Positions 1 to 64,000 of a stretch of DNA of 64,000 nucleotides are shown here, one piece after another (position 1 is the stretch's first letter; the number at the start of each line of letters is the position of its first letter). Both the position numbers and the translations under genes were made by a program. Under the pieces are notes generated by a model. That model was not told the DNA's origin. It saw only the letters and a program-made list of their open reading frames with translations, and made no database searches. The stretch is from an uncultured Bacteroidia bacterium (GTDB taxonomy: Bacteria; Bacteroidota; Bacteroidia; Bacteroidales; CAJPTX01): positions 413 to 64,412 of the forward strand of contig CALHSW010000076.1 in assembly GCA_938038735.1 (NCBI GenBank), given 5' to 3'.

Positions 1-413
1 CCATAGTCTACTGAGAGACCATCCTGCGGATGGGGCTGCAAGGGCGGCGAAATAATGAGGGGCAGGTGATGGGGCGCACGGTTTGCATTTCAGTGGGCGG
101 GCGGTCGTTTTGTTTTACTTTGCCGTTGGCAGCGGGGTGGTGATATGCATGGGGTGCGCTTTTTTCATGCCAAGGGTATAAGACGGTATAGCTCAAAAGC
201 GCGATGGATTCAAAAGATTGTAGGAGGCAATGGACGGGGAGGTTTTGACAGGAGGAAGGCTAAAGATGTTTCGCGGTTTCGGGCGCCTAGAATCTGAGCT
301 GCACGAACGATTAGGTAAATGCGCGCGAACCAAATTTTTATGGGATTAAACCAAAATCTGCGCAAAGGAGTTTATAAAGGCATGGGGAGTTGTGAGATGC
401 TTGCAAATTTGAT

Positions 414-421
414 TAATTTTG
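414..421 (+). promoter_or_regulatory. Bacteroidota sigma-A type -7 box (TAATTTTG; consensus TAnnTTTG) upstream of gltX
   Basis: Exact TAnnTTTG match ending 22 nt before the ATG at 444. Confidence 0.4.
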
Positions 422-443
422 CAGCGAGAAAGTAAGTAAGGAG

Positions 444-1976
444 ATGAGTAGAGAGGCGAAGGTGAGGGTGCGATTCGCGCCGAGCCCCACGGGGCTACTG
501 CATATCGGGGGTGTGCGCACGGCACTATTTAACTATCTGTTTGCCAAGCATATGGGAGGCACGATGGTGCTGCGCATAGAGGATACTGACACGAAACGGT
601 TCGTGCCGGGCGCGGAGGAGTACATCGTGGAGTCTCTGCGGTGGCTAGGCATAGCGATCGATGAAGGGGTGGGGACGAGCGCGGGGGAGTTTGGGCCGTA
701 CCGGCAGAGCGAGCGGAGTGAGATATATAGGGAGTACGTGAATCTGCTGCTGCAGCGAGGGCATGCGTACTACGCGTTTGACACGCCGGAGGAGCTGGAG
801 AAGGCGCGGGAGAGGGATCCGAACTTCAGCTACGACGCGGCGAGCCGCATGGGGATGCGCAACGGCCTGACGCTCGGCGCGCAGGAGGCGCAGCGGCTCG
901 TGGATGCCGGGGAGCAGTACGTGGTGCGCTTCAAGGTGGAGGCGGATCGGGACGTGGAGCTGAACGATTTAATCCGCGGGCGGGTGGTGATCAATTCGTC
1001 GCAGGTGGATGACAAGGTGCTCTACAAGAGTAGCGATGGGCTTCCGACGTACCATTTGGCGAACGTGGTGGATGACCATTTGATGGAGATAACGCACGTG
1101 ATACGCGGGGAGGAGTGGCTGGCGAGTTCGCCGCTGCATGTGCTTCTCTACGAGGCGTTTGGGTGGCATGACACGATGCCGCAGTTCGCGCACCTGCCAT
1201 TGATACTGAAGCCTGTAGGGAGCGGGAAGCTGAGCAAGCGTGATGGGGATAAGTTTGGCTTTCCGGTGTTTCCTCTCGGGTGGCAGGATCCGCAGGGCGG
1301 GGAGACGGTGATGGGCTACCGCGAGCAGGGGTACCTGCCGGAGGCGGTGGTGAATTTTTTGGCGCTGCTGGGATGGAATCCGGGCACCGACCAGGAGCTA
1401 TTCAGCATGGAGGAGCTGATAGGGGCGTTCACGCTGGAGCGATGCAGCAAGGGCGGTGCGCGGTTTGACTACAATAAGGCGAAGTGGTTTAACCATCAGT
1501 ACGTGCAGCGTGTTGAGCCGGAGGTGCTGATGGCATGGGTGTGGCCACTGCTGGCGGAGCGGGGGCTGAAGGTGGATGAGGGGCGGCTCAAGGAGACGGT
1601 AGAGACGGTGCGCGACAAGGCGCAGCTGCTGACGGATTTGCTGCCGGAGGTGCTGTATCTATTTGAGGCGCCGGAGGCGTACGACCCGCAGGGCGTGAAG
1701 AAGCATTGGAAGGCGGAGTCGCCGGAGTACGTGCGGAGGATGGCGGATGCGCTTGAAGGTTTGCCAGAGGCCGCGACGGGCGAGGAGGTGGAGCAGCGGC
1801 TCTACGCGACGATAGAGGCGGAGGGGCTGCCAATGGGGAAGGTGATGAACAGCCTGCGCATGGCGTTGGTCGGGGCGCCGCGGGGCGCAAAGATCCATGA
1901 GATAATCCACCTGCTCGGCATTAATGAAACGGTACGGCGTTTGCGGTATGCAGCAGAGCATGTGACGATGGGCTAG
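444..1976 (+). CDS. gltX: Glutamate--tRNA ligase
   Basis: 510-aa ORF. Class I synthetase HIGH-type motif (PSPTGLLHIGG) and KMSKS-type motif (KLSKR). Overall GltX-like sequence. Confidence 0.93.
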   Translation: MSREAKVRVRFAPSPTGLLHIGGVRTALFNYLFAKHMGGTMVLRIEDTDTKRFVPGAEEYIVESLRWLGIAIDEGVGTSAGEFGPYRQSERSEIYREYVNLLLQRGHAYYAFDTPEELEKARERDPNFSYDAASRMGMRNGLTLGAQEAQRLVDAGEQYVVRFKVEADRDVELNDLIRGRVVINSSQVDDKVLYKSSDGLPTYHLANVVDDHLMEITHVIRGEEWLASSPLHVLLYEAFGWHDTMPQFAHLPLILKPVGSGKLSKRDGDKFGFPVFPLGWQDPQGGETVMGYREQGYLPEAVVNFLALLGWNPGTDQELFSMEELIGAFTLERCSKGGARFDYNKAKWFNHQYVQRVEPEVLMAWVWPLLAERGLKVDEGRLKETVETVRDKAQLLTDLLPEVLYLFEAPEAYDPQGVKKHWKAESPEYVRRMADALEGLPEAATGEEVEQRLYATIEAEGLPMGKVMNSLRMALVGAPRGAKIHEIIHLLGINETVRRLRYAAEHVTMG

Positions 1977-2076
1977 AAGGAGGGGCGGACCCCATGGCTG
2001 CAGAGGCGAGGAGGAGCGGCATGCGCGGGGCGGAAAGGCGTTAAAAGAGGAAAGATAAAATTTTCAGGAGTAATCA

Positions 2077-3078
2077 ATGGAAGAGCGGCAGGAAGTGGAC
2101 ATTCGAGAGCTGAATGAGCGGATAGCGAAGGAGGCATCGTTTTTGGACATGGTGACGATGGAGATGGGGCGCGTGGTGGTGGGTCAGCGCCACCTTGTGG
2201 AGTCGTTACTGATAGGGATGTTGGCCGATGGGCACGTGCTGCTGGAGGGCGTGCCGGGGTTGGCTAAGACGCTGGCGATAAGCACGCTGTCGAAGATCGT
2301 GCAGGCGAAATTTGCGAGGGTGCAGTTCACGCCGGACCTACTGCCGGCCGATTTGATTGGCACGATGATATACAGCCAAAAGTCGGAGGTGTTCGAGGTG
2401 AAGCGGGGGCCGATATTTGCGAATTTTGTGCTGGCTGATGAGATTAACCGAGCGCCGGCGAAGGTGCAGAGTGCGCTGCTGCAGGCGATGCAGGAGCGAG
2501 AGGTGACGATAGGGGATACGACCTACGCACTGCCGAAGCCCTTTTTGGTGATGGCAACGCAGAATCCGATAGAGCAGGAGGGAACCTACCCGCTGCCCGA
2601 GGCGCAGGTGGATAGGTTCATGCTGAAGGTGGCGTTGGATTACCCCTCCAAGGAGGAGGAGCAGCAGATAGTAAAGCAGAACATCGGCGGGACATTCCCA
2701 ACGGCGAATTCGGTGATTAAGCCGGAGGATATAGAGCGTGCGCGCAGCGTGGTGCGGGATGTGTATCTCGACGAGAAAATCGCGCGCTACATTGTAGATA
2801 TAGTGTTCGCCACGCGAAGGCCTGAGGAGTACGGTATGGAAGAGTACAAGGCGATGATAGGCTTTGGCGGGTCGCCGCGTGCCAGCATAGGGCTGGCGAT
2901 GGCATCGAAGGCGTACGCATTCATAAAGCGGAGAGGGTACGTGGTGCCGGAGGATGTGCGTGCGGTATGCTACGATGTGCTGCGGCATAGGATAGGCCTC
3001 ACCTACGAGGCGGAGGCGGAGAATATCAGCTCGGAGGATATCATCACCGAGGTGCTCAATAAGGTGGAGGTGCCGTAG
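2077..3078 (+). CDS. MoxR-family AAA+ ATPase (first gene of the Bat-type operon)
   Basis: Walker A GVPGLAKT, Walker B/sensor region LADEINRAPAKVQSALLQAMQE, about 330 aa as typical for MoxR. Confidence 0.92.
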   Translation: MEERQEVDIRELNERIAKEASFLDMVTMEMGRVVVGQRHLVESLLIGMLADGHVLLEGVPGLAKTLAISTLSKIVQAKFARVQFTPDLLPADLIGTMIYSQKSEVFEVKRGPIFANFVLADEINRAPAKVQSALLQAMQEREVTIGDTTYALPKPFLVMATQNPIEQEGTYPLPEAQVDRFMLKVALDYPSKEEEQQIVKQNIGGTFPTANSVIKPEDIERARSVVRDVYLDEKIARYIVDIVFATRRPEEYGMEEYKAMIGFGGSPRASIGLAMASKAYAFIKRRGYVVPEDVRAVCYDVLRHRIGLTYEAEAENISSEDIITEVLNKVEVP

Positions 3079-3128
3079 TAGTAAGGTTTGCGGCGGAGGT
3101 AGGTTTGGTGCGAAAAGGAGATTAGAGT

Positions 3129-4031
3129 GTGAAAAGGACAGAGAACGAAGAGTCGCGGGAGCTGTTGCGACGGCTTCGCCGTATAGAGATACGGGCGCGG
3201 GGGCTGTCGCACCAGATATTCGCGGGGGAGTACCACAGTGCCTTCAAGGGGCAGGGGATGGCGTTCAGCGAGGTGCGTGAGTATCGCTACGGAGACGATG
3301 TGCGCAACATTGATTGGAACGTGACGGCGCGCCTTACGACACCGCATATAAAGGTATTTGAAGAGGAACGCGAGCAGACGGTGATGCTGCTGGTGGACGT
3401 GAGCGGGTCTCGGCAATTCGGGACGCAGGCACTGTCGAAGAAGAACGTTATGACGGAGGTGGCGGCAGTGCTGGCCTTTTCCGCGATACAGAATAACGAT
3501 AAGATAGGCGTGGTGCTGTTTAGCGATAAGATAGAGCTATTCATACCGCCGAAGAAGGGGCGAAAGCATATACTGCGCGTGATATGGGATTTGATGAGCT
3601 TTCAGCCGGAGAGCCAGAAGACGGATGTGGGTATGGCGATGCGCTACCTGACCAACGTGATAAAGAAGCGTTGCACAGCGTTCGTGTTGAGCGATTTCAT
3701 CGACTTTGATGGCGAGGGCTCGCCGCGGTTTGAGAGCGCACTGCGGATAGCGTCATCGCGGCATGACGTGGTGGCTATGCGGGTGTACGACCCGCGAGAG
3801 GCGGAGCTTCCGAAGGCGGGGGTGATGCGGATGGTAGATGGGGAGACAGGTGAGACCCTGTGGGTAAACACGTCGAGTAGGAGCGTGCGGGAGGCATTCG
3901 CCCAGGGGTGGGCGGAGCGGACGCAGCTACTGAAGCGGGTATGCTCCAAGGCTGGAGTAGATTTAGCTGAGCTGAGTACAGTGGAGGACTACGTGCCGCC
4001 GTTGATACAGCTGTTTAAGCGGAGGGGGTAA
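3129..4031 (+). CDS. DUF58 (VWA-like) protein, MoxR partner
   Basis: GTG start. Characteristic DUF58 stretch GEYHSAFKGQGMAFSEVREYRYGDDVRNIDWNVTAR. Immediately downstream of MoxR. Confidence 0.88.
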   Translation: MKRTENEESRELLRRLRRIEIRARGLSHQIFAGEYHSAFKGQGMAFSEVREYRYGDDVRNIDWNVTARLTTPHIKVFEEEREQTVMLLVDVSGSRQFGTQALSKKNVMTEVAAVLAFSAIQNNDKIGVVLFSDKIELFIPPKKGRKHILRVIWDLMSFQPESQKTDVGMAMRYLTNVIKKRCTAFVLSDFIDFDGEGSPRFESALRIASSRHDVVAMRVYDPREAELPKAGVMRMVDGETGETLWVNTSSRSVREAFAQGWAERTQLLKRVCSKAGVDLAELSTVEDYVPPLIQLFKRRG

Positions 4032-4038
4032 GAGAGCC

Positions 4039-5148
4039 ATGGTAGGAAAGTTGCGCAGAGACGTACTGTTATTAGCGTTGGGATTGCTGCTTTCGGTGGT
4101 CGCGAAGGGGCAGGCCACGATTACCACCCGACTGTCGCGCGATAGCGCATTGCTGGGAGACACGGTGGGCTATAGCGTGATGGCGCGGGGCGGGGGAGGT
4201 GCAGAGATATTTTTTGTGGAGCTGCCCGACACCATTGCGGGTGGCGGCGAGCTATGGGAGGCGCCACGGATTGACACGTTGGTGAATAGTGCGCAAGAGG
4301 TAGCCCTTCGCTTGCATATGGTAGTGACGAGCTACGATAGCGGCACAGTGGTTTTGCCGCGCTTCGGCGTGCTGGTGCGCCATGCGGGGGTGCTTGATAC
4401 CCTATTCAGCGAGCCTAAGGATCTTTACTTTTACCCAGCGCCGCGGGAGGCGGAGACAGCGGATATAAAGGATATTAGAGGACCTCTGAGGCAACGCATA
4501 ACGTTTGGAGAGGTGTGGCCATGGCTGCTGGGGGCGCTTGTGCTGGCCGCGTTGATTGTAGGGGTGGTTATGTACCGGCGGTACATGCGCAAAGGGGAGA
4601 TAGTGGAGGCAAAGCGGCGCTTGGTACCCCCCGATGAGTTGGCGCTGGATAGGCTGCGTCGGTTGCGCGAGGGGGAGGCGTGGCGTACGTTGGGGCTAAA
4701 GGAGTTCTACACAGAGCTAACCGATACGCTGCGAGAGTTTTTAGCGGCGGAATTCGGAATTCGCACGATGGAGTGTACAACGACCAAAATAGTCAACGAT
4801 TTACGAGCCGACAGCCGCTGCAAGCGGGAGTGGATCAAGGAGATAGATGGTATATTGCAACTGGCAGATTTAACGAAGTTTGCTCGCTTTGCGCCCACGG
4901 AGCAGGATTGTCTCTATTCGATTGGCACCACGGAGGTGCTGGTGCGGGAGGTGCACGCCGTGCTGCATGCAGGGGAACGAGAGGAGGATGAAGACGCAGA
5001 GGGTGAAGGCGCAGCGCATCCTGAGTCGGGGGATGCGGCTAGAGGAACCGAGAGCGAAGAGGAGAATGCGCAGCGGAATGCGGAACGCTATGGGCCGCGC
5101 CGTGGGGAAGGGGTGTCATCAACCCCGTTGGAAAGGAGGGAAGAGTAA
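4039..5148 (+). CDS. Hypothetical membrane protein of the Bat operon (signal peptide, one internal TM, acidic C-terminal tail)
   Basis: N-terminal signal-like LLLALGLLLSVVAKGQ, TM WPWLLGALVLAALIVGVVMY, E/D-rich tail. Its stop overlaps the batA ATG (TAATG). Confidence 0.75.
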   Translation: MVGKLRRDVLLLALGLLLSVVAKGQATITTRLSRDSALLGDTVGYSVMARGGGGAEIFFVELPDTIAGGGELWEAPRIDTLVNSAQEVALRLHMVVTSYDSGTVVLPRFGVLVRHAGVLDTLFSEPKDLYFYPAPREAETADIKDIRGPLRQRITFGEVWPWLLGALVLAALIVGVVMYRRYMRKGEIVEAKRRLVPPDELALDRLRRLREGEAWRTLGLKEFYTELTDTLREFLAAEFGIRTMECTTTKIVNDLRADSRCKREWIKEIDGILQLADLTKFARFAPTEQDCLYSIGTTEVLVREVHAVLHAGEREEDEDAEGEGAAHPESGDAARGTESEEENAQRNAERYGPRRGEGVSSTPLERREE

Positions 5149-6143
5149 TGTTTTCAGGAATAGAGTTTGCCGATAAGTGGGTGCTGTGGCTGTTGCTGCT
5201 TATACCGTTGCTGGTGGCGTGGTACGTGTGGCGAGATCGCGACAAGAAGAACGCCGTACGTTTCTCGTCCTTTGCGTTACTTCGGACGGTGCCAACAAGC
5301 CGGTACAACTGGATGCGCCACACGCTGTTCGGGGTGCGTATGGTAGGGCTGTTCTTCCTAATTGTAGCGTTGGCACGTCCGCAGTCGTTCCGTAGCGAGA
5401 GGAGTTCTACAACGGATGGTATAGACATTGTGATGTCGCTTGATGTGTCGGCGAGTATGCTGGCGCGGGATTTCACGCCGGATCGTTTGGAGGCATCGAA
5501 GACGATAGGTTCGCAGTTTATCTCAGGGCGACCGAACGATAGGATAGGGATAGTGATGTTCGCCGCGGAAGCGTACACGATGTGTCCATTGACAATAGAC
5601 CACGCCACGGCAATCAATCAGCTACAGCAGGCGCAGTCGGGGGTGCTGGAGGATGGCACAGCTATAGGGTCGGGGCTTGCGATGGCGGTGTCGCGCCTCG
5701 CGGAGAGCGATGCGAAGAGCCGAGTGGTTATTCTTCTGACGGACGGCGTGAACAATTCGGGCGAGGTGGCACCGTTAACAGCGGCTGAGATTGCCAAGAC
5801 GCTTGGCGTGCGAGTATACGCTGTTGGGGTGGGGTCGCAGGGTACTGCGCCGTACCCAGTGCAAACGCCCTTCGGGATTCGCTACCAGAACATGGCTGTG
5901 GAGATAGATGAGGCGTTGCTGGAGCGGGTGGCGGACATGACGGGAGGGAAGTACTTTAGGGCAACGGACAACGATGCGCTCAAAGAGGTGTACGCAGAGA
6001 TAGACCAGCTCGAGAAGTCGAAGATACAGGTTAACGATAGGACGCAGAAGGAGGAGGAGTATTGGAAGTTTGGGGTTTGGGCGTTGCTACTGCTTGCGGG
6101 TGAGATGGTGGTGCGAAGGTTGTTGGTACAAGAGTTGCCATAG
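5148..6143 (+). CDS. batA: VWA-domain aerotolerance protein BatA
   Basis: N-terminal TM pair, MIDAS motif DIVMSLDVSASM, C-terminal TM. Position in a B. fragilis-type Bat operon. Confidence 0.88.
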   Translation: MFSGIEFADKWVLWLLLLIPLLVAWYVWRDRDKKNAVRFSSFALLRTVPTSRYNWMRHTLFGVRMVGLFFLIVALARPQSFRSERSSTTDGIDIVMSLDVSASMLARDFTPDRLEASKTIGSQFISGRPNDRIGIVMFAAEAYTMCPLTIDHATAINQLQQAQSGVLEDGTAIGSGLAMAVSRLAESDAKSRVVILLTDGVNNSGEVAPLTAAEIAKTLGVRVYAVGVGSQGTAPYPVQTPFGIRYQNMAVEIDEALLERVADMTGGKYFRATDNDALKEVYAEIDQLEKSKIQVNDRTQKEEEYWKFGVWALLLLAGEMVVRRLLVQELP

Positions 6144-6164
6144 AGAAGAGGAGGGCGGAAGAAG

Positions 6165-7199
6165 ATGTTTAGGTTTGCCAATGTAGAGGTGCTGTGGTGG
6201 TTGTTGGGGGTGGTGGCGTTATTGCTGCTGCTTCTGACGTACCGTTGGCAGCGGCGGCGGCGCAGCGAGGCGTTTGCCGCGAGGCAGATGCACGGGTTGC
6301 TGATGCCCCATGAGTCGGGGGTGCGATTTTGGGTGCGATCCACGTTCTTTTTGCTGGGTGTGAGCGCATTGATAATAGGGTTGGCGAGGCCTCAGTTCGG
6401 CACGCGCCAGGTGAAGACGAAGCGCGAGGGGGTGGAGATCATGCTGGTGCTGGATGTGTCGAATAGTATGAATGCTCAGGATGTGAAGCCGAGTCGGTTG
6501 GAGCGGGCGAAGCTAGAGATATCGAAGCTACTTGAGCGGATGCGTCAGGATCGGATAGGGTTGGTGCTGTTTGCGGGGCGGTCGTATGTGCAGCTACCGA
6601 TAACGAACGATTATACGACGGCGCGGATGTTCCTTTCATCGGTGAACACGGGTCTGATTCTAGAGCAAGGGACGGCGTTGGGCGAGGCATTGGAGCTTGC
6701 GAGTAGGTCGTTTTCACCAATAGAGTCGGTAGGGAAGGCGATTATTGTGATTTCCGATGGGGAGAACCATGAGGACGACCCCGTGTCGGTGGCGCAGAAG
6801 ATAGCGGAGCGCGGGATACGTACCTATACGGTGGGGATGGGGTCGGGAAATGGGGTGCCGATACCCGAGGCTGGAGGAGGTTTAAAAAAAGACGCAGATG
6901 GGAATGTGGTGCTGACGCACCTCGACGAGGCGACGTTACAGCGCGTGGCCGAAGTGGGCAAAGGGGTGTACATGCGTGCAACGAATGGGAGTTCAGGCTA
7001 TGCGCCGATACTGCGGGAGATTGACGAGATGCAGAAGTCTGAATTTGAGGACGTGGTGTACGCGAGTTACCGAGAGCAGTACCAACTCTTTTTCTTGATA
7101 GCGTTGGTGTGTTTCGTGCTGTCCACGGTAATCCTGGAGCGTAAGAACCCATGGATCAGTGTAGAACGGCTGTATAGGTCAGTGAGAGGAGAAGCGTAG
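6165..7199 (+). CDS. batB: VWA-domain aerotolerance protein BatB
   Basis: MIDAS motif EIMLVLDVSNSM, flanking TM helices, paralogous to the preceding gene. Confidence 0.88.
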   Translation: MFRFANVEVLWWLLGVVALLLLLLTYRWQRRRRSEAFAARQMHGLLMPHESGVRFWVRSTFFLLGVSALIIGLARPQFGTRQVKTKREGVEIMLVLDVSNSMNAQDVKPSRLERAKLEISKLLERMRQDRIGLVLFAGRSYVQLPITNDYTTARMFLSSVNTGLILEQGTALGEALELASRSFSPIESVGKAIIVISDGENHEDDPVSVAQKIAERGIRTYTVGMGSGNGVPIPEAGGGLKKDADGNVVLTHLDEATLQRVAEVGKGVYMRATNGSSGYAPILREIDEMQKSEFEDVVYASYREQYQLFFLIALVCFVLSTVILERKNPWISVERLYRSVRGEA

Positions 7200-7202
7200 G
7201 CG

Positions 7203-7976
7203 ATGAGAAGGGAAATAAAGATATTGTGTAGCGTCGTTTTGCTGACTCTATTGCCAATGGCGGTGACGTTTGGCCAGAGCGCGGCCGGGCATGTTCGCAA
7301 GGGGAATCGGACGTATAAGAGGGGAGAGTACAAAGATTCGGAGCTAGAGTATCGTAAGGCCCTTGATTTAGACTCTACGTCCACGAAAGCGCGGTATAAT
7401 TTGGCGGCATCGCTGTATAAGCAGGAACGCTACGATGAGGCAGGACAACGGTATGTCACATTGGCGGAGGAGCAAGGGGGAAAAGAGGAGTTAGGATGGG
7501 ATGCGATGTACAATGCGGCGAATGCCCTGTTCAAGAGCGAAAAGTACGACAAGAGCGCTGAGCTATACAAGCAGGTGCTGCGTGCGAATCCAAGGGATGA
7601 ACAAGCGAGGTACAACCTGTCAGAGGCGTTGCGTAGGTTAAAAAAGCAGCAGGAGCAACAAAAGCAGCAACAGAACCAACAGCAGCAAGACCAACAGCAA
7701 AATCAGGACAAAAAGGATCAGCAGAAGGATCAAGAGAACAAGGATGGCAAGAGCGATCAGCAGAAGCAAAATGATGAACAGCAGAGCCAGGGGAACCAGC
7801 CTAAAGATGAAAAACAGCCTCAGGCGAATGGGCAGCAGTCGGAGCGTCCAATGAGCGAGGAGGAGGCGAAGCAGATACTGCAAGCGTTAGAAAAGCAGCA
7901 GGGAAAGGCGGCAGAGAAAGTGCGGAAGGCGAACCAAAAGGGCGGGAGGCCGCGGAAGCCTGAAAAGGATTGGTAG
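7203..7976 (+). CDS. batC: TPR-repeat protein BatC with a Q/K/D-rich low-complexity C-terminus
   Basis: Signal peptide, TPR-like repeats (YKDSELEYRKALDLD, ARYNLAASLYKQERYDEA, ARYNLSEALRR), then a CAG/CAA-rich tail. Confidence 0.82.
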   Translation: MRREIKILCSVVLLTLLPMAVTFGQSAAGHVRKGNRTYKRGEYKDSELEYRKALDLDSTSTKARYNLAASLYKQERYDEAGQRYVTLAEEQGGKEELGWDAMYNAANALFKSEKYDKSAELYKQVLRANPRDEQARYNLSEALRRLKKQQEQQKQQQNQQQQDQQQNQDKKDQQKDQENKDGKSDQQKQNDEQQSQGNQPKDEKQPQANGQQSERPMSEEEAKQILQALEKQQGKAAEKVRKANQKGGRPRKPEKDW

Positions 7977-8001
7977 GAAAAAGATATTTGACGTAGAGGG
8001 A

Positions 8002-9888
8002 ATGGCGATGTCAATGGGAAAAGAGTTGCGGCGTTGGGTCTGTGGAGGGCTTTCAGTACTACTAGCTACGTTGATGGCGGGGGTGGTGTGTGGTCAGGAG
8101 ATAGAGGTACAAGCTCCGCAATCACTATACGAAGGCCAGCAGTTCCAGGTGACGTTTGTGCTGCCAGGGAAGCCCAAGGAGTTCCATCCGCCGGAGTGGG
8201 GTAAAGTGAAGATGCTATTTGGACCTGCGGTAGGGTCGTCCCGGCAGATGACAGTGATAAATGGAAAGGTAAGTCAGTCGACATCGTACACGTATAGCTA
8301 CGTGTGCAGGGCTGATGAGGCGGGAGATCTAACGATAGGCGCTGCGCGGGCAGAAATGGAAAAGGGAAGAATAACGAGTGAACCCTTTGTGATAAGCGTT
8401 CTGTCCACAGGGGCATCGGCAACGCCGGGCGGTGGAGGAGATGTGACTGGAGACGATGCGCAGGGGCAAGGCTCAAATCGTAATACGGCGGCTGGGAAAG
8501 ATGCTTTTGTTACGCTGGAGCTAAACAAAAGCGAAGCGTACGTTGGACAGGCGGTGCTGGCGACAGTTAAGATATATACCCGATTAGACTTGGTAGGGTT
8601 TGATGACATCAAGTTTCCGAGTTTTGATGGTTTTTGGGTAAAGGAGATACCAACGCCCGCGCAAGTGAGCTTTAGCCGAACAGTGGTCGATGGGAAGGAG
8701 TACAACGTGGGGGTGCTGCGTTCCTATTTACTCTACCCACAGAAGGCAGGCGTACAAAAACTAGATGGGCTGGAGGCGGTGGTGCAGTACAGGGTTCGGG
8801 AGCGGACGCGTTCGTTTTTTGAAGAGTTTATGGGGAGCTATTCAACCTCGTCCATTGCCCTGCGTGGGGCCACGAAGCAGTTGAATGTTAAAGCACTTCC
8901 TGCCGAGGGTAAACCGAGCGGTTTTGCGGGGGCTGTAGGGAAGTTTTCAGCGAGCTCAACAGTGGATAAAGAGGAGCTGGAGACGAATGATGCGGTAACC
9001 TACACAATAACCGTGGAGGGAGTGGGTAATATGCATGCGCTCGTGAAGCCCGATATCGCATTTCCGAACACTGTGGAGGCGTACGACCCCGTGGTGAAGG
9101 AGAACTACTCCGTGAAGGGTGCCGACCAGACGGGGCGTATAACGTATGAGTACGTACTGATACCGCGTGCGCCAGGCGATGTGGTGATACCTGAATATGA
9201 TTACAGCTATTTTAACCCATCAAGCGGTAAATACGAGACGTCAAGGGTAAAGGGGTATACGCTACATGTTACGCCGGGGCAGGGTGGTGGCGCACCGGTA
9301 ATGGTGAGTGGAGGTGGCAGCAAAGAGGACGTACAGGTGCTAGGGAACGACATACGACACATCCATTCAACGCGTGGAAAGCTGTACACGAAGGGAGAGA
9401 GCTTCACGGGAGGCATGTTCTACTTATGGTGGATAGTCCTGCTAGTGCTGGCGACTCTTGGCACATGGGTGTACTTGTCGAAGAAGCAACGCATGGAAGC
9501 CGATGGGGAGCTGCTTCGGGATAAGCGTGCGAGCGGGCTGGCAAAGAAGCGTTTGCGCCGTGCGAAGGAACTGATGGATAGAGGAGACGAGGGATTCTAT
9601 GCAGAGTTGCTGCGAGCGCTTTGGGGCTACCTAGGCGATAAGCTCCATTTGGAGCAGCACGAGCTAAGCTCCGAAAGCGTAGGTGAGTCGTTACGCATCC
9701 GTGGGGTACCAGAGGAGCAGGTGACAGCGGTGCACGACGCGATAGCGGAGTGCGAGTATGCTCGGTACGGAGTGAGAGACGATGCTGCAAAAACGCACGA
9801 GAGCTACGAGCGAGCGTTGGCGGTTATCAGTGGGCTTGATGCATGGTTGAAAAGAGGTGGAAGCCGTAGGCAAAAGAAGGGGAAGTAA
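8002..9888 (+). CDS. batD: BatD-like oxygen-tolerance protein
   Basis: 628 aa, signal peptide, large extracytoplasmic region, one TM (MFYLWWIVLLVLATLGTWVYL), cytoplasmic helical tail. Operon position. Exact start uncertain (ATGs at 8002/8008/8014). Confidence 0.8.
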   Translation: MAMSMGKELRRWVCGGLSVLLATLMAGVVCGQEIEVQAPQSLYEGQQFQVTFVLPGKPKEFHPPEWGKVKMLFGPAVGSSRQMTVINGKVSQSTSYTYSYVCRADEAGDLTIGAARAEMEKGRITSEPFVISVLSTGASATPGGGGDVTGDDAQGQGSNRNTAAGKDAFVTLELNKSEAYVGQAVLATVKIYTRLDLVGFDDIKFPSFDGFWVKEIPTPAQVSFSRTVVDGKEYNVGVLRSYLLYPQKAGVQKLDGLEAVVQYRVRERTRSFFEEFMGSYSTSSIALRGATKQLNVKALPAEGKPSGFAGAVGKFSASSTVDKEELETNDAVTYTITVEGVGNMHALVKPDIAFPNTVEAYDPVVKENYSVKGADQTGRITYEYVLIPRAPGDVVIPEYDYSYFNPSSGKYETSRVKGYTLHVTPGQGGGAPVMVSGGGSKEDVQVLGNDIRHIHSTRGKLYTKGESFTGGMFYLWWIVLLVLATLGTWVYLSKKQRMEADGELLRDKRASGLAKKRLRRAKELMDRGDEGFYAELLRALWGYLGDKLHLEQHELSSESVGESLRIRGVPEEQVTAVHDAIAECEYARYGVRDDAAKTHESYERALAVISGLDAWLKRGGSRRQKKGK

Positions 9889-10671
9889 ATGAAAGAGATG
9901 AAAGGGGTGTCGGTGATGCTGCGAGGGGTATGCTTTCTGGTAGCCATGGCTATGGGCATTGCGACGGCGCATGGCGAGGGGGAAGATGCTTTTCTGTTAG
10001 GCAATAAGTTCTACGAGCGAGGTCAATACGACAGTGCAGCGATGGTGTATGAGGCGATACTCACGAGTGGGCAGTACAATGCAGAGGTATACTATAACCT
10101 TGGGAATGCGTACTACCGCCAGGCGCAGTACGCAAAGGCGATACTGAACTATGAGCGAGCGCTGAAGGTTAATCCGAACCATGAGGATGCAGAGGCGAAT
10201 TTAGCGTTGGCGCGTACGTATGCACAGGATAGGCTGACGGTGCCGGTGCAGTGGCCTATAGTCCGTTGGTTCAAGGGGATCCCGCTATGGTTTACTGAGG
10301 CGGGGTGGGGTTGGATTTCTTTGGTGTGCTTCACGTTGGTGGCGGTAGTGCTAGTACTATTTAGGTTCTACGTGGGACGAAATCGCTGGGTGCTGGCGGG
10401 AGTATGCGGGTTGCTATTGCTGGCGGTAGGAGTAATGTCGTTTTCGTTTTCACGAAGGCATCGTGTGTTGATAAATAGGCCAGAGTCGGCGATAGTGATG
10501 CAGTCGGTGGTGTCGGTGAAGAGTTCTCCAGACGCAGCGTCTAAAGATCTTTTTTTGCTACATGCAGGCACAAAGGTGCAGCTGCGGGAGCGTATAGGCG
10601 GCTGGTGGGAGGTGGAGATTCCCGATGGGGCGAGGGGCTGGGTGGAGGAGGGAACGATAGAGGGAATATAG
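9889..10671 (+). CDS. batE: BatE-like TPR + SH3-like domain protein
   Basis: TPR repeats (AEVYYNLGNAYYRQAQYAKAILNYERALKVNPNH), two TM helices, C-terminal SH3b-like WWEVEIPDGARGWV. ATG abuts the batD stop. Confidence 0.82.
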   Translation: MKEMKGVSVMLRGVCFLVAMAMGIATAHGEGEDAFLLGNKFYERGQYDSAAMVYEAILTSGQYNAEVYYNLGNAYYRQAQYAKAILNYERALKVNPNHEDAEANLALARTYAQDRLTVPVQWPIVRWFKGIPLWFTEAGWGWISLVCFTLVAVVLVLFRFYVGRNRWVLAGVCGLLLLAVGVMSFSFSRRHRVLINRPESAIVMQSVVSVKSSPDAASKDLFLLHAGTKVQLRERIGGWWEVEIPDGARGWVEEGTIEGI

Positions 10672-10691
10672 TTGGTTTGTAAAAAAAGTGG

Positions 10692-10725
10692 AGGGGCGGA
10701 CCATTCGGTTCGCCCCTTTTTCTTT
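10692..10725. terminator. Bidirectional intrinsic terminator between the convergent batE and OmpA-family genes
   Basis: 11-bp GC-rich stem (AGGGGCGGACC / GGTTCGCCCCT, one G-U), loop ATTC, T-run downstream and A-run upstream. Confidence 0.75.
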
Positions 10726-10808
10726 CGGTAGAAGATGTGGTTGTTCATCCGCTACGATACTGCCCTCTTACTTCATGCGTTTTTAGTAGCGACCAAAAGT
10801 ACCGCCCA

Positions 10809-12758
10809 CTACAGCTCCATAATTCTGCATTCGGTTCTTCTATTCGCGGCGCGGCCCTTCTCGCTAGCGTTGTCGGCGGCAGGGCGCGTTTGACCATATC
10901 CCACGCATTGTATACGCGAGGGAGAGATGCCGGTATCAACGATATAGCGCTTTACGCTCCGCGCTCGCCTCTCAGAGAGGTCTAGGTTGTAGCTAGGCGT
11001 ACCCGAATTGTCTGTATGCCCCTCAATTTGAATTCTCATGCGAGGGTAGCGGCGCATGGTGGAAACTAGCCGATTCAGCTCGTGGTACGACTCCTTCGCC
11101 AACGTATCGGAGTCAAGCTCAAAGAAGACATTGCGCAGCGTTATCGTGTTGCCAACCTTGATGGGGATCATCTCGAAGCGAAGCTGTAGCGGAGCGGTAG
11201 CATCGTGCATGGCCTTAAAATCAAAATGCTCTGAGTGGTCAAGGTAGCCATCGTGCGAGGCGAAGAGACCGTAGCGTTCGCCCATGGGGAGGCATACAAG
11301 GAAAACCCCGTTGGCATCGGCGATGGGCGACATGAGCGTGTCGCCCGTGGTGAGCGCAATGAGTTGGCACTCGGCGGGGACAAAGTTTTTGGTTTGCTGA
11401 TCTACAGCCTTCGCCCTAACGTAGGAGACTGGTGTTGGGCGCAGCGAGTCGGGGAGTTCAAAGGTATAAAGGTCCAGGCCCCACTCGCTACGCCGGTTGG
11501 AAGCGTAGTAGGCATCTTTGGCGCGAGGCGAGACAATAAGGCCGATGTCATCGTAGGGGGTGTTGATGGGGTAGCCGAGGTTTTGGGGCGTTGTCCATTC
11601 TTTCTTTCCCTTTCTGCGGCTCATGAAAATATCCTGAAGGCCAATGGTGGGGTGCCAATTGCTGGAGAAGTAAAGCGTTTGGTTGTCAAAATGGATGAAT
11701 GGACATTGCTCATCTCCGGGGGTGTTGATGGTGTCGCCGAGGTTTTCGGGGGTAGTCCATCGCCCTTCGGGGAGGAGTGTGGTGCGCCAAATGTCGTAGC
11801 CCCCCTTGCCGCCGCTGCGGTTGCTCGTGAAGTAGAGGGTGTGGCCGTCGGAAGAGATGGAGGGTTGCTTATCGCTGCTATTCGTGAGATTTACTGGGGC
11901 GGGCAGCGCGCGAGGGCGAGACCATTCACCGCTATCGTTCTTATCGGAGTAGTATATATTACATTGGCCCTGGCATTTGGTAAAATACATCCGTTTACCG
12001 TCTGCCGTGATGGATTGTGCCCCCTCGTTGGCATCGGACGATGTGACGGGGTCACCGATGGGCTCAGCCACATTCCACGCCGAGTCAAGTGCGACACGAT
12101 GGGTGATGTAGAGGTCTTCCTGCATGTAGTCACGATTGCGAGAAATAGGCATTCCGGGGAGGGGCATAAGCTTGGTAAAGGTAAGCGTGAGTTCATCGGC
12201 ACTTAGCGATGGGAAGTAGGCATCGTGGATGCTATTTACCGTTGTTGGGAGCGGTTTGGGAGCTATTTTCACAGGGTGGGCCACAGCGTAGCGGGCGAAC
12301 TGCGCGCTGCGTAGCATTTGTTCTGCCTGCATTTTTCGGTAGGGGGGCACGGCTTTGCGGGAAAGGTAGCGTTCAAGCTGGATAATTGCCTGCTCGTGCA
12401 TGCCGGCCTTCAGCGCGCAGCGCCCTGCAAAGAGTCGTGTTAGCGCGAAGAAACTTGAGTCGATTGCATTGGCAGCTAAATTCAGCTCGTAGGCCTTAGA
12501 GTAGTTGCCCAGCTGTTCATGGACTTGCGCCTCGAGTAGGTAAGCCTCAATGAATTGGCTATCCGCCCGCTTAGCGCGGGAAAGGTTGTTAAGTGCAGCA
12601 CCGTAATCGCCAAGTTCAAAGGCGGTTACAGCTTCCTTATAGTTCTCTATCGCTCGCCTGCTTGTGGTGGAGTATTTCCTATTAGGCTGCCCATTCGCCA
12701 CTGCCCACGCAGTGGTAAATGCCATTAGCAGCACTATGAACCTTATCGTGTTTCGCAT
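10809..12758 (-). CDS. OmpA-family outer-membrane/periplasmic protein with N-terminal TPR and TolB-like beta-propeller repeats
   Basis: Start moved to the ATG at 12758, which gives signal peptide MRNTIRFIVLLMAFTTAWAVANG. Repeated YF(T/S)SNR motifs. C-terminal OmpA domain (NVFFELDSDTL...IEGHTDNSGTPSYNLDLSERRARSV). Confidence 0.88.
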   Translation of the reverse strand: MRNTIRFIVLLMAFTTAWAVANGQPNRKYSTTSRRAIENYKEAVTAFELGDYGAALNNLSRAKRADSQFIEAYLLEAQVHEQLGNYSKAYELNLAANAIDSSFFALTRLFAGRCALKAGMHEQAIIQLERYLSRKAVPPYRKMQAEQMLRSAQFARYAVAHPVKIAPKPLPTTVNSIHDAYFPSLSADELTLTFTKLMPLPGMPISRNRDYMQEDLYITHRVALDSAWNVAEPIGDPVTSSDANEGAQSITADGKRMYFTKCQGQCNIYYSDKNDSGEWSRPRALPAPVNLTNSSDKQPSISSDGHTLYFTSNRSGGKGGYDIWRTTLLPEGRWTTPENLGDTINTPGDEQCPFIHFDNQTLYFSSNWHPTIGLQDIFMSRRKGKKEWTTPQNLGYPINTPYDDIGLIVSPRAKDAYYASNRRSEWGLDLYTFELPDSLRPTPVSYVRAKAVDQQTKNFVPAECQLIALTTGDTLMSPIADANGVFLVCLPMGERYGLFASHDGYLDHSEHFDFKAMHDATAPLQLRFEMIPIKVGNTITLRNVFFELDSDTLAKESYHELNRLVSTMRRYPRMRIQIEGHTDNSGTPSYNLDLSERRARSVKRYIVDTGISPSRIQCVGYGQTRPAADNASEKGRAANRRTECRIMEL

Positions 12759-12947
12759 CGCATTTTTTCTGCTCGTCCCGATTGCGAAGGTACAAAATCT
12801 GCTGCGAAAGGCGAAGGATTTAATCAGAACCGTAAATGTATGTTCGTGCGCAGCGAATTGTCCAATGATTGTCAATGGTCTCCGACTTGAGGTACAGTCA
12901 ACAAACGGTAAGCTTTTTCGTTTTCTAACGGTAGGAGTATAGAGTTT

Positions 12948-13775
12948 ATGGGAGCAAAATTGCATTTTACGAAGATGCACGGTGCGGGCAACGATTTTAT
13001 AGTTGTAGAGCCAGTTGCAGCATCGTTCCTAAACCATAATTTCGCAATAGAGGAGAGGCAAGAGCTCATTCGAAGCGTATGCAATAGGCATTTCGGGGTA
13101 GGGGCTGATGGGTTTATGCTGGTCGCATCGGAGCGACACGGGGAAGTGTCAATGGAGTACTACAACGCAGATGGGCATCCCGCCTCGTTTTGTGGCAATG
13201 GAGCGAGGTGCGTAGCCCGATACGCCGTGGAGCATGGGTGGGCCGCGAGTGAAGGGGTAATACACTCCCCCGTGGGGGATGTCTCCTTTCGTATACTGCC
13301 GAGCGGTGATGTCGCTATACACATGCCCAATGCAGCCAAGCCGCGCTTTGATGTGCAACTCGGAGGTTATCTTGTGGACACTGGTGTACTACATTTTGTG
13401 AAAGAGGAACGTTTTTCTGACGATGAGGCATTTTGCGCATGGGCAAAGCCGTTGCGATGGGGTGTGCAGAGAGAGTTAGGAGGGGTGAATGTCAATGCGT
13501 ATTACGTTGAAGAAGGGGAGGTTCACCTACGCACCTACGAGCGGGGCGTGGAGGGGGAGACTCTTGCGTGCGGCACGGGGGCGGTGGCCACGGCGCTATC
13601 CATTGCAGTAGGCAGCGGGGAGGCTGAGGGAAGCGTAACGCTTTACCCTAGAGGAGGAAGGCTCGAGGTGGCGTATGCATTGGACGCTGACGGCAAGAAT
13701 TTTGAACGCATTTGGCTCTCGGGCGGTGCGGAGCGCATCGCGGAGGGCGATTTTTATTACAGGAAAGGTAAATAA
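12948..13775 (+). CDS. dapF: Diaminopimelate epimerase
   Basis: KMHGAGNDFIVV N-terminus and both catalytic Cys contexts (FCGNGARC, LACGTGAVA). Confidence 0.93.
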   Translation: MGAKLHFTKMHGAGNDFIVVEPVAASFLNHNFAIEERQELIRSVCNRHFGVGADGFMLVASERHGEVSMEYYNADGHPASFCGNGARCVARYAVEHGWAASEGVIHSPVGDVSFRILPSGDVAIHMPNAAKPRFDVQLGGYLVDTGVLHFVKEERFSDDEAFCAWAKPLRWGVQRELGGVNVNAYYVEEGEVHLRTYERGVEGETLACGTGAVATALSIAVGSGEAEGSVTLYPRGGRLEVAYALDADGKNFERIWLSGGAERIAEGDFYYRKGK

Positions 13776-13786
13776 CAACGATAGAA

Positions 13787-14947
13787 ATGAGAGTGAAAGG
13801 AAGTAGTGTCCCTGTGTGGCTGGTGGTCGTGCTGTCTGTAGTGTGCGGCATTGGGGGTGGGTACGCAGCGGTGCGAATGCAGCCCAAGGCGTTGCAAACG
13901 GAGATGGGAGGCACAACCAACGATGAGATAATCCAGCGGGCGGCTACTCCTGTCGGGGGGCGGGCAGCCCATGCAGGGGCGTTGCCCTATTTTGTTGATG
14001 CAGCGGCGAAGGCTTCCCCCGCGGTGGTGCATGTGCGCGTGCTGGGGGTGGTGGAGCGTGAAAGCCCATACAGAGGCTCCATCCTTGAATTCTTTTTCGG
14101 TGTTCAGCCCAATGTGCAGCAGCAGGTGCAGGTTTCAGGGTCCGGGGCGGTGATTAGCGCGGATGGGTATATCGTAACCAACTTCCACGTGGTGAAGAAT
14201 GCGCGCGCCATAGAGGCCTCATTGCCCGATAAGCGCAGCTTCGGGGCAAGAGTGGTGGCAGTAGACCCTGCAACGGACCTCGCATTGCTAAAAGTAGAAT
14301 CTGATAAACCGCTGCCGTACATTGAGTTTGGCAACTCCGATAGCCTACGGGTGGGGGAGTGGGTGCTCGCGATAGGGAATCCCTTTGATTTGGAGACAAC
14401 CGTCACCGCGGGCATCGTGAGCGCAACAGCGCGTAATATCAACACGCAGAGCGGTAAGGTCTCGATTGAGTCGCTTATACAGGTGGACGCCGCCGTGAAC
14501 ATGGGTAACAGCGGGGGACCGTTGGTTGACCTTGATGGGCATCTCGTTGGGATTAACACGGCCATCGCTTCGCCTACAGGTGCCTTCGCGGGGTATGCCT
14601 TTAGCATTCCGGAATCTATCGTGACGAAATTCGTGGACGACGTGAAGAAGTACGGAGAGGTTCGGCACGTCGTTTTAGGCGTAAACATAACCAACTTGAA
14701 TTCACAGCTTGCCGATAAGTACGCTGACGGCGACATGCGTGGCGTGTTGGTGGCGGGGGTCTACCAGAATGGACCGGCTGATAGGGCGGGCATACAAGTT
14801 ACGGATATAATACGATCTGTGAATGGGCGCAGCGTCAACTCGGTTACAGAGCTACAGGGGGAGATTAGCCGTTTGGCCCCGGGCGATACAGCTGATATTG
14901 TCATTCTGCGCAATGGGCGAGAGGGTACGTTAAAAGTGCAATTCTAG
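13787..14947 (+). CDS. HtrA/DegP-family (S1C) serine protease with a single PDZ domain
   Basis: N-terminal TM, catalytic GNSGGPLVDLDGHLVGINTAI, TNFHVV His region, C-terminal PDZ-like segment. Confidence 0.88.
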   Translation: MRVKGSSVPVWLVVVLSVVCGIGGGYAAVRMQPKALQTEMGGTTNDEIIQRAATPVGGRAAHAGALPYFVDAAAKASPAVVHVRVLGVVERESPYRGSILEFFFGVQPNVQQQVQVSGSGAVISADGYIVTNFHVVKNARAIEASLPDKRSFGARVVAVDPATDLALLKVESDKPLPYIEFGNSDSLRVGEWVLAIGNPFDLETTVTAGIVSATARNINTQSGKVSIESLIQVDAAVNMGNSGGPLVDLDGHLVGINTAIASPTGAFAGYAFSIPESIVTKFVDDVKKYGEVRHVVLGVNITNLNSQLADKYADGDMRGVLVAGVYQNGPADRAGIQVTDIIRSVNGRSVNSVTELQGEISRLAPGDTADIVILRNGREGTLKVQF

Positions 14948-14960
14948 AAGGATGTAAAGC

Positions 14961-15014
14961 AAGACGAGCGGCGGCAACACCTTTACAAAGTGTTGCCGCC
15001 GCTCGTCTTTTTCA
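14961..15014. terminator. Intrinsic terminator between the convergent htrA-like and apbE genes
   Basis: Perfect 20-bp stem AAGACGAGCGGCGGCAACAC / GTGTTGCCGCCGCTCGTCTT, 9-nt loop, followed by TTTTC. Confidence 0.85.
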
Positions 15015-15022
15015 GTTATCCC

Positions 15023-16045
15023 TTACTGATTCTCTGTTCCCTTAATGCCCGCCGAAGCCCATTGCTTTAGCTCGCCATTGTCAAGGCAAAGAAGCACGCA
15101 CTCAATTCCATCGGTTTCCTCTACAAGCGCCATAGACTTTTCAGGGCCTAGCACCATCATGGCAGTGGCCAGCGCATCGGCAACGGCGCACGTACCAGCC
15201 ACCACCGTTGCGCTCAGTAGGTTGTTACGTTCCGGCATTCCGGTAGTGGGATTGATGGTATGGCCCCATTCCTTCCCATTGGACTCTTGGAATTCTCTGT
15301 AGTTGCCTGATGTGGCAATGCCACCGCTGTCGAGCGTAAAGGTAGTGATGAGCTTTTCGCCAGGCATGTTGCCTTTTTCAGGGGCATCAATGCCTAATCG
15401 CCACGCATCGCCCCGCGGGCTGCTGCCGTAGGTGGCGATTTCACCGCCCACCTCCACCATAGCGGCTGTGCAGCCGCACTGCTGCAGCGCCGCTGCGATA
15501 CGGTCGGAAGCGTAGCCCTTGGCCATGGCGTTGAGCGTTAGCTCCACGCGTGGGTCATCTTTAAACACCGTGTCACCGCTTACGCGGATATGTTTGTAGC
15601 CCGTGTAGGTGCGCGCGGCGGCAAGTGCTGCGGTATCTACAGCTTTGAATTGGTCTGCACCGAATCCCCACAGCCGCGCCAAGGCTCCAACTGTGGGGTC
15701 GTAGGCCCCCTGCGTCAGTTCACTCATACGCTGCGAGAGGGAGAGGAGGGCAGCAAACTCGGCGTTGACAACGTACTCCTTAGCGCGGTTAAAATGGGAT
15801 ATTACGGTGCTGCTGTCGTAGATAGAGAACAGGTAGTTCACCGCGCTAAAGGTTGAGTCTATGGTCTGTTGCACAACAGAATCCGCCATTGAAGAGGCAA
15901 CGGTGATGCTGTAGTACGTGCCTAGAGCTTTACCAGCAAAGCGGCTGTACTTCACGTTTCCGTTGGAAGAACAGCCCCCGAATACCAAAAGAACGCTAGC
16001 AATGCAAATGGTCAATAGCGGGTGTATATAATCTTTACTGCGCAT
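15023..16045 (-). CDS. apbE: FAD:protein FMN transferase (ApbE family lipoprotein)
   Basis: Lipobox-like VFGGCSS. ApbE-like regions (MGTYYSITV-type start, GIATSGNY, ADALATA). Confidence 0.88.
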   Translation of the reverse strand: MRSKDYIHPLLTICIASVLLVFGGCSSNGNVKYSRFAGKALGTYYSITVASSMADSVVQQTIDSTFSAVNYLFSIYDSSTVISHFNRAKEYVVNAEFAALLSLSQRMSELTQGAYDPTVGALARLWGFGADQFKAVDTAALAAARTYTGYKHIRVSGDTVFKDDPRVELTLNAMAKGYASDRIAAALQQCGCTAAMVEVGGEIATYGSSPRGDAWRLGIDAPEKGNMPGEKLITTFTLDSGGIATSGNYREFQESNGKEWGHTINPTTGMPERNNLLSATVVAGTCAVADALATAMMVLGPEKSMALVEETDGIECVLLCLDNGELKQWASAGIKGTENQ

Positions 16046-17135
16046 CGTGTTTAATGTTAAAGGGAACTAGAATAGGATTATGGTCGGAGTAGTCGCACGG
16101 AACGACCATGTAGTCAAGCGCGGAGAGGGAGTCGGAGTGCAGAATGTAGTCGATCCGAAAGGAGGGGAATATGTCCTTATAGGTAGACCCGAAGCCGTCC
16201 CCAGCTTCCTGGAAGGCATCACGTAGGTCGCCCCGCATGTGTCGATAGGTAAACGAGATAGGGGAGTCGTTGAAATCGCCGCACACGATGACAGGGTATG
16301 GCGATCTATCGATGTGCGCCCGCACCTGCAACACCTGCACCGCGCGCTTCTCCACCGCTTCTCGTATTCGGGTGAACAAATCTATAACCTCGCCCATGCG
16401 CTCTTTACCCTTACGGAAATCGGGATTTTTGATGAATTCAAGGTTCCTCCTATTGAGACGATACGACTGGAGATGGGTGTTGTAAACCCTAATGGTATCA
16501 TTTCCGATTAGCAAATCCGTAAAGATAGAGGCGTTGGCCGACCCTTCAAAGTGGATTTCGCCGCTCGCTACGATGGGGAAACGCGAGAAAGTGGCAATGC
16601 CAAATCCTGAGTTGCTCGTGGTGGAGATGTAGTGAATGTGGGCGGTGTCGCCAAAGAGGATGCGTGCGTCCTCCTCGGTGAAATCTTTTGTATTCGTGTA
16701 GAATTCCTGCAAACAGAGAATGTCAACACGAGATTTGTGGGTAAGCTCCTCGATGGAGTCCATGGTGGGAGGTTTATTGCTCCAGGAGTAGAGGCGAAAG
16801 AGGTTGACATTCATACTCATCACCGTGAATTCCCGGTCGCCATTGTAGGGGGGGGAGGGGAGTCTGAAGCGAAAGAAATTCATCATGAGCGGAATGCCCG
16901 CGACGAGTACTACCCCTGAAATAAGAACCCACCACTTCCACCGAATGATCCACAGCACCAAAAAGACGAGGTTAATGGCGAGCAGCAAGGGGTAGATGAC
17001 CCCGAAGGCCGTCAGCGGCCAAAAATCTGCTGGATTTACGAAGGGGGCGGCGTAGCTTAGCAGCAGCATTGAGGCCGCTAAGCAGTTGATGACGATAATT
17101 ATGATTCTGACAATTTTTCTCAATCGTTTCATCAA
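16035..17135 (-). CDS. Endonuclease/exonuclease/phosphatase (EEP) family membrane-anchored protein
   Basis: Three N-terminal TM helices, then EEP motifs (FTVMSMNV, LCLQE, CGDFN, SDHNPI). Overlaps apbE by 11 nt. Confidence 0.85.
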   Translation of the reverse strand: MMKRLRKIVRIIIIVINCLAASMLLLSYAAPFVNPADFWPLTAFGVIYPLLLAINLVFLVLWIIRWKWWVLISGVVLVAGIPLMMNFFRFRLPSPPYNGDREFTVMSMNVNLFRLYSWSNKPPTMDSIEELTHKSRVDILCLQEFYTNTKDFTEEDARILFGDTAHIHYISTTSNSGFGIATFSRFPIVASGEIHFEGSANASIFTDLLIGNDTIRVYNTHLQSYRLNRRNLEFIKNPDFRKGKERMGEVIDLFTRIREAVEKRAVQVLQVRAHIDRSPYPVIVCGDFNDSPISFTYRHMRGDLRDAFQEAGDGFGSTYKDIFPSFRIDYILHSDSLSALDYMVVPCDYSDHNPILVPFNIKHDAQ

Positions 17136-18043
17136 CGCCTATGGTTAAAGAGGAATTCCTTCTCCTCGGTGGTCAACGCCCCGTAGCCGCCCTTGGCAAG
17201 CTTGTCAAGGATGGCCTTGAGCTGCTTCTCATCTTGCTCCTGATGCTGCGAAGCCGAGTTCTGAGATGAAGATGTCGCGTTCGCGTACTGCTTACGCTTC
17301 CGATTCTCACTGCCTTTTCCCTTGAAAGAAAACGTTTTGTGGGTACGTTGGTGCGGGCGTTTTTTGCCCCTTATTCTTTTCAAGAAACGCAGGGTTGGCC
17401 CGTAGAGCAAGCCGACGGCTGCGCCTCCGATATGCGCAATGTGTCCGCCTGCATTTGCACCCGTAACGCTCAGCAGGTCAATGGCCACCACAATGATGGC
17501 GAAGTAGCGAAGCTCGAGCCTTACTAACGCCCAAATGTATACCTTCTCCCGCGGCCTCTGCATGGTGATGGCTAGCATTACGGCCATTGCTGCCCCCGAT
17601 GCCCCGAGGATATAGGATATTGAGGCAGCTCCGTGGAAGTATGGAAACACCGCGTAGGCAAGCATGCAGAGCAGATTCCCGATAATGCCTCCGAGGAGGT
17701 ACACCCTCAGCAGTTCCCGCGCCGAGTAGTGTTGCAGGAATAGGCGACCGAAGAACCATAGCCATATCATATTGAAAAGGATGTGCCATACCCCTTCGTG
17801 GAAAAAGATGGAGGTTACCAAGGTCCATGGTGCTAAAAGCAGACGGGAGAAATCGGTGGGCATGGCGAGCAGCCGAAACGGCATGCGGGAGGCAGACCCA
17901 AAGAGAATTAGCGATTTGTCAACAATATTGTAGACTAAAAAAATGGCAAGGTTAATGCCGATAAGCCATACCAGCATGGGCGGGAAATTATTTTTCCTCG
18001 CCCATGAGTTCACCTTATACGTAGTATTGTCGAATAGAGCCAT
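17132..18043 (-). CDS. Rhomboid-family intramembrane serine protease (second copy) with a polar C-terminal extension
   Basis: GASGAAMAV catalytic Ser context and HIGGAAVGLLYG His context. Start set to the ATG at 18043 to limit overlap with the upstream gene; the track start is 18112. Confidence 0.8.
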   Translation of the reverse strand: MALFDNTTYKVNSWARKNNFPPMLVWLIGINLAIFLVYNIVDKSLILFGSASRMPFRLLAMPTDFSRLLLAPWTLVTSIFFHEGVWHILFNMIWLWFFGRLFLQHYSARELLRVYLLGGIIGNLLCMLAYAVFPYFHGAASISYILGASGAAMAVMLAITMQRPREKVYIWALVRLELRYFAIIVVAIDLLSVTGANAGGHIAHIGGAAVGLLYGPTLRFLKRIRGKKRPHQRTHKTFSFKGKGSENRKRKQYANATSSSQNSASQHQEQDEKQLKAILDKLAKGGYGALTTEEKEFLFNHRR

Positions 18044-18821
18044 TGCGTTTCCAGTAGCGTAGGAGTAGATAGCCGAAGAGCATGCCGCCAACGTGCGCAA
18101 AGTGCGCCACACCGCTGCCCGGCTGCATAAATCCTAGGTAAACCTCGATGAGACCAAATATGATTACAAACCATTTTGCCTTGATGGGTATCGGCGGAAA
18201 GAGCAGAAAAATCCGCACGTTGGGGAATAGCACCCCAAAGGCCAACAGAATTCCATAGACCGCGCCAGATGCACCTACGGTCGGTATGTCCATCACCCGA
18301 TGGATGCACTGGTACATAATGGTGCCACCCGTGGAGGCATCCGTAACGGTGCTCGCCGGCACGTTCAGCATGTTAGGAAAATAGTTATCCATGAACGCCG
18401 CGAATGCCTCGGGGGAAAAGTTTAGCATCACCTCATTGGCGGCGCGCTGCATGGGGTAAATTTGTAGGAACAGAACGAATAGATGCAGCGACATAGCTCC
18501 TAGGCCCGTGAAGAGGTAGTAGAACAAGAAGCGTTTGCTGCCGAACGCATGCTCCAGCGTGCGGCCGAACATCCAAAGAGCAAACATGTTGAAGAACAGA
18601 TGCGATAGGCCCGAGTGCATAAGCATGTAGCTGACGAGCTGCCACGGTCTAAAGTATTCGCTCTCTGGGTAGTGCAGCCCTAGGAGTTCAATGAGGTCAA
18701 AGTGGAATACGCGGCTGGCCGTATAGGTGGCGACCAGCATGACCACGTTGATGATGATTAAATTGCTCATCACGGGTGTCTGGCGCATGAAATCCGGTTG
18801 ACTAGAAGTGAAGCTTGACAT
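18015..18821 (-). CDS. Rhomboid-family intramembrane serine protease (first copy)
   Basis: HLFFNMFALWMFG, GASGAVYGILLAFG (GxSG), HVGGMLFGYL. Confidence 0.88.
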   Translation of the reverse strand: MSSFTSSQPDFMRQTPVMSNLIIINVVMLVATYTASRVFHFDLIELLGLHYPESEYFRPWQLVSYMLMHSGLSHLFFNMFALWMFGRTLEHAFGSKRFLFYYLFTGLGAMSLHLFVLFLQIYPMQRAANEVMLNFSPEAFAAFMDNYFPNMLNVPASTVTDASTGGTIMYQCIHRVMDIPTVGASGAVYGILLAFGVLFPNVRIFLLFPPIPIKAKWFVIIFGLIEVYLGFMQPGSGVAHFAHVGGMLFGYLLLRYWKRNGSIRQYYV

Positions 18822-18833
18822 CTGTTTTGTTTT

Positions 18834-20639
18834 CTATTTGGATGCAGCAGAGGCGAAAAGATCCTTCACCCCATCCTCGTTGAGCAGTATATACGTTGGG
18901 GAGCCGAGAGGGTCAATGGCGGGCGCATGGCAGGCGAAGAGGTCGTGGAGCAGCGTCTGTAGCTGTTGCTCCGCGAGGGACTGCGCCCTACCAATGGCGG
19001 CGGCAAAGGCCAAGTGCTTCAGGTAGTCATCATGCGCCTCGGCGTGTGCCGATTCGTTGGTGGAGTGGTCTGTATCTAACATTTCTACTACAAGGTCGGC
19101 ACACTTATCGGGTGATAGCCAGTGGGGTATTGCGAGCAGGGATAGGGTGGAGGTGGCATCCTGCTGCTGAACGGCGAAGCCCAACTTTTGCGCCTCTGGA
19201 ATGAAGTCTTGCAGCACGGCGCGTTGGGTAGCGTTAAGGGGAATGGTAATCGGCATGGCAAGGCGCTGCGAAACGCCATGCTGAGGCGCTGCCGCGCAGA
19301 GCTGCTCGTAGAGAATACGGGCGTGCGCCCTATGCTGATCCACGATGGCAACAAGCCCCTCGCCCATTGGGGTCACGATGTAGTGGTCTGCAAGCTGGAA
19401 AGCTTTGCTTAGGGCGGCTTGCGACGTGAGCGAGGGCGGCTGCGAAAGGCTGTTCATCTGCGAAGGAATGGCCCTGCGCATACTTCCGTCCCCGGTTGGT
19501 TTTGCCGTATTGGGCATTCGCCAAGGAGCATCGGCCAGCGCGCTCGCCGACTCCGTGCGCTCCTGCTCCGAGATAGAGAAAAAGGAGGAGGGCGGGAAGA
19601 AACTGCTAGAGGTGAGCGGCGGTGTGCTGAAATCTATCTGCGGCATGCCGCTATGCTTCCCGAGCACCTCCCGCACGGCGGAGTGCAGCAGCTGCCATAT
19701 CACTTGGTCGTTTTCAAATTTAATCTCCGTTTTCTGCGGGTGGATATTCACGTCGATGGTAGCGGGGTCAACTGTGAAGAAAACGAAGAAGATAGGCATC
19801 ATGTCGGTGGCTATCAGCTTCTCGAATGCGGCGTAGATGGCCCTATTGAGGGCGGGGTTACGCATGAAGCGTGCGTTGACGAAGAGGAACTGCTCCCCGG
19901 CTCTCCGCTTTGCCGCTTTGGGCGTTCCGATAAACCCCTCAATGTCCACAAGGTCAGTGTGAACGGTTATGGGGAGGAGGTTCTTTTCGAGCTTCTGCCC
20001 GAAGAGGGCGAGAATGCGCTCCTTGCGATTGGATACGTGTAGGTCGTATAGCACCGCGCTATCGTGCGATAGGCGCATAGCCACCTGCGGGTTGGCTAGC
20101 GCAACACGTTGAAACTCGCTGACAATATGCTTTAGCTCCACGGAAGTACTCTTCAGGAAGCGCCGCCTCGCCGGTACATTGAAGAAGAGGTTCCGTACAA
20201 AAAAGTTTGTGCCAACAGGCGCAGCCACGGGGGTGTGGTCAAGCACCTTAGACGCCGCAAGCGTTACCTGCGTACCCATCTCATCCTCAGCGCGCCGCGT
20301 TATGAGCGTTACCTCAGCCACGGCGGCAATTGAGGCGAGAGCCTCTCCGCGGAAGCCCATAGTGGCAATGGCACTAAGGTCGTGCGCCTCATGAATTTTT
20401 GACGTAGCGTGGCGTTCAAAGCATAGCCGCGCGTCGGTGTGCGACATACCCTGCCCGTTGTCCACCACCTGAATTCCCGCCTTCCCCGCGTCGAACGCAT
20501 TGAGCTGTATTGCCGATGCACCCGCATCGATGCTATTCTCCAGCAGCTCCTTCACCACGGAGGCGGGGCGCTGCACCACCTCCCCCGCGGCGATTTGGTT
20601 CGCTACGCTGTCCGGCAAAAGGTTGATGATATCCGACAT
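18834..20639 (-). CDS. mutL: DNA mismatch repair endonuclease MutL
   Basis: N-terminal GHKL ATPase signature IINLLPDSVANQIAAGEVVQRPASVVKELLENSIDAG. 601 aa. Confidence 0.93.
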   Translation of the reverse strand: MSDIINLLPDSVANQIAAGEVVQRPASVVKELLENSIDAGASAIQLNAFDAGKAGIQVVDNGQGMSHTDARLCFERHATSKIHEAHDLSAIATMGFRGEALASIAAVAEVTLITRRAEDEMGTQVTLAASKVLDHTPVAAPVGTNFFVRNLFFNVPARRRFLKSTSVELKHIVSEFQRVALANPQVAMRLSHDSAVLYDLHVSNRKERILALFGQKLEKNLLPITVHTDLVDIEGFIGTPKAAKRRAGEQFLFVNARFMRNPALNRAIYAAFEKLIATDMMPIFFVFFTVDPATIDVNIHPQKTEIKFENDQVIWQLLHSAVREVLGKHSGMPQIDFSTPPLTSSSFFPPSSFFSISEQERTESASALADAPWRMPNTAKPTGDGSMRRAIPSQMNSLSQPPSLTSQAALSKAFQLADHYIVTPMGEGLVAIVDQHRAHARILYEQLCAAAPQHGVSQRLAMPITIPLNATQRAVLQDFIPEAQKLGFAVQQQDATSTLSLLAIPHWLSPDKCADLVVEMLDTDHSTNESAHAEAHDDYLKHLAFAAAIGRAQSLAEQQLQTLLHDLFACHAPAIDPLGSPTYILLNEDGVKDLFASAASK

Positions 20640-20647
20640 CTTCCTTT

Positions 20648-20935
20648 CTAGAGTCTCAAGTAAACGTAGAACACTAGCACCAGCACGCCAAAAATGATTA
20701 GCGTACGCACCCCCTGCGCCCGTCGCGGGGAGTGTGAACGCTGGGCCCGCGCGGAGTCAAAGGCCATGCGCATGCGCACCTGCGCCAGCCCGCTTGTAGC
20801 GTCCGTTTGCTCGCCACGCTCTAGACGTGCAGCCTCTTCGAGAGCCCTGATACGCTCCTTGCGCGGATCGTAGTAGCGCGCCTTGAAGTCAAACTGCCTC
20901 GGTTTTCGGGTTGCAAAAGGACTATAAATTCCCAT
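20648..20935 (-). CDS. Small hypothetical protein with a C-terminal TM helix (first gene of the mutL operon)
   Basis: Start moved to the ATG at 20935 (MGIYSPF...), which lies 22 nt downstream of a -7 box. The track ORF start (21004) would lie upstream of the promoter. Confidence 0.55.
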   Translation of the reverse strand: MGIYSPFATRKPRQFDFKARYYDPRKERIRALEEAARLERGEQTDATSGLAQVRMRMAFDSARAQRSHSPRRAQGVRTLIIFGVLVLVFYVYLRL

Positions 20936-20957
20936 CTCTATTCCATTGAATCGTTTG

Positions 20958-20965
20958 CAAAGGTA
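20958..20965 (-). promoter_or_regulatory. -7 box TACCTTTG for the small-ORF/mutL/rhomboid/EEP/apbE operon
   Basis: Plus-strand CAAAGGTA equals minus-strand TACCTTTG, an exact TAnnTTTG match. Confidence 0.5.
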
Positions 20966-21073
20966 GTGAATTTTCGTCTTCTCCCCCATGGGGCTTTTCC
21001 CCATTGGCGATACGAAGCGTTACGCCTACTTGCGCTGCTAGTGCTGTACAGCTCTTCTTACGCCGCACCAATG

Positions 21074-23449
21074 CTAGTACAGCGTTCCTCGGTCTGTATC
21101 CTCATTCTCCAAGCTGCGTCGGGGTCGGTAATCATTCCCCGCCGAGAAGTAGTAGCTAACGGTAAGGCTCGCCTTCCAATGCTCATCCTGCTCCGTTGTC
21201 CTCTGCCACTGATACAAGTCAAAAACATCGTGGCTTACCGTTTCGTAGCTGACGGCCCTAAACATGTACTCCAATGCCAGGTAGATGCTCCACGAATCGT
21301 TACCCCAAAACCCCATTAATGAGGTTGATTCGTGATTCTTAGTGTACGAGCCCTGCGAGAGCGCGCTGTACGGGATAGAAACATCTCCCTGCGCGCCCCA
21401 TCCCTGGTATTGAAACGAAATGCTCGCCCCCGCAGGGAAGGAGAAACCGGATGCCGCCTTCTCCTTAGTAAACTGGAATAGCGAGTAGCACGCCTTTGCG
21501 TATGGGCTAAGGGTAAGCCTATCATCTCCGAGGGGCTTAATGGATAGGCTGAGGCTCAGCTCGGCAAGCTGGGAGAATTGGCCGTTGTTTGCTTGCGTGA
21601 CCATAGCCTTCCTCCCGCCAATGTCAGCCAGCCCATAGCCTACGTACCAAAATCTATGCGTGTACCCATACCTCGCGGCACTTCGGATGGCGATGTAAGC
21701 ATTACGCCACATGTAGGAGAGCTGCGCCATGGCATCGTAGCTATTCTTCAGCATGGGATTGTTACGCCGGTATAAATCCTCCCGGATTTGAATTGTGGCT
21801 TCCGTGGTCTCCCCGAACTCCGGGATGTTGTTCTGCGTCCCTAGGTCAAGCCGTAGGCGGCTGTTATGCGGCAGGTACCATCCGAACGACACGCTAGGGT
21901 TGAAGGTCCAGTGCACCTGCGATTGGTCAAGCCCCCGGTGGCTGGATACGTAATGTACATTCACCGCGGGCACCGCCCGAAAGAAAAAATTGTTGCGCGA
22001 TATGCTCCACGCTGCGTAAGCGCGGTCACGCAGCTGGTGCTGTTGATCAATTGCGTTAAGCGCATCCGATTGATTGATAGAAATTTTAGCATGCGAGAAC
22101 ATCAACGTTGTTCCGGCGTTGAATGCCATCTTCCCAATCGGCAATTCGTAGTCAAGCTGGGCAATGATGGAGTTCTTATCAGTTTTGGCATTCAAATCGT
22201 TGGCCATCACGCCCTCTTCCTTCGCAGCGATTAGGTACTCGTGTGCCGCATATTTGGTGTAGCTGTTTGCATTCGTATACACCACGTTAGCCGTAAGTTT
22301 ATCGTTCCGCTTCGCAAAGTAGTGGTCGTAGTACAAATCCACCACATGCACAAGCGAACCGTTGTTCGATAGCTGGGTCCCGCGGCGTTGCTGCCTATTA
22401 TTGCCGAGTAGCACGAGTCCCTCGTACGTGTTGGGATTGCTAAACTGATCCCACCTGCCTGAATAAAAAACCTCGAGAAACTGTTTTTTAGGCTCGTTGT
22501 AGGAGTAGCTTAACTTGAGAAAGGCATTGCTAGAAGTGAATTTACTTAGCCCTTCCACCTCGTACCTGTTTTGGCGCCATGTTGTGTAGTCCGTGATTTC
22601 CTCTCCAATCCTGCCCTTTCTTAGTTTTCTAAAAAAGCCTTTACTGAAAAGTTTGAATTGGTGCCCACCAGAGTTGTAGTTGTAGTAAATCCGTCCCGAA
22701 ACGTCCGACATCAGCGGGGCTGTGTAGACCTCGAACCCGGCGTGGTGGCCATCGTCAAGCGGTTTGGTAATCACATCGATTACAGGCTTGGTGGTGTTGT
22801 ATCGCTCTGGAGCCACGTCGAAGTAGTCAATGTGAACAATCTTCGATGCGGAAATTGACCGTAGCTCCTGCATGGTTCCATGGTGTCCATTGATGAGGAT
22901 AAGGGGCGGCTCTCCGCCTATTGCTGAGGCAATCTCCCCATTGCCAGCCAGTTTGAGCTCGGGGAGTAGCAATGCAAGGTTAAAGCTAGTTTTTGCCTCG
23001 CGCATCTGCGCTGAGCTAAAGGAATAGCTTTGGCGATTGATTCCAACTTTCCGCAGGGCTGACACCCTCACTGCGTCCATCTCTACCGTTTTTGACTCTT
23101 TGGCCAAATTGAAATCACGCCGTGAAATACCAGCGATGCTATCGGTAGGAATTGTTTTGACGACCGCCTCAAACCCCACGTAGCACACCTCTACGAGGTA
23201 TTGCTTAGCGTAGGGCGGTTCTATATTGAGTACGTAGAACCCGCTCTTGTCCGTATAGGTAAAGCGTACCGGATTCGCCGTCACCGAATCGGCATGTAGG
23301 GCAACGAGGGCCATCTCGGCCGGTGTCCCTTCCTCCAAAATGACATACCCATTTACCGCTTTCTTTTCTTTTGGCTCTTGCGCCAACGCCCCGCTACCCA
23401 CAATGCTACATAGGGATAACACTAGTAGAAGTACTACAAATTTGCTCAT
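21074..23449 (-). CDS. TonB-dependent-receptor-like outer-membrane beta-barrel protein (CarboxypepD_reg-like + plug-like + barrel), third gene of the RiPP operon
   Basis: Signal peptide MSKFVVLLLVLSLCSIVGSGALAQ. N-terminal Ig-like segment NGYVILEEGTPAEMALVAL...GFYVLNI. Plug-like NLALLLPELKL...GEPPLILINGH...IVHIDYFDVAPERYN. Alternating beta-strand pattern with a C-terminal aromatic residue. Starts 9 nt after the rSAM stop. Confidence 0.82.
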   Translation of the reverse strand: MSKFVVLLLVLSLCSIVGSGALAQEPKEKKAVNGYVILEEGTPAEMALVALHADSVTANPVRFTYTDKSGFYVLNIEPPYAKQYLVEVCYVGFEAVVKTIPTDSIAGISRRDFNLAKESKTVEMDAVRVSALRKVGINRQSYSFSSAQMREAKTSFNLALLLPELKLAGNGEIASAIGGEPPLILINGHHGTMQELRSISASKIVHIDYFDVAPERYNTTKPVIDVITKPLDDGHHAGFEVYTAPLMSDVSGRIYYNYNSGGHQFKLFSKGFFRKLRKGRIGEEITDYTTWRQNRYEVEGLSKFTSSNAFLKLSYSYNEPKKQFLEVFYSGRWDQFSNPNTYEGLVLLGNNRQQRRGTQLSNNGSLVHVVDLYYDHYFAKRNDKLTANVVYTNANSYTKYAAHEYLIAAKEEGVMANDLNAKTDKNSIIAQLDYELPIGKMAFNAGTTLMFSHAKISINQSDALNAIDQQHQLRDRAYAAWSISRNNFFFRAVPAVNVHYVSSHRGLDQSQVHWTFNPSVSFGWYLPHNSRLRLDLGTQNNIPEFGETTEATIQIREDLYRRNNPMLKNSYDAMAQLSYMWRNAYIAIRSAARYGYTHRFWYVGYGLADIGGRKAMVTQANNGQFSQLAELSLSLSIKPLGDDRLTLSPYAKACYSLFQFTKEKAASGFSFPAGASISFQYQGWGAQGDVSIPYSALSQGSYTKNHESTSLMGFWGNDSWSIYLALEYMFRAVSYETVSHDVFDLYQWQRTTEQDEHWKASLTVSYYFSAGNDYRPRRSLENEDTDRGTLY

Positions 23450-23458
23450 GTAAGCTTG

Positions 23459-24961
23459 TCAGTTTATGTGCCAGTATGTATTAATCGGTTTTGGAGCCTT
23501 CGGGCATAGTGGATCAGGAAAAAAGCAATTATCCTCCCCATACGCCATGAGGACCGTCTTCCAGCACACCCCTCTCTCCCGCCGACACGCATCAAAATCG
23601 TTGCATGTTCTACATGGACTATCGGATGGAATATTGCCCCTCTTCAAATAGAACAAGTCAAGCGCCTTTTGAGAATTCCACACCTCTAGGAGGCTTTTCT
23701 CTTTGAGGTCGCCTATAATGAATGTGGGATTATCGTAAAGCTCCTCGCAAATCGTCACCCTTCCATCTGGTAAAACTACCGCGCTCCTTGTGTTTGCTGT
23801 GCAAAACGCACGACTAGCAAAACGGCGGCTGGAGCTACGGTTCTCGAGAGAGTGTTCACCTTCAGAAAAGGTGAACCGTATCTGCGGATACCTGCTTTTC
23901 ACCTCTCCGTTAAGATGCACTGAGAGCGTATCTATTGCGCTTCGTGCAGCAGCATAGGCGGAGAAAGACTTCCTGTAGAGAGAATATCCAGCGGGTGAAA
24001 ACGATATTTGTTTTACGCATGTATGCTCAGATAAAAATTCAACGAGAGCATCCATGCTCTGAATTGACGAGTTCTTATTGGTAATCAACGAGTTGATCTG
24101 TACATGAACCCCCGCATTACTCAGCATGCCTAAAGCGTTTGACATGTCTCTGATGTATCGATTCCCTTGAACGCGAAGCAAAGCCGAACTCGCTTCATAG
24201 TCCACAGTGTCCATTGAAATCTGAAATCGCGGTATGCCTAAGTCAATAATTTTCTCCGCAACATCTTCCTTAATTGGGATTTTCGTTGATATGAGGGGAG
24301 AATATCCATGCGCAACGAGCGCTTTAACCACATCAAACCACTGTGGGTAAAGTAACACCTCTCCTCCATTGATGTCCACTTTAGCCACTCCTTTTTCTGC
24401 TGCCTGTTCAATCAAATCCAAGACAGCCTCATATCCAAATGCGGGGTGGTTGGGTATGGGACGCCTTGCGTAGCAATATACGCAATCGGTTAAGCATTTA
24501 GTTGTCAAGACCACATTCAAATTCACAGGAACGCCCAACCTCTCTGGTGGAGTAAAGTCGTACGCTTCTGACGTAAATACATCTGGGTCGTACGACCTGA
24601 AAGTAAGACCGTCCCTTACTGGAACCAGCATGTACTGTGGCACGGTTTGCGTTGCGCTACCGATTCGATTGGATACAACTTCACTGTTATTAATGTACAG
24701 ACTTGCACAATCAACGCAGGCATCGAAGGGCACACCCAGCCTTTCCGATGCCTGTTGTGCTGCCTCTCGTAGCGTCCGCCTCCCATCGAAGCAAGCAAAT
24801 AGAATAGCGGTTAGCAAATGGATATGTGTAAGAAAACCCTCCCTATGCGGTATCTCTTCGAATACCCTGCCGCCTTCGCAAAGCGTACCCACTCCGCCAT
24901 CGCGCCGCATACAGTAGTTAGGGTTGATACCAACAATCACATTTGAATCGATCCTTTCCAT
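23459..24961 (-). CDS. Radical SAM/SPASM-domain peptide maturase with an N-terminal RRE(PqqD)-like region (CXXX-repeat-target type suspected)
   Basis: CX3CX2C at TKCLTDCVYCYARR. C-terminal auxiliary-cluster pattern FCTANTRSAVVLPDGRVTIC (CX12GX4C), then CRTCNDFDACRRERGVC and CFFPDPLC. N-terminal LLTAILFACFDGRRTLREAAQQASERLGV resembles a PqqD-like RiPP recognition element. Confidence 0.85.
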   Translation of the reverse strand: MERIDSNVIVGINPNYCMRRDGGVGTLCEGGRVFEEIPHREGFLTHIHLLTAILFACFDGRRTLREAAQQASERLGVPFDACVDCASLYINNSEVVSNRIGSATQTVPQYMLVPVRDGLTFRSYDPDVFTSEAYDFTPPERLGVPVNLNVVLTTKCLTDCVYCYARRPIPNHPAFGYEAVLDLIEQAAEKGVAKVDINGGEVLLYPQWFDVVKALVAHGYSPLISTKIPIKEDVAEKIIDLGIPRFQISMDTVDYEASSALLRVQGNRYIRDMSNALGMLSNAGVHVQINSLITNKNSSIQSMDALVEFLSEHTCVKQISFSPAGYSLYRKSFSAYAAARSAIDTLSVHLNGEVKSRYPQIRFTFSEGEHSLENRSSSRRFASRAFCTANTRSAVVLPDGRVTICEELYDNPTFIIGDLKEKSLLEVWNSQKALDLFYLKRGNIPSDSPCRTCNDFDACRRERGVCWKTVLMAYGEDNCFFPDPLCPKAPKPINTYWHIN

Positions 24962-24996
24962 ATCCGAGCTAGGAGATGGCTACTTCGCTTACACCC

Positions 24997-25039
24997 AAAA
25001 GAAGCACGGCGAGACTCCGCGCTAACGTTCGCCGCTTCT
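24997..25039 (-). terminator. Candidate partial terminator/attenuator hairpin between the precursor and maturase genes
   Basis: Minus strand: AGAAGC-GGCGA / TCGCC-(GT bulge)-GCTTCT, 16-nt loop, then TTTGGG. It lies in the 113-nt spacer. Confidence 0.35.
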
Positions 25040-25074
25040 CCCAAATTCTATTGAATACTAACTCAATGAATAGC

Positions 25075-25269
25075 CTATTTGTGACCTATTTGCCCTGCAT
25101 TTCCACCCGTCTTACTGCTCTCCTTGCATCCGTCCTTACAGCTTTCCCTACAACTCTCTTTGCAGCTGTCAAACCAGCAGTTAAACCATCCAGAATCAGC
25201 CGACGTGCCGCCCGTTCCGCCAAGGATGTCAAGCTTCTCTTCCTGGGTAAACTCATCGATACTCTTCAT
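25075..25269 (-). CDS. RiPP precursor peptide: double-glycine leader + C-x3 cysteine-repeat core (64 aa)
   Basis: MKSIDEFTQEEKLDILGG | TGGTSADSGWFNCWFDSCKESCRESCKDGCKESSKTGGNAGQIGHK. ATG at 25269 lies 46 nt downstream of a -7 box. Four 12-nt TG(C/T)-AxG-GAx-xxx units are visible in the DNA. Confidence 0.8.
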   Translation of the reverse strand: MKSIDEFTQEEKLDILGGTGGTSADSGWFNCWFDSCKESCRESCKDGCKESSKTGGNAGQIGHK

Positions 25270-25314
25270 AATTACGCCCCTTTCTCGTTTTATGTCTGTA
25301 ACAATCAAACAGCA

Positions 25315-25322
25315 CAAAGTTA
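25315..25322 (-). promoter_or_regulatory. -7 box TAACTTTG driving the precursor/rSAM/barrel operon
   Basis: Plus-strand CAAAGTTA equals minus-strand TAACTTTG. No canonical -33 TTTG at 19-21 nt spacing. Confidence 0.5.
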
Positions 25323-25753
25323 AAACTTTTTTTTTAACAGAAGAGCTATTCAAAGCATCTTTTCAACTGAGACATGTAAGGTGCTTGTATTCAATGGCTT
25401 GTTAGTAAAAAAAACTACGCATCAAAAAAGCTTAACCCCAAAAACGGCAGTCTGCGGCAATGTGCAGCCCCCCTTCCGCAGCGTAGAAAGGATAGTGACG
25501 AGCTTTGCAAATACTATACTCATGCATCTAAAGCGAAGCTAGGGGCCTTTGCTGCGCGGCGAACCGCAGTTCGGCTATTACCAAGGGCGCACGCGTCTCC
25601 TCCTTGGTACGTTCTATACCTCCGCCCGCACCATGTCCTGTGTGCCGCCCATCCTCCAAGCGTGTATCGTAGCAAACAGAGGGGGCTTACCGTGGGCGTA
25701 CTATTCATGGCTCCCAATCGTTCTGCGCAACCCCGCACCGAAGCCGCACCAAA

Positions 25754-25805
25754 TTCGCATCAAATTCGGATTTCTCCGGAGAAATCCGAATTTGATGCGA
25801 AGGGG
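25754..25805. repeat. Palindromic intergenic repeat, copy 1 (52 bp identical to 61632-61683; perfect 48-bp palindrome at 25754-25801)
   Basis: TTCGCATCAAATTCGGATTTCTCC|GGAGAAATCCGAATTTGATGCGAA is self-complementary around a central CCGG. The same 52-mer recurs at 61.63 kb. Confidence 0.9.
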
Positions 25806-25968
25806 ATCCGAATTTAGGGCATGTTTTTCCCAGTTTTAATGCGCCATTGGGCAACGTAACCGGGGAGGAAGCGAAGGGGTAGGCGATACGTTTCAAAGTT
25901 TTGATTAACTTCGCGAAGGTGATGTGGTTGCTAGAGAATGGATTGACGTATAACGAAACAAGGGTAAA

Positions 25969-26301
25969 ATGGGCTTGGAACTAGATCCGAATCGATTATT
26001 TTACGGCATTGGGGAGGTGGCGAAAATACTTGATGTGCCGCAAAGTACGCTGCGCTACTGGGAGCAAAACTTTCCGCAGCTCTCCCCCAAGAAGGGGGCC
26101 AATGGCCGTCGGCAGTATACGTCCTCCGACGTGCGTATGCTGAAGGAGATACGGCATTTGCTGAAGGTGGAGGGGGTGTCAATAGAGCAGGCGCGCCATA
26201 GGCTGGGGCAGGCCGATCGGCGGGAGCAGAATCGGATGTCGGCGGTAAGCAAATTGATGGAGCTCAAGCGGAAGCTGCAGGAGTTGCAAAACAAAATTTA
26301 A
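25969..26301 (+). CDS. MerR-family helix-turn-helix transcriptional regulator
   Basis: YGIGEVAKILDVPQSTLRYWEQNFPQL...GRRQYTSSDVRMLKEIRHLL is a typical MerR N-terminal HTH plus wing. Coiled-coil C-terminus. Confidence 0.85.
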   Translation: MGLELDPNRLFYGIGEVAKILDVPQSTLRYWEQNFPQLSPKKGANGRRQYTSSDVRMLKEIRHLLKVEGVSIEQARHRLGQADRREQNRMSAVSKLMELKRKLQELQNKI

Positions 26302-26302
26302 G

Positions 26303-27088
26303 ATGCGGGTAACAGTGGGCGATGTGGCCGCGGCGATTGAAGAGTTTGCGCCGCTGTCGCTACAGGAGGAGTACGATAATAGCGGGCTGCAGGTAGGGCG
26401 CATTGATAGCGAAGTGCGCGGGGTGCTTGTCTGCTTTGACGTGAACGAGGCAGTACTCGACGAGGCTGAGGCGCAGGGGTGCGACATGGTGGTGTCGCAC
26501 CACCCGGTGCTATTTCGGGGTATAAAATATTTTACAGGGGCTATACGTGAGGGAAATCTCGTGGAGCGCGCCATAAAAAATGGGGTCACGCTATACGCTG
26601 CGCATACGAACCTGGATTTTGCCCGTGGTGGGGTGAGCTACGTGATGGGGAGTCGGCTGGGGCTGGAGGGGATGATGGCATTGCGTACCGATGCCGCGGG
26701 GCGAGAGATGGGGGTAGTCGGCTCGCTAGCGCATGCAGTGCCGCCCGCGGCGTTCCTAGCACTGCTCAAGGAACGTCTCAAATGCTCCACTATTCGCTAC
26801 AACGCAGAGAGCTCGGTGGGCGAGGTGCGGCGGGTGGCGCTATGCGGCGGGAGCGGAATGGACCTCTACAATGAGGCATTGCAGAAAAAGGCTGATGCAT
26901 TTGTCACGGGAGATGCAAAATACCATGATTTTCAGCGTGGCATAGGGCAGATGTTGCTAGTGGATGTGGGGCATCGGGAGAGCGAGTGGGGGGCAGTCCG
27001 TTTGCTAGCGGATATAATTCGTGAGAAAATACCTAACTTCGCGGTTCACGAGAGTGTTCGTGATGGGAGTCCGGTGCGGTACTACTAA
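26303..27088 (+). CDS. Nif3-family dinuclear metal centre protein (YbgI/GTP cyclohydrolase 1 type 2 homologue)
   Basis: MVVSHHPVLFRGIK, LYAAHTNLDFA and C-terminal GHRESE metal-ligand contexts. Confidence 0.88.
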   Translation: MRVTVGDVAAAIEEFAPLSLQEEYDNSGLQVGRIDSEVRGVLVCFDVNEAVLDEAEAQGCDMVVSHHPVLFRGIKYFTGAIREGNLVERAIKNGVTLYAAHTNLDFARGGVSYVMGSRLGLEGMMALRTDAAGREMGVVGSLAHAVPPAAFLALLKERLKCSTIRYNAESSVGEVRRVALCGGSGMDLYNEALQKKADAFVTGDAKYHDFQRGIGQMLLVDVGHRESEWGAVRLLADIIREKIPNFAVHESVRDGSPVRYY

Positions 27089-27107
27089 TTTATACAAGAG
27101 CAGAACA

Positions 27108-27935
27108 ATGGCAGGGGAAAACAGGGTCGTTCAGTCAGAGGAGTTAACGCTTGAAAACAGCTTGAAGGTTCTATTCGAATTGCAGCGGGTGGATGCGCGC
27201 ATAGCGCATATTCGGATGCTGCGTGGAGAGTTACCCATGGCCGTGGAGGATTTGGAGGATGAAATTGCGGGGCTACAAACGCGCATAGGGAACTTACAGG
27301 ATGCGCAGAAAGCGGCATCCAGCGATATAAACACGAAGCGTCATGAGATAAAGAGCGCCGAGGTACTCATTAAGAAGTATGAGAAGCAGCTTGAAAATGT
27401 GCGTAACAATCGGGAGTACGACAATCTGACGAAGGAGGTAGAGTACCAACAGCTTGAGGTGGAGCTTCGCAACAAGCAGATAAAGGAACTGAAGATTAAG
27501 AACGATGAGACCGGTGCTTCCATTGAGAGTACGAAGCAAGTGATAGCGGAGCGGGAGCAAGATTTGCAGGCTAAGCGGGCAGAACTAGAATCGGTCATCG
27601 CGGAGACAGCTAAGGAGGAGGCGGAGCTTACGCAGGAGTCTGAAAGGCTACAGGCGCAGCTGCCGGAGCGGCTGTTGAAGGCGTACATACGCATATGCGG
27701 CAGCGTGCGGAATGGGTTGGGGGTGGTTACCGTGGTGCGCGGTGCGTGCGGCGGCTGCTTCCGCCGTATACCGCCGCAGCGGCAGCTGGACATTCGCTCC
27801 CATAAACGGGTGGTGGTGTGCGAGAATTGCGGACGGATTATCGTGGATGACCCCACGCAGGCGCCCGAGGAGGCAGAAGAGGCCCCCGAGGAGGTGAAGC
27901 CCATGGCAAAACGCCGCAGAAGGGCGGAGAAGTAG
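27108..27935 (+). CDS. Coiled-coil zinc-ribbon protein (COG1579-type, usual Nif3 neighbour)
   Basis: Start set to the ATG at 27108 (MAGENRVV). Long heptad-rich region, then CGGCFRRIPPQ...CENCGRI zinc ribbon. Confidence 0.82.
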   Translation: MAGENRVVQSEELTLENSLKVLFELQRVDARIAHIRMLRGELPMAVEDLEDEIAGLQTRIGNLQDAQKAASSDINTKRHEIKSAEVLIKKYEKQLENVRNNREYDNLTKEVEYQQLEVELRNKQIKELKIKNDETGASIESTKQVIAEREQDLQAKRAELESVIAETAKEEAELTQESERLQAQLPERLLKAYIRICGSVRNGLGVVTVVRGACGGCFRRIPPQRQLDIRSHKRVVVCENCGRIIVDDPTQAPEEAEEAPEEVKPMAKRRRRAEK

Positions 27936-27989
27936 AGGCCAAGCGCAGGTTTAACGATTGTAGATAGGCGTAGAAAGAGAGGGTCAAGC

Positions 27990-30140
27990 ATGTGGGGAGG
28001 GGCAATCGCACAGCGAAAGAAGAAAAGGGAACCGCTGCGTAGCTACTGGCTTCCTATGCTTTATCTCTGCGTTGCGGCGTTGGTGCTTTACGCGCTAGTG
28101 CCGCGGCAGGCGCGTTTCCACTACGAGTTCCAGCAGGGGAAAGTGTGGGTGTACCCCATGCTACGTGCTCCGTTTGATTACCCCCTATATCTTAGCGCCA
28201 AGGAGCAGGCGCAAGTACAACAGCAACTCGCCCAGCGCATACTCCCCGTGTTCCGTCTTGACACGATGGTGCAACACGATGTGGAGCGGGCGGTGCAGCT
28301 ACGCTGCGAGCAAACGTGGAATCGCGAGAATGGGATGGGGCAGCCTTTGCCGTCCAAGAAGACCGCTGCCATTCTCGACACGCTGCGCGCTACCGTGAGC
28401 AGCACGCTGGACTACCTTTACACGTGCGGTGTCGTGAATAGCGGCAACGTGCTGCAGACATCGACCAATGGGGAGTTCTCAGTGCTGCGAAACCATGTGA
28501 GCTACGATACGCAGCTGCGTGACGTGTACACACCGCAGAGCGCAAGTGGCTTTCTTGCCGGTACGCTGCAGCGGGTGGACACCTTGCGCAAGGGGCTGAA
28601 CGTATGGCAGACAATCGATTTTTCTGACCTGTTCGCAGTCAACCTGACCTACGATTCGCTTCTTACCCGGCAGCTGCGAGAGGAGAAGCTGCGCACCATG
28701 GCGCGCGCAGAGGGGGTGGTGCACGCTGGGGAGCGAATTATTGACCAGGGTGATGTAGTCACCCCCGAGAGCTACCGTAAGTTGGTATCGCTACAGCATG
28801 AATTCCAAAGGCGGCAGTACGCAGGGTGGCGGCGCGTTGGCAACGAGCTTGGCATTTTCCTCTCGATTCTTTTGGCGTTTTCTCTCTACTTCTGTTTCCT
28901 GCGAGCATACCGGCCGCAGGTGCTAGATCAGCGAAGAGAGTTCCTTTTCCTTGTGCTGCTGACCACGGCGTTGGTGGCGGCGGGCTACCTGTGCATACGT
29001 TTGGCGCCGCAGTTTCTCTACGCAGTGCCATTTTTGCTCGTCCCATTCCTAACCAAAAGTTTTTTTGATGGGCGGGTAGGGCTGGTGACGCATTTGCTGA
29101 CGATTTACCTCGTGGCACTCTTTACCAGCAACAGCTTTGATTTTTTCACGCTCAACCTCACTGCGGGTATCGTGGCACTATACAGCATCCGAACGATATA
29201 TCGACGAGGAAAGCTATTCGTTTCGGTATGCTACACGCTGGTGACATTCATTGCGGTGCATGCGCTCACCGCGCTGCTTAAGGAGGGGAATTTGTCGTCG
29301 ATAACGGTATTTGACATGGGCCTTTTCATGGCAAACTCCTTCCTTACGTTGGCTGTACACCCATTGATGTACCCGCTGGAACGCATTTTTGGCTTCGTTT
29401 CGGAGGCGACGCTCATGGAGCTTTGCGATGTGAATCAGCCGCTGCTACGGGAGCTTTCCGAACGTGCGCCAGGCACCTTCCAGCACAGCTTGCAGGTGGC
29501 CATACTAGCGGAGGCTGCAGTGGCGGAGATCGGGGGTAATCCACTCCTCGTGCGAGCGGGAGCCCTCTACCACGATTTGGGGAAAATGATCCACCCTGAA
29601 TTCTTTACAGAGAATCAGACGCTGGGTATGAAAAATCCCCATGCAGCATTGACCGAGGAGGAGAGCTCGCAGCGGGTTATCCAGCACGTGATTGATGGGT
29701 TTGAAGTGGCTCGCAAGCACGGTTTGCCGGAGCAGGTGATTGCCTTTGCCCGAACGCACCACGGCACAACGCAGACGGCCTACTTCTACCGCATGTACAA
29801 GGCGAAGCACCCCGATGAGCCGGATCCAAAGGAGCGATTTAGCTACCCAGGACCACGACCATACTCAAAGGAGATGGTGGTGCTGATGATGGCCGACTCC
29901 ATAGAGGCGGCATCGCGAAGCCTAGAACCCTTCACGCGGGAGTCGCTCGAGTCAATGGTGGAGGCCATCGTGGAACGGCAGCAGGCGCTGGAACAGTATA
30001 ATGATAGCGACATCACGCTTCACGATATCGAAACGATTAAGCGTGTATTCGTTGAAAAGCTGATGAATATCAACCACACCCGGATAGCCTATCCACCGGA
30101 TCCCGATGACACGAAAGGGAAGGATGCGGCGAGAGGATAG
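27990..30140 (+). CDS. 7TM-receptor-type HD/HDIG phosphohydrolase (PgpH-like)
   Basis: Extracytoplasmic N-domain, about 7 TM helices, HD domain FQHSLQVAILAE...GALYHDLGK...RTHHGT. Confidence 0.88.
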   Translation: MWGGAIAQRKKKREPLRSYWLPMLYLCVAALVLYALVPRQARFHYEFQQGKVWVYPMLRAPFDYPLYLSAKEQAQVQQQLAQRILPVFRLDTMVQHDVERAVQLRCEQTWNRENGMGQPLPSKKTAAILDTLRATVSSTLDYLYTCGVVNSGNVLQTSTNGEFSVLRNHVSYDTQLRDVYTPQSASGFLAGTLQRVDTLRKGLNVWQTIDFSDLFAVNLTYDSLLTRQLREEKLRTMARAEGVVHAGERIIDQGDVVTPESYRKLVSLQHEFQRRQYAGWRRVGNELGIFLSILLAFSLYFCFLRAYRPQVLDQRREFLFLVLLTTALVAAGYLCIRLAPQFLYAVPFLLVPFLTKSFFDGRVGLVTHLLTIYLVALFTSNSFDFFTLNLTAGIVALYSIRTIYRRGKLFVSVCYTLVTFIAVHALTALLKEGNLSSITVFDMGLFMANSFLTLAVHPLMYPLERIFGFVSEATLMELCDVNQPLLRELSERAPGTFQHSLQVAILAEAAVAEIGGNPLLVRAGALYHDLGKMIHPEFFTENQTLGMKNPHAALTEEESSQRVIQHVIDGFEVARKHGLPEQVIAFARTHHGTTQTAYFYRMYKAKHPDEPDPKERFSYPGPRPYSKEMVVLMMADSIEAASRSLEPFTRESLESMVEAIVERQQALEQYNDSDITLHDIETIKRVFVEKLMNINHTRIAYPPDPDDTKGKDAARG

Positions 30141-30321
30141 CAATGATGCAGCAAGGGAACCATAGCTACCGTAGGGCTGGAGGTTAGCACCACGCAAATG
30201 GTCAGTGAGCGAGTTTGCGAAGAGGAGTCGCCAAGGGCTAAGTGGCGGGAATGCGGTACTGCGGCTATAGGCTTTGATTGGGAATCAAGCCAGATAACGG
30301 CTAGAATAGTTGAATCATAAA

Positions 30322-30329
30322 TACCTTTG
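30322..30329 (+). promoter_or_regulatory. -7 box TACCTTTG about 240 nt upstream of susC-like gene (implies a long 5' leader)
   Basis: Exact TAnnTTTG match. No credible ORF between it and the ATG at 30571. Confidence 0.4.
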
Positions 30330-30570
30330 CCTCGATGTGATACCTCCGCTCAGAGGAAGGAACGCAAGGTGCTAAGTGTGGGGGAGTGGATTGCGGATAT
30401 CCGACAGGAGGCTAAGCTTGATAAGAAAATGGCAATTAGAGTCGCCGCTCGGTGAAGGTTTCCTTATGTGACGGTGTCTGCCCAAAGCCTATTGCCATGG
30501 GGATTTAATTTTTTACTCCAAAAGAATAGTGTAAATTTGCGGACGAAAGAGCAATTGAAATGGTACAATC

Positions 30571-33500
30571 ATGAAAAATGCGATACTTTTATTCATCGCG
30601 CTAGTTGGGAGCGTGGGCGTGCTGACGGCGCAGGAACACACCGTAAGCGGCGTAGTTACCGATGCGGCAAGCGGTGAACCCCTACCGCAGGTGAACGTGC
30701 AAATCAAGGGAACGCAGCGCGGCACGGTGACGGATAATGCCGGCCGCTACACGCTGCGCCTCCCGGAGTCAGGCGCAACGCTCGTTTTCTTCTACACGGG
30801 GTACGAATCGAAGGAGGTAGAGGTTATCGCGCAGAAGGAGGTTAATGTGGCTTTAGGCGAATCGCATGAAGAGATAGAGCAGGTAGTGGTGACTGGGTAC
30901 CAAAAGATAGAGAAGGAGCGAAGCACGGGGTCGTACGCGATTTTGGGTGAGAAAGAAATCGCCCGCGTGCGAACGAAGAGCCTTGAGAGTCGGCTGCAGG
31001 AGGTGGCCGCAGGGGTGGCGTACAATAGCGTAACGAAACAGCTGCAGGTGCGCGGTGTGACGAGCCTAATGGCCAACGCGGCGCCGCTGGTGGTACTTGA
31101 CGGATTGCCCTTTGAGGGGACGCTTGATCAGATAAACCCCTCGACGGTGCGTAGCGTAACGGTACTACGCGACGCGGCAGCGGCATCCATATACGGCGCG
31201 CAGGCGGCCAACGGGGTGATAGTGGTGGAAACCACGCAGGGCGGTAGCGGATTCCAAGTGCAGTACGATGGGATGGTGCAGGTAAAGCCGATAGCTAGCA
31301 TTGCAGGGCTGAATTTGATGTCAAGCAGCGAATACGTAGACTATAACGATTGGTTGTTGCGTAAGTATGACGCCAATGCTCTTATGCCGAGGAGATGGCA
31401 CTACTCCAACGACCTCCAGCGGCGGTTCGTGGAGTGCTTTATCACGAAGACGATTACGGAGGCGCAATATAACGCAACGCTTGATAGCCTTCGCCAGCTA
31501 GATAATCGGCAGCAGGTGAGGGATTTACTAGAAAGAGTAGGGGTATACCATAGCCATAGCGTGATGGTAAGCGGGGGAAGCGATAGGCATCGACTTGTCG
31601 GGGTGGCGCGCTTTGAGCAGGAGCGCCCCAATGATAAGCGTGAGGGCACGCAGAGCGTTTCGTTCAATCTGCGAAACGTATCGCAGTTTAATCAATACGT
31701 TAAAACGGATGTCGGTATACAGGCCCAGCTGGGGAACGGAATGGCCTTCACAGGGATTAGGAAGGCCGATGACTTTTACCGTATGTACCCAGCGTACAGT
31801 ATGCTGTATGGAGAGAGAGGCAATGCGCTGCAATTTTACATTGATCGGAATGAGTTTAGCATAGATAGCGTTGCGCATACCCTGGGTCTGCTTGAGGAGC
31901 GCTTTTTCCCATCATTAGACCTAAAAAGATCCTACAGGCAGAACAGCGACCGCTGGGGCCGTAGCAATCTGGCAATCACAATAACCCCCATTCGGGTGCT
32001 GCAGATAGAGGCGCGCGGGGCCATGGAGTACGGGTGGGGCAAGACGGTAGATATTGACGAGGAGGATGCGTATTCAATGGTCAAGCTTTACAATGATGGG
32101 TCAAAGTATAACGCAGCGACTAACCAATGGGAGCATGCCATTCCGCGCGGGGGGCGGCTCCGCTCCATGCAAACTGAGACCTTTAGCTACACAGCGCGGC
32201 TCCAGGCTAACTACGACCAGCAATTCGGCATACACCGTATCACGGCATTGGTGGGTGGGGAGCTGCGGGAGCGGATTGACAGGCTGTCAAGCAATGAGCT
32301 GCTCGGCTACAACCCGCGGACTTTGGCCTTCGCATTGGTAAATGAGGCGGAACTGAGTGTGGGAATACCGGGCACCGCAAAGCTAGACAATCAACCGCTG
32401 TTTTATTACCTACAGAAGGGAGAAAGCGAGCCGCACGAGCGTTTCTGCTCGTACTACGCCACCGCCTCCTACAGCCTACTGCAGCGCTACAACCTCACGG
32501 GAAGCATCCGTGTGGATCAATCCAACCTGTGGGGGACGGCGCCAGAGGTTCAGTGGAAGCCGCTGTGGTCTGTAGGTGCAAGCTGGCAGCTTGACGAGGA
32601 GAGCTTTATGCAGAATGCGCGGGGTTGGCTCAATCGGTTGGTGCTTCGTGGGTCGTACGGGATTAGCGGCAACGTACCGCGCGGCGCGTATCCGGTACTA
32701 GTAGTAAAGCCCGAGATTAATGCATGGGTTACAACGCTGCCGGCATTTAGGATAGATGGTGCACCTAACCCGAAACTACGTTGGGAGAAGACGGCGACAA
32801 CCAACGTTGGGGTTGATTGGGCGATGTTCAACCACCGTTTTTCAGGGACGGTGGAGTGGTACTACCGCATGACGAGCGATCTGCTAGGGCATCGCCCCGC
32901 GGACCCGACCCTGGGGTGGACAGATGTGCTGGTAAACTACGGCAAGATGCGGAACACAGGGGTGGAATTATCGCTCTACGGCCAGCTGGTGGCGATAGGG
33001 GACTTCAGCGTTAGCGCCAACGCCATGTTCAGCTATAATCGCAGCAAGCTGCTAGAGGTCCGTAAGGGGAAAGACGAATCAATCGTATCGCGGGTTATGG
33101 CCCCTCGGGAGGTGGAGGGCTACCCCTACGGCAGCCTATTTAGCTATGCATTCGCGGGGTTGTCGCCCGTGGATGGCAGTCCGCAGCTCTATCTGCATAA
33201 TGGAAAGCTAGGCAAACGGGCTGAAGAGATGGAGGATTTGAAATTTTCTGGCACTGTGATTCCGCTCTATAATAGTAGTTTGAGCCTTGCCTTTGGCTGG
33301 AGAGGCTTAGACCTTACAACTACCTTTCTATACTACGGAGGGCATGTGATACGGCGGCCCGTAGCATCGTACGACTGGTGGCAAGCGGGTGCGATAGGCC
33401 AAGATCGCGACTACCTGCACGTATGGAAGCAGCCTGGGGACGAGCTGCGTGAAGAGACCGTGCCTGCGCCGAGCAGCTCAAGCTTAAATCAGGAAGATCA

Positions 33501-33771
33501 GTACGTATGGTCAGCCGCGGATAAGCATGTGCTTAGGGCAGACTACATCAAGTTTAGTGCACTGTCTTTGACGTACGCCCTGCCAGAGCAGTGGCTCGCG
33601 CCGGCAAAAATAGCAGGGCTACAGGTTGGTTTCCAAGTGGAAAACATTGTTAACATCCCATTCAATCGGGCGGGAGTGGATCCAGAGATGGTGCAAAGCA
33701 CCACGGCTGGCGCTATACGGTTACGAAAGATGCCCCCATACTATACGGTGTCGTTAAAGTTGAATATTTAA
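30571..33771 (+). CDS. SusC/RagA-family TonB-linked outer-membrane protein
   Basis: Signal peptide, CarboxypepD_reg domain (VSGVVTDAASGEPLPQVNVQIKGTQRGTVTDNAGRYTL), plug (VTVLRDAAAASIYGAQAANGVIVV), 1066 aa. Confidence 0.93.
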   Translation: MKNAILLFIALVGSVGVLTAQEHTVSGVVTDAASGEPLPQVNVQIKGTQRGTVTDNAGRYTLRLPESGATLVFFYTGYESKEVEVIAQKEVNVALGESHEEIEQVVVTGYQKIEKERSTGSYAILGEKEIARVRTKSLESRLQEVAAGVAYNSVTKQLQVRGVTSLMANAAPLVVLDGLPFEGTLDQINPSTVRSVTVLRDAAAASIYGAQAANGVIVVETTQGGSGFQVQYDGMVQVKPIASIAGLNLMSSSEYVDYNDWLLRKYDANALMPRRWHYSNDLQRRFVECFITKTITEAQYNATLDSLRQLDNRQQVRDLLERVGVYHSHSVMVSGGSDRHRLVGVARFEQERPNDKREGTQSVSFNLRNVSQFNQYVKTDVGIQAQLGNGMAFTGIRKADDFYRMYPAYSMLYGERGNALQFYIDRNEFSIDSVAHTLGLLEERFFPSLDLKRSYRQNSDRWGRSNLAITITPIRVLQIEARGAMEYGWGKTVDIDEEDAYSMVKLYNDGSKYNAATNQWEHAIPRGGRLRSMQTETFSYTARLQANYDQQFGIHRITALVGGELRERIDRLSSNELLGYNPRTLAFALVNEAELSVGIPGTAKLDNQPLFYYLQKGESEPHERFCSYYATASYSLLQRYNLTGSIRVDQSNLWGTAPEVQWKPLWSVGASWQLDEESFMQNARGWLNRLVLRGSYGISGNVPRGAYPVLVVKPEINAWVTTLPAFRIDGAPNPKLRWEKTATTNVGVDWAMFNHRFSGTVEWYYRMTSDLLGHRPADPTLGWTDVLVNYGKMRNTGVELSLYGQLVAIGDFSVSANAMFSYNRSKLLEVRKGKDESIVSRVMAPREVEGYPYGSLFSYAFAGLSPVDGSPQLYLHNGKLGKRAEEMEDLKFSGTVIPLYNSSLSLAFGWRGLDLTTTFLYYGGHVIRRPVASYDWWQAGAIGQDRDYLHVWKQPGDELREETVPAPSSSSLNQEDQYVWSAADKHVLRADYIKFSALSLTYALPEQWLAPAKIAGLQVGFQVENIVNIPFNRAGVDPEMVQSTTAGAIRLRKMPPYYTVSLKLNI

Positions 33772-33788
33772 AGGGCGGAGGCAAAACG

Positions 33789-35210
33789 ATGAAGAATTAC
33801 AGAAAAGTTGCAGTACTTCAAGGGGTTATAGTGTCGTTACTTCTGTTCGCGGGGTGTGAGAAATGGCTTAACATAGCCCCGAAGGGAATGCTTGTTCCGG
33901 AGACGGTCGATGAGTTCGATTTGATGCTTAACGCAAACGATTTGTGTAAAAGCTCTCTCTATGAGGCTCTATTTCTTACAGATGATACATATCTGCTTGT
34001 GACGACAGACGATAATGGACTGGATGTGCCTACAAACCTCGGAACGTCTACCGGGCGGATGTACGTTTACGATGCCGACAGATACTATACGGAGACGGAT
34101 TACAACTCATACTACGATGCAGCCTACAAAAGGATATACACGTATAATGTTATCGTGGAAAACGTACTGAAGGCATCGGGCGATGCGCAGAAAGCGCGGA
34201 GCGTACGGGCAGAGGCGCTATGCGGCCGGGCAATGGAGTACCTGCTGCTCATTAACCTCTTTGCCCCGCACTACGATGCATCTACTGCCAGCTCAAGCTA
34301 CGGCGTTCCGCTGATACTAAGCCCAGACCTTGAGACGGAGGGCGTTACAAAGGCGAGCGTTGCCGAGGTCTACGTGCAGGTAGAGAAGGATTTGCACGAG
34401 GCACTGGCCGACTTGCCATCATCACCGGCGCATGGTACTCCATTACGCTTTAGCAAGGCAGCATCATTGGGCTTCCTCGCCAAGGTTGCATTCCTAAAGG
34501 GGGAGTGGGCTAACGCGCTGACATGGTGCCAAAAGGTAAAGGATGAGATGAAAGGACTGCCCCTGCACGATTGGACAAAGAATCAGCTGGTGGACCCGAT
34601 GTCAATGTTAAGCGACTACCCCGATGTGGTAAATAGCGAGGAAAATATTTTACTGCGCTATCCCGATGCGGCCTTCGGGCTATCGTGGTGTACCTACTGC
34701 TCCCCCTCGCTGCTAAAGCTATTTGACCAGGAAAATGATATGCGCTACGTATTGCAGTTTACAGATAATGTCTACGGCGTACCATTGAGCAGTCCCGACC
34801 TGCGCTACTACTCTAGCTATATAAAGTTTAGCACTGGGATTAGCACGCCGGAGATCTATCTAATGGCAGCCGAATGCAAGGTGCGCACAGGCGATGTGGC
34901 GGGGGGTATAGACCTACTCAACCAGCTACGTGCGCATCGAATAAAAGATGTGACTCCCTTGGCTGCGGGAACGGCAGAAGAGGCGTTGCGGCTAGTTTTA
35001 GAGGAGCGGCGCCGCGAGCTGTACAACCACTCCGTAGAGCGGCTGATTGATATAAAGCGTTTGGCAGAGGATCCCGCGACGCGCGTAACGGTGCGCCATG
35101 AGTTGCCCGGCGGCGAGACCATTGAGGTGGATGGCAACGACAGCCGTATGATTCTACCGATTCCGCCCCAGGTTCTTAATTTTAACCCGGGTATGAAGCC
35201 CCGTGGCTAA
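33789..35210 (+). CDS. SusD/RagB-family nutrient-binding lipoprotein
   Basis: Lipobox LLFAGCE, immediately downstream of SusC. SusD-like C-terminal LEERRRELYNHSVERLIDIKR. Confidence 0.9.
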   Translation: MKNYRKVAVLQGVIVSLLLFAGCEKWLNIAPKGMLVPETVDEFDLMLNANDLCKSSLYEALFLTDDTYLLVTTDDNGLDVPTNLGTSTGRMYVYDADRYYTETDYNSYYDAAYKRIYTYNVIVENVLKASGDAQKARSVRAEALCGRAMEYLLLINLFAPHYDASTASSSYGVPLILSPDLETEGVTKASVAEVYVQVEKDLHEALADLPSSPAHGTPLRFSKAASLGFLAKVAFLKGEWANALTWCQKVKDEMKGLPLHDWTKNQLVDPMSMLSDYPDVVNSEENILLRYPDAAFGLSWCTYCSPSLLKLFDQENDMRYVLQFTDNVYGVPLSSPDLRYYSSYIKFSTGISTPEIYLMAAECKVRTGDVAGGIDLLNQLRAHRIKDVTPLAAGTAEEALRLVLEERRRELYNHSVERLIDIKRLAEDPATRVTVRHELPGGETIEVDGNDSRMILPIPPQVLNFNPGMKPRG

Positions 35211-35317
35211 GTTGGACACAAAACGAAGGTGCATCCGTCCCTAATTCTTGGGCGATGGCGGGTATTATAGCCGGATGAGAGTTTTTAATGGTCTTAACCA
35301 ATAGGAATAGAAAGGCG

Positions 35318-36502
35318 ATGAAAGTGGTAAGGAAATTAGCTGCATATGGGTTTCTTGCGGCGGCGGCGTGCGTGGCATGCGGGTGTGGGGAAAGCGATAG
35401 GCGTGCAGGAGTGGACGTGCAGGGCGAGGTGGAGGGGTTTGACGCAACGAAGATGGTGATTAGCCGCGTTGCCAACCAACCGTACGACCAGCTAGTGCCT
35501 CTTGATACGGTGTCAGTGGAGAGTGGACATTTTGCCTGGCGGTGCGACACGCTGGGTTGTGATGTTTACGCATTGACCTTTATAACCGATGCGGAGCTGA
35601 ATGACAACAGCGTGTATGCGCTACTTGGTGATGGGCGAGTGACCATGAAGGTGGTTCGCTCCGCGCAGGGCAGGCTGGAGCCGCATAGCCAGGGAAGCGC
35701 GATGCAGAGTCGGTATGAAGACTTTATAGCGGGGTACCGAAAGGCGGGGCGCCAGGCGGAGATAGACTCCGTTGAGCGGGAATTCTACGCGGCGCGCAAT
35801 CGGAACGATACGGTAACCATGGCGGCGATAAAAGAGAGCAGCAGGCAGCTTTATTCGGATGGGGCTGCGCAGGTAGAGAAGTATGTAAAGGAGCGGATGG
35901 CCGATAGCAGCCGTGACTTTTTCACCTTCTTTCTATACTACATGTTTGAGGTAGTGCCGAAAAGCATTGTCCGTCAAGGTCAGATAGATACCATCAATCA
36001 GCAGCTGTTGGAGTGGCGCGGGGCAGAGGTGCAGACCTCTCGATTGATGCGGGATGCGCGGGAGCGAATAGCCATAGCCTCGCGAAGCGTGGAGGGGGCG
36101 CTTGCGCCTGAATTGGTGTGCGTGGGTCCTCAAGGCGATACGTTACGTCTCAGCGAACTGCGGGGGCGGCGTGTGCTCATTGATTTTTGGGCGAGCTACT
36201 GCAGCTGGTGTCGCTTGGAAATGCCCACGCTGCGTAAAGCCTATGAACAGTATGCCGCTGCGAAAGGCGTTACCTTTCTATCCGTGTCGATAGATAAAAG
36301 CCGGGATGCATGGCTCCGCGCAGTGGAGGAGGAGGGGATGCCTTGGAAGAATGCGCTGGTGACCGAGGCGCAGGCCGCGACGGTTACAACGGACTACAAC
36401 ATCACGGGTATCCCTTTGATACTGCTGCTCGATGAGGAGGGCAGGATTGTGCGGAGGGGGCTGCGTGGAGAAGAGATCTCGGAGGTGCTGGCAGCGCTGT
36501 AG
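35318..36502 (+). CDS. TlpA-like thioredoxin-fold lipoprotein (AhpC/TSA family) with an N-terminal DUF4369-like domain
   Basis: Start set to the ATG at 35318 (MKVVRKLAAYGFLAAAACVACGC lipobox). Redox motif FWASYCSWC. Confidence 0.85.
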   Translation: MKVVRKLAAYGFLAAAACVACGCGESDRRAGVDVQGEVEGFDATKMVISRVANQPYDQLVPLDTVSVESGHFAWRCDTLGCDVYALTFITDAELNDNSVYALLGDGRVTMKVVRSAQGRLEPHSQGSAMQSRYEDFIAGYRKAGRQAEIDSVEREFYAARNRNDTVTMAAIKESSRQLYSDGAAQVEKYVKERMADSSRDFFTFFLYYMFEVVPKSIVRQGQIDTINQQLLEWRGAEVQTSRLMRDARERIAIASRSVEGALAPELVCVGPQGDTLRLSELRGRRVLIDFWASYCSWCRLEMPTLRKAYEQYAAAKGVTFLSVSIDKSRDAWLRAVEEEGMPWKNALVTEAQAATVTTDYNITGIPLILLLDEEGRIVRRGLRGEEISEVLAAL

Positions 36503-36791
36503 CGTCCCCCTTGCGGGGAGCGTTGCGCAGCGCGGTGCGATGGGTGGCAATTAGTAAATGTGAATCTTTGGTGAAATGGAGCAGTGGCAGGATTGCCGCT
36601 GCTCCATTTATTAAGGCGGTAATGCGGATAGGATTGCATTACAGCATTCAGTAACGCATCCGTTGAGAGCGGAAAGAGGGTATGGGTAAAGATATAGCGA
36701 AAAATTATCATTCGTTGCCATGCGTATGGCAACACTGCGATTTTGCCCGTATGCGTTGCCATTCTTGATAATTAACTCTGTAAAAAATGTG

Positions 36792-36799
36792 TAACTTTG
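36792..36799 (+). promoter_or_regulatory. -7 box TAACTTTG upstream of the Dam-type methyltransferase
   Basis: Exact TAnnTTTG match 56 nt upstream of the GTG at 36856. Confidence 0.4.
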
Positions 36800-36855
36800 C
36801 TGTGGTGCGCAAGGGGAAGCGTACGAAGCAAGTAAAAGGGTAATGAGATAGGCTG

Positions 36856-37839
36856 GTGAAACCGTTGGTAAAATATCGTGGTGGAAAGGCGCGGGAGATT
36901 CCGGCAATTATGCCCCACATTCCGTATGTAAAAGGGTGTTACGTGGAGCCGTTCTTCGGGGGAGGTGCGCTTTACTTTTATCTTGCGCCGAGAAAGTCTA
37001 TCATCAACGACATAAATGAGAAACTGATTTCATTTTATAGAGGGGTGCGAGATGATTTTCCTTCGTTGCGCCGGGAGTTAGATGGACTAGAGAGGGTTTA
37101 CGCAGAAAATAGAGCAGCGTTCGATAAGCTCAAGCAACAGTTTCCAACAGAGAGGGTAGAGGATAAGAATGAGGCACTTTACTATGAGCTGCGGGACATG
37201 TTTAATGGGCTTATCCCCGCACGCTACTCAGAGGCAGCACTATACTACTTCATTAACAAGACGGCCTATTCTGGCATGATACGCTACAATGCCAGAGGGG
37301 AGTTCAATGTGCCGTTTGGGCGCTATAAGGGGCTGAACAGCGCAGGCGTAACGAAGAGCCACAGCGAGCTGCTCCGCCATGCTGAGATTATGAATGTGGA
37401 TTACAGCGAGGTTTTTGCTTTGTGCCGTTCAAACGATTTTGTCTTTTTAGACCCGCCCTACGATTGTACTTTTTCTGATTACGGCAATCCGGAATATAAG
37501 GATGGCTTCACGGAGGAGGCTCATGTGAAGCTAGCTGAGGATTTCCGCAATCTACCGTGCAAAGCGTTAATGGTGATAGGCAAAACGCCCTTGACGGCAC
37601 GCCTGTACAGTGGATATATAACGGATGAGTATAGGAAGAGCTACTCGGTGAACATCAAGAATCGCTTTAAGGCCGAGGCTATGCACATCGTGATTTCTAA
37701 TTACAGACGCTGCTGGGTACTAGGAGAAAAGCAGCTAGGTGGTTTTGGGGAGGAGCGGCTATGTGCTACTGCAATACAAGGTTTTAACCGAGAAAGTACA
37801 GACTGCGGCGTGGCTGCACAGCAATTCTTGAAGCATTAA
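36856..37839 (+). CDS. Orphan Dam-family (D12 class) N6-adenine DNA methyltransferase
   Basis: KPLVKYRGGK start, motif I EPFFGGGALYF, catalytic motif IV FLDPPY. No restriction-endonuclease-like ORF on either side. Confidence 0.85.
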   Translation: MKPLVKYRGGKAREIPAIMPHIPYVKGCYVEPFFGGGALYFYLAPRKSIINDINEKLISFYRGVRDDFPSLRRELDGLERVYAENRAAFDKLKQQFPTERVEDKNEALYYELRDMFNGLIPARYSEAALYYFINKTAYSGMIRYNARGEFNVPFGRYKGLNSAGVTKSHSELLRHAEIMNVDYSEVFALCRSNDFVFLDPPYDCTFSDYGNPEYKDGFTEEAHVKLAEDFRNLPCKALMVIGKTPLTARLYSGYITDEYRKSYSVNIKNRFKAEAMHIVISNYRRCWVLGEKQLGGFGEERLCATAIQGFNRESTDCGVAAQQFLKH

Positions 37840-37885
37840 CGTCCTTGGAACTTGAATCTGCGGTTAAATAATTTTTCAACTACCA

Positions 37886-37917
37886 TTTGGTGGAATGTGG
37901 AATAGTGCGTACCTTTG
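37886..37917 (+). promoter_or_regulatory. Canonical Bacteroidota promoter (TTTG-N20-TACCTTTG) for tRNA-His
   Basis: -33 TTTG at 37886-37889 and -7 TACCTTTG at 37910-37917. The tRNA begins 12 nt downstream. Confidence 0.7.
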
Positions 37918-37928
37918 CACTCGGTTAT

Positions 37929-38003
37929 GGTGGATGTAGCTCAGTTGGTTAGAGCATCGGATTGTGGTTCCGAGTGTCGTGGGTTCGAATCCCATCTTCC
38001 ACC
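37929..38003 (+). tRNA. tRNA-His (anticodon GTG) with genome-encoded G-1
   Basis: Cloverleaf read by hand: G-1, acceptor GTGGATG/CTTCCAC (one U-U), D arm GCTC-AGTTGGTTA-GAGC, anticodon arm TCGGA-TTGTGGT-TCCGA, T arm GTGGG-TTCGAAT-CCCAT, discriminator C pairing with G-1. No encoded CCA. Confidence 0.92.
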
Positions 38004-38020
38004 CGAAGGAAAATAGAGAG

Positions 38021-38069
38021 AGTTGGAAAGGATTTTCACCAAGGGATGTTATCTTTTCCAGCTCTTTTG
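38021..38069 (+). terminator. Hairpin + T-run downstream of tRNA-His
   Basis: AGTTGGAAAGGA ... TCTTTTCCAGCT (12 bp with two G-U pairs), then CTTTTG. Confidence 0.5.
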
Positions 38070-38164
38070 CGTGAATAGAGGTCTTTGCACGGCAAAAGCT
38101 GACGGCGCAGGGCTAGAATGGGTGAGAGGCCGCAAGGCTGCACAACGAATCGAGAGGTAGGGAG

Positions 38165-39220
38165 ATGTTTAATCGGCGGTTAGTGAGAATAAAGGTGCTA
38201 CAGGCGCTCTACGCGCATATGAGCGCTTACGCTGACACGGAAGAGAGCGCCACGGGGGAGAGCGGGCTTCCTTTTACGTTAGGGAAGGGAGTGGGAGAGG
38301 CTGGTGCTGTTACAAGGTCTCTATTGGAGTTGGAACGCAGCTTGCAGGCGTACATTGACCTACAGCACACCATGGTTCATTTGCTGCTGGAGCTTCGTAG
38401 GGCGAATCGGAAGCGTATTGACCTACAGAAGTCTCGCTATCTGCGCAGCGGGTTAGAGCCGTCGGAGAACTTTGTGAATAATAGGGTGTTGCAACAGTAC
38501 GCTGCCAACGAGTCTATCCGAGCGTACGCCAAGCAACGCAACGTGGCATGGCCCGGCGCAGAGGATTTCGTATGGTATCTATTCACCACGCTTGAGAAAG
38601 AGTCTTTTTTTGATGATTACTTGGAGCTGAAGACGCCCAGCTTTAGCGATGATGCGGCAGTGGTTTCAGCAATCTACGAGTGGCTGCAAGCTCTTGAAAT
38701 ACCGCAGCTCGCAGACGACCAACTCGATGAACAAAGAACCATCTACGCATGGGCGCTCTCAAGTACGATTTTCTACTACGCGGATCTTGACTCTGCGCTT
38801 GACGATCTGCTAGAGGAAACGGGGGGCATGCATGATTTGGACAGCGCGGACGTTGAAATCGTTCCTTGCGCCATTAAAGAGGATTTGCGGACGTTTGCGC
38901 TAACGTTGCTAAAGAAGACGATTGAGCAGCACGAGAACAATCTGCAGACAATAATTCCCTTCCTGCGGAACTGGGATCCATCCCGGGTTGCGTTTATGGA
39001 TCTACTCATCCTCTTGATGGGATTGGCCGAGGCGCTGAATTTCCCGGAAATACCCATTCCCGTGACTATAAACGAGTACATTGAATTGGCACGTTCCTTT
39101 AGCACGAAGTCAAGTCCACAGTTTGTGAATGGCGTGTTAGACTCCATGCTTAAACAGCTTGGGGAGGAGGGAATAATTGTGAAAAAGGAGCGCAAGAAGG
39201 GAGAGCGACGAGCGAAGTAA
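38165..39220 (+). CDS. nusB: Transcription antitermination factor NusB (long Bacteroidota form)
   Basis: N-terminus MFNRRLVRIKVLQALYA and C-terminal NusB core (RVAFMDLLILLMGLAEALNFPEIP...INEYIELARSFS...FVNGVLD). Confidence 0.88.
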   Translation: MFNRRLVRIKVLQALYAHMSAYADTEESATGESGLPFTLGKGVGEAGAVTRSLLELERSLQAYIDLQHTMVHLLLELRRANRKRIDLQKSRYLRSGLEPSENFVNNRVLQQYAANESIRAYAKQRNVAWPGAEDFVWYLFTTLEKESFFDDYLELKTPSFSDDAAVVSAIYEWLQALEIPQLADDQLDEQRTIYAWALSSTIFYYADLDSALDDLLEETGGMHDLDSADVEIVPCAIKEDLRTFALTLLKKTIEQHENNLQTIIPFLRNWDPSRVAFMDLLILLMGLAEALNFPEIPIPVTINEYIELARSFSTKSSPQFVNGVLDSMLKQLGEEGIIVKKERKKGERRAK

Positions 39221-39256
39221 AGAAGGGTTCGTTGCGTTGGGTTGTTTTATCATTTG

Positions 39257-39264
39257 TATCTTTG
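39257..39264 (+). promoter_or_regulatory. -7 box TATCTTTG upstream of yajC
   Basis: Exact TAnnTTTG match 33 nt upstream of the ATG at 39297. Confidence 0.4.
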
Positions 39265-39296
39265 CGAACTAGAGCAATTAAAAAAAGAGAGAAGAG

Positions 39297-39593
39297 ATGG
39301 TTTTATTACAAGCAGCAGGTGGCATGAACTCAGGGCTGATGCAGTTTCTGATGTTGGCGTTGATTTTGGTCGTTTTTTATTTCTTTCTAATGCGTCCGCA
39401 AATCAAGCGGCAGAAAGAGATGCGTAAGTTCCAGTCTTCGCTAAAGCGCGGAGATCAGGTGATGGTGGCTGGCGGCATCTACGGCAAGGTGACGGAGGTG
39501 GCAGATACGTACGTCATGGTAGAGGTAAGCCCTAACACTGAGATTAAGGTTGTCAAGGGCAATGTTTTCGCCAGCGCGGAGACGGCTGCCTAG
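39297..39593 (+). CDS. yajC: Preprotein translocase subunit YajC
   Basis: Single TM, then FFLMRPQIKRQKEMRKFQSSLKRGDQVMVAGGIYGKV. Confidence 0.9.
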   Translation: MVLLQAAGGMNSGLMQFLMLALILVVFYFFLMRPQIKRQKEMRKFQSSLKRGDQVMVAGGIYGKVTEVADTYVMVEVSPNTEIKVVKGNVFASAETAA

Positions 39594-39662
39594 AGGGGAA
39601 ACGGTAGCCGATTGCAAGGTCATACCAGTTGATTTTGCAAATATCTGTGGGCGGAAGGAGCG

Positions 39663-40715
39663 TTGATGCCGAATCCAGAAGGACAGTGGGCGGCCCTAAA
39701 GAGGCTGCTGCGGAGTAAGAAACGCTTTCAGAGGTACGAAAAGGCATGGCATTGGTTCTTTCACCATGTGGTGGAGCCAGTGCCGTGGCTTAAGTTTTTT
39801 CGTTTTGGCGTAGCGGTTCTCTTGGCTGGCGTGTTGTGGTATCTACTCAAGCTGAGCCATGATTACTCCGTAGACATTAGCTTCCCCATAGCGGTTGGGA
39901 ATCCGCCCGTGGGGTACATGATTTCTGGGCAAAGCGAGCAGCAGGTTCGCATGCGCGTGAGGGGGAATGGATACGCGCTGCTGCGATACAGAACATTCAC
40001 GGGCGGTTCCCCTTTGCAGATAGATTTACAAGAAGTTGGGGTTGAAGGCGGCAAGGATACCGTTACGCGACGCTGCATGTCACGCACGGAATTGGAGCGG
40101 ATCCTTACCTCGCAGATTCCCGCTGAGCTTACGCTGGAGCATTTCGCCACGGAGCAGCTCTGCTACGATTTAAGCCGCTTAGGTAGCCGCAAGCTGCCCG
40201 TGGTGGCTTCAGTACGCTATACGCTGCACAGGCAGTTTGCGCAATTTCAACCCATGAAGCTTTCGTTAGATAGCGTCACGGTGGTTGGTCCAGCGGCTGA
40301 ACTGTCTAAGATGGAATTTGCCCACTCCGATACGCTAGACCTGGGTGAAATCAGTACTCCGCAGCGGGTAAAGGTGACGTTCTCTCGACGTGGCGATGTG
40401 CAATTCGTTCCTTCAGATTTGACCTGTGAGATCCCTGTATCGCAATTCACGCAAAAGAGGCTAGTGATTCCCATTAGCATTGAGGGTGCAGAACAGTTTG
40501 GACGCGTAACGCTGCTGCCGGGAGCGGTGGAGCTTACGTGCGATGTACCGCTCGATGCCTACGCCAGCATTAAGGCCGATGATTTCACGCTGCGTGTTCG
40601 TTTCTTTGGCGATATTGCACCCGAACGGATGCTTGTGGAGCTGGTAAGGGTTCCAGCGGGGGTTCGCAACGTGCAATTTTCGCCGCAGTACGTTTCCTAT
40701 CTAATCTCAAAGTGA
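39663..40715 (+). CDS. YbbR-like domain protein
   Basis: N-terminal TM and repeated beta-rich modules. Conserved Bacteroidota position between yajC and coaE. Assignment is by context plus general look. Confidence 0.65.
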   Translation: MMPNPEGQWAALKRLLRSKKRFQRYEKAWHWFFHHVVEPVPWLKFFRFGVAVLLAGVLWYLLKLSHDYSVDISFPIAVGNPPVGYMISGQSEQQVRMRVRGNGYALLRYRTFTGGSPLQIDLQEVGVEGGKDTVTRRCMSRTELERILTSQIPAELTLEHFATEQLCYDLSRLGSRKLPVVASVRYTLHRQFAQFQPMKLSLDSVTVVGPAAELSKMEFAHSDTLDLGEISTPQRVKVTFSRRGDVQFVPSDLTCEIPVSQFTQKRLVIPISIEGAEQFGRVTLLPGAVELTCDVPLDAYASIKADDFTLRVRFFGDIAPERMLVELVRVPAGVRNVQFSPQYVSYLISK

Positions 40716-40716
40716 T

Positions 40717-41340
40717 TTGGAAAGACGAGACCTAGCACCACTGAAGGTGGGAATTACAGGCCCGATAGGGAGCGGAAAAAGCTACGTGTCTGCCAAGCTC
40801 CGAGAGCGGGGCTACTCGGTGTACGATAGCGATAGCGAGGCTAAACGCTTGGTAGAGAACAGCGGAGAAGTGCGTAAAGCGATTTCAAAGCTACTAGGAG
40901 AAGAGGCCTACGACGGGCAGGGAGCGTACCAAACGAAGTGGGTAGCCGATAGGGTATTTCAAAACAAAACGCTTTTAGAAGGGTTAAATGCGATTGTACA
41001 CCCCGCGGTGTTTCATGACTTTCTGTCATGGGTATCCCAACGGCAAGAAGAAGGCGCTAAACTTGTGTTTTTTGAGTCAGCTTTGCTACCGACTGTGCGT
41101 AGAGAGTATGTAAAGAACCTTGATTGCGTAGTGGTTGTGCACGCATCGCAGATGTGCCGAATGCATCGGGTGATGGCGCGAGACTTTGCCGCGAGGGAAA
41201 AAATACTGCAACGTATGGCCAACCAGCCAAGCGACGCAGCCTTTGCCGCGGTAGCGGATTACACGCTGCGCAATGAAGACCGGATGGATATAGAGAGTCA
41301 GGTGGAGAAACTTCTTAACATGCTACTGCAAAAGAGATAA
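40717..41340 (+). CDS. coaE: Dephospho-CoA kinase
   Basis: P-loop [14 protein letters not shown], about 200 aa. TTG start as given by the track; the true start is uncertain. Confidence 0.88.
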
Positions 41341-41348
41341 GTCATCGT

Positions 41349-42095
41349 ATGCAGAGAAAAGATGCTGGCTGCGCAGTGCCGTTTTTTGTGAGTTTGCTGG
41401 GGCTGTTACTCCTTGGCCCCCTCGGACTTTTCTTGGGACCATTGGCATCAATATTCTTTTCAAAACCCCGTTCGCAGGGTGGATTTGGAGGCTTTCAGGA
41501 ACTTAGCGCAACGCAGGATGCCGTTGTTGTTCTGGTGGCAGAGGTAATACGGGCCGATGGCCGCATCATGCGCTCTGAGCTTGACTACGTGCGCCGTTTC
41601 TTTGTGCGGTCGTTTGGCGAAGAGCGGGCGAGAATCGCATTGCTACGTCTGCGCGACTTACTGAAACAGAACAACGATATTTGGACTGCGAGCCGAATTC
41701 TTCGCATGACGATGTCTGACCAAAATAGGTCGGCCCTCGTACACATCTTGCTAGAATTGGCGCAGGCCGATGGCGTGGTTAGCGATGCCGAGCGCATGGC
41801 TATACAGCGTATCGCCATTGCGTTGGGCGTGTCTGTAGGCGGAGGTCAAGCAGGGGGCGAACGCCGCAAATCGTATGTATACACCGCGCCGCCGGTTGAC
41901 TACTATGCTGTGCTGGGCGTGTCGCCATCAGCCACAGATGATGAGGTGAAGCAGGCCTACCGAAAGCTCGCCATCCGATGGCATCCTGATCGTATGGAGA
42001 ATAAAACCGAAGAGGAGCGCCAGCAGGCCAATGAGAAGCTGAAAAAGATTAACGAGGCGTACGAGAAGATTAAGCAGTCGAGGGGGATGAAGTAG
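41349..42095 (+). CDS. DnaJ (J-domain) membrane co-chaperone with a TerB-like middle domain (DjlA-like)
   Basis: N-terminal TM. C-terminal J domain [32 protein letters not shown]. Confidence 0.85.
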
Positions 42096-42351
42096 GGGAA
42101 GGCTAGAGGGGCCACGATAATAGGGTAAAGGTGCGTATGCCGCTGCTCCTATACGAGAAAAATGTGAGGGGGAGAATAGGCGGTAGCATTATAGAAAAGC
42201 TTAAGGCAGCACCTAGAATGTTGCATCAATCGGCTCTCACATGCCATTCGTAAAATGTGTCAGTGTTGCGTTGACGTACGATATGCTTGCGAAAAAATGG
42301 TTATATTCGCGAAGAGATTAGAACAACGTAAACTGTATAAATGGATTCGTT

Positions 42352-43578
42352 ATGATGCTTTGTTTTCGGACAACCGCGCTAGCCCTAGGGTTGGCTGCGA
42401 TGCTGGCGATACCTGCGTCAGCACAGAAGGGCAAGTCAAAAAAGGCTGAGCCAGAAGGATTTAAGTTTACCGATGAGGTAGAGGTGAAGACCACGCCGGT
42501 GAAGGACCAGTTCCGTAGCGGCACGTGCTGGAGCTTTGCCGCGACGGCACTCATTGAAGCGGAGCTGCTGCGCATGGGCAAAGGCGAGTACGACCTATCG
42601 GAGATGTACTTCGTGCGCACTAACTACCACGACAAGGCGGAGAACTACGTTCGCTTCCAAGGGAAGGTGAACTTCGCAGGGGGAGGGTCATTTGCCGATG
42701 TGATGTGCGCACTCACCAAATATGGCGCACTACCTGAAGAGGCGTACCGCGGGCTGGAATATGGCGAAACGAACCACGTGCACGGCGAACTTGATGACGT
42801 GACGGCTGCCTATGTGGATGCTGTGATACGTAATAGCAATCGCCGTCTCTCCACGGCATGGCTGCGGGGATTTGATGGCATCCTTGATGCGTATTTCGGC
42901 ACGATACCAGCGAACTTCACCTATAAGGGCGCAAGCTACACCCCAGCGAGCTTTACTAAACAGCTGGGGATCAATGCGGACGACTATGTTACCTTTACCT
43001 CCTTCACGCACCATCCCTTCTATGAGAAGTTTATCCTAGAAATTCCCGATAATTGGCGTAGGAACAGCGATTTTAATGTTCCATTGGATGATATGATAGC
43101 AGTGATTGACAATGCGTTGCGCAATGGATACACGGTGGGCTGGGGCAGCGATGTGAGCGAGTCGGGCTTTATCTATCGGAAGGGCATTGCCATTGTGCCG
43201 AGCGAGACCGCAGAGGAGCTGAAGGATTCCGAGGAGCTGAAGTGGTCCGATATGTCACCGAGCAAACAGCGCGCGAGGCTGGAAGAGATCAATGGTCCAG
43301 TGGCGCAGAAGAAGGTGACGCAAGAGATGCGCCAGGAGGCGTTCGATAGGCAGGAGACGACCGATGACCACGGAATGCTCATCGTGGGGATTGCAAAGGA
43401 CCAGAAGGGGAATAAGTACTACAAGGTGAAAAACAGCTGGGATGCATCGGGAATCTACGGTGGGTATTTTTACGCTTCGGAGGAGTTTGTGAAGTATAAA
43501 ACGACTGACATCATGGTGCATCGTGATGCGGTACCCGCGGCGATTGCCAAGAAGTTGGGAAAGGCGTTTGAGAAGTAG
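42352..43578 (+). CDS. C1-family cysteine peptidase (aminopeptidase C/bleomycin-hydrolase-like), secreted
   Basis: Signal peptide. Active-site Cys context VKDQFRSGTCWSFAA. His region DDHGMLIVG, then NSW. Confidence 0.85.
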   Translation: MMLCFRTTALALGLAAMLAIPASAQKGKSKKAEPEGFKFTDEVEVKTTPVKDQFRSGTCWSFAATALIEAELLRMGKGEYDLSEMYFVRTNYHDKAENYVRFQGKVNFAGGGSFADVMCALTKYGALPEEAYRGLEYGETNHVHGELDDVTAAYVDAVIRNSNRRLSTAWLRGFDGILDAYFGTIPANFTYKGASYTPASFTKQLGINADDYVTFTSFTHHPFYEKFILEIPDNWRRNSDFNVPLDDMIAVIDNALRNGYTVGWGSDVSESGFIYRKGIAIVPSETAEELKDSEELKWSDMSPSKQRARLEEINGPVAQKKVTQEMRQEAFDRQETTDDHGMLIVGIAKDQKGNKYYKVKNSWDASGIYGGYFYASEEFVKYKTTDIMVHRDAVPAAIAKKLGKAFEK

Positions 43579-43603
43579 AGGTGACACTTTAGTTGCTGTT
43601 GAA

Positions 43604-43640
43604 GGGTGTCAGGTTACAGCGTAACCTGGCACCCTTTACA
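43604..43640 (+). terminator. Hairpin + T-rich tail after the C1 peptidase gene
   Basis: GGGTGTCAGGTTA / TAACCTGGCACCC (13 bp, one G-U), loop CAGCG, then TTTACA. Confidence 0.55.
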
Positions 43641-43724
43641 TATGAAGAGATTTGCATGGCGTAACATTATTCCCATTTGAAACGTGTTTCATTGGGCGCA
43701 AAATTTGTGGCAGGTAACGGGAGT

Positions 43725-45662
43725 ATGGAACAAACAGAACAGGATGCATTAAGCACTCCACGAACAGACAAATGGCATGCGTGGGGGGAGATTATCAAAA
43801 GCGTTTCAGGGGGAGAGTACTGCGATAACCTATGGCGTTACCATCGCCGAGCGACGCAAGCGGTTAGGGTCGGGGAGATTGGAATAGGGGGTGATAATCC
43901 TGTGCGTGTGCAGAGCATGACAACGAGCCGCGGCGGGGATGTGGAGGAGTCCGTGCGAAAGACGCTAGAGATAGCTGCCGCCGGGGGGGAGTTGGTGCGG
44001 ATAACGGCACCGACCACCGCGGATGCTGCGGCTCTCGGCGAAGTGGTGGCTAAAGTTAGGCAGGCGGGGTGCAAGGTACCCATCGTTGCAGATATACATT
44101 TCAGTCCAGAAGCGGCACTGCTGGCAGCACATTACGTAGATAAGGTGCGGATAAATCCGGGGAACTATTGCAGCGCACGGGCGGTGACAAGCGAGGCGGA
44201 ATACCAAGCAGCCCTTGACGAGGTGGAGCGTAAACTAGTACCCTTGCTGGAGGCTAGCAAGCTGCGGGGTGGGGCGATACGCATCGGGATAAACCATGGA
44301 TCGCTCTCTCGGCGCGTGACGGAGCGATACGGTGCTGGGGTGGAAGGGATGGTGGTGTCGGCGTTGGAGTTCATAGAGATCTGCCGTAGACATGGATTTG
44401 ATAATCTTGTGCTTTCGCTCAAGGCGAGTAGCCCTAAAGTAATGGTGCAGGCGAATCGTCTTTTGTGCGCAGTAATGAGGCACTTAGGTTGGACTTACCC
44501 TTTGCACCTAGGCGTTACCGAGGCGGGAAATGCGCTTGAGGGACGGGTGAAGTCGGCGATAGGGATAGGGTCTCTACTTGCGGATGGAATCGGAGATACG
44601 GTTAGGGTATCTTTGACAGAACCGCCGGCAGCGGAAATTCCAGTGGGAAGGGCGTTGGTGCAAGAGGTAGGGTCATGGCCCCATAGCGCAATGGGGGAAT
44701 GGAGCGGGATGCTGCCCTACAATCCGTATAGAGCCACGAAGCTAGAGGTTGACAGCAATGGATTGCTACGCAACAGGCAGCATGGATTGCTGGTGGAGTA
44801 CGCAGACATAGAAGATTCAGAATCAATGCATAGCTTCCTCACGGAGGGCGGATACACGTGCGGCACGAATGGACGTTGGGAGTGCGGGGTAATGGCTGTG
44901 GATGCCGTTTTGCTGAAGGAACGCTGGCAGGCGCAATACGTACCTGACGAGTTGCAGGGCAATTTTGCAGTACGCGTGGAGGGGGAGAAGAGATGGAGGG
45001 CGTTGAATGGGGAATGGGCAATAAGGGAGGTAACTACAGCAGAGGTGTTTGAGGGGGGAGAACTTTCAATATGCCCTGGCGAACTGCTGTTACTGCGTAC
45101 CGAGCGAAGGGGAATGTACGATTGGCGCTTGGCAGTGTCTGTACTACGAGAACAAGGGAGGAGGAATGGCGTAGTGCTTGGGTACGAAGAGGGGGTGCAA
45201 TGGGTTGGAACAGACTATGCGCTGCTCAATGCAGCGGCGTTTGGCGCAGCTTTAGTAGATAACATCGCAGTGGGAATCGCAATGCCGAAAGCGCAGGGTA
45301 TCGACCTCTCGCAACGCAGGGAGGTTGGACTAGCTATACTGCAGGGGGTGGAGCTACGACGTAGCCAGGCGGAGATAGTAGCCTGCCCCGGGTGCGGGCG
45401 CACGCTCTTTGACCTCCAATCAACTTTGTCGCGCGTAAAGGAGGCCATGCGTAGCCAACGGCACTTGAAGATAGGAGTGATGGGGTGCGTTGTGAATGGG
45501 CCAGGGGAGATGGCGGATGCAGACTATGGGTACGTAGGGGCGGGGCATGGGCGTGTAACGTTGTATAGAGGGCAACAGGCGGTGTTGAAAGGAATTAAAG
45601 AAGCGGAGGCACTCGATGCCCTTAAAGATTTGATAATGCGAGATGGGAAGTGGAAAGCGTAG
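43725..45662 (+). CDS. ispG: 4-hydroxy-3-methylbut-2-en-1-yl diphosphate synthase, long form with inserted domain
   Basis: VRVQSMT, PIVADIHF, GINHGSL, VACPGCGRT, GCVVNGPGE [4Fe-4S] Cys ligands. Start set to the ATG at 43725; the track uses TTG at 43677. Confidence 0.92.
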   Translation: MEQTEQDALSTPRTDKWHAWGEIIKSVSGGEYCDNLWRYHRRATQAVRVGEIGIGGDNPVRVQSMTTSRGGDVEESVRKTLEIAAAGGELVRITAPTTADAAALGEVVAKVRQAGCKVPIVADIHFSPEAALLAAHYVDKVRINPGNYCSARAVTSEAEYQAALDEVERKLVPLLEASKLRGGAIRIGINHGSLSRRVTERYGAGVEGMVVSALEFIEICRRHGFDNLVLSLKASSPKVMVQANRLLCAVMRHLGWTYPLHLGVTEAGNALEGRVKSAIGIGSLLADGIGDTVRVSLTEPPAAEIPVGRALVQEVGSWPHSAMGEWSGMLPYNPYRATKLEVDSNGLLRNRQHGLLVEYADIEDSESMHSFLTEGGYTCGTNGRWECGVMAVDAVLLKERWQAQYVPDELQGNFAVRVEGEKRWRALNGEWAIREVTTAEVFEGGELSICPGELLLLRTERRGMYDWRLAVSVLREQGRRNGVVLGYEEGVQWVGTDYALLNAAAFGAALVDNIAVGIAMPKAQGIDLSQRREVGLAILQGVELRRSQAEIVACPGCGRTLFDLQSTLSRVKEAMRSQRHLKIGVMGCVVNGPGEMADADYGYVGAGHGRVTLYRGQQAVLKGIKEAEALDALKDLIMRDGKWKA

Positions 45663-45678
45663 ACGCGAGAAGAAGAAA

Positions 45679-46158
45679 ATGGTTAGTAAAGAACGAGGGT
45701 TAAGAGCACTGCTGATTGCAAGTGTGATGCTGTGCGTACTGAGTGCGGGGTGCGTGCCGAAGCGTGGAGTATACGTGCGTCCCACTGAACAGATAGAAGT
45801 TGCTCCCATGGGCGGAGGAAGCGTCTTGGTGCGAGCAGCAGTGAGGGTGGAGAATTTCAATCCGAGAAGTATCCACTTGCTGGATGGGAGTTTCTTATCA
45901 TGGTACAATGGTAGCGAGCTAGCGACAATAGATCTAAAAGAGGCCGTGGAAGTTAGAGCAAATAGTGTGGACACGGTGTGGCTACCGTTGGAGGTACGTT
46001 TCAAGTCGATGGGACGTATGCTGTCTTTTGCGCTACAGGGAGAGATGGAGGACTGGAGGAATATAGAGGTTGAGGGGTACGCTAAGGTGCGCTATGGGTG
46101 CAGCCGTAAAAAAGTGCGCATTTCACGACAGAAGATAGGAGCGTTGGCTGGGTGGTAG
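45679..46158 (+). CDS. Hypothetical lipoprotein (possible LEA type-2/WHy-like beta-sandwich)
   Basis: Start set to the ATG at 45679. Signal + Cys (LCVLSAGC). Beta-rich 140-aa body. Family assignment is tentative. Confidence 0.6.
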   Translation: MVSKERGLRALLIASVMLCVLSAGCVPKRGVYVRPTEQIEVAPMGGGSVLVRAAVRVENFNPRSIHLLDGSFLSWYNGSELATIDLKEAVEVRANSVDTVWLPLEVRFKSMGRMLSFALQGEMEDWRNIEVEGYAKVRYGCSRKKVRISRQKIGALAGW

Positions 46159-46518
46159 ATAGCGATGGCACAATGATGTAAACGGTTAGTAATTAGTTGA
46201 TTCAACGTTGTATCTCAATGGAAACTGTAGTTTCGGAAGGTGGTGGGTTGAGTACTAAGGCCAAAGGTGGTGAAAGTTTAAGTGTTGGGAATGAAACAAA
46301 GCGGGGTAGAAATGCGTATATAGGCATGTTGTAGCTAGGGTGATTGGAAGGGGAGTTCGCAGACATACATCCGATGAAAGAGGATAGCACTGAGTGGTGC
46401 AGGAGTCAAAGAAGAGTGCGATGAGGGTACCCCGTACAAGTTTACCGAGTTATGTATTTTTTGCCGTGGGTGGCGATGTGCAGGGATGCATAGGGGGTAG
46501 AACTTTAATAAGCGCAAG

Positions 46519-47379
46519 ATGAGGCAACTAAAAATAACAAAGTCCATAACCAACCGAGAAAGTCCGTCGTTGGATAAGTACTTACAAGAGATTGGTAAGT
46601 ACGAATTGATCAGCATGGAAGAAGAGGTTGAGCTGGCGCAAAGAATAAAAAAAGGGGACCAAAAGGCTTTGGAGAAGCTGACGAAAGCGAATTTGCGTTT
46701 CGTGGTGTCAGTGGCAAAGCAGTATCAGAATCAAGGACTTTCGCTGCCCGACTTAATCAACGAGGGGAATTTGGGGTTGATGAAAGCAGCTGAGAAGTTT
46801 GATGAGACGCGCGGTTTTAAGTTCATTAGCTACGCCGTATGGTGGATTCGTCAGGCGATACTTGCAGCGTTGGCGGAGCAGTCGCGTATAGTACGCCTTC
46901 CACTCAATCAGGTTGGGATGCTCAACAAGATGTCCAAGGTTGGGTCAAAGTTTGAGCAGGAGAACCAACGTGCACCATCGCCTGAGGAAATTGCGTCGAT
47001 AATGAATCTACCAAAGGAGAAGGTAGTTGATAGCCTACGAGTGGCTGGGCGTCACGTGTCCATTGACGCACCATTCGTAGAGGGCGAAGATAACAGCCTA
47101 CTTGACGTGCTGCCGAATCCCGACTCTGCGAAAGCGGACACGTCGCTTATGCAAGAGAGTTTGAGCCTTGAAATCGATAGAGCATTGGCGCAACTCACAG
47201 ATAGAGAGGCGGACATAATTCGCTATTTCTTCGGCATAGGATGCAGGGAAAAGACGTTGGAGGAGATCTCTGAAGAATTGAACTTAACGCGTGAGCGGGT
47301 GCGTCAGATTAAAGAGAAGGCGATACGTAGACTACGTCACACGAGCCGTTGTAAGAATCTCAGGGCATATTTGGGGTAG
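46519..47379 (+). CDS. rpoD: Primary RNA polymerase sigma factor (Bacteroidota sigma-A)
   Basis: [25 protein letters not shown] start. Regions 2-4 present ([45 protein letters not shown]). 286 aa with no region 1.1, as typical for the phylum. Confidence 0.93.
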
Positions 47380-47404
47380 TCTAGGCTCTTGCTATTAGGA
47401 GTGA

Positions 47405-47440
47405 AAGGGGCGGCCAAAGCTAAGTTTTGGCCGCCCCTTC
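47405..47440. terminator. GC-rich hairpin downstream of rpoD
   Basis: AAGGGGCGGCCAAA / TTTGGCCGCCCCTT, a perfect 14-bp stem. Weak T tract (TCATTATT). Confidence 0.6.
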
Positions 47441-47585
47441 ATTATTGAATCCTCATTCCCATGATAGAAAGCTCAAATGTGCCAAATACATGCCACCAAT
47501 GGGTTGGGTTTGGATAGTACGGGCAGGTTGTAGTAGCAAATTGATTCCCACACCGAAGCGGTAGCAACCAGGAGAAGAGTTAGAG

Positions 47586-47659
47586 TGACCTGATTGGGAT
47601 TCGAACCCAAGACCCACAGCTTAGAAGGCTGTTGCTCTATCCAACTGAGCTATCAGGCC
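47586..47659 (-). tRNA. tRNA-Arg (anticodon TCT)
   Basis: Reverse complement folds as GGCCTGA-TA-GCTC-AGTTGGATA-GAGC-A-ACAGC-CTTCTAA-GCTGT-GGGTC-TTGGG-TTCGAAT-CCCAA-TCAGGTC-A. 74 nt, no encoded CCA. Confidence 0.92.
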
Positions 47660-47731
47660 AATTCTAACGTGATTGGTAGACAACACCACCATGATGCCTT
47701 TTCCCCACCACCTTTCGTATCTACGAGTGCG

Positions 47732-47739
47732 CAAAGGTA
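47732..47739 (-). promoter_or_regulatory. -7 box TACCTTTG upstream of tRNA-Arg
   Basis: Plus-strand CAAAGGTA, about 70 nt upstream of the tRNA 5' end. Confidence 0.4.
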
Positions 47740-47781
47740 CAACAATTCCGTAAAATATCGGTTATAGTACAGTCAAAAGTG

Positions 47782-47789
47782 TAACTTTG
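47782..47789 (+). promoter_or_regulatory. -7 box TAACTTTG upstream of sufE
   Basis: Exact TAnnTTTG match 33 nt upstream of the ATG at 47822. Confidence 0.45.
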
Positions 47790-47821
47790 CACCGTTAATT
47801 TTAGAGAGAAAGGAGACTACC

Positions 47822-48241
47822 ATGTCTACTATAAACGATGCGCAAGATGAGATGATAGAGGAGTTTGGGTACTTTCCAGATTGGCTGGATCGCTACCAGC
47901 AACTCATTGATCTTGCTCATACACTTCCAAAGCCCGCTGAGGACCTACATAGCAACGAGAACCTAATAAAAGGATGCCAGAGTAGGGTGTGGATACAATG
48001 TCAGGAAGAAAACGGATTACTGCACTTTTCAGCCGACAGTGATGCTATAATTACCAAGGGAATTGCGGCACTGCTGGTTAAGGTTCTAGATGGACATACC
48101 CCGCAAGAAATTGCGAACGCAGATTTGTACATGATTGAAAAGATAGGATTAAAGGAAAATTTATCTCCAACGCGCGCCAACGGTTTAGTGTCGATGGTGG
48201 AGCGTATCCGAGAATGCGCAAAGTCGCATATAGAGCAATAG
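47822..48241 (+). CDS. sufE: SufE-family cysteine desulfuration (sulfur acceptor) protein
   Basis: Conserved acceptor Cys context IKGCQSRVWI. 139 aa. Confidence 0.88.
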   Translation: MSTINDAQDEMIEEFGYFPDWLDRYQQLIDLAHTLPKPAEDLHSNENLIKGCQSRVWIQCQEENGLLHFSADSDAIITKGIAALLVKVLDGHTPQEIANADLYMIEKIGLKENLSPTRANGLVSMVERIRECAKSHIEQ

Positions 48242-48248
48242 ACACAAA

Positions 48249-48563
48249 ATGAGTGATATACAGTTGATTGAGTCAAAGCTGGTTGAACAGCTGAAAGAAG
48301 TATATGATCCCGAGATCCCGGTAAATATTTACGATTTAGGTCTCATCTACGATATAGACGTAGATCCCAAGGGGGTAGTAGACATTACGATGACACTGAC
48401 GGCCCCAAATTGTCCTATGGCCGATTCGTTGGTAGAAGGCGTGAAGAGAGTGGTTTTGGGAATTGAAGGGGTAACGGAGGCATACGTAGAGGTGGTGTTT
48501 GATCCGCCGTGGGATGAGTCGAGAATGTCTGATGAAGCTCGACTTGAACTCGGATTGATGTAG
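48249..48563 (+). CDS. DUF59/SufT-like Fe-S cluster assembly protein
   Basis: VYDPEIPVNIYDLGLIY and TLTAPNCPMAD motifs. 104 aa. Confidence 0.85.
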   Translation: MSDIQLIESKLVEQLKEVYDPEIPVNIYDLGLIYDIDVDPKGVVDITMTLTAPNCPMADSLVEGVKRVVLGIEGVTEAYVEVVFDPPWDESRMSDEARLELGLM

Positions 48564-48587
48564 AATACATTTTGTCCGCTTGGGGAC

Positions 48588-49511
48588 TTGAGTGCAGTGA
48601 TAATATCGTTTGAACGATTATCCCATTTGGCACGAGAAGAGAGGTTCTCGGCTGTTGGGGTAAGTCGTGCCGATCGTGCAAGCGATATTGAGGAAGGGTT
48701 TCGTGCATGGCTAAATGCAGGCTTCCATGGAGAGATGGGATACTTAGCACGGAATTTTGACAAGCGGATGGATCCCAGGTTACTGTTTCCAGGAGCGCGA
48801 AGCGTAGTGTCATGCTTAGCGCCCTATGACATTCAGCGAGAGGAAGATAATTCGGAATTTAAGGGTGGGAGAGTGGCTAGCTTTGCTTGGTTTCGTGACT
48901 ACCATCTGACGATAAAAGAACGTTTGTACTCGCTACTAGGTCGTTTACGTGCCGAGTATGGTGAGGTTGAGGGGAGACCCTTCGTTGACTCAGCACCATT
49001 GCTGGATCGTTACTGGGCTACACGTGCAGGGCTAGGGTGGATAGGAAAAAACACCCTATTGGTGTCAAAGGAGTGGGGGTCATACGTTTTTATAGGAACC
49101 TTGGTACTGAATGTAGAGGTTGAAACCACAGCATCTCCAATTGGAAACTACTGTGGAAAGTGTAGACGTTGCATTGATTCTTGTCCAACTGGAGCTTTGT
49201 TTGCACCGGGGAGAATGGATGCTCGTAAATGCATTTCCTACTTGACCATTGAGAAGAAAGAAGAACTATCCAAAGAGGAAGAAGAATCCCTCGGAGAATG
49301 GGCGTTCGGCTGTGATGTTTGTCAAAATGTCTGTCCATGGAATGTGCGTCGCGTAAAAGACAGTGAGACACTAATTAACGAGCGATACGTTAGTCGCGAA
49401 GTGCTTACCGGATTCTCTTACGGTCTCCGTTCCCTGCCCAAAGAAACTTGTTTAAGAAGGGCAAACAAAGGTAGACTGCAACGATTGCTGCAAATGGGGA
49501 ATAAAGGGTAG
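48588..49511 (+). CDS. queG: Epoxyqueuosine reductase
   Basis: Two ferredoxin-type clusters CGKCRRCIDSCPTGAL and CDVCQNVCPWN. GWIGKNTLL motif. Non-ATG (TTG) start in the track, so the start is uncertain. Confidence 0.88.
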   Translation: MSAVIISFERLSHLAREERFSAVGVSRADRASDIEEGFRAWLNAGFHGEMGYLARNFDKRMDPRLLFPGARSVVSCLAPYDIQREEDNSEFKGGRVASFAWFRDYHLTIKERLYSLLGRLRAEYGEVEGRPFVDSAPLLDRYWATRAGLGWIGKNTLLVSKEWGSYVFIGTLVLNVEVETTASPIGNYCGKCRRCIDSCPTGALFAPGRMDARKCISYLTIEKKEELSKEEEESLGEWAFGCDVCQNVCPWNVRRVKDSETLINERYVSREVLTGFSYGLRSLPKETCLRRANKGRLQRLLQMGNKG

Positions 49512-49536
49512 GCTACATCTCCAGACGTGATGTATG

Positions 49537-49584
49537 AAGAATGCCCCGCCAGTGTATTAATTAATACACAGGCGGGGCATTCTT
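49537..49584. terminator. Bidirectional terminator between the convergent queG and ilvA genes
   Basis: About 21-bp stem AAGAATGCCCCGCC(A)GTGTATT / AATACAC(A)GGCGGGGCATTCTT, T-rich on both sides. Confidence 0.8.
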
Positions 49585-49602
49585 TTATCGTACGTTCTAA
49601 CG

Positions 49603-50823
49603 CTATTGGATTACGTTATACTGCATACCATTCTCCTTCAGCTGGCTACAAATTTTCTCCAACTGACCGTATTCTTGGGCGTTAAACGTAATCGTCACCT
49701 GCACGTAGCCAACCGGCACTTGGATAACGGAACGTTCATGTACGATATCGTAAATGTTGACTCGACTAGACTCAAGGATGCTAATCACCTTTTTGAGTTC
49801 GCCGCTGCGATCAGGAATTAGCACTTGCAGCCTGTTACGGAGCCCTTCGTCCATCATACCCTTCTCAATGATTTGCTCAAGGAGGCCCATATTAATATTT
49901 CCCCCACTGATGACGGAGACAACGTTCTTCCCCGGCAAGGAGAGCTTACCACTCATAAGCGCCGCGAGTCCTACAACACCCGATGGCTCGGCTAACACTT
50001 TTGCCCTCTGTAACAACAGGTACAAGGCATGAGCTATTTCCGAGTCGTTGACAACGATGACATCATCAACATATTTTTGCGCGGTTGCAAGGGTAATGTC
50101 TCCAGGCTTCTTTACAGCTATACCATCGGCGATGGTGCCTGACGAAGTTAAGTTCACCAACTCGCCCTTCGCCAAAGACTCATGCATGGATTGTGCCCCG
50201 TCAGCCTCAATACCGATAACTTTAATCTCCGGCTTAATGTTCTTTACCGCGATGGCTATCCCAGAAATCAATCCGCCCCCACCAACGGGTACTAAAATCG
50301 CTTCAACGCCCTCCAGCTGGTCAAGGATTTCGAGTCCTATGGTTCCCTGGCCCGCTATGATGTATGGGTCGTTGAAAGCGTGGATGTAGGTTGCCTTATT
50401 CTCCTCAGCGTACGCTTTCGCGGCCTCGTAGGCATCATCGTAAGAGTTCCCAGAGAGCATAACGTTGGCACCGTACGCCTTTGTGGCAATAACTTTTAAA
50501 GGCGGTGTTGAGAGCGGCATGAAGATCGTTGACTTCACCCCCAACTTCGTGGCGCTGTACGCTACGCCCTGCGCATGGTTTCCTGCCGAGGCACAAACGA
50601 CACCGGCCTGCCGTTCGCTTTCCGACAGCATGCTAATTTTGTTATAAGCACCCCTTATCTTGAATGACCCCGTAGATTGTAAATTTTCCAGCTTTAGGAA
50701 AATATTGCACCCTATAATGTCAGAGAACGACTTGGAACGCTCTACCGACGTAACTTTCGTTATCCCTCGGAGCCGCTTTTGCGCTTTGATAACCTCAGCA
50801 AAATCTGGAATTTGCACCCCCAT
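49603..50823 (-). CDS. ilvA: Threonine ammonia-lyase (PLP-dependent, one C-terminal ACT-like domain)
   Basis: PLP lysine motif TGSFKIRGA, GGGGLISG glycine loop, 406 aa. Confidence 0.88.
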   Translation of the reverse strand: MGVQIPDFAEVIKAQKRLRGITKVTSVERSKSFSDIIGCNIFLKLENLQSTGSFKIRGAYNKISMLSESERQAGVVCASAGNHAQGVAYSATKLGVKSTIFMPLSTPPLKVIATKAYGANVMLSGNSYDDAYEAAKAYAEENKATYIHAFNDPYIIAGQGTIGLEILDQLEGVEAILVPVGGGGLISGIAIAVKNIKPEIKVIGIEADGAQSMHESLAKGELVNLTSSGTIADGIAVKKPGDITLATAQKYVDDVIVVNDSEIAHALYLLLQRAKVLAEPSGVVGLAALMSGKLSLPGKNVVSVISGGNINMGLLEQIIEKGMMDEGLRNRLQVLIPDRSGELKKVISILESSRVNIYDIVHERSVIQVPVGYVQVTITFNAQEYGQLEKICSQLKENGMQYNVIQ

Positions 50824-50867
50824 TATGTTGCCCTTTCTTTAAGTACAGACTCAATGCGAATTTTCCG

Positions 50868-50875
50868 CAAAGGTA
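50868..50875 (-). promoter_or_regulatory. -7 box TACCTTTG upstream of ilvA
   Basis: Plus-strand CAAAGGTA, 45 nt upstream of the ATG at 50823. Confidence 0.45.
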
Positions 50876-51005
50876 CGTTTTTTGTTGATATAATAGGTGT
50901 TAGGGAAAGTTAAACTATCGGGGTTACTTTATTGGAAAACTTGGAGAGCCAAAGACTTTCTAGGTGTATGCGTGAGAGTTAGTACAATTAAAGACTATCG
51001 TGGGC

Positions 51006-51233
51006 ATGGTGTTTACGTTACTATTTACAGTTGCTGTCGTTGGTGTATGTGTATTAGCACTAGGGGTGAAGATCCTTTTCCATCCAAGTCATAAGTTCCC
51101 CGAGACTTCTGCGGGGCATAACCCTAACATGCGTAAGTTGGGCATTACGTGTCCCAAGGTTGAAGATGCCAAGCTGCATGGTACTACGTGCTCTACGTGC
51201 TACGCAAATGCGCGTGAACAGGACGAAGAATAG
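51006..51233 (+). CDS. Small hypothetical membrane protein with a C-terminal Cys motif
   Basis: One TM (VFTLLFTVAVVGVCVLALGV), then CPKVEDAKLHGTTCSTC. No family recognised. Confidence 0.4.
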   Translation: MVFTLLFTVAVVGVCVLALGVKILFHPSHKFPETSAGHNPNMRKLGITCPKVEDAKLHGTTCSTCYANAREQDEE

Positions 51234-52025
51234 TTTGACCTTCTGGTGAGTAGATCCTATCGGAACTTCAGGAGCGATGTGCGCTTGAAGTAGGAGTAGC
51301 GCAATCTAGGTGGACACGTAAATTGTTTCTGCTGAGAAAAAACAAGCTTTACATTTGTAGTCAATTTGCGTTTACAAAGAACGTGCGGTAGGCATCATGG
51401 AGAACTACAAATGTGTTTAATCGGGGTGCCGTGCCTATAATCTCTTGTGGACTTCAGTAAGGTGCAGCAATCCTTTCTGAAATCGCCTTATTCCATTAGA
51501 TAACTAGCTGATAATCTTTCCTATTCTTATTCTGACAGTGTTTGTGAGCTGCCCCTCAGGCATAGCCTGTAGCAGGGATTGGCTTGCTGCTATCTCCTCA
51601 TATTCTTTCATGTAAAACCAAGGATGGCATGCTACTTATGCCTCTGACATGTCTCAAAGAAACCGCACCCAATACTAGCCGGTAGAGTGGGGTGAAGGCA
51701 AAAGGTTTCTACCATTTTATGGAAAATTATACGCGGGAGAGAGGGTAGGGGTATTCGTTCCGCTTGTACTGCTTTCACCCATCAAGAAAGATGTCAGCAG
51801 CTAACAGTAGGATGAGTTATTTTACAAAATATTTGACAAGTAAAAACAATAATTGTAAACAAAGCAATTACCTAAGAACAAGCTTATTACTGTTCTGTTT
51901 TCTATCAAAAGTAAACCATATAGAACGGAAGAATAGTTTACAACTCTGTATCTTTAGTCCCAAAAATAGTATAAATGTAACAAGCCCTTCACTTCACAAA
52001 ACTTATCGTTTCCCTTTCTTTTTGT

Positions 52026-52033
52026 TACCTTTG
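52026..52033 (+). promoter_or_regulatory. -7 box TACCTTTG upstream of the XRE-type regulator
   Basis: Exact TAnnTTTG match 20 nt upstream of the ATG at 52053. Confidence 0.45.
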
Positions 52034-52052
52034 CGGCGATGGATACAGGCGT

Positions 52053-52628
52053 ATGTTTACAGTTATGAACGACATTGCAGAGAGGATAAAATACATACTA
52101 GAGCAGGAGGGGCTGACGTACAATCAGTTTGCCGAGAGAATAGGAGTGGCATCAAGTGCCGTTTCGCATTTCGTAAATCGCAGGAACAAACCTTCCCTTG
52201 ATGCCATTGCTGGAATACTAGACGCATTTCCCAACATTTCTCCCGATTGGCTCGTGCTAGGCACGGGAAGTCCGCAAAGAGATATTGATTCTACAGCCAA
52301 TTCCGCGCAGCAGCAACACAAGGCTATCACCCAGCGTACAATAGAACTGCCTAAAGCTGAGCGGAAAAAGGAAAAAGACGACAATTTACAGCCTCCTTCC
52401 ACAGATCAGCCGAATGAGGAGTATCAGGGGCAGCCAGCTACTGAAATGAGCACAATGAACGATACCACGCATGCACGATCAGCGGACATTCACGTGAAGC
52501 CCATAGAAGAAGGTATCGTAGACCCCGATACTCGTATTCACCCCGTGAAGTTGATTACCATTTATTCCGACGGAACGTTTGAGTGCTTTACTTTTCGCAA
52601 GAGTACCATTGAAAAGCGGACTATTTAG
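52053..52628 (+). CDS. XRE-family helix-turn-helix protein with a long polar C-terminal region
   Basis: IAERIKYILEQEGLTYNQFAERIGVASSAVSHFVNRRNKPSLDAIAGILDAFPNISPDWLVLGTG is a Cro/C1-type HTH with the Bacteroidota-typical DWL(L/V)xG end. Confidence 0.8.
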   Translation: MFTVMNDIAERIKYILEQEGLTYNQFAERIGVASSAVSHFVNRRNKPSLDAIAGILDAFPNISPDWLVLGTGSPQRDIDSTANSAQQQHKAITQRTIELPKAERKKEKDDNLQPPSTDQPNEEYQGQPATEMSTMNDTTHARSADIHVKPIEEGIVDPDTRIHPVKLITIYSDGTFECFTFRKSTIEKRTI

Positions 52629-53194
52629 CCCAAGCGTTACAGAATTTTCTTATGGGATTTTCTCTTGCCAATGGAGAAAAGGGGAGCATTCGCTATACAA
52701 TTTAACATAATACTCATTATCGGACAACAGAAAGTCCATCAGAACTGCGCCTTTTCTCGTCTCGCTTCCTCCTTCCGTTCCATTTCTCTGCGCATTCCTT
52801 AACCGTTGCCTTCTACGCAGCACTCTTTCTCTACCAATTGGAAGCCATTGCGCAACTTTACGGTTAACCCTGAGGGAATAGCTGTTTTCTCAATGGTACA
52901 AGCTAGCACCAATCAAATTTACGCCCCAGTGTTCGTAATAAGCCTCAGCAGCCTTCAACACTTTGAGGCGCATTCTATCTCACATTCGTTCAATCGCAGC
53001 AACACACACATGGCTTTTATTCTCAGCCTTTTACACTTTTATCAAATCTCGGATTCACACCATCCTACTCTCTCAACGATGCAGTAAAAGCCACCCACGC
53101 TGCGCTACGCACCCTCTACCTCTCTTCGCAGTACGCCCCCACTCCATTCTCGCCCCATACGCTATTGTATATGTATAGCGATAACGGCAACCAA

Positions 53195-55813
53195 CTACTC
53201 CTCCGCCTCTGCCACCTCATCAGCCTTCGGCTTAGCCTTAACCTCTACCCTTTTCACCTCGTACGTACTAACCCGCTTGCCCTTAGCGCGTAAGCTTTTC
53301 ACCCCAATGAATTCTACCGCATCTATCTCGTCGTTGACCCTATTGGCGTACTTACCACCATAGTGTACCACTAACGTAGGCTCTTCGTCCTCTGTGATAG
53401 CCATTAAACGAGAATTCGGAGCCTCTCCGATAAGAGATGTCGGTAGGTCCACCAGCTCCAATGGGCACCGTTTCAGGTAGCAGAATTGCTTTTCCCCATC
53501 GTAGTACGCAACGGTAAAGACCTTCGATGCGTCAAATTTCTCTACAATTATGGGGTCATCTTGGAAACGTGTTGAGGCGCTAGCTTCTAGGGTCTCGTAC
53601 GTACCATCGTTGTAGACGGCTAACACCCGTTCGTTGGTTGAGAACTCGCCTAGATAGCGCCCCCTTTCATCGGTGTTTAGACGGTTCACGTCAAGGTCTA
53701 TCCAAACTTTAAGGCCTCCAAGCGTTGACTCGCCCTCCTCTTTGCACCTCACACTCTGTAGCTTGTACTTCGTGAGAACATTTCCGCGCGTCCCCTTGCC
53801 GCGTACTGCCAGATCAGCGAAATCATAGGTGAATGTATTCCCCTTTTTCAACTTATACTTATCTGAGAGTTTACACTCTATCACCTCGGCCTCGCCATTG
53901 GGATTTACAGACATATACAATATCTTGCTGCCCTTCGTTCCTTGCGTCAAATCGTATTCCTTGTCTCGGATTAACGACCCAATGGTGCAACGCTTTACAT
54001 ATGTAATCTCTGAAACCCCATCAATGTACGCAAGGTTGTAGCATGTTCTACTGTCGTTACGTTTGTAAACCCCCGTGTAGAGAATCCCATCCCCTACGAA
54101 TTTCTTCTCCGCAATGCCTGAAATGGAGTACACTCCCGAACGTAGAACAACTATTGCATCATCGATGTCAGAGCAATCCCCTACATACTCTCCAAGCTTA
54201 CTGTCGGTACCCACGAAACCATTTTCTCTATCCACGTAGAGTTTCTTCGTTGCCGCAACCACCTTGGTCGCTTCTATAGTTTCAAACTCGCTTAACTCCG
54301 TGAGCCGTGGGAACTTCGCACCGTAACGCTTCCTTATTCCTTCAAAATATTTTATTGTGTACTCTACGATTTTTCCTAGATTGCTCTTTACCCCTTCTAT
54401 CTCCTGCTCAATTGACTTAATGAGGGTATCGGCCTTCTTTGCATCGTACTTTGAGATCCGTTTAATCTTTATTTCGGTCAGCTTCACTATATCATCGTAC
54501 ACCACCGGCCGGTACAACAGAGCCTTCCACGGATCAAGTGACTTATCAATCGTTGAAATGACGGACTCCCACGTTTCGCACTCTTCTATGTTCAAGTACA
54601 GGCGATTCTCAATGAAGATCCGTTCCAGCGATGCCGCATGCCATTCGTCCTCTAGCTCTTTCAACCGTATCTCTAGCTCCTGCTTGAGCAGCTCTTTCGT
54701 ACGATCGGTCGATATTTTAAGTATATCGTTTACCGATAGAAAATGGGGTTGATCCTCCGATATAACGCATGCATTGGGGGATAGCGATACCTCGCATGCC
54801 GTAAAGGCATACAATGCGTCGATCGTTTTATCGGGAGACGCTTCGGGCAGTAGGTGCACAATGATTTCTACCTGCGCAGCCGTATTGTCCTCTACCCTCT
54901 TGATTCTAATCTTACCAGCATCGTTGGCTTCCCGTATGGAGTCAATAATTTTGCCCGTCGTTTTCGTAAAAGGAATCTCCGTGATTGTAAGCGTCCTGCG
55001 ATCTGTTTTAACTATTCTCGCTCTAATTTTCACCTTCCCCCCGCGTTGCCCACCTTGGTAACGACTACAATCCGCTATCCCCCCAGTGGGGAAATCGGGC
55101 ATTAGCTCAAAGGGTTCGCCCTTTAGGTAATGTATACTAGCGTCTATCAGCTCGTTAAAATTGTGAGGCAATATTTTTGTATTCAACCCCACAGCAATCC
55201 CCTCAGTACCCTGCGCTAGAAGCAGCGGAAATTTTACCGGAAGCGTAATGGGCTCATCGTTACGCCCATCGTAGCTCTTCATCCACTCGGTTGTCTTGGG
55301 ATTGAAAACCACTTCCAGCGCAAATTTTGATAGCCTTGCTTCTATGTATCGTGGTGCTGCAGCCGAATCCCCGGTTAAAATATTCCCCCAGTTGCCCTGC
55401 ATGTCGATGAGCAGGTCCTTCTGCCCAAGCTCCACCAGCGCAGCGCCTATTGATTGATCGCCATGCGGATGGAATTTCATGGTTTCACCGATAATGCTTG
55501 CCACCTTGTTCATACGGCCGTCATCCATACGCTTCATAGCGTGCAGAATACGCCGCTGCACTGGCTTCAACCCATCCTCAAGGTGCGGCACCGCCCTGTC
55601 CAATATCACAGACGAGGCGTAATCGAGAAACCAATCCCGGTACATCCCAGCTAGGCGTAGCTTGGAGATGTCTTTACTCAAAATACGGTCAACGAAGCTC
55701 GCGTCTTCCGCTTCCTGCTCTTCATCAACCTCTTCCTCAAGCTCCGTATCGTATACTGCGTCTGCGCCCTCTTCCATTGGAGCGTCCATGTAATCCTTTT
55801 CTTCGTCGTTCAT
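53195..55813 (-). CDS. parC: DNA topoisomerase IV subunit A
   Basis: LKPVQRRILHAM, active-site Tyr context AAPRYIEARL, C-terminal beta-pinwheel repeats, acidic N- and C-termini. Confidence 0.85.
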   Translation of the reverse strand: MNDEEKDYMDAPMEEGADAVYDTELEEEVDEEQEAEDASFVDRILSKDISKLRLAGMYRDWFLDYASSVILDRAVPHLEDGLKPVQRRILHAMKRMDDGRMNKVASIIGETMKFHPHGDQSIGAALVELGQKDLLIDMQGNWGNILTGDSAAAPRYIEARLSKFALEVVFNPKTTEWMKSYDGRNDEPITLPVKFPLLLAQGTEGIAVGLNTKILPHNFNELIDASIHYLKGEPFELMPDFPTGGIADCSRYQGGQRGGKVKIRARIVKTDRRTLTITEIPFTKTTGKIIDSIREANDAGKIRIKRVEDNTAAQVEIIVHLLPEASPDKTIDALYAFTACEVSLSPNACVISEDQPHFLSVNDILKISTDRTKELLKQELEIRLKELEDEWHAASLERIFIENRLYLNIEECETWESVISTIDKSLDPWKALLYRPVVYDDIVKLTEIKIKRISKYDAKKADTLIKSIEQEIEGVKSNLGKIVEYTIKYFEGIRKRYGAKFPRLTELSEFETIEATKVVAATKKLYVDRENGFVGTDSKLGEYVGDCSDIDDAIVVLRSGVYSISGIAEKKFVGDGILYTGVYKRNDSRTCYNLAYIDGVSEITYVKRCTIGSLIRDKEYDLTQGTKGSKILYMSVNPNGEAEVIECKLSDKYKLKKGNTFTYDFADLAVRGKGTRGNVLTKYKLQSVRCKEEGESTLGGLKVWIDLDVNRLNTDERGRYLGEFSTNERVLAVYNDGTYETLEASASTRFQDDPIIVEKFDASKVFTVAYYDGEKQFCYLKRCPLELVDLPTSLIGEAPNSRLMAITEDEEPTLVVHYGGKYANRVNDEIDAVEFIGVKSLRAKGKRVSTYEVKRVEVKAKPKADEVAEAEE

Positions 55814-55976
55814 AGCTTACGAAAACCCCCTATACAGTTACGCAATGCTCTTGCGAATAGCTTTCCCTTTTACGTCCTAAACAGATACTATATATTAACA
55901 AATCATATTCTAAATTTACCGACTCCTCCACGGCAAACCGCTCCCCTCGTCGTGACCTATTTACTGCGCTTCGCGC

Positions 55977-56972
55977 TCAAAAAGCCACCCATAGGTTACC
56001 TAAAATCAGTATTGGCACCACCGCGGCAAACGTCCATTTTTGAACCCTTTCACTGCCTCGCCCTGTCAAATAGTAAACGTACCCGCTGCCTACCGCTGGG
56101 GCAATCATAACAGGAATTGCGCTACTACTCGGAAGCATTACAAATGGAAACAGCGAAAACATTGCTCCCCAGCGCAACAAGCTGTCGCTATATACCGCCA
56201 AAATGTTCCTACTCTGTCGATTCCTCCTTCCAACCCATAGCATGAGCAGCAGAAGGAGTAGCACACCCCATGCCACGAGCGGCATGTTTACCACCCATCC
56301 GCTCATGAACCAACTTTCCTTGATAAAGTGCACCAAACGCCCCACCCCGATATAGCTATCTGGGTTTGCCCCTAGGAGCAGAGCTATAGCTATAGCAAAG
56401 CAACTCGGTAGAATAAAGGAAATTAACGAAATAATTAGCCTCTTGCCCGTTGCTACGTTCTGGTATATCATGGCGACAAATACCACGAGCAACAGCACGG
56501 CTGTGGGGTAGTATACCAACGTTAAAAGGCCAATGAGAAAGCACGCACGGAACAGCGTGTCAGAATATGTTCGCTGCTCCTTGCTCAGTAGCAATATCAC
56601 CACATGTAGCCCCGCAAGCGTACCTAACGCCGCCGCTACGCTCCCAAAAGCACCGCCATAAATTGACATGGTTGAAAGCAACGGCACGAATAGATGCATT
56701 AGGTAGTTTTTACTCTGCCCCGGATGCACACGAGAAAAAATGGACTGCATAACGGCAGCGACTAGCACGTAGAGCAACAACGACAGCGGCACAAGCACCC
56801 CCTGCGGAACTTTATCCTCCACAGCCATGCCCAGCGGGGTTTGCCATCCCGCAGCTACAACTTCCCCCCACCCTACAAAGTACCACTTCACGCCCCACGT
56901 CGCAATTACAATAGCGTATATCGCTATCGCCGTGGTGATACGCTGCCGTGAAAAAAAACTTAGTAAACCCAC
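55977..56972 (-). CDS. Polytopic integral membrane protein, unknown function
   Basis: About 9-10 hydrophobic helices. GTG start. 12 nt downstream of purD. Confidence 0.65.
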   Translation of the reverse strand: MGLLSFFSRQRITTAIAIYAIVIATWGVKWYFVGWGEVVAAGWQTPLGMAVEDKVPQGVLVPLSLLLYVLVAAVMQSIFSRVHPGQSKNYLMHLFVPLLSTMSIYGGAFGSVAAALGTLAGLHVVILLLSKEQRTYSDTLFRACFLIGLLTLVYYPTAVLLLVVFVAMIYQNVATGKRLIISLISFILPSCFAIAIALLLGANPDSYIGVGRLVHFIKESWFMSGWVVNMPLVAWGVLLLLLLMLWVGRRNRQSRNILAVYSDSLLRWGAMFSLFPFVMLPSSSAIPVMIAPAVGSGYVYYLTGRGSERVQKWTFAAVVPILILGNLWVAF

Positions 56973-56984
56973 CGGCTATTCACC

Positions 56985-58289
56985 CTAAATCACATCTTGC
57001 GTAACGTCTCTACGCATGTACTTCCCATCAAAATTTACCGCTTCGGCAGTTCTATAGGCGCACGCCGCGGCCGCCTCAATGGTTGCACCCGCCCCGCACG
57101 CCGAGATGACCCGCCCGCCATTCACATACAGCTCCCCATCCTCTTTGGATGTCACTCCCGAGTAGATAACGTGCCCACTGGCGGGTACATTGGCATCGTC
57201 AACGTCAATGCGCATGCCCTTTCGGGGTGCCTCTGGATACCCTGTCGCGGCAAGCGTTACCGACACGCACGCATCGCGCGTACATTTTGCCTTACGCTGA
57301 CCGAGCGCCCCGCACCGCATGGCTCGGAATATCTCAAACAGCGACTCATCAAGCCGTGGAAGGACAGCCTGCGTCTCGGGATCCCCCATGCGGGCGTTAT
57401 ACTCAATTACGTATGGCGAACCATCTTCCAATCGGATCAGCCCAAAGAACACAAAACCTTTATAATCTATATTCTCTTCCCTCAGGCCATCAAGCGTTGG
57501 CTTCACGATCCGGGTGACAACGCTCTCCATAAAACTATCATCGGCAAATGGCACTGGTGACACTGACCCCATTCCGCCCGTATTCGGACCCTTGTCGCCT
57601 TCCCCCAGACGTTTATAATCCTTAGCCTCAGGGAGCAGCACGTAGTTACCTTCCCCATCGGTTACTATAAATACCGACACCTCAATGCCCGACAAGAACT
57701 CCTCAATCACCACCCGACTGCTCGCTTCCGCAAACTTTCCGTCAAAATAGCTTCGTAGCGTCTCTTCCGCTTCGCCTAGCGTTTGGCATATTGCTACACC
57801 CTTACCAGCTGCCAGCCCATCAGCCTTTATGACGTATGGGGCGCGCATTGTATGCAGAAATCGCACCGCCTCCTCCGCTTGCGACGCATCAAAGCTCTCG
57901 TAGCGTGCGGTTGGGATTCCATGCCGTTGCATAAAAGCCTTTGCAAACGATTTGCTTCCCTCTAGCCTTGCGCCCTCTTTGGATGGCCCAACGAGCATAA
58001 CGTCTTGCAACCCATTTTCTTCCGCAAAGTAATTCGCTATTCCCTCCACGAGGGGGCCCTCCGGCCCCACCACCACCATCTCCGCCATCGTGGCCTGCGC
58101 CAGCGCCCCAATTCCGGCAAAATCCATCACGCTCCCCGCCCCGTGGCAAATGATACCATCCTTTGCCATACCAGCGTTCCCCGGCCACGCATGTACCTCC
58201 TTTACTGCCGGCTCGTTCTTGAGCCTTCTCGCCAACGCATGTTCGCGTCCCCCGCCTCCCACAACAACTACTACCCCGCTGCTATTCAT
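56985..58289 (-). CDS. purD: Phosphoribosylamine--glycine ligase
   Basis: VVVVGGGGREHAL N-terminus, ATP-grasp core, GGRVISACG near the C-terminus. Start set to the ATG at 58289; the track uses GTG at 58301. Confidence 0.92.
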   Translation of the reverse strand: MNSSGVVVVVGGGGREHALARRLKNEPAVKEVHAWPGNAGMAKDGIICHGAGSVMDFAGIGALAQATMAEMVVVGPEGPLVEGIANYFAEENGLQDVMLVGPSKEGARLEGSKSFAKAFMQRHGIPTARYESFDASQAEEAVRFLHTMRAPYVIKADGLAAGKGVAICQTLGEAEETLRSYFDGKFAEASSRVVIEEFLSGIEVSVFIVTDGEGNYVLLPEAKDYKRLGEGDKGPNTGGMGSVSPVPFADDSFMESVVTRIVKPTLDGLREENIDYKGFVFFGLIRLEDGSPYVIEYNARMGDPETQAVLPRLDESLFEIFRAMRCGALGQRKAKCTRDACVSVTLAATGYPEAPRKGMRIDVDDANVPASGHVIYSGVTSKEDGELYVNGGRVISACGAGATIEAAAACAYRTAEAVNFDGKYMRRDVTQDVI

Positions 58290-58344
58290 TTCTTTACCCA
58301 CTCTAATCGATTAAGCAACTGTGACTCTCAATGCAAAGCCCTAT

Positions 58345-59952
58345 CTACATAGGCATCGCCGCAAGAATCTTCACCGCGATCAGCAGCGACACCATCGCCA
58401 CGGGGTACACCGTGGCGTACACCATGCTCGGCGTCTCATCCTGCGCCATTGAGCTGCAGGCCGCCAACCCTGGCGTACTGGTCATCCCGCCCGTAATCAC
58501 CCCGAAAAGTTCAAAGATTGACAGCTTGAAAACCCACTTGTTTAAGAGTAGTGCCGCAATCAATGGCACCAAAGTGATTATCGCACCCACCCCTATGAGT
58601 TTGAAACCAGACTGCGAAATGGTTGCCACTAAGTTCTCCCCTGCGCTTGTGCCAACCCCCGCTAAAAAGAATAGCAACCCTAGCTGCCGCAGCAGGTTGT
58701 TGGCCGCGCTACTCATGGTCCACATTATGGGTCCCGTTTTTCCTATATTGCTCAGCACGAGTGCCGTAATCAGCACTCCGCCAGTAATACCAAGGCTTAC
58801 CTCCAGCGCGCCACCAAATGACATTATTATCTTTCCCACCAGGATACCCAAGGAGATACCTAGCGCCACGGGAAGAAAATCGGTGTCGGATAGAGCGCGA
58901 GAGTTGTTTCCTAGCATTTTTGCCACCTTTTCAAAATCCTCCTTCCTGCAGCCTATCGTTACCTTATCTCCAAACTTTAGCGGGGTGGATGGCTGTGCCG
59001 TAAAGTCAATCCCCGCCCGACGTATCCTCGTCACCACTGCATTGCACCCATTGTGAATCTGCACCTTGCTAATGGGCTGATTTATAATACTCTTATTCGT
59101 CACCAGCACGCTCTGTATGACGTAGTCAGACTTGAGGGGCATCTTCATCTCGGTTTGCCTCCCTACCAAAAGTGCAAATTGCTCTAGATCGTGCTCCGTA
59201 CCCACCGCGCGCAACACGTCACCCGACTCTAAGCGGGTATCGGGCGATGGGGTAACTACCTCTTCCCCCTTCTGTACACGGCTCACCGTGCAGCCTGTCA
59301 TACGGCGCAAGTCTATGTCCTTCAACGTCTTCCCGAATATGGTATCATTTTCAACTCGAAAATCTTTCGTCACAACATCTGCAACCTTCTCATCGCTCGA
59401 AGCCTTAAACTGCTTAAACGCCTCCGCTATGTCAAGACGCATTATTTTCGGCAGCAACTTAACAAATAAGATTACGCCTATTACGCCAAACGGATAGGCG
59501 ATACCGTAGCCTATCGAGGCATTCGGCGACTGGGTAGCCTCAATGGCAACCGACAAGCCCGGCGTGCTAGTCAACGCCCCTGAAATGATACCCGCAATCA
59601 TATCGGGATGCACATCAAAAGCATACATCAGACCGATAGATACCAGCAGCGCAATGAGTACGATGAGCGATGCAAAGGCTACGTACTTCCGTCCCTTCTT
59701 CCTAAAGGCATCAACAAACCCCGGCCCAGCTTGTATTCCCACGGTAAATATAAACAGCACAAGCCCAATGGATTGAACAATCGCTGGTACCTGGATGCCG
59801 TAGTGCCCAAAGAGCAACGCGACAAATATTACTGCCGACACGTCAAAGGAAAACCCAAATATCTTTATGTTCCCTACGACGAAGCCCAACGCTATGATTA
59901 AAAATAGCGAAAATGTGGGGCTATCCCGCAAAAATTCTAGTATTCCTTCCAT
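58345..59952 (-). CDS. YidE/YbjL/AspT-family transporter with two central RCK_C (TrkA-C) domains
   Basis: Duplicated membrane halves with (F/I)TGGxxxTPGL-type motifs (GALTSTPGL, GGMTSTPGL) flanking two TrkA-C-like soluble domains. Confidence 0.85.
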   Translation of the reverse strand: MEGILEFLRDSPTFSLFLIIALGFVVGNIKIFGFSFDVSAVIFVALLFGHYGIQVPAIVQSIGLVLFIFTVGIQAGPGFVDAFRKKGRKYVAFASLIVLIALLVSIGLMYAFDVHPDMIAGIISGALTSTPGLSVAIEATQSPNASIGYGIAYPFGVIGVILFVKLLPKIMRLDIAEAFKQFKASSDEKVADVVTKDFRVENDTIFGKTLKDIDLRRMTGCTVSRVQKGEEVVTPSPDTRLESGDVLRAVGTEHDLEQFALLVGRQTEMKMPLKSDYVIQSVLVTNKSIINQPISKVQIHNGCNAVVTRIRRAGIDFTAQPSTPLKFGDKVTIGCRKEDFEKVAKMLGNNSRALSDTDFLPVALGISLGILVGKIIMSFGGALEVSLGITGGVLITALVLSNIGKTGPIMWTMSSAANNLLRQLGLLFFLAGVGTSAGENLVATISQSGFKLIGVGAIITLVPLIAALLLNKWVFKLSIFELFGVITGGMTSTPGLAACSSMAQDETPSMVYATVYPVAMVSLLIAVKILAAMPM

Positions 59953-60027
59953 TTCTCTACCAATTTGATATCATCCTTCTCAATTTAATGGGACCTTCTC
60001 TGCACCAATGTTCTGCATCGCCAGGCC

Positions 60028-61434
60028 CTATGCGCTTTCCAGTGATAGATGGGCTTTACACCGCTGAAGCAACTCGCCATCAACCCCAAGAAGCTCAGCG
60101 ATTTGTATAGCCTCAAGTGGCACGTCACCCGCAGCGTCCTCTTCAAGCGTATAGTCAATGTAGCGATTGATATTATCAAGGCCAAGGGCCCCCTCTACCC
60201 GCTCCTTCCTAAAGCCCTTCACCTTGAGCCGGTGGCAGGGTACGCTTATCCCGCCGTAATGGGTGGTAACAACCGCACGTACACCGCACGCCTGGAGAAG
60301 CTCCACCACTCCGCATACAATGGCTCGTCCCTCCGTGGGGTTCGTGGTGCGCGCCAGCTCATCAATGAGCACCAGCAATCGCTTACCCTCCTTCGCGGCT
60401 GTGATAATTCGGTTGACCCGCAGCATCTCTGCCCCAAACGACGACAGCCCCTCCCGATGATCCTGCCCATCGCCCATAGAGGTTAGCACCTCGTCCACCA
60501 AGGGCAATGTAGCCGAACGGGCAGCCACAAAAAGGCCGAATTGCGCCATGTACTGCGCCAGCTGAATGCTCTGCAAAAGCACGCTCTTACCCGCCATGTT
60601 CGCGCCTGTCACAATGGTTACACCATCGGGCAGCGCAACGTCAACGCGCTGAAATTTCGCCCCTCGTTCCGCAAGTTTGGCCGCCACCTCGGGGTGTTGC
60701 AGCCCTTCCAGCCGTAGCCTATCATCCCTAAGCACAGGCCTCGTCAATTCTAACTGCTGCGCCATGAAGGCCTTACCTAGTAGCAAGTCAAGCCGCGCCA
60801 CGCCTGCAAGCGCCTCTTCAAGCACGCCTGCAAATGGCTGCAGGCGGCGCGTCACGGCACGCCGCACCGCATCTTCTATCTCTACGCAGTGCAGTCTCTG
60901 CGCCTCTATGCTATCGTCGTCGGCTTTCTCCCGCTGCATCTGCTCCAGCAAGGTTCTCGCATCGCGTAGCTCATCGCTGTACTCATCGTATACGTAGAAA
61001 TGCGGTATCCGCTTCCCTTGGGGGTCAAGCACGGCAATCGCCTCATCAAGATCCGGCAACTCCACGCAGGTATAGCCCAACTCTCTTAGCTGCAGCCGCA
61101 CCTCCATTGCCCTTATCGCAAAGCTCTTAATCTCAAAGAGCTCAATATCATCACGTACTGATCCCCCATGCAGGTAGTTCAAGCTGCCCTGCACATCCTG
61201 AATTTGGCACATACGAGCCATTAAAAGGTCTCGCTGCGACACCCCTTCCTTAGCAAAAAATACCGACAGCGTCGACTCAATAGCCTCGTACTCTTCATTA
61301 AGCGCGTCAGCATCGTAGAGCATCGCCGACTCTCCGAGCGCACGCTGCCCAGGCCCAGAATGCACCTGCCAATTGTCCACCACGTAGCGCATGCCTGGCA
61401 CACTCTTTATCGCATCATGAAGTCTAAACGCCAT
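60028..61434 (-). CDS. MutS-related ATPase (MutS domain V only; no mismatch-binding or Smr domain)
   Basis: Walker A TGANMAGKSVLLQSI, Walker B LLVLIDELARTTNPTEG, THY motif. 468 aa. Confidence 0.82.
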   Translation of the reverse strand: MAFRLHDAIKSVPGMRYVVDNWQVHSGPGQRALGESAMLYDADALNEEYEAIESTLSVFFAKEGVSQRDLLMARMCQIQDVQGSLNYLHGGSVRDDIELFEIKSFAIRAMEVRLQLRELGYTCVELPDLDEAIAVLDPQGKRIPHFYVYDEYSDELRDARTLLEQMQREKADDDSIEAQRLHCVEIEDAVRRAVTRRLQPFAGVLEEALAGVARLDLLLGKAFMAQQLELTRPVLRDDRLRLEGLQHPEVAAKLAERGAKFQRVDVALPDGVTIVTGANMAGKSVLLQSIQLAQYMAQFGLFVAARSATLPLVDEVLTSMGDGQDHREGLSSFGAEMLRVNRIITAAKEGKRLLVLIDELARTTNPTEGRAIVCGVVELLQACGVRAVVTTHYGGISVPCHRLKVKGFRKERVEGALGLDNINRYIDYTLEEDAAGDVPLEAIQIAELLGVDGELLQRCKAHLSLESA

Positions 61435-61472
61435 GTATACCTACTACTATTCCTACAACGTCACTCTCGGCG

Positions 61473-61480
61473 CAAAGGTA
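61473..61480 (-). promoter_or_regulatory. -7 box TACCTTTG upstream of the MutS-related gene
   Basis: Plus-strand CAAAGGTA, 39 nt upstream of the ATG at 61434. Confidence 0.45.
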
Positions 61481-61631
61481 GCGTAATTATTTCTAAATCC
61501 ATCTCGCCATACGCTCCCTCTGCACTCCTCCCCCTTTCTCTGCCTTAACCTTCGCAGCAAAAAAATGTATCCAAGGCACTGACAAAAGATGGGGTATAAG
61601 GGAGCATATATCGTACTGAAGAGGTACCCTC

Positions 61632-61683
61632 TTCGCATCAAATTCGGATTTCTCCGGAGAAATCCGAATTTGATGCGAAGGGG
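61632..61683. repeat. Palindromic intergenic repeat, copy 2 (52 bp identical to 25754-25805; perfect 50-bp palindrome at 61631-61680)
   Basis: Same 52-mer as copy 1. Here complementarity extends imperfectly to about 61624-61687. Confidence 0.9.
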
Positions 61684-61895
61684 GTGCGAGTTTGATGGCT
61701 CTTGGAAACGCCCCCACGGGAACCACTTGCCTTTTTTCCTCAATAGGATAAGCCGCTGAGAAACGTAGGTTCCCCATTTTGTCCTCAAAACAATCACACT
61801 TAGCATGACCGTTTACAATCCGATATCGCACAACGAGTTAAATTGCAATTACGACGACCGGACTTCCTAAAAAATGGCCTCGTTGCCGGTACGGA

Positions 61896-61926
61896 TTTGC
61901 GTATTCTCACTTTTGTTGTACCTTTG
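61896..61926 (+). promoter_or_regulatory. Canonical Bacteroidota promoter TTTG-N19-TACCTTTG with no protein-coding gene directly downstream
   Basis: -33 TTTG at 61896-61899 and -7 TACCTTTG at 61919-61926. Confidence 0.65.
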
Positions 61927-61932
61927 CGCTAG

Positions 61933-62006
61933 GGGAGGACCTTGAGATGTTCTCATCTTAAGGTTTGCGGCTCGGGCGGTGGTGGTACGCCTGAGCCGCT
62001 TTTTTT
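61933..62006 (+). ncRNA. Candidate ~75-nt small RNA or leader (two hairpins, the second an intrinsic terminator)
   Basis: Hairpin 1: CCTTGAGATG-TTCT-CATCTTAAGG (61940-61963). Hairpin 2: GCGGCTCGGGCG / CGCCTGAGCCGC (61967-61999) followed by seven T. The 5' end is inferred from the -7 box. Confidence 0.45.
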
Positions 62007-62135
62007 GTAATAATCCCCTTACGTAGGCTCTTTTTCTGGCGTCCTGCCGTAACGATTAAACCCTTTTTGCAAGCGCAAGGAAGGTCTATAGATTGCGTAG
62101 CGCGAATGATATTCAATAGCTAATGCATTTTTCAC

Positions 62136-62143
62136 TACTTTTG
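62136..62143 (+). promoter_or_regulatory. -7 box TACTTTTG upstream of the untracked long ORF
   Basis: Exact TAnnTTTG match 35 nt upstream of the ATG at 62178. Confidence 0.45.
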
Positions 62144-62177
62144 CAGCGGACGCTGCGCTCCGTCTCGCACCAATAAC

Positions 62178-64000
62178 ATGTTTTGTATGTCATTTAATTT
62201 TTCTTGCCCTCCTATCGCTATGCGCTTGAGTCAAGCCATCAATGACTTATCGGATAGAATTAATTGCCTAGATGAGGCAGGGGCTAAGCATGACGATGCG
62301 GAGCGATTGGTGTATAACCTATTGCTATTATACCACAAATCGCTGAACAGAAGCATTCTATCGCGCCAAGCGCATTTTAAATTCGAGAAGGCAGCTCCTT
62401 ATGCTGACATTAGCGATGAGATGCTGGACGACTACAATTACGCCATGCGCACTCTCCTTACGCTATGTCCTTACAATGAGCGTTTTATTCGTTTCATAAA
62501 CTCTAAAACATCTACTGAAAACGCTACGCAAAACGATTTCCGCCCATACGATGCAGCGTTTTCAGCGCTACCTTTTATCAACTTTACGCCGCTCTGCCTC
62601 TACTCGCCCAATTTAGGGAAATTTTACATCTACCCCACCTTCATTTTGTACTATTCGCCCGCGTCTACCCTTCACGAGGTGGAGGTGCTTTCGCTCAAAC
62701 GAGGGATGGTGGATCTTGAAGTGCTCCCCGATGAAAATATGGATAGCGAGCGCACGGGGGCTTTAATTCGTATCTCGCTTTGGAAAAGCAACTTAACGTT
62801 GCAATTCGCATTCTCCCCTATAGGGATGGATATCTACGATGCACTCAGCACCCACTGCACCTCTTTCGGATTGCCAATCGGTAGCGTAAGTTATGCCAGA
62901 GAAGACGAAGACTCCATAAGTATCCCACTGCTTCGGTCGGCTACCCTACTCCACGATGGTGTCGCATCCATACCCGCCATAGCAGAATCCCTGCAACTCG
63001 ATTTGCGTACCGCGGCCGACACGTTAGCCGCGGCCTACAGCCTTGAGTGGTACGGCGTGAGCCAAAACGGCACGCCGTGGATTAGACCAATTAGCTATAC
63101 AGAATACACTCTCAAGGCCATTGGGAGCTATAGCACCATTTCAAGAAAAGAGGCCGATAGGATTTTTTTATCACGCATTTCAGCCGATTTCTTTAACGCC
63201 TCCCTATTCTACGTCAGAAGGTTGTTTCAGCTCGCCGGCATTACGGAGGAGCCAATAGCGCAGCCCTCCGTTTCCAAGGAGGAAGGGGTGGTCATTGACC
63301 TATTGGAAATCTCATTTAGCATTAAAAATTTCAATCTTTACCAGGACCTTGGCTCATTGCCAATAATGCAGGCTCTATTCATCGTCCTGCTTCCTGACGT
63401 TCCGCTCACGCTCCGCACCTTCAAATTTGCCTTTCTAAAATGGCCCCACGCCATGATTGTCGCCGCTTCCATTCTTGCGAGGGTAGATCGTTGCCCAGAA
63501 GTTGAGGATGCCAAGTTCTATACGGTACGGTACGCAGCCCAATCCTCAATGCGTGAGGCGAATGATGCGATTTCCACATTGCGTGGCATCGCGCAGCTTA
63601 TGGCCAATTGCTGCGGGATAGAAGCGCAGCAGGATTTCCCAAATCTCATCAAGAACCTTGCGCCTCGCACCAATATCCATGTCGGATTTGATCCATTCGG
63701 CGTGGCGTTGCCTGTGCTTGTCAAATATAATAAAATCATTGGCGATAATAATGCCCACCAAATTACATTCTTCTTGCTCTACCTCTCGTTTAGGATTCTC
63801 CATGAGATGCCCCATCGCCCCAAAGACACAACTAGGGCGTTCTTCTTTCTTAGCGACTGCTGGGGCACTCTCCCCTTCCTGTTCTATGAAACGGCGCTAC
63901 GCCTTGCGCAGCTACCCTTCCATTCTTTTCGCTACGCGCAGTATAATTTGAGCCGCAGGGGGATAGACCCGGAAGAGCTGATCGCGGCCTTTGAGAGAGC
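62178..64000 (+). CDS. Large hypothetical protein, 5' part only (more than 607 codons, runs off the window end); absent from the supplied ORF track
   Basis: Codon-by-codon reading from ATG 62178 (frame opens after TAA at 62121-62123) to 64000 finds no stop. Begins MFCMSFNFSCPPIAMRLSQAINDLSD.... HEMPH (HExxH) at 63801-63815. Alternative in-frame ATGs at 62187 and 62220. Confidence 0.85.
   Translation, partial: MFCMSFNFSCPPIAMRLSQAINDLSDRINCLDEAGAKHDDAERLVYNLLLLYHKSLNRSILSRQAHFKFEKAAPYADISDEMLDDYNYAMRTLLTLCPYNERFIRFINSKTSTENATQNDFRPYDAAFSALPFINFTPLCLYSPNLGKFYIYPTFILYYSPASTLHEVEVLSLKRGMVDLEVLPDENMDSERTGALIRISLWKSNLTLQFAFSPIGMDIYDALSTHCTSFGLPIGSVSYAREDEDSISIPLLRSATLLHDGVASIPAIAESLQLDLRTAADTLAAAYSLEWYGVSQNGTPWIRPISYTEYTLKAIGSYSTISRKEADRIFLSRISADFFNASLFYVRRLFQLAGITEEPIAQPSVSKEEGVVIDLLEISFSIKNFNLYQDLGSLPIMQALFIVLLPDVPLTLRTFKFAFLKWPHAMIVAASILARVDRCPEVEDAKFYTVRYAAQSSMREANDAISTLRGIAQLMANCCGIEAQQDFPNLIKNLAPRTNIHVGFDPFGVALPVLVKYNKIIGDNNAHQITFFLLYLSFRILHEMPHRPKDTTRAFFFLSDCWGTLPFLFYETALRLAQLPFHSFRYAQYNLSRRGIDPEELIAAFER

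Follow-up and report, generated by a model that had tools for sequence, protein, structure and literature searches.

An optional gene cassette of 4.4 kb, encoding a Cys-repeat peptide, a radical-SAM (rSAM) enzyme and an outer-membrane barrel of the TonB-dependent type, is found in a Bacteroidales genome within the window, i.e. the whole 64-kb stretch of DNA that was analysed. This peptide/maturase/barrel system, as yet uncharacterised, is real and widespread in Bacteroidota. The gene coordinates put forward in an earlier note (64-aa peptide, 113-nt spacer, 500-aa rSAM/SPASM enzyme, 9-nt gap, 791-aa barrel) are all correct, and its description of the locus as a RiPP operon holds, in that a conserved Cys-repeat precursor adjoins an RRE-like rSAM/SPASM maturase. 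The features are as follows.

21024-25441, minus strand: whole accessory cassette, with precursor, maturase, barrel and own promoter region; presence variable among strains
25315-25322, minus strand: TAACTTTG, candidate -7 promoter box of the Bacteroidota type, from sequence and pattern scan; function putative
25269-25075, minus strand: precursor ORF, 64 aa, MKSIDEFTQEEKLDILGG followed by TGGTSADSGWFNCWFDSCKESCRESCKDGCKESSKTGGNAGQIGHK
25216-25269, minus strand: leader peptide, residues 1-18 (MKSIDEFTQEEKLDILGG), double-glycine type
25075-25215, minus strand: core peptide, residues 19-64, with five Cys, and stop codon
24962-25074, minus strand: spacer between precursor and maturase, 113 nt, with one terminator-like hairpin at 25023-25003
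24961-23459, minus strand: rSAM/SPASM peptide maturase, 500 aa, Pfam Radical_SAM and SPASM
24617-24961, minus strand: RRE-like N-terminal domain, about residues 1-115, from model and SuiB alignment
24473-24496, minus strand: CX3CX2C radical-SAM cluster motif, C156/C160/C163, invariant in 112 sequences
23492-23812, minus strand: SPASM domain, residues 384-490, seven invariant Cys, CX12GX4C ... CX2CX5CX6C ... C
23450-23458: gap between maturase and barrel, 9 nt
23449-21074, minus strand: TonB-dependent-transporter (TBDT)-like outer-membrane protein, 791 aa, from AF2, Foldseek and family Pfam
23381-23449, minus strand: signal peptide, about residues 1-23, model helix 2-19; putative cleavage between GALA and QE
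23096-23362, minus strand: CarboxypepD_reg-like N-terminal extension, residues 30-118, sub-threshold in Pfam; beta strands 30-110 in model
23057-23080, minus strand: TonB-box-like motif, residues 124-131 (MDAVRVSA), aligning to L-x-E-V-x-V
22760-23044, minus strand: plug domain, about residues 136-230, mixed helix/strand in model; Plug Pfam in 12/29 relatives
21137-22750, minus strand: transmembrane beta-barrel, about residues 234-771, long antiparallel strands, pLDDT 85-94; TBDT matches

An accessory, strain-variable cassette

Two contigs, L084 and L087, represent empty sites: they align at 97% to window positions 19561-21023 and 25442-27468, and only about 9 nt separate the two aligned flanks. 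Since the cassette is absent from these otherwise 97%-identical contigs and its maturase carries a 2-bp frameshift in a same-species assembly (GCA_003555645.1), it is accessory and strain-variable. The accessory status proposed in the earlier note is thus borne out directly by empty-site contigs and not by GC content. The AT-richness on which it had drawn is present against the immediate flanks (GC 0.44-0.49 vs 0.55-0.59), but against the window mean the deficit is only about 1 sd (0.492 vs 0.524 +/- 0.031), and the GC content of the cassette is by itself unremarkable. Both empty-site contigs encode a MerR protein identical to that of the window, which places the neighbouring MerR outside the cassette. 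A search of the cassette junctions revealed neither repeats nor an integrase.

The box TAACTTTG was found where it had been reported, inside the cassette and 46 nt upstream of the precursor ATG. Matches to TANNTTTG are more numerous in the window than expected (44 vs 30.9 +/- 5.8), but a single instance counts as weak evidence only. The spacer that follows the precursor folds no better than its shuffles (z = -0.5), and an attenuator is therefore unsupported.

A conserved Cys-repeat precursor and its maturase

In the window peptide, the four Cys-Cys spacings of the core build C-(K/R)-(E/D)-(S/G) repeats. The closest relatives (L096, L094 and L001) share the leader IDEFTQ(E/D)EKLxILGG and keep the core motif CKxxCKxxC...CKESSK, while a strain variant (P0132) retains every Cys, its changes being confined to the +2/+3 positions and the tail. 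Across 79 related genomes, a GG-leader Cys-rich peptide precedes the maturase homologue in at least 51 loci, namely at least 44 with such an ORF upstream and 7 where it was found further upstream; the small ORF is therefore kept next to orthologous maturases. A GG or GA motif is present in most of 45 precursors, and a Cys spacing of 4 (CxxxC) is dominant, accounting for 127 of about 205 spacings. The repeat consensus is C-[K/S]-x-[G/S], with K (30%) or S (15%) at +1, G (50%) or S (27%) at +3, and no conservation of +2 as Asp/Glu.

The window maturase passes the Pfam thresholds for Radical_SAM and SPASM, and the motifs previously read in it are confirmed by three plus seven invariant Cys, the latter being C387, C405, C450, C453, C459, C466 and C486 (112 homologues). 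The PqqD/RRE-like N-terminus stands on structure only: the AF2 model (pLDDT 95.3) places strands at residues 16-21, 24-29 and 44-48 and helices at 49-56, 64-75 and 79-87, and SuiB, an RRE-bearing enzyme, aligns over the full length, but the segment gave no PqqD Pfam match even at E = 10. SuiB (E 8e-18) heads the structural matches and is also the closest PDB entry by sequence, with SkfB, PqqE and CteB next. The top matches are hence peptide maturases and not anSME, which ranks 18th or lower. Homologues share 32-58% identity. The family to which the enzyme belongs has not been curated and comprises about 746 clusters at 50% identity (E <= 1e-30).

A non-RiPP reading, with a spurious small ORF and an enzyme that acts on a protein or cofactor like anSME or MoaA, is scarcely credible: the MoaA model does score near PqqE (57 vs 63 bits), as do other non-peptide rSAM models, but the leader/core organisation conserved in the precursor loci contradicts this reading, and both the structural ranking and the RRE-like domain point to a RiPP maturase. 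The rSAM enzyme almost certainly modifies the Cys-repeat peptide.

The earlier note had proposed the enzyme as a member or relative of the curated CXXX-repeat target family (NCBIfam TIGR04115), a membership suggested by the CxxxC repeats of the substrate and by weak matches of relatives' precursors to TIGR04114, TIGR04117 and TIGR04118. Neither the window enzyme nor any of 25 relatives passed an NCBIfam equivalog threshold, which places the maturase outside that family; its best match is PqqE (63 bits vs a cutoff of 381), and TIGR04115 is not among the 25 best families, hence scores below 28 bits. The window peptide likewise matches no NCBIfam precursor model, although relatives' precursors weakly match SCIFF (18 bits in one relative) and TIGR04149 (24.0 bits vs a cutoff of 25 in one relative). 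Membership is thus very improbable. The NCBIfam CXXX-repeat models TIGR04114/04115/04117/04118 and the GG-Bacteroidales model TIGR04149, which describe Cys-Xaa3 repeat or Bacteroidetes GG-leader peptides next to an rSAM/SPASM maturase, express the same concept, but the window system belongs to a separate, uncurated family.

Among the closest parallels are the SCIFF/ranthipeptide and freyrasin systems of Firmicutes (CteB, Tte1186, PapB), which share a short precursor with Cys at every fourth residue and an RRE-rSAM-SPASM maturase with seven SPASM Cys. CteB is, however, only about 15% identical to the window maturase, and the window system differs in its Bacteroidota host, its double-glycine leader, its operon-encoded TBDT-like barrel and a repeat that lacks a conserved Thr/Asp acceptor. 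Cross-links are most likely installed at the repeated cysteines and, if the enzyme works like the maturases of SCIFF/ranthipeptides, freyrasin and sactipeptides, they would be thioethers. Against thioethers, SuiB, the nearest solved structure, makes a Lys-Trp C-C bond; this streptide maturase shares the RRE, rSAM and SPASM domains at 15-17% identity, but acts on a peptide that is not Cys-rich, in a Gram-positive context without a barrel. Against freyrasin-like chemistry, the +2 position of the repeat differs from the CX3D of freyrasin.

The outer-membrane barrel and the exporter

The barrel domains previously proposed are upheld by the TBDT fold and by the family: 22 of 29 relatives match CarbopepD_reg_2 (E <= 0.01), 21 OMP_b-brl_3 and 7 TonB_dep_Rec. 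The window protein itself has only a sub-threshold CarboxypepD_reg score (25.4 bits, gathering score 32.3) and fails the thresholds for Plug, TonB_dep_Rec and OMP_b-brl_3. N-termini are hydrophobic across the whole family, and L-x-E-V-x-V is conserved directly before the plug, in a segment whose low pLDDT is what a TonB box would give. The model has a pLDDT of 82, and the top 50 Foldseek matches are exclusively TBDTs, including PhuR, FepA, Cir, PfeA, ZnuD and OprC; the structurally characterised ones are importers without exception.

Gene-neighbourhood analysis placed a barrel with the maturase in 48 of the 66 informative loci; in 27 of them it directly follows the maturase gene, most gaps being -14 to +40. 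The link, previously called obligatory-looking, is hence common without being obligatory. Nor is such a coupling new, although the earlier note knew of none in described RiPP classes. The itf cluster of B. thetaiotaomicron (rSAM ItfD, YcaO ItfB, PCAT ItfE, TonB-dependent transporter ItfF; PMC11002830) and an uncharacterised rSAM cluster of Parabacteroides with a TonB-dependent/PF14905 barrel and an upstream two-component system (PMC9389541; see also PMC10352776) combine SPASM rSAM, GG-type precursor, PCAT and TonB-dependent outer-membrane protein. Further Bacteroidales BGCs with TonB-dependent or PF14905 barrels have been reported (PMC10352776), and PF14905/TBDR genes at Bacteroidetes graspetide loci have a predicted export role (PMC8939145). 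The Itf precursor, however, is not Cys-repeat, ItfD works alongside a YcaO and forms a Trp-Ile C-C link, and the window cassette lacks YcaO and PCAT.

A double-glycine leader implies a C39-peptidase ABC exporter, a point overlooked in the earlier note; relatives encode one, but no PCAT, MFP or ABC homologue was found anywhere in the 64-kb window. A PCAT is also present in 32 loci, frequently in the order rSAM-barrel-PCAT-(MFP), while 16 barrel loci, the window included, have none within about 6 kb, so that the barrel is not strictly tied to an export module.

The cassette may be decaying, given the frameshifted assembly and the cassette-less strains, and could then be an incomplete remnant of a fuller mobile cluster (precursor-rSAM-barrel-PCAT), with no mature secreted product in this strain. 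The missing PCAT would fit, as would the closest relative (58% identity), where a PCAT is accompanied by a 168-aa gene and the locus adjoins a TraG-type coupling protein, an IS30-like fragment beside another relative, and truncated variants of maturase and barrel among the 90% clusters. We consider this unlikely: none of the three ORFs is disrupted, either in the window or in several independent contigs (98-99.5% nucleotide identity), the precursor variant changes conservatively and preserves the pattern, the PCAT-less three-gene form recurs in L094/L001 and a Prevotella/Segatella clade, and a PCAT could lie beyond the 64 kb.

A possible route for the peptide

Our preferred reading, favoured with moderate confidence, is that the cassette is a self-promoted, strain-variable RiPP cassette whose barrel is dedicated to outer-membrane transport of the peptide. 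In the precursor, a double-glycine leader precedes a core built of C-(K/R)-x-(G/S) repeats; the RRE-like domain would bind the leader, and the enzyme, using a single SAM cluster plus two auxiliary ones, would cross-link the repeated Cys intramolecularly, several times. Because the cassette has no ABC exporter, leader removal and inner-membrane export would have to be supplied in trans, and the Oar/PF14905-type barrel would then move the peptide across the outer membrane. We lean towards export of the peptide, to which we give an even chance and which would complete the route begun by the C39-peptidase ABC exporter; re-import is somewhat less likely. The graspetide-locus barrels and Oar are precedents for export. 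Oar, a TBDT of Myxococcus xanthus required for PopC secretion, resembles the barrel in architecture (a CarboxypepD_reg extension at the N-terminus, a plug carrying a TonB box and a barrel of 22 strands; PMC6434023), but its substrate is a 50-kDa protease rather than a RiPP, and its gene is not beside the substrate gene. Several observations run against the preferred reading, among them the importer nature of the characterised structural matches, the absence of PCAT from the window and its lack near other barrel loci, the possible decay of the cassette, the sub-threshold Pfam scores of the window barrel and the points raised above against thioethers.

Import would suit a recaptured metallophore or signal: the modified Cys/Lys/Glu-rich peptide would be secreted through a transporter whose gene lies elsewhere and taken up by the barrel as its cognate TonB-dependent importer, for metal acquisition or as a sensed pheromone, on the model of MbnT for methanobactin. 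The structural matches, with the metal transporters ZnuD and OprC among them, the conserved TonB-box-like motif, the retention of barrel, peptide and maturase at PCAT-less loci and a hydrophilic, Cys-rich core unlike membrane-active bacteriocins are in its favour, as are the two-component system of the Parabacteroides cluster and a His_kinase/LytTR pair that adjoins a generic PF14905 relative. The cassette, however, encodes neither a periplasmic binding protein nor an importer of the inner membrane, and no regulator of metal response, MerR being outside it; conversion of thiols to thioethers, if it occurs, would abolish metal binding; and like barrels accompany chemically unrelated RiPPs, which fits generic transport better than a specific chelate receptor. 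We regard this alternative as rather doubtful.

Layout and limits of the cassette

The precursor, maturase and barrel genes follow one another on the reverse strand of the window, and the ORF map agrees with the earlier note, which had claimed a three-gene RiPP operon from the sequence, on the positions of the genes, the spacer and the gap.

Features of the cassette according to the ORF map
25269-25075, reverse strand: precursor ORF, 64 aa
24962-25074, reverse strand: precursor-maturase spacer, 113 nt
24961-23459, reverse strand: radical SAM (rSAM)/SPASM maturase ORF, 500 aa
9 nt, reverse strand: maturase-barrel gap
23449-21074, reverse strand: barrel ORF, 791 aa

As judged from the orthologous peptides, which begin MKRIEEFTQEEK and MTKRIDEFTQDEK, the true start of the precursor is the ATG at 25269 rather than an upstream TTG. 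A TAACTTTG box is located at 25315-25322, 46 nt 5' of this ATG. Matches to the TANNTTTG pattern number 44 over the whole window, more than the 30.9 +/- 5.8 expected; a single TAACTTTG instance is nevertheless weak evidence of a promoter. Scans for sigma-70 promoters and terminators returned site numbers not above those of shuffled sequences, and Rfam detected no RNA family in or near the cassette. The spacer contains one terminator-like hairpin; as it folds no better than shuffled sequence (z = -0.5), an attenuator at this position was ruled out.

The limits of the cassette were established from two contigs (L084 and L087) which encode the same MerR protein as the window and lack the cassette. 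At 97% identity, these empty-site contigs match window 19561-21023 and, about 9 nt further on, window 25442-27468; the cassette therefore spans 21024-25441 (4418 nt). This interval includes the TAACTTTG box, while a 118-aa ORF, mutL and merR lie outside it; the 118-aa ORF and MerR had been considered as cassette genes and were ruled out, both being found in the empty-site contigs. Neither direct or inverted repeats nor a recombinase were found at the junctions. The earlier proposal of an accessory cassette is thus upheld by the empty-site contigs, but not by composition, on which it had been based: the GC content of 0.492 lies just some 1 sd under the mean of the window (0.524 +/- 0.031), and was dropped as a sign of foreign origin in favour of the empty-site evidence.

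Strain variation extends to the genes themselves. One NCBI assembly from this species, GCA_003555645.1 (L080, contig QWCB01000004.1), has lost 2 bp (TA) at window 24800-24801, which leaves its maturase divided into ORFs of 82 and 424 aa. Truncated variants of the maturase and of the barrel are also present within 90% clusters, and such split or truncated forms could reflect either real pseudogenisation or assembly error. Elsewhere in the window, a SusC-like TonB-dependent receptor gene 3' of a 7TMR-HD gene (about 30.4-33.7 kb; L090, L091, L093) is broken into two to four ORFs in several strain contigs and intact in others, being either strain-variable or error-prone. A palindrome some 60-80 nt long (containing CATCAAATTCGGATTTCTCCGGAGAAATCCGAATTTGATG), resembling a REP-type repeat, is found at 25745-25805, between the cassette and merR, and again at 61612-61693; it is assigned to the outside of the cassette because it also occurs in the empty-site contigs.

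The maturase family and its Cys-repeat precursors

Radical_SAM (PF04055; 52.3 bits, gathering score 29.5) and SPASM domains (PF13186, 46.0 against 21.5; TIGR04085, 32.9 against 27) were both identified in the maturase. In an alignment of 112 homologues, the CX3CX2C motif (C156/C160/C163) is invariant, as are seven SPASM cysteines in the pattern CX12GX4C...CX2CX5CX6C...C, in agreement with a SAM-cluster motif followed by a C-terminal SPASM region with 7-8 Cys and two auxiliary clusters. The AlphaFold model built from this alignment (pLDDT 95.3) predicts an RRE-like rSAM/SPASM fold, whose best structural matches in the PDB are the RiPP maturases SuiB, SkfB, PqqE and CteB; SuiB aligns along the whole chain (E 8e-18) and is also the top result, at 55 bits, of a profile search of PDB sequences. 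The anaerobic sulfatase maturase anSME ranks 18th or lower among the structural matches, and the maturase's best hits are those of a peptide-modifying enzyme, as the earlier note had proposed. The RRE-like N-terminus claimed there is present in the predicted structure, where the first 115 residues form strands and helices in an RRE-like arrangement, but is not recognisable at the sequence level, as no PqqD Pfam match was obtained even at E = 10. In architecture and fold, the enzyme matches CteB, SkfB and SuiB; with the RRE recognised by structure alone and no equivalog assigned, its pairing with a neighbouring Cys-rich precursor may be of the ranthipeptide or sactipeptide kind.

The concept of the cassette equals the bioinformatic "CXXX-repeat" and "GG-Bacteroidales" definitions. 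Neither the maturase nor any of 25 relatives scanned reached the cutoff of an NCBIfam equivalog, which places the enzyme outside the curated maturase families of both names and excludes its assignment to TIGR04115 or TIGR04148. Its best score was obtained with PqqE (63 bits, with a cutoff of 381); TIGR04115 was not among its 25 best families, all of which scored at most 63 bits and under their own cutoffs, and went equally unreached in the 25 relatives. The membership in the curated CXXX-repeat family suggested earlier is accordingly abandoned. A relative of the maturase is carried by about 294 species-level genomes, and of the 1.84 billion representatives in a 50%-identity library, 746 score E <= 1e-30, nearly all labelled sources being Bacteroidota. 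The family is separate from every curated model and has no characterised member; the literature search found no paper characterising it.

The association with a small peptide was evaluated by listing the small ORFs upstream of the maturase in 79 fetched related loci. A Cys-rich peptide with an acidic leader lies within 500 nt upstream in at least 44 of them, and a Cys-rich peptide was found farther upstream in another seven, so that the conservation of the small ORF on which the earlier reading depended is borne out. Precursor and maturase form a pair in which both the leader and the Cys repeats are conserved. The window leader is of the double-glycine type (...EEKLDILGG), its GG coming after the conserved hydrophobic/acidic pattern of such leaders, and most of 45 distinct precursors have a leader ending in GG or GA. 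A Cys at every fourth residue is found in the adjacent peptide both at the window (spacings 5, 4, 4, 4) and across the family, where successive cysteines are four residues apart in 127 of some 205 cases. Among 134 CxxxC units from the 45 peptides, the +1 position favours Lys (30%) and Ser (15%), +2 is variable, and +3 is Gly (50%) or Ser (27%); the residue at +4 past the last Cys is mostly Ser or Asn. In one strain variant of the window peptide, the leader and all the cysteines are unchanged, and the differences are confined to E->D and S->G within one unit and to the tail. The window peptide has no match to the SCIFF, TIGR04149 or Cxxx-target precursor models, to which relatives' peptides show sub-threshold matches (the best for TIGR04149, from locus L012, is 24.0 bits with a cutoff of 25).

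The barrel and the neighbourhoods of related loci

Pfam and NCBIfam scans yielded sub-threshold matches at most for the window peptide, for the barrel and for the 118-aa ORF. For the barrel, Pfam returned CarboxypepD_reg alone (25.4, threshold 32.3), with no match to Plug (PF07715), TonB_dep_Rec (PF00593) or PF14905, and its identity was therefore taken from family members and structure. Among 29 homologues encoded downstream of related maturases, collected by iterative HMM search and then aligned, OMP_b-brl_3 (PF14905) was found in 21 (best 3e-94), CarbopepD_reg_2 in 22, Plug in 12 and TonB_dep_Rec in seven. The barrel profile retrieves proteins named at source "outer membrane beta-barrel family protein" or "ferric enterobactin receptor". 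In the AlphaFold model (pLDDT 82), a signal helix is followed by a beta-sandwich extension, then by a plug region and finally by a long barrel, in keeping with a plug inside a 22-strand barrel, and its top 50 Foldseek matches are all TonB-dependent transporters (TBDTs; E about 1e-17, probability 1.0). A TBDT-fold protein is thus encoded translationally close to the maturase. Ahead of the plug, an L-x-E-V-x-V motif runs across the family; its window counterpart, MDAVRVSA, falls in an extended, low-confidence segment of the model, placed as a TonB box would be, and may be regarded as a candidate for one.

Generic PF14905 relatives are located outside RiPP clusters, and the barrel family as a whole is therefore not RiPP-specific. 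One of these (L099, Myroides guanonis, 4785-9457) lies directly 3' of a His_kinase/LytTR two-component pair, a context which hints at a connection with peptide sensing for some barrels of the family.

All ORFs of the 79 loci and of the window were clustered, and gene neighbourhoods were counted where at least 2.5 kb was available downstream of the maturase.

Partners of the maturase at the 66 loci so counted
Barrel homologue present: 48
Barrel as the next gene on the same strand: 27
C39-peptidase ABC exporter (PCAT) present: 37
Barrel and PCAT both present: 32
Barrel without PCAT: 16
PCAT without barrel: 5

When the barrel gene follows immediately, its distance from the maturase is mostly -14 to +40 nt, and at most 20 nt in 17 cases. 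The coupling is frequent and tight; as a barrel is found in 48 of the 66 loci and as the next gene in 27, it is not obligatory, although the earlier note had described it as obligatory-looking. The identity of the exporter at related loci was confirmed by Pfam, and other recurrent partners are HlyD-like, GNAT, RDD, LanC-like, DsrC-like and DUF6934 proteins; tblastn found no homologue of PCAT or of any of these in the 64-kb window.

The closest relative (58% identity) is arranged as precursor-rSAM-barrel-PCAT-168 aa, adjoining a TraG-type coupling protein, and the next closest (51%) as precursor-rSAM-barrel, adjoining an IS30-like fragment. The TraG/T4SS coupling protein and the IS30-like transposase fragment beside these loci (L096-L098, 8420-10423; L094, 12193-12768) suggest that relatives of the cassette spread on conjugative or mobile elements.

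Several variants of the layout were also observed. In the clade of Prevotella, Segatella and Muribaculum (L002-L006, L008, L050), a LanC-like protein and a second protein, roughly 270-460 aa long and without Pfam matches, replace PCAT after the barrel, and the precursors have two CxxxC-repeat blocks. Five loci (L016, L022, L043, L051, L062) encode a DUF6934 protein, some 150 aa long, between the precursor gene or genes and the maturase, with two tandem precursors at some of them. Maturase homologues of one subgroup, from rumen Bacteroidales (L019, L025, L032, L035, L049, L078), have no detectable Cys-rich precursor and lie between nif3/PNPase and a DsrC-like gene; the nif3 adjacency, common to them and the window cassette, may point to a site of repeated insertion or to an orphan enzyme that acts on a different substrate. 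Barrel-less versions occur in Aminicenantes and Omnitrophota MAGs (L010, L021, L060). Several loci whose source MAGs bear the labels Lachnospiraceae, Clostridia, Bacilli or Saccharibacteria (L027, L031, L052, L063, L064, L067, L069) are probably mis-binned contigs rather than evidence of true hosts.

Predicted chemistry, transport and significance

The system would work like a RiPP of ranthipeptide or sactipeptide type with a double-glycine leader, the maturase cross-linking the repeated Cys residues, most likely as thioethers. To our knowledge, the SPASM maturases that have been characterised on Cys-rich peptides all make such links (SCIFF/CteB, PapB, QhpD, sactisynthases). We give this chemistry an even chance; the sequence logo shows no obvious acceptor, and SuiB, the nearest structure to the maturase, makes a C-C bond.

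The barrel, for its part, would carry the modified peptide across the outer membrane. Import is a possible direction, which we hold tentatively, as all the solved homologues of the barrel are importers and the barrel is kept where no PCAT is nearby. Export is the direction we prefer, with confidence evenly poised, given the common gene order rSAM-barrel-PCAT-(MFP) and the recurrence of a similar barrel at chemically unrelated RiPP loci of Bacteroidota, namely graspetide loci (PMC8939145), the itf cluster (PMC11002830) and further clusters (PMC10352776). Moreover, Oar, whose domain layout the cassette barrel appears to share as a candidate member of the PF14905/Oar subclass, is needed for protein secretion (PMC6434023). 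The association of barrels with RiPPs has already been remarked on in the literature, and an uncharacterised Parabacteroides cluster with a precursor, a rSAM enzyme, a TonB-dependent receptor and a PCAT has been reported (PMC9389541), so that the coupling is not the undescribed feature it was first taken for.

It is unlikely, though conceivable, that the C-[K/S]-x-[G/S]-repeat peptides constitute a new RiPP class with undescribed cross-link chemistry, re-imported by a dedicated barrel and acting as a metallophore or self-sensed signal rather than as a bacteriocin; if true, such peptides would serve gut and oral Bacteroidota in one of these two roles.

Bacteroidota dominate the gut and oral microbiomes, and the modified peptides that they make are almost entirely uncharacterised. 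The maturase family has neither a curated model nor a known product, and its substrates share a simple, predictable repeat. The window provides the system in a minimal form of three genes, and natural strains with the cassette, without it or with a frameshift in it offer a ready comparison for the product and role of the cassette. The system also represents a compact test of whether the TonB-dependent-type barrels found with many unrelated RiPP clusters of Bacteroidota export peptides, as Oar would suggest, or import them.

What the first reader, a model, noticed from the sequence alone, without database searches (positions are those of the whole stretch)
25075..25269. Precursor peptide hidden inside a 92-aa track ORF: class-II-bacteriocin-like GG leader fused to a C-x3 repeat core
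Seen in the sequence:
- The track ORF starts at 25353, but that codon lies upstream of the -7 box at 25315-25322.
- The internal ATG at 25269 gives MKSIDEFTQEEKLDILGG-TGGTSADSGWFNCWFDSCKESCRESCKDGCKESSKTGGNAGQIGHK.
- The leader matches the double-glycine pattern (acidic/helical ...EEKLDILGG).
- The core has five Cys spaced 5-4-4-4, with the unit C-(K/R)-(E/D)-(S/G) repeated four times. The DNA shows this as four 12-nt units.
- The C-terminus is Gly/Lys-rich.

Inference: each repeat supplies one Cys donor and one acidic or Ser acceptor, which would allow up to four nested or tandem thioether rings. Alternatively the free thiolates and carboxylates form a metal-binding array.
Basis: partly seen in the sequence, partly recalled or inferred. 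Interest (0 to 1): 0.7.

Follow-up and report, generated by a model that had tools for sequence, protein, structure and literature searches.

The report
Cysteine-repeat peptide precursor with maturase
A real 64-residue gene encodes the precursor of a cysteine-repeat peptide that a neighbouring radical-SAM enzyme most likely cross-links; it belongs to a widespread but uncharacterised family in gut and rumen Bacteroidota, paired with an outer-membrane transporter-like protein.

Summary
On the minus strand, ATG 25269 to TAG 25075 encodes a 64-aa peptide with an ...EEKLDILGG leader and a 46-aa core carrying CKES-CRES-CKDG-CKES.

The longer 92-aa frame is not the gene. One strain has a 1-nt deletion inside it, and distant homologues start at the same Met.

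The gene heads a three-gene cassette: precursor, a 500-aa radical-SAM/SPASM maturase (24961-23459), and a 791-aa TonB-dependent-transporter-like outer-membrane protein (23449-21074).

In 79 public Bacteroidota loci holding the maturase family:
- 58 carry GG-leader, Cys-rich small ORFs.
- 64% of Cys-Cys spacings are exactly 4 (shuffles 10%).
- The residue before each Cys is Gly/Ser/Ala in 83%.

No curated NCBIfam or Pfam family covers the peptide or the maturase. Relatives' peptides match the NCBIfam CXXX-repeat radical-SAM target models only below threshold.

The cassette is 0.0-0.3% divergent among five strains whose flanks differ by 1-5%, and it has lower GC. That points to recent exchange as a unit.

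The most likely product is a thioether-cross-linked RiPP, but the chemistry is untested. No C39 exporter lies in the window. I rate it a new variant of a known kind.

The parts
25315..25322 (-). Bacteroidetes-type -7 promoter box TAACTTTG
   Evidence: Read directly; it matches TAnnTTTG. It lies downstream of TTG 25353, so that start would fall outside the transcript. The box is identical in all five strains. No clear -33 TTTG lies at the canonical 19-21 nt spacing. Function as a promoter is inferred.
25075..25269 (-). Precursor peptide gene (64 aa): leader residues 1-18 (25269-25216, ends in GG), core residues 19-64 (25215-25078), stop 25077-25075
   Evidence: called as 64 aa in public assemblies; the frameshift in L083 excludes the 92-aa frame; homologues share the start, the GG and the Cys period.
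25117..25164 (-). Four C-x3 units CKES-CRES-CKDG-CKES, preceded by Cys31 at 25179-25177
   Evidence: The family-wide period-4 Cys pattern is shown.
25003..25023 (-). Terminator-like hairpin followed by TCTTTTGGGT, between the precursor and maturase genes (possible attenuator)
   Evidence: One search found one site against 0.7 expected in shuffles. The fold of the whole spacer is not unusual (z = -0.19). This is weak evidence.
23459..24961 (-). Radical-SAM/SPASM peptide maturase, 500 aa: N-terminal RRE-like domain, C156-x3-C160-x2-C163, and seven invariant C-terminal Cys
   Evidence: Pfam PF04055 and PF13186 match. Invariant Cys are listed. The AF2 model has pLDDT 87. Foldseek top hits are SuiB, PqqE, SkfB and CteB. 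No curated NCBIfam family matches above cutoff.
21074..23449 (-). TonB-dependent-transporter-like outer-membrane protein, 791 aa: signal peptide, CarboxypepD_reg domain, TonB-box-like and plug-like segment, large beta-barrel
   Evidence: Pfam gives sub-threshold CarboxypepD_reg hits. hhalign to the N-terminus of the window's SusC-like protein gives probability 87.7%. The AF2 model is poor (pLDDT 55), but all top-50 Foldseek hits are TonB-dependent transporters. Homologues lie next to the maturase in 45 of 79 public loci.
21003..25372 (.). Low-divergence block (the cassette as a unit): 0.0-0.28% divergence among five strains, against 1-5% in the flanks; GC 49.4% against 54-55%

Best explanation
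The 64-aa ORF is the precursor of a ribosomally made, post-translationally modified peptide (RiPP).

Proposed steps:
1. Transcription starts just downstream of the -7 box.
2. The 18-residue double-glycine leader (...EEKLDILGG) docks on the N-terminal RRE-like domain of the adjacent radical-SAM/SPASM enzyme.
3. That enzyme acts repeatedly along the core, which presents Cys every fourth residue, each preceded by a small residue.
4. The most likely chemistry is one intramolecular thioether (sactionine- or ranthionine-type) per Cys, up to five here, giving a compact, hydrophilic, polycyclic peptide.
5. The leader is then removed after GG by a C39-peptidase ABC exporter. This exporter is encoded in cis in many relatives but not within this 64-kb window.
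6. The conserved TonB-dependent-transporter-like barrel moves the product across the outer membrane. The direction, out or back in, is unknown.

Shown: the gene, its start, the leader/core architecture, the conserved genetic linkage of precursor, maturase and barrel, and the family-wide Cys period.

Inferred: leader-RRE binding, thioether chemistry, cleavage after GG, and the role of the barrel.
For: Gene and start.

Homologous maturases form a large Bacteroidota family:
- More than 240 proteins match.
- 294 stretches in the one-genome-per-species collection of 185,579 species encode a relative.

Precursors next to those maturases:
- 58 of 79 loci hold GG/GA/GS-leader, Cys-rich small ORFs.
- 64% of Cys-Cys spacings equal 4, against 9.8% in shuffles.
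- Gly/Ser/Ala precedes Cys in 83% of units.
- The closest clade shares the leader EEFTQEEKLxILGG and the core GCKEGCKxGCKDGCKES(S/A/C)KT.

Maturase:
- It has rSAM and SPASM domains.
- It has the CX3CX2C motif plus 7 invariant SPASM Cys. PMC10352776 reports the same 7-Cys count for the thioether-forming enzymes QhpD, CteB and Tte1186.
- The confident model (pLDDT 87) aligns over its full length to SuiB and also matches PqqE, SkfB and CteB. All are peptide-modifying radical-SAM/SPASM enzymes.

Other support:
- A C39 exporter lies in cis in 35 of 79 loci, including the closest homologue, locus L084.
- A Cys-to-Gly sactionine precedent exists: StsB (PMC10288494).
- The cassette behaves as one evolutionary unit.
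- No substitution occurs in the precursor, its promoter or the spacer among five strains.
Against: - No chemistry was or could be tested here.
- The maturase matches no curated sacti- or ranthi-synthase model above cutoff. The best hits are generic: PqqE 63 bits, and StsB 43 bits against a cutoff of 625.
- The best structural neighbour, SuiB, makes a C-C bond rather than a C-S bond.
- No acceptor residue is conserved.
- No C39 exporter lies anywhere in the 64-kb window, so leader removal in this organism is unexplained.
- The peptide matches no GG-leader or RiPP precursor HMM.
- In one assembly (GCA_003555645.1) the maturase carries a 2-nt deletion near codon 54. This could mean decay, or it could be an assembly error.
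Confidence: 0.62

Rival explanations
1. It is a RiPP precursor, but the maturase performs a different reaction from thioether formation. Candidates are oxidation of Cys to formylglycine (as anSME does), epimerisation, a C-C or C-O cross-link, or a new Cys-centred linkage. One example of the last would be a link between successive Cys units or to the neighbouring Lys.
For: - The top fold match is SuiB, a Lys-Trp C-C cross-linking enzyme; anSME is also among the hits.
- The best HMM hits are PqqE and MftC.
- No conserved acceptor exists. Only [G/S/A]-Cys and the period are conserved, which fits an enzyme that acts on the Cys itself.
- Lys follows Cys in 33% of units, and in nearly all units of the closest clade.
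Against: - From the radical-SAM RiPP literature (own knowledge, not tested here): the characterised SPASM maturases acting on Cys-rich precursors are mostly thioether-forming.
- The anSME recognition motif (C/S-x-P/A-x-R; own knowledge) is absent from the core (sequence).
- The aromatic residues needed for cyclophane-type links are absent from most family members.
Confidence: 0.18
2. The mature product is a metal-binding peptide (a metallophore or periplasmic metal buffer). Its thiolates, with or without radical-SAM tailoring, chelate a soft metal. The TonB-dependent-transporter-like protein takes the loaded peptide back up.
For: - The core is hydrophilic and rich in Cys, Lys, Asp, Glu, Ser and Gly; the resemblance to metallothioneins is a by-eye comparison from own knowledge.
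- An importer-type barrel is the most conserved partner (45 of 79 loci), more common than the exporter (35 of 79). It belongs to the exchanged cassette.
- Fold hits for the barrel include metal and metallophore transporters such as OprC, ZnuD and FptA.
- A MerR-family gene lies divergently upstream.
Against: - A strict CxxxC period is unusual for metallothionein-type chelation, which favours CxC or CxxC (general knowledge).
- A dedicated radical-SAM enzyme with an RRE-like domain implies covalent modification.
- No metal-homeostasis genes recur in the 79 loci.
- The MerR gene lies outside the low-divergence block.
- The barrel model has low confidence.
Confidence: 0.12
3. It is an unmodified or merely disulfide-bonded class-II-type bacteriocin or signal peptide, like the bacteroidetocins. 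Its position next to the radical-SAM gene would then be incidental.
For: - The leader is of the GG type.
- Unmodified GG-leader peptides, the bacteroidetocins, are known in Bacteroidales (cited in PMC10352776).
Against: - The precursor-maturase linkage holds in 58 of 79 loci across many families and even phyla.
- The maturase has an RRE-like domain.
- Precursor, maturase and barrel share one low-divergence block.
- The core has no amphipathic or hydrophobic segment typical of class II bacteriocins.
Confidence: 0.04
4. It is a decaying or orphan cassette in this organism. Without a cognate C39 exporter the peptide is made but never processed, or the locus is silent.
For: - No C39 ABC exporter lies in the 64-kb window, while the closest homologue's locus has one directly downstream.
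- One strain has a frameshifted maturase.
Against: - The reading frames are intact in the window and in three other strains.
- Divergence across 4.3 kb is near zero, including the promoter. This argues for recent spread and/or selection, not decay.
- The exporter could lie elsewhere in the genome.
Confidence: 0.04

Closest known systems
Sactipeptides and ranthipeptides, i.e. radical-SAM/SPASM thioether RiPPs (examples: SCIFF CteA/CteB, freyrasin PapA/PapB with CX3D repeats, StsA/StsB with Cys-Gly sactionines)
   Same: - A short precursor consists of a leader plus a Cys-rich core.
- The adjacent maturase has RRE-like, rSAM and SPASM parts, with 7 SPASM Cys.
- The Cys motifs are periodic, as in PapA (own knowledge).
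- A small residue next to each Cys recalls the Cys-Gly links made by StsB (PMC10288494).
   Different: - The maturase reaches none of the curated synthase models: StsB 43 bits against a 625 cutoff, and AlbA and SkfB only weakly.
- There is no conserved acceptor such as the Asp in CX3D.
- The host is Gram-negative Bacteroidota, the leader is a GG leader, and a TonB-dependent-transporter-like partner is present.
- The chemistry is unproven.
NCBIfam/TIGRFAMs CXXX-repeat radical-SAM target peptide models (TIGR04114, TIGR04117, TIGR04118). Their attribution to Haft and Basu 2011 and the cognate maturase model TIGR04115 are from own knowledge.
   Same: - Cys occurs every fourth residue in a small peptide encoded next to a radical-SAM/SPASM enzyme.
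- Five of nine close relatives give weak hits to these three models (E 0.04-0.08).
   Different: - The hits are below threshold, and the window's own peptide gives none.
- TIGR04115 is not among the maturase's hits.
- This family adds a GG leader, C39 exporters and the outer-membrane barrel.
Bacteroidales rSAM + GG-leader + C39 exporter + OMP gene clusters, described bioinformatically by Fernandez-Cantos et al. 2023 (PMC10352776), and the TIGR04148/04149/04150 'GG-Bacteroidales' system (model names from own knowledge)
   Same: - The general cluster logic and taxon are the same.
- That paper notes exporter-plus-OMP clusters without a membrane-fusion protein, and GG-leader precursors in clusters that lack an exporter.
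   Different: - No pseudo-rSAM gene is present, and no TIGR04148, TIGR04149 or TIGR04150 hit appears among the results shown.
- CKDGC, CKEGC and CKESC, the motif strings searched, do not occur in the three supplementary files held for that paper.
- None of those clusters has been characterised experimentally.
TonB-dependent transporters linked to peptide natural products (MbnT for methanobactin uptake; Myxococcus Oar, a CarboxypepD_reg-bearing transporter needed for protein export). Own knowledge.
   Same: - The barrel is encoded inside the peptide cluster.
- It has an N-terminal CarboxypepD_reg extension, a TonB-box-like segment and a plug-like segment.
   Different: - No Pfam Plug or TonB_dep_Rec match is found.
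- The model has low confidence.
- The direction of transport is unknown.

Membership tests
Double-glycine-leader peptides processed by C39-peptidase ABC exporters | A leader of about 15-25 residues ending in GG (or GA/GS), with hydrophobic residues near -4, -7, -12 and -15 and an acidic residue near -8 | tested here: met
   In the leader MKSIDEFTQEEKLDILGG, Ile is at -4, Leu at -6 (not -7), Glu at -8 and -9, Phe at -12 and Ile at -15. GG is invariant in the close clade.
Double-glycine-leader peptides processed by C39-peptidase ABC exporters | Match to a curated leader or precursor HMM in NCBIfam or Pfam | tested here: not met
   The 64-aa peptide has no family at E <= 1 in NCBIfam or Pfam.
Double-glycine-leader peptides processed by C39-peptidase ABC exporters | A cognate C39-peptidase ABC exporter encoded with the precursor | tested here: not met
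   There is no tblastn hit to the family's exporter anywhere in the 64-kb window. The exporter is present in 35 of 79 related loci and directly downstream in the closest homologue's locus L084. The rest of the genome could not be searched.
Sactipeptide/ranthipeptide (radical-SAM thioether RiPPs) | An adjacent radical-SAM enzyme with CX3CX2C and a SPASM domain | tested here: met
   PF04055 and PF13186 are above cutoff. C156, C160, C163 and seven C-terminal Cys are invariant in 20 homologues.
Sactipeptide/ranthipeptide (radical-SAM thioether RiPPs) | An N-terminal leader-recognition (RRE) domain on the maturase | tested here: inconclusive
   The full-length Foldseek alignment to RRE-bearing SuiB spans about 505 alignment columns at E 1e-18. 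Several N-terminal residues are conserved. However, no PqqD/RRE Pfam hit was found.
Sactipeptide/ranthipeptide (radical-SAM thioether RiPPs) | Conserved Cys donors in the core | tested here: met
   Cys period 4 holds in 64% of spacings across 59 precursors, against 9.8% in shuffles.
Sactipeptide/ranthipeptide (radical-SAM thioether RiPPs) | The maturase falls in a characterised sacti- or ranthi-synthase family | tested here: not met
   NCBIfam gives only sub-cutoff generic hits: StsB 43 bits against a cutoff of 625, SkfB 37 against 300, and AlbA only in some homologues.
Sactipeptide/ranthipeptide (radical-SAM thioether RiPPs) | Cys sulfur to carbon thioether bonds in the product | not testable with these tools
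   This needs mass spectrometry or NMR of the modified peptide.
CXXX-repeat radical-SAM target systems (TIGR04114/04117/04118 peptides; TIGR04115 maturase) | Cys every fourth residue in a small peptide next to a radical-SAM/SPASM gene | tested here: met
CXXX-repeat radical-SAM target systems (TIGR04114/04117/04118 peptides; TIGR04115 maturase) | HMM membership of the peptide and of the maturase | tested here: not met
   The window's peptide has no hit. Five of nine relatives hit at E 0.04-0.08, below threshold. TIGR04115 is absent from the maturase hits shown.
GG-Bacteroidales rSAM system (TIGR04148 maturase, TIGR04149 peptide, TIGR04150 pseudo-rSAM) | HMM matches and a pseudo-rSAM partner gene | tested here: not met
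   No such hits were found. The cassette has only one rSAM-type gene.
TonB-dependent transporter (for the 791-aa protein) | A 22-strand barrel with an N-terminal plug and TonB box | tested here: inconclusive
   All top-50 Foldseek hits are TonB-dependent transporters, but the model is poor (pLDDT 55; TM 0.33-0.48). hhalign to the first 197 residues of a SusC-like protein gives probability 87.7%. No Pfam Plug or TonB_dep_Rec hit was found. PF14905 is recorded for a homologue in L089.

The most novel reading that the evidence does not exclude
The precursor, the maturase and a dedicated TonB-dependent-transporter-like barrel together form the core of a Bacteroidota-wide RiPP class. In this class the radical-SAM enzyme would install a new periodic modification on [Gly/Ser]-Cys repeats. 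The product would then be taken up again through the barrel, as a peptide metallophore or as a self-signal. The three-gene cassette, which needs no private exporter, would spread between strains by recombination because it confers an immediate benefit.
Probability: 0.15. Interest if true: 0.8.

Novelty: new variant of a known kind. Interest (0 to 1): 0.55.

Why it matters
Radical-SAM RiPPs from Gram-negative gut anaerobes are almost entirely uncharacterised.

- **Reach.** This family occurs in hundreds of Bacteroidota genomes, including Segatella copri, Parabacteroides and many rumen and gut MAGs. It has no curated model for either the precursor or the enzyme.
- **Enzymology.** The substrate is unusually regular, a small residue plus Cys every four residues, with copy number varying from 2 to more than 7. 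That makes it a clean system for asking how a SPASM enzyme works processively, and what it links Cys to when no acceptor is conserved.
- **Transport.** The conserved transporter-like barrel raises a testable question about how Bacteroidota move modified peptides across the outer membrane without a membrane-fusion protein, or whether they re-import them.
- **Ecology.** The tenfold-lower divergence of the cassette relative to its flanks suggests recent spread within a species. That is a hint of ecological value.

Tried and rejected
- **Curated families.** NCBIfam and Pfam scans of the peptide gave nothing. Scans of the maturase and 19 homologues gave only generic sub-cutoff hits.
- **Word-indexed protein search with the peptide.** It found only itself and one relative.
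- **Exhaustive profile search of 1.84 billion representatives.** It found only 12 hits, so sequence searches cannot trace the precursor family. Neighbourhood scanning was needed instead.
- **Sequence search of PDB with the maturase.** The hits were weak: SkfB, PqqE and MoaA.
- **Outer-membrane protein.** Pfam on 8 homologues and a PDB profile search gave no Plug or TonB_dep_Rec hit. The AF2 model is poor.
- **Rfam scan of 20000-27000.** No match.
- **Sigma-70 promoter scan.** None found, as expected for Bacteroidota.
- **Spacer RNA fold.** It is not unusual.
- **Antisense ORFs.** Stop-free antisense stretches across the precursor gene exist in the window and in relatives alike. Their presence therefore says nothing either way.
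- **Literature.** 'CXXX repeat' plus 'radical SAM' found no paper. PMC3133131, the PMC id given for Haft and Basu 2011 in the reference list of PMC8939145, is not held. Motif strings were not found in the supplements of PMC10352776. No supplements are held for PMC10288494.
- **92-aa ORF.** Rejected on the L083 frameshift, the position of the -7 box and the homologue starts.
- **Acidic-acceptor model.** Rejected on repeat-unit composition.
Full report
**1. What is in the sequence**

On the minus strand, ATG 25269-25267 opens a 64-codon frame that ends at TAG 25077-25075. It encodes MKSIDEFTQEEKLDILGG-TGGTSADSGWFNCWFDSCKESCRESCKDGCKESSKTGGNAGQIGHK.
- The mechanical ORF list extends this frame upstream to TTG 25353 (92 aa).
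- The octamer TAACTTTG at 25322-25315 fits the Bacteroidetes -7 box TAnnTTTG and lies downstream of that TTG.
- The Cys residues are at positions 31, 36, 40, 44 and 48.
- The four units CKES, CRES, CKDG and CKES occupy 25164-25117.
- At DNA level the units share only 7-10 of 12 bases, and Tandem Repeats Finder does not call them. The periodicity is a protein feature, not a recent DNA duplication.

**2. Which start is real**

Four public contigs of the same species, about 97.3% identical over 10 kb, cover the locus.
- One of them (L083) has a 1-nt deletion in the A9 run at 25335-25327. That run lies inside the 92-aa frame but upstream of ATG 25269. The long frame is broken and the 64-aa ORF is untouched.
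- Gene callers in three of the four assemblies report a 64-aa product.
- Precursors that are 50-61% identical, found next to homologous maturases, begin at the same methionine: MKRIEEFTQEEKLSILGG, MKKFEEFTQEEKLSILGG and MTKGIDEFTQDEKLEILGG.

The 64-aa ORF is the gene.

**3. Neighbours**

Two genes follow directly on the same strand.

*The maturase (24961-23459, 500 aa).*
- It has Radical_SAM and SPASM domains.
- It has C156-x3-C160-x2-C163 and seven invariant C-terminal Cys.
- A confident AlphaFold model (pLDDT 87) aligns over its full length to SuiB and also matches PqqE, SkfB and CteB. All are peptide-modifying radical-SAM/SPASM enzymes, and the SuiB alignment includes its leader-recognition domain.
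- No curated NCBIfam model reaches its cutoff for this protein or for 19 homologues. The best hit is PqqE at 63 bits against a cutoff of 381, and StsB scores 43 against 625. The shown hits include no CXXX-repeat or GG-Bacteroidales maturase model.

*The outer-membrane protein (23449-21074, 791 aa).*
- It has a signal peptide and weak CarboxypepD_reg matches.
- Its profile aligns at 87.7% probability to the first 197 residues of the window's own SusC-like protein. That stretch covers the N-terminal extension, the TonB-box region (MDAVRVSALRK against EQVVVTGYQK) and the first half of the plug.
- The AlphaFold model is poor (pLDDT 55). It still shows a large barrel from about residue 234, and all of its 50 best PDB matches are TonB-dependent transporters.
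- I call it TonB-dependent-transporter-like, with the plug not proven.

**4. The family**

The maturase has more than 240 relatives in the protein collection. In a one-genome-per-species collection, 294 stretches encode a relative. The 79 loci fetched are mainly Bacteroidales, including Segatella copri, Parabacteroides acidifaciens, Hallella, Muribaculum and many gut and rumen MAGs. A few bins are labelled as other phyla.

Scanning the flanks gave these results:
- 58 of 79 loci have small ORFs with a GG, GA or GS leader end and a Cys-rich core. Most lie just upstream of the maturase, some lie downstream, and some occur in tandem sets of two or three.
- In 59 curated precursors, 172 of 268 Cys-Cys spacings equal 4 (64%). 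Residue shuffles give 9.8 +/- 1.8% with a maximum of 17%.
- 45 precursors have at least three Cys in register.
- Within the CxxxC unit, the residue before the next Cys is Gly (94), Ser (39) or Ala (10), together 83%.
- The first position of the unit is Lys in 33%.
- The middle position is variable, with Glu+Asp only 25%.

The closest clade shares the leader EEFTQEEKLxILGG and the core ...(D/N)C(W/F/L)...GCKEGCKxGCKDGCKES(S/A/C)KT. The number of units varies from 2 to 6 and the tails are unrelated.

It also shows that an acidic or Ser acceptor is not a family rule.

**5. Conserved partners**

Clustering all ORFs of the 79 loci gave the following:
- The 780-aa barrel lies next to the maturase in 45 public loci.
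- A C39-peptidase ABC exporter is present in 35.
- An HlyD-type protein is present in only about 6.
- A Prevotella/Segatella clade adds a LanC-like protein and a glycosyl/methyltransferase-like protein. These two labels are by-eye readings of the sequences and were not scanned.

These counts are lower bounds because many contigs are cut.

The closest homologue (58% identity, locus L084) has the order precursor, maturase, barrel, C39 exporter. In this window there is no C39 exporter at all.

**6. The cassette is an evolutionary unit**

Across the five strains, the block 21003-25372 spans the promoter, the precursor, the spacer, the maturase, the barrel and 71 nt beyond it.
- The block differs by 0.00-0.28%.
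- MutL and the rhomboid genes on one side differ by up to 4.1% between strains. In the window-versus-strain comparisons, NIF3/MerR on the other side differ by about 3%.
- The intergenic stretch 25373-25968 differs by 10.5%.
- GC is 49.4% in the block and 54-55% in the flanks.

The sharp edges and the shortage of differences at all sites indicate recent exchange of the three genes together. Purifying selection alone would not produce this. It is independent evidence that the barrel belongs to the system. It also shows that the minimal unit here is precursor plus maturase plus barrel.

**7. Mechanism**

*Shown:* a leader/core precursor, a dedicated radical-SAM/SPASM enzyme with an RRE-like N-terminus, a periodic [small]-Cys substrate, and genetic coupling to a C39 exporter in relatives and to a transporter-like barrel.

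*Inferred:* the leader binds the RRE-like domain. The enzyme then modifies each Cys unit in turn. The leader is cut after Gly18 by a C39 exporter encoded elsewhere, and the barrel handles passage of the outer membrane.

The most probable chemistry is thioether formation, for three reasons:
- From the radical-SAM RiPP literature (my own knowledge), the characterised SPASM enzymes acting on Cys-rich precursors mostly form thioethers: sactipeptides, ranthipeptides and QhpD.
- The SPASM domain has seven Cys, the count PMC10352776 reports for QhpD, CteB and Tte1186.
- Cys-to-Gly sactionines have a precedent in StsB (PMC10288494).

The conserved small residue before each Cys could be the Cα acceptor, or it could simply provide steric access. 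This cannot be decided here. SuiB as best structural neighbour, and PqqE/MftC as best HMM neighbours, keep other chemistries open.

**8. Function of the product**

The function is unknown.
- The core is hydrophilic with balanced charge and has no hydrophobic segment, so it does not look like a membrane-active bacteriocin.
- The importer-type partner permits two readings. It could be an export route, with the Oar transporter of Myxococcus as a precedent (own knowledge). Or it could serve re-uptake of a signal or a metal-loaded peptide, with MbnT as a precedent (own knowledge).

**9. Comparison with what is known**

- The kind is known: radical-SAM/SPASM RiPPs with Cys-rich cores.
- NCBIfam carries CXXX-repeat radical-SAM target peptide models. 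Relatives of this peptide touch TIGR04114, TIGR04117 and TIGR04118 only at E 0.04-0.08.
- Bacteroidales clusters combining rSAM, a GG leader, a C39 exporter and an OMP have been catalogued in silico, and none has been characterised (PMC10352776).
- This family is not covered by any curated model.
- It differs from characterised systems in three ways: it lacks a conserved acceptor, it has a Gram-negative GG-leader context, and it has a conserved transporter-like barrel.

I rate it a new variant of a known kind, of moderate interest.

Noticed in passing
window 25754-25801: A perfect 48-nt palindrome with 24-nt arms and no spacer (TTCGCATCAAATTCGGATTTCTCC / GGAGAAATCCGAATTTGATGCGAA). It lies in the intergenic region between the precursor gene and a divergent MerR-family gene (25969-26301, +). 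There is no Rfam match.
   Followed up: no
window 25373-25968: The intergenic stretch just outside the cassette is hypervariable between strains: 10.5% differences, including a 10-nt indel at 25450-25459. The cassette beside it is almost invariant.
   Followed up: partly
L080 (GCA_003555645.1, QWCB01000004.1) about 2650; corresponds to window 24800-24801: In this public assembly the maturase gene has a 2-nt deletion near codon 54. The public gene call is split into 82-aa and 424-aa pieces. This is either a real pseudogene in that strain or an assembly error.
   Followed up: partly
L002, L003, L004, L005, L006, L008, L049 (downstream of the barrel gene): Loci of the Prevotella/Segatella/Muribaculum clade add a protein of about 350 aa that looks LanC-like by eye. 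Most also add a protein of about 260-470 aa with glycosyltransferase- and methyltransferase-like parts. Their precursors carry two CxxxC blocks separated by a conserved CK(D/E)xxKxG element. The family assignments were not scanned.
   Followed up: partly
L015, L018, L022, L024, L031, L035, L048, L077: Rumen Bacteroidales loci have a 31-34% identical maturase homologue near a NIF3 gene, as in this window. They lack the barrel, and except in L022 no recognisable GG/Cys precursor was found.
   Followed up: no
L020, L030, L050, L058: In bins labelled Aminicenantes, Clostridia or Omnitrophota, the maturase homologues sit beside a different partner of about 370-416 aa. Their Cys-rich small ORFs have a different N-terminal region (...DISxLxGIEYHDPI...) instead of the GG leader.
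   Followed up: no
L009, L029, L045: Some loci carry two or three tandem, divergent precursor genes. In L009 and L045 they lie downstream of the maturase rather than upstream.
   Followed up: no
window 20648-21004 (-): A 118-aa ORF with a hydrophobic C-terminus lies between the barrel gene and mutL. It has no Pfam or NCBIfam match and lies outside the low-divergence block (3-4% divergence), so it is probably not part of the cassette.
   Followed up: partly

Follow-up and report, generated by a model that had tools for sequence, protein, structure and literature searches.

At the downstream end of the 64 000-nucleotide stretch of DNA analysed here (the window), a program-made list of open reading frames (ORFs) leaves a conspicuous gap, and the question this locus raises is whether the gap contains a gene and, if so, what its product does. 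The first-pass annotation, made from the sequence alone, had read a large protein in it, possibly a metallopeptidase-like enzyme.

An unlisted gene and its start

The gap is genuine, with no ORF of at least 60 amino acids listed between 61831 and 63518, and the long frame is missing because the lister skips any ORF that is still open where the source sequence ends. Most of what the first-pass annotation had stated about this frame is corroborated: on the plus strand, it runs without a stop through 607 sense codons from the ATG at 62178 to 64000 (the first in-frame stop 5′ of this ATG is the TAA at 62121), the probability of such a frame at the base composition of the window is ∼3e-13, in agreement with the assertion that chance is an essentially impossible explanation, the GC content, given as roughly 47%, measures 48.9% in the long ORF, and the minus-strand ORFs regarded as antisense artefacts (63518–63739 and 63546–63815) do exist and are nested inside the long frame. 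The GC content of the whole window is 52.5%, and that of the three codon positions in the long frame is 50/40/57%, which is a coding-like pattern. The claim that this is a real gene for a large protein is borne out by relatives in 10 loci, where the frame is kept over 763–774 codons despite 63% amino-acid divergence; the full-length homologues have 763–773 amino acids as called and 774 when counted from the conserved ATG. A host-associated Bacteroidia bacterium carries here a real chromosomal gene of 774 codons, of which 62187–64000 is the 5′ part and the remaining ∼170 codons fall past the window end.

62187..64000, plus strand: 5′ part of the coding sequence, codons 1–604 of 774 (∼78% of the gene), from the open frame and full-length homologues
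62136..62143, plus strand: Bacteroidetes-type −7 promoter box TACTTTTG (consensus TAnnTTTG), read in the sequence and conserved in relatives

The start originally assumed, the ATG at 62178, is off by 9 nucleotides and reads GTA in L002 and L003, two relatives that are 88–89% identical, whereas the ATG at 62187 is conserved, the start codons of the distant clade (the ATG of L004, L007 and L008) being aligned with it. Gene callers place the start at 62220, and the 11 codons that precede this position are conserved as protein (..CPPIAMRLSQAI versus ..CPRIAKPIAKAI). Conservation among the relatives points firmly to the ATG at 62187 as the true start, rather than 62178 or 62220, so that the start codon used by the gene callers is corrected. 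The −7 box had been reported 35 nucleotides before 62178 and is indeed found there. Its spacing to the start codon, and that of the T-rich stretch that precedes it, is unchanged between the window and L004, L007, L008 and L009, and both elements are likewise kept in L001–L003; conservation of the box spans five lineages. Going by the known Bacteroidetes consensus, TACTTTTG probably acts as a promoter. As described previously, the gene adjoins a palindrome and an sRNA-like unit; an Rfam search of the intergenic RNA-like elements returned no families.

A small, fast-diverging family

The lack of a recognizable family at first reading agrees with the profile searches: comparison of the window protein with Pfam, NCBIfam, PADLOC and PHROG, and with PDB sequences using phmmer, gave no matches, even at E values of 1–10. 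The reading that the product has no signal peptide is supported as well. Among 5.8 billion proteins, the long form of the family, represented by the window protein, accounts for only 8 clusters, and a short form for 9; a further large protein search with a 12-sequence alignment, in which the word filter was saturated, produced an unproductive 5 matches, a scan of the JGI metagenomes one locus (L049), and a scan of the GTDB representative genomes with the family alignment no relatives. Indirect pointers to the organism are the Bacteroidetes-type promoter, a weak DUF6057 match, the nearest MATE relatives, which are in uncultured Bacteroidia (61% identity), and human, macaque-genital and bovine-skin sources; a Porphyromonas-like genus is a conjecture based on GC content and habitat. 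The family seems to be limited to animal-associated samples; because of this seemingly restricted distribution and the very small size of the family in current databases, the practical reach of the findings is limited.

The family splits into four subfamilies that show 12–17% identity to each other. Homology of the long and short forms is detected by hhalign with an E value of 5e-5 over 476 collinear columns. The short form (L019, L021, L022 and L023; P0015–P0023) and two membrane-anchored relatives, P0010 and P0013, have in common with the window protein a predicted core of winged helix, helical region and catalytically dead AAA+ module that is collinear over ∼480 columns. The first ∼250 residues of the long form (the N-terminal helices and the beta domain) are absent from the short form, whereas P0010 and P0013 possess an added N-terminal transmembrane helix and P0013, in addition, has an extra charged stretch that is probably a coiled coil. 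A protein of ∼185 amino acids encoded directly upstream of the short form was considered as a split-off N-terminus of the long form, which is not supported (hhalign E value of 0.4). The short-form and membrane-anchored relatives are all unnamed and contain no Pfam domain, so that an unannotated protein family with three architectures, which lacks a Pfam or NCBIfam model, is defined here.

The window protein and its relatives are 36–37% identical between clades, compared with 70–81% for the neighbouring genes of the same clades, that is, the divergence is about three times that of the housekeeping neighbours, and judging from these identities, the protein evolves fast. Membership in anti-phage defence systems or phages is not indicated by any PADLOC or PHROG match, and the gene neighbourhood (ParC, PurD, Rho, TamB) is a stable housekeeping one and not a variable island.

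Domain layout upstream of the C-terminal module

The full-length AlphaFold2 model is poor for residues 1–535, and cropping to residues 89–308 improved that part. Four segments can be delineated.

62187..62483, plus strand: N-terminal helical segment of about 100 amino acids, helices predicted at low confidence
62550..62864, plus strand: beta-rich domain with a helix cap, tentatively PH-like (cropped AlphaFold2 model)
62919..63086, plus strand: winged-helix-like module (three helices and a beta hairpin), net acidic (cropped model)
63096..63809, plus strand: family-specific helical region (alignments; model poor, pLDDT <50)

The N-terminal helical segment, which is missing in the short-form relatives, carries the conserved motif LLxxYHxSL. 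The beta-rich domain, with the invariant motifs LPFINFT.LCL and G.FY.YPT.IL.Y, is modelled as ∼8 strands and a C-terminal helix, with a block pLDDT of 80–86 over the first strands. A Foldseek search with the crop of residues 89–308 yielded no significant match (best E value of 0.026, TM-scores of 0.22–0.47), and PH, GLUE and PH-GRAM domains recur among its top, non-significant matches; tentatively, the modelled domain might be PH-like, that is, a seven-stranded beta-sandwich closed by a C-terminal helix.

The module that follows shows H-H-H-beta-beta topology at a pLDDT of about 56–75 in the cropped model, is found in all four subfamilies and is the point where the hhalign match to the short form begins. 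From this predicted topology, it may be a winged helix; the best 50 Foldseek matches of the cropped model include no winged-helix proteins, and HTH family profiles match neither the window protein nor the 8 family members. By count from the sequence, the module contains ∼3 basic versus 5–6 acidic residues, with 0–1 basic residues in the third helix. The helical region holds the motifs that are best conserved across all subfamilies, SADFFNASLFYVRRLFQLA (63180–63236) and SLPIMQALF (63354–63380); over 12 sequences, P381 and F387 are invariant, and F325, A327, L329 and Q384 are nearly so.

A C-terminal AAA+-like module without the catalytic residues

63834..64000, plus strand: start of the C-terminal AAA+-like module (beta1, alpha1, beta2), from AlphaFold2 and Foldseek
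63864..63878, plus strand: degenerate Walker A position, GTLPF versus GxGK[ST] of active AAA+ proteins, read in the sequence

The window ends before the remainder of this module, so that the Walker B position and the helical lid are encoded past 64000. Residues 540–758 of the full protein are modelled by AlphaFold2 at a pLDDT of 70–84 as a fivefold beta-alpha-beta unit with a helical lid of four helices, the topology canonical for AAA+ proteins. Foldseek comparison of this model, which was built from a shallow alignment of 8 sequences, with the PDB yields 43 matches with E values ≤1e-3, which are AAA+ proteins going by the entry descriptions; the four best are CbbX (E values of 2.4e-6 to 4e-5; structures including 3syk and 3syl), and the TM-scores are modest, 0.35–0.45 on the target. 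Pfam gives no match for the 8 full-length family members, the sole AAA profile signal is AAA_32 at an E value of 0.015, below significance, in one of 12 C-terminal domains, and profiles of the C-terminal domain and of the short form retrieve nothing relevant among PDB sequences.

The predicted C-terminal 230 residues share the alpha-beta core and the helical lid with AAA+ proteins of the CbbX/SpoVK/EccA type (classic clade; CbbX structures 3syk, 3syl and 3zuh), and the local sequence pattern, as read by eye, resembles theirs as well: a glycine-rich loop after beta-1, ‘A.G.L...' before the Walker B strand, an ‘I.F..Y' strand and a lid ending in ‘It.eDi'. Unlike them, the family has no Walker A lysine, no Walker B Asp-Glu and no AAA sequence-profile match, the 530-residue N-terminal region is unrelated and the genomic partner is a multidrug and toxin extrusion-type (MATE) transporter.

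In the long form, the Walker A position reads G[ST][LI][PS]F; in the short form, it is GRGQR, and the membrane-anchored forms have G-M-G-L-V or GNGQL, so that P, Q or L takes the place of the canonical lysine in each of the four subfamilies. The Walker B position (residue 602 of P0001, past the window end) reads VLVVNI, IYFYNF, YYFMNL or LVLYNL, with Asn and a hydrophobic residue in place of Asp-Glu. The structure prediction, combined with these alignments, makes a strong case that the C-terminus has an AAA+ fold with degenerate motifs. The degeneracy is common to all four subfamilies, and therefore, the loss of the catalytic residues would predate the subfamily split; with the Walker A lysine and the Walker B acidic pair missing, ATP hydrolysis is not expected, and the protein probably has no ATPase activity.

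An active AAA+ motor, a remodelling protein or activase like CbbX, SpoVK and EccA that handles ATP with non-canonical residues, would be compatible with the fold, for which CbbX is the closest structural match, and with the P-loop glycines G549 and G597, which are invariant over 12 sequences. Such a motor is nevertheless highly improbable given that every member of the four subfamilies lacks the lysine and the Ser/Thr of Walker A as well as the two acidic residues of Walker B, and that AAA profiles never reach significance. A parallel is provided by the naturally inactive AAA+ proteins, such as the clamp-loader delta and delta-prime subunits, yeast Rif2 and chloroplast Ycf2/FtsHi, which likewise keep the AAA+ fold as a structural or binding module after catalytic loss; Rif2, clamp-loader chains and Ycf2-FtsHi are among the Foldseek matches of the C-terminal module. 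With these proteins, the family has no detectable sequence relationship, the domain and genomic contexts differ, and a place in a ring with active paralogues is not indicated.

The HEMPH string is not a zinc site

63801..63815, plus strand: HEMPH, a chance HExxH-like string, not a zinc site, as it is not conserved in relatives

The metallopeptidase reading rested on HEMPH, which is present, in frame, where it had been reported. Comparison with the homologues, the check proposed along with that reading, shows that the motif is not conserved: it is confined to P0001–P0004, which form the window's own clade of 88–100% identity, comprising the window, L001–L003 and L049, and is missing in 4 of the 8 homologue clusters, P0005–P0008, where the respective columns read AAIIP-P, TTAMP-T, VAAAPRT and DEIIH-H; the short form has no counterpart. 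The string contains a proline at position 4 and, in the AlphaFold2 model, sits at the end of a helix and in the linker that leads from the central region's last helix into strand beta-1 of the AAA+-like fold, not in the core of a helix. A glutamate that is invariant in the long form, E557 (P0001 numbering), follows HEMPH 26 residues downstream, which speaks for the metallopeptidase reading, but it is part of helix alpha-1 of the AAA+ fold. Peptidase profiles give no match in Pfam, NCBIfam or PDB sequences, even at E values of 1–10. A zinc metallopeptidase that uses HEMPH is accordingly rejected as almost untenable, which removes a false lead.

A conserved gene pair with a MATE transporter

The gene for a MATE-family efflux transporter lies directly downstream in all four subfamilies, and all other neighbours differ between the groups. 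The long form ends 17–21 bp before MatE in L001–L005, L007–L009 and L049, the MATE gene of L001 being located at 2871–4244; the short form either overlaps MatE or is separated from it by no more than 57 bp (L019, L021, L022, L023 and L050); among the membrane-anchored forms, P0010 ends 17 bp before MatE and P0013 overlaps it by 8 bp. The two genes form a strictly conserved pair across the four subfamilies. The paired MATE proteins are orthologous, with 55–65% identity, compared with only 12–17% for their upstream partners. Orthologous MATE genes (52–61%) without the upstream partner are found in L010, L013, L017, L018, L020 and L024, all from Bacteroidia, and therefore, the partner is not universally required by the transporter. 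The side-by-side position may reflect synteny handed down within a single bacterial class. Nothing relevant emerged from a search of the literature for a link between MATE transporters, AAA+ proteins and pseudo-ATPases.

If the adjacency is merely inherited gene order, the protein might serve a function that has nothing to do with the transporter, such as that of a non-catalytic AAA+ subunit of the clamp-loader or initiator type in replication or repair. Assemblies of the ORC, RFC and clamp-loader type naturally include degenerate AAA+ subunits, and the Foldseek matches include ORC, RFC, E. coli clamp loader chains, Hda and Rif2; moreover, the short-form gene comes after DnaN-like and DnaQ-like genes, and the window gene is near those for ParC and a MutS-domain ATPase. 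These replication-type neighbours, however, are not common to the subfamilies, whereas MatE alone is, the roughly threefold faster divergence compared with the housekeeping neighbours is unusual for a core replication factor, and the best structural matches as well as the Walker B and lid sequence pattern (assessed by eye, unscored) resemble the CbbX/SpoVK type more than the clamp-loader type. On balance, a role of this kind appears quite improbable.

Alternatively, the protein could be a transcription regulator of the transporter operon, in which promoter binding falls to the winged helix and the sensing of a signal to the dead AAA+ and PH-like parts. The precedent comes from Staphylococcus aureus: there, the gene directly preceding mepA, which codes for a MATE pump, encodes MepR, a dimeric repressor of ∼140 amino acids that belongs to the MarR family and has a basic recognition helix. 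As in the MepR–MepA pair, a protein with a predicted winged helix, the topology of which is kept in all four subfamilies, is encoded immediately 5′ of the MATE gene in the same direction. Unlike in MepR, the module is net acidic, with 0–1 basic residues in the third helix in both clades, it is embedded in a protein of 774 amino acids, far above the size of pump repressors, and it matches no MarR or other HTH profile; furthermore, two of the subfamilies are membrane-anchored, and the confidence of the winged-helix model is moderate. A regulatory role of this type is thus considered unlikely.

A putative partner of the exporter

The reading that is given about an even chance is that of a putative non-catalytic adaptor, regulator or scaffold that acts with the co-encoded MATE exporter. 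The N-terminal hydrophobic helix of P0010 and P0013, which is followed by basic residues, as read from the sequence, would bring both proteins to the membrane, the location of the transporter. Under this scenario, the gene would be transcribed from its own TAnnTTTG promoter, probably together with the MATE gene that starts 17–21 bp after its stop codon. The product would be a cytoplasmic, non-enzymatic, multi-domain protein, consisting of N-terminal helices, a beta-sandwich (tentatively PH-like), an acidic winged-helix module, the family-specific helical domain and the CbbX-like AAA+ fold, in that order. It is likely to interact with the transporter physically or functionally: it would form protein–protein contacts with the exporter and control its assembly, activity or substrate supply, with the dead AAA+ module serving as an oligomerization or binding platform.

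A bolder version of the partner hypothesis, for which the case is distinctly weaker and which is offered as a speculation, is that the family represents an unrecognized class of cytoplasmic MATE partners, in which an anciently inactivated CbbX-like AAA+ module and the family-specific helical domain dock on the exporter, in some cases via their own membrane anchor, to gate, assemble or feed it. The MATE exporters matter for the efflux of drugs and metabolites and, to our knowledge, are usually regarded as secondary transporters that act alone. Should the pairing prove functional, some MATE exporters of host-associated Bacteroidia would work with a dedicated cytoplasmic partner, a type of subunit that would be new, and the family would provide a bacterial case of an AAA+ fold retained over more than a family-level time span after the loss of catalysis.

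The open reading frame and its start

The first-pass annotation reported an unlisted long ORF on the plus strand, running from ATG 62178 through 607 codons without a stop up to the window end, and this frame stands: the nearest in-frame stop upstream is TAA 62121, and the probability that 607 codons remain open by chance, given the window base composition, is ∼3e-13. The GC content per codon position (50/40/57%) is coding-like, and the frame is kept at full length in every recovered locus (L001-L009 and L049). The ORF is a real gene, with ∼78% of its length inside the window and the last ∼170 codons past base 64000. Its absence from the ORF track, which indeed lists no ORF of at least 60 amino acids between 61831 and 63518, is a track artifact and not biology, because the ORF lister drops ORFs that run off the source end.

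The start proposed at ATG 62178 is lineage-specific and was abandoned, as this codon reads GTA in L002 and L003 from the window's own clade. ATG 62187 is kept in both and lines up with the distant clade's ATG (L004, L007 and L008). Gene callers place the start at ATG 62220 in the protein clusters P0001-P0004, and P0007 likewise begins at the second ATG; the 11 residues gained by the 62187 start are kept as protein (..CPPIAMRLSQAI vs ..CPRIAKPIAKAI), and a mechanical ORF call from the equivalent of ATG 62187 yields 774 amino acids in L002 and L049. Judged from these comparisons, conservation supports ATG 62187 as the probable start, over 62220 and 62178. The -7 box, together with the T-rich stretch before it, is kept in all lineages with equal spacing.

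Features of the gene and its surroundings in the window
25757-25798: second occurrence of the 42-nt palindrome core
60028-61434, minus strand: divergently transcribed MutS-domain-V ATPase gene
61626-61685, intergenic, upstream of the gene: perfect palindrome, 30-nt arms, no spacer
61920-62007, plus strand, upstream of the gene: small RNA-like unit with its own TAnnTTTG box, TACCTTTG (61920-61927)
62136-62143: -7 box TACTTTTG, correctly located in the first pass
62187 to beyond 64000, plus strand: the gene
63518-63815, minus strand: nested ORFs of 73 and 89 amino acids
63801-63815: HEMPH, also correctly located

L002, at 88% identity, likewise has the nested minus-strand ORFs open (11299-11596), and minus-strand ORFs in the distant L004 clade have other boundaries, a pattern that would fit antisense by-products of the long frame.

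A fast-evolving family in a housekeeping neighborhood

A search of 5.8 billion proteins matched 8 clusters in total, P0001-P0004 (763 amino acids, 89-100% identity to the window protein) and P0005-P0008 (763-773 amino acids, 35-40%), and a profile search run exhaustively over 1.84 billion representatives brought in only two remote full-length relatives, P0010 (830 amino acids) and P0013 (866 amino acids), along with some fragments. Pfam, NCBIfam, PADLOC, PHROGs and PDB sequences give zero matches to the window protein, peptidase models included; no source names any family member, and no family model covers the protein. The paucity of detectable relatives is probably due to fast divergence. From the window's clade to the L004/L008 clade, identity is 36-37% for this protein, compared with 79-81% for ParC, 70-71% for PurD, 79-80% for the Asp-Al_Ex permease, 77-78% for MatE and 80% for Rho, so that the protein diverges roughly three times faster than the surrounding genes. 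The neighborhood is of the housekeeping kind and not an island: ParC, a DUF6057-like gene, PurD, the permease and the MutS-domain ATPase lie to one side of the gene, and the opposite side has MatE, a PGA_cap protein, Rho and TamB.

[quoted passage not shown] The genome scan found the long form (the window protein and P0001-P0008) in 0 GTDB species representatives, the closest MATE ortholog there being only 61% identical, although metagenome assemblies do contain 88-100% relatives; the explanation is either a lineage absent from the representatives or masking of the relevant stretches.

Genomic pairing with a MATE transporter gene

In every locus that reaches far enough, a MATE-family transporter gene starts 17-21 bp past the long-form stop. 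GTDB genomes were scanned with the MATE alignment; in four MAGs of uncultured Bacteroidia (L019, L021, L022 and L023), the ORF directly upstream of the MATE ortholog proved to be a 550-amino acid short form of the family (HMM E-values of 7e-10 to 3e-4 within that small set), which hhalign aligns with long-form residues 265-765 over 476 collinear columns (E 5e-5); further short-form members share the MATE-adjacent arrangement. The MATE gene follows P0010 after a 17-bp gap and overlaps P0013 by 8 bp. Across these groups, the MATE proteins are orthologs with 55-65% identity, identity between the partner proteins is only 12-17%, and every other flanking gene differs from group to group. Having kept operon-like spacing through so much rearrangement and divergence in sequence, the gene pair is the strongest functional clue available; against it, six other Bacteroidia genomes carry a MATE ortholog (52-61%) without this partner upstream.

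Short-form lineages have a conserved run ahead of the gene, encoding a divergent DnaN-like protein with weak beta-clamp domain matches, a DnaQ/RNase T-like exonuclease and a ∼185-amino acid protein without a family, which has no detectable relationship to the long-form N-terminus.

Conserved run before the short form
L019: 5621-8314
L050: 1326-3989
L051: 1338-3992

The DnaN-like and DnaQ-like neighbors would fit a role unrelated to the transporter, for instance, that of a clamp-loader-like inactive subunit in DNA metabolism, but the subfamilies do not have them in common, and such a role seems rather improbable.

A predicted C-terminal AAA+ module without catalytic motifs

Built on 8 sequences, the full-length AlphaFold2 model is poor as a whole (mean pLDDT 45), with residues 540-758 confident (70-84) and forming five beta-alpha units and then a helical bundle. 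Foldseek against the PDB gives 43 matches at E≤1e-3, AAA+ proteins by their entry descriptions; the Rubisco activase CbbX takes the first four places (E 2.4e-6 to 4e-5), ahead of ORC, RFC, Rif2, Hda, Vps4 and p97.

Residues at the Walker positions in the four subfamilies
Long form (window 63864-63878): Walker A position GTLPF; Walker B position VLVVNI
Short form: Walker A position GRGQR; Walker B position IYFYNF
P0010: Walker A position GMGLV; Walker B position LVLYNL
P0013: Walker A position GNGQL; Walker B position YYFMNL

The P-loop lysine and the Asp-Glu pair are absent from all four subfamilies, with a conserved Asn in place of the Asp. The catalytic motifs are thus gone, a loss that is ancient because it is common to all four, the fold having apparently been kept since as a non-catalytic module; an active ATPase with non-canonical residues is, accordingly, quite improbable. 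The module is likened in its working to CbbX/SpoVK-type AAA+ ATPases, from which it probably descends, but it fails the Walker A, Walker B and profile tests and therefore is not to be filed as a member of that type. Conceptually, it resembles naturally inactive AAA+ subunits such as clamp-loader delta and delta-prime, Rif2 and Ycf2/FtsHi. We rate the architecture and the genomic partnership as new, the fold itself being already known. The best reading, to which we give about even chances, is that this AAA+-derived protein would, without catalysis, contact the co-encoded MATE exporter through protein-protein interactions, as an adaptor or regulator.

The possible metallopeptidase suggested by the first-pass annotation falls on the test set there, conservation of the motif in homologs. 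In the eight-sequence alignment, only the window's own clade has HEMPH, which includes a proline; P0005-P0008 read AAIIP-P, TTAMP-T, VAAAPRT and DEIIH-H in those columns. In the model, HEMPH sits where the central region's last helix gives way to strand beta-1 of the C-terminal fold. A zinc metallopeptidase using HEMPH is thus hardly credible.

N-terminal and central regions

Cropping to residues 89-308 gives a better model (mean pLDDT 66, at most 86), which like the full-length one rests on a shallow alignment and comprises ∼8 strands with a helix cap, then three helices and a beta hairpin. The beta part holds the invariant motifs LPFINFT.LCL and G.FY.YPT.IL.Y; its Foldseek matches repeatedly include PH, GLUE and PH-GRAM domains, and since none is significant (best E 0.026), the domain is only tentatively labeled PH-like. 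The second part has a predicted winged-helix topology, and by analogy with mepR-mepA the protein might be a winged-helix regulator of its operon. This part is, however, net acidic and its third helix nearly lacks basic residues in both clades, which argues against DNA binding; the acidic helix and the membrane-anchored relatives (P0010 and P0013) both weaken this alternative, which is unlikely, if the least so of those weighed against the exporter-associated adaptor. Residues ∼293-530 are helical and poorly modeled, and contain the motifs best conserved across the superfamily, S.(D/E)(F/Y)F.ASL.YV.R and SLP..Q..F.

Elements upstream of the gene

The MutS-domain-V ATPase scores 410 bits with the NCBIfam model for KamC (lysine 5,6-aminomutase reactivase ATPase), whose cut-off is 300, with no aminomutase genes visible nearby; in the L004/L005 clade, its slot is occupied by an unrelated 207-amino acid ORF without a family. 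The small RNA-like unit extends ∼75 nt past its box and folds into two hairpins; the second of them is a GC-rich terminator with a U tract. The unit is kept in both clades (the window, L002, L004, L008 and, partly, L009), with compensatory changes in 8 of 25 predicted pairs, and matches no Rfam family (best suhB/mmgR, 18 bits, E 0.36). The palindrome copy at 61626 is kept in L002, and its core recurs in the window against a chance expectation of 0 matches; it has the look of a dispersed, REP-like palindrome.
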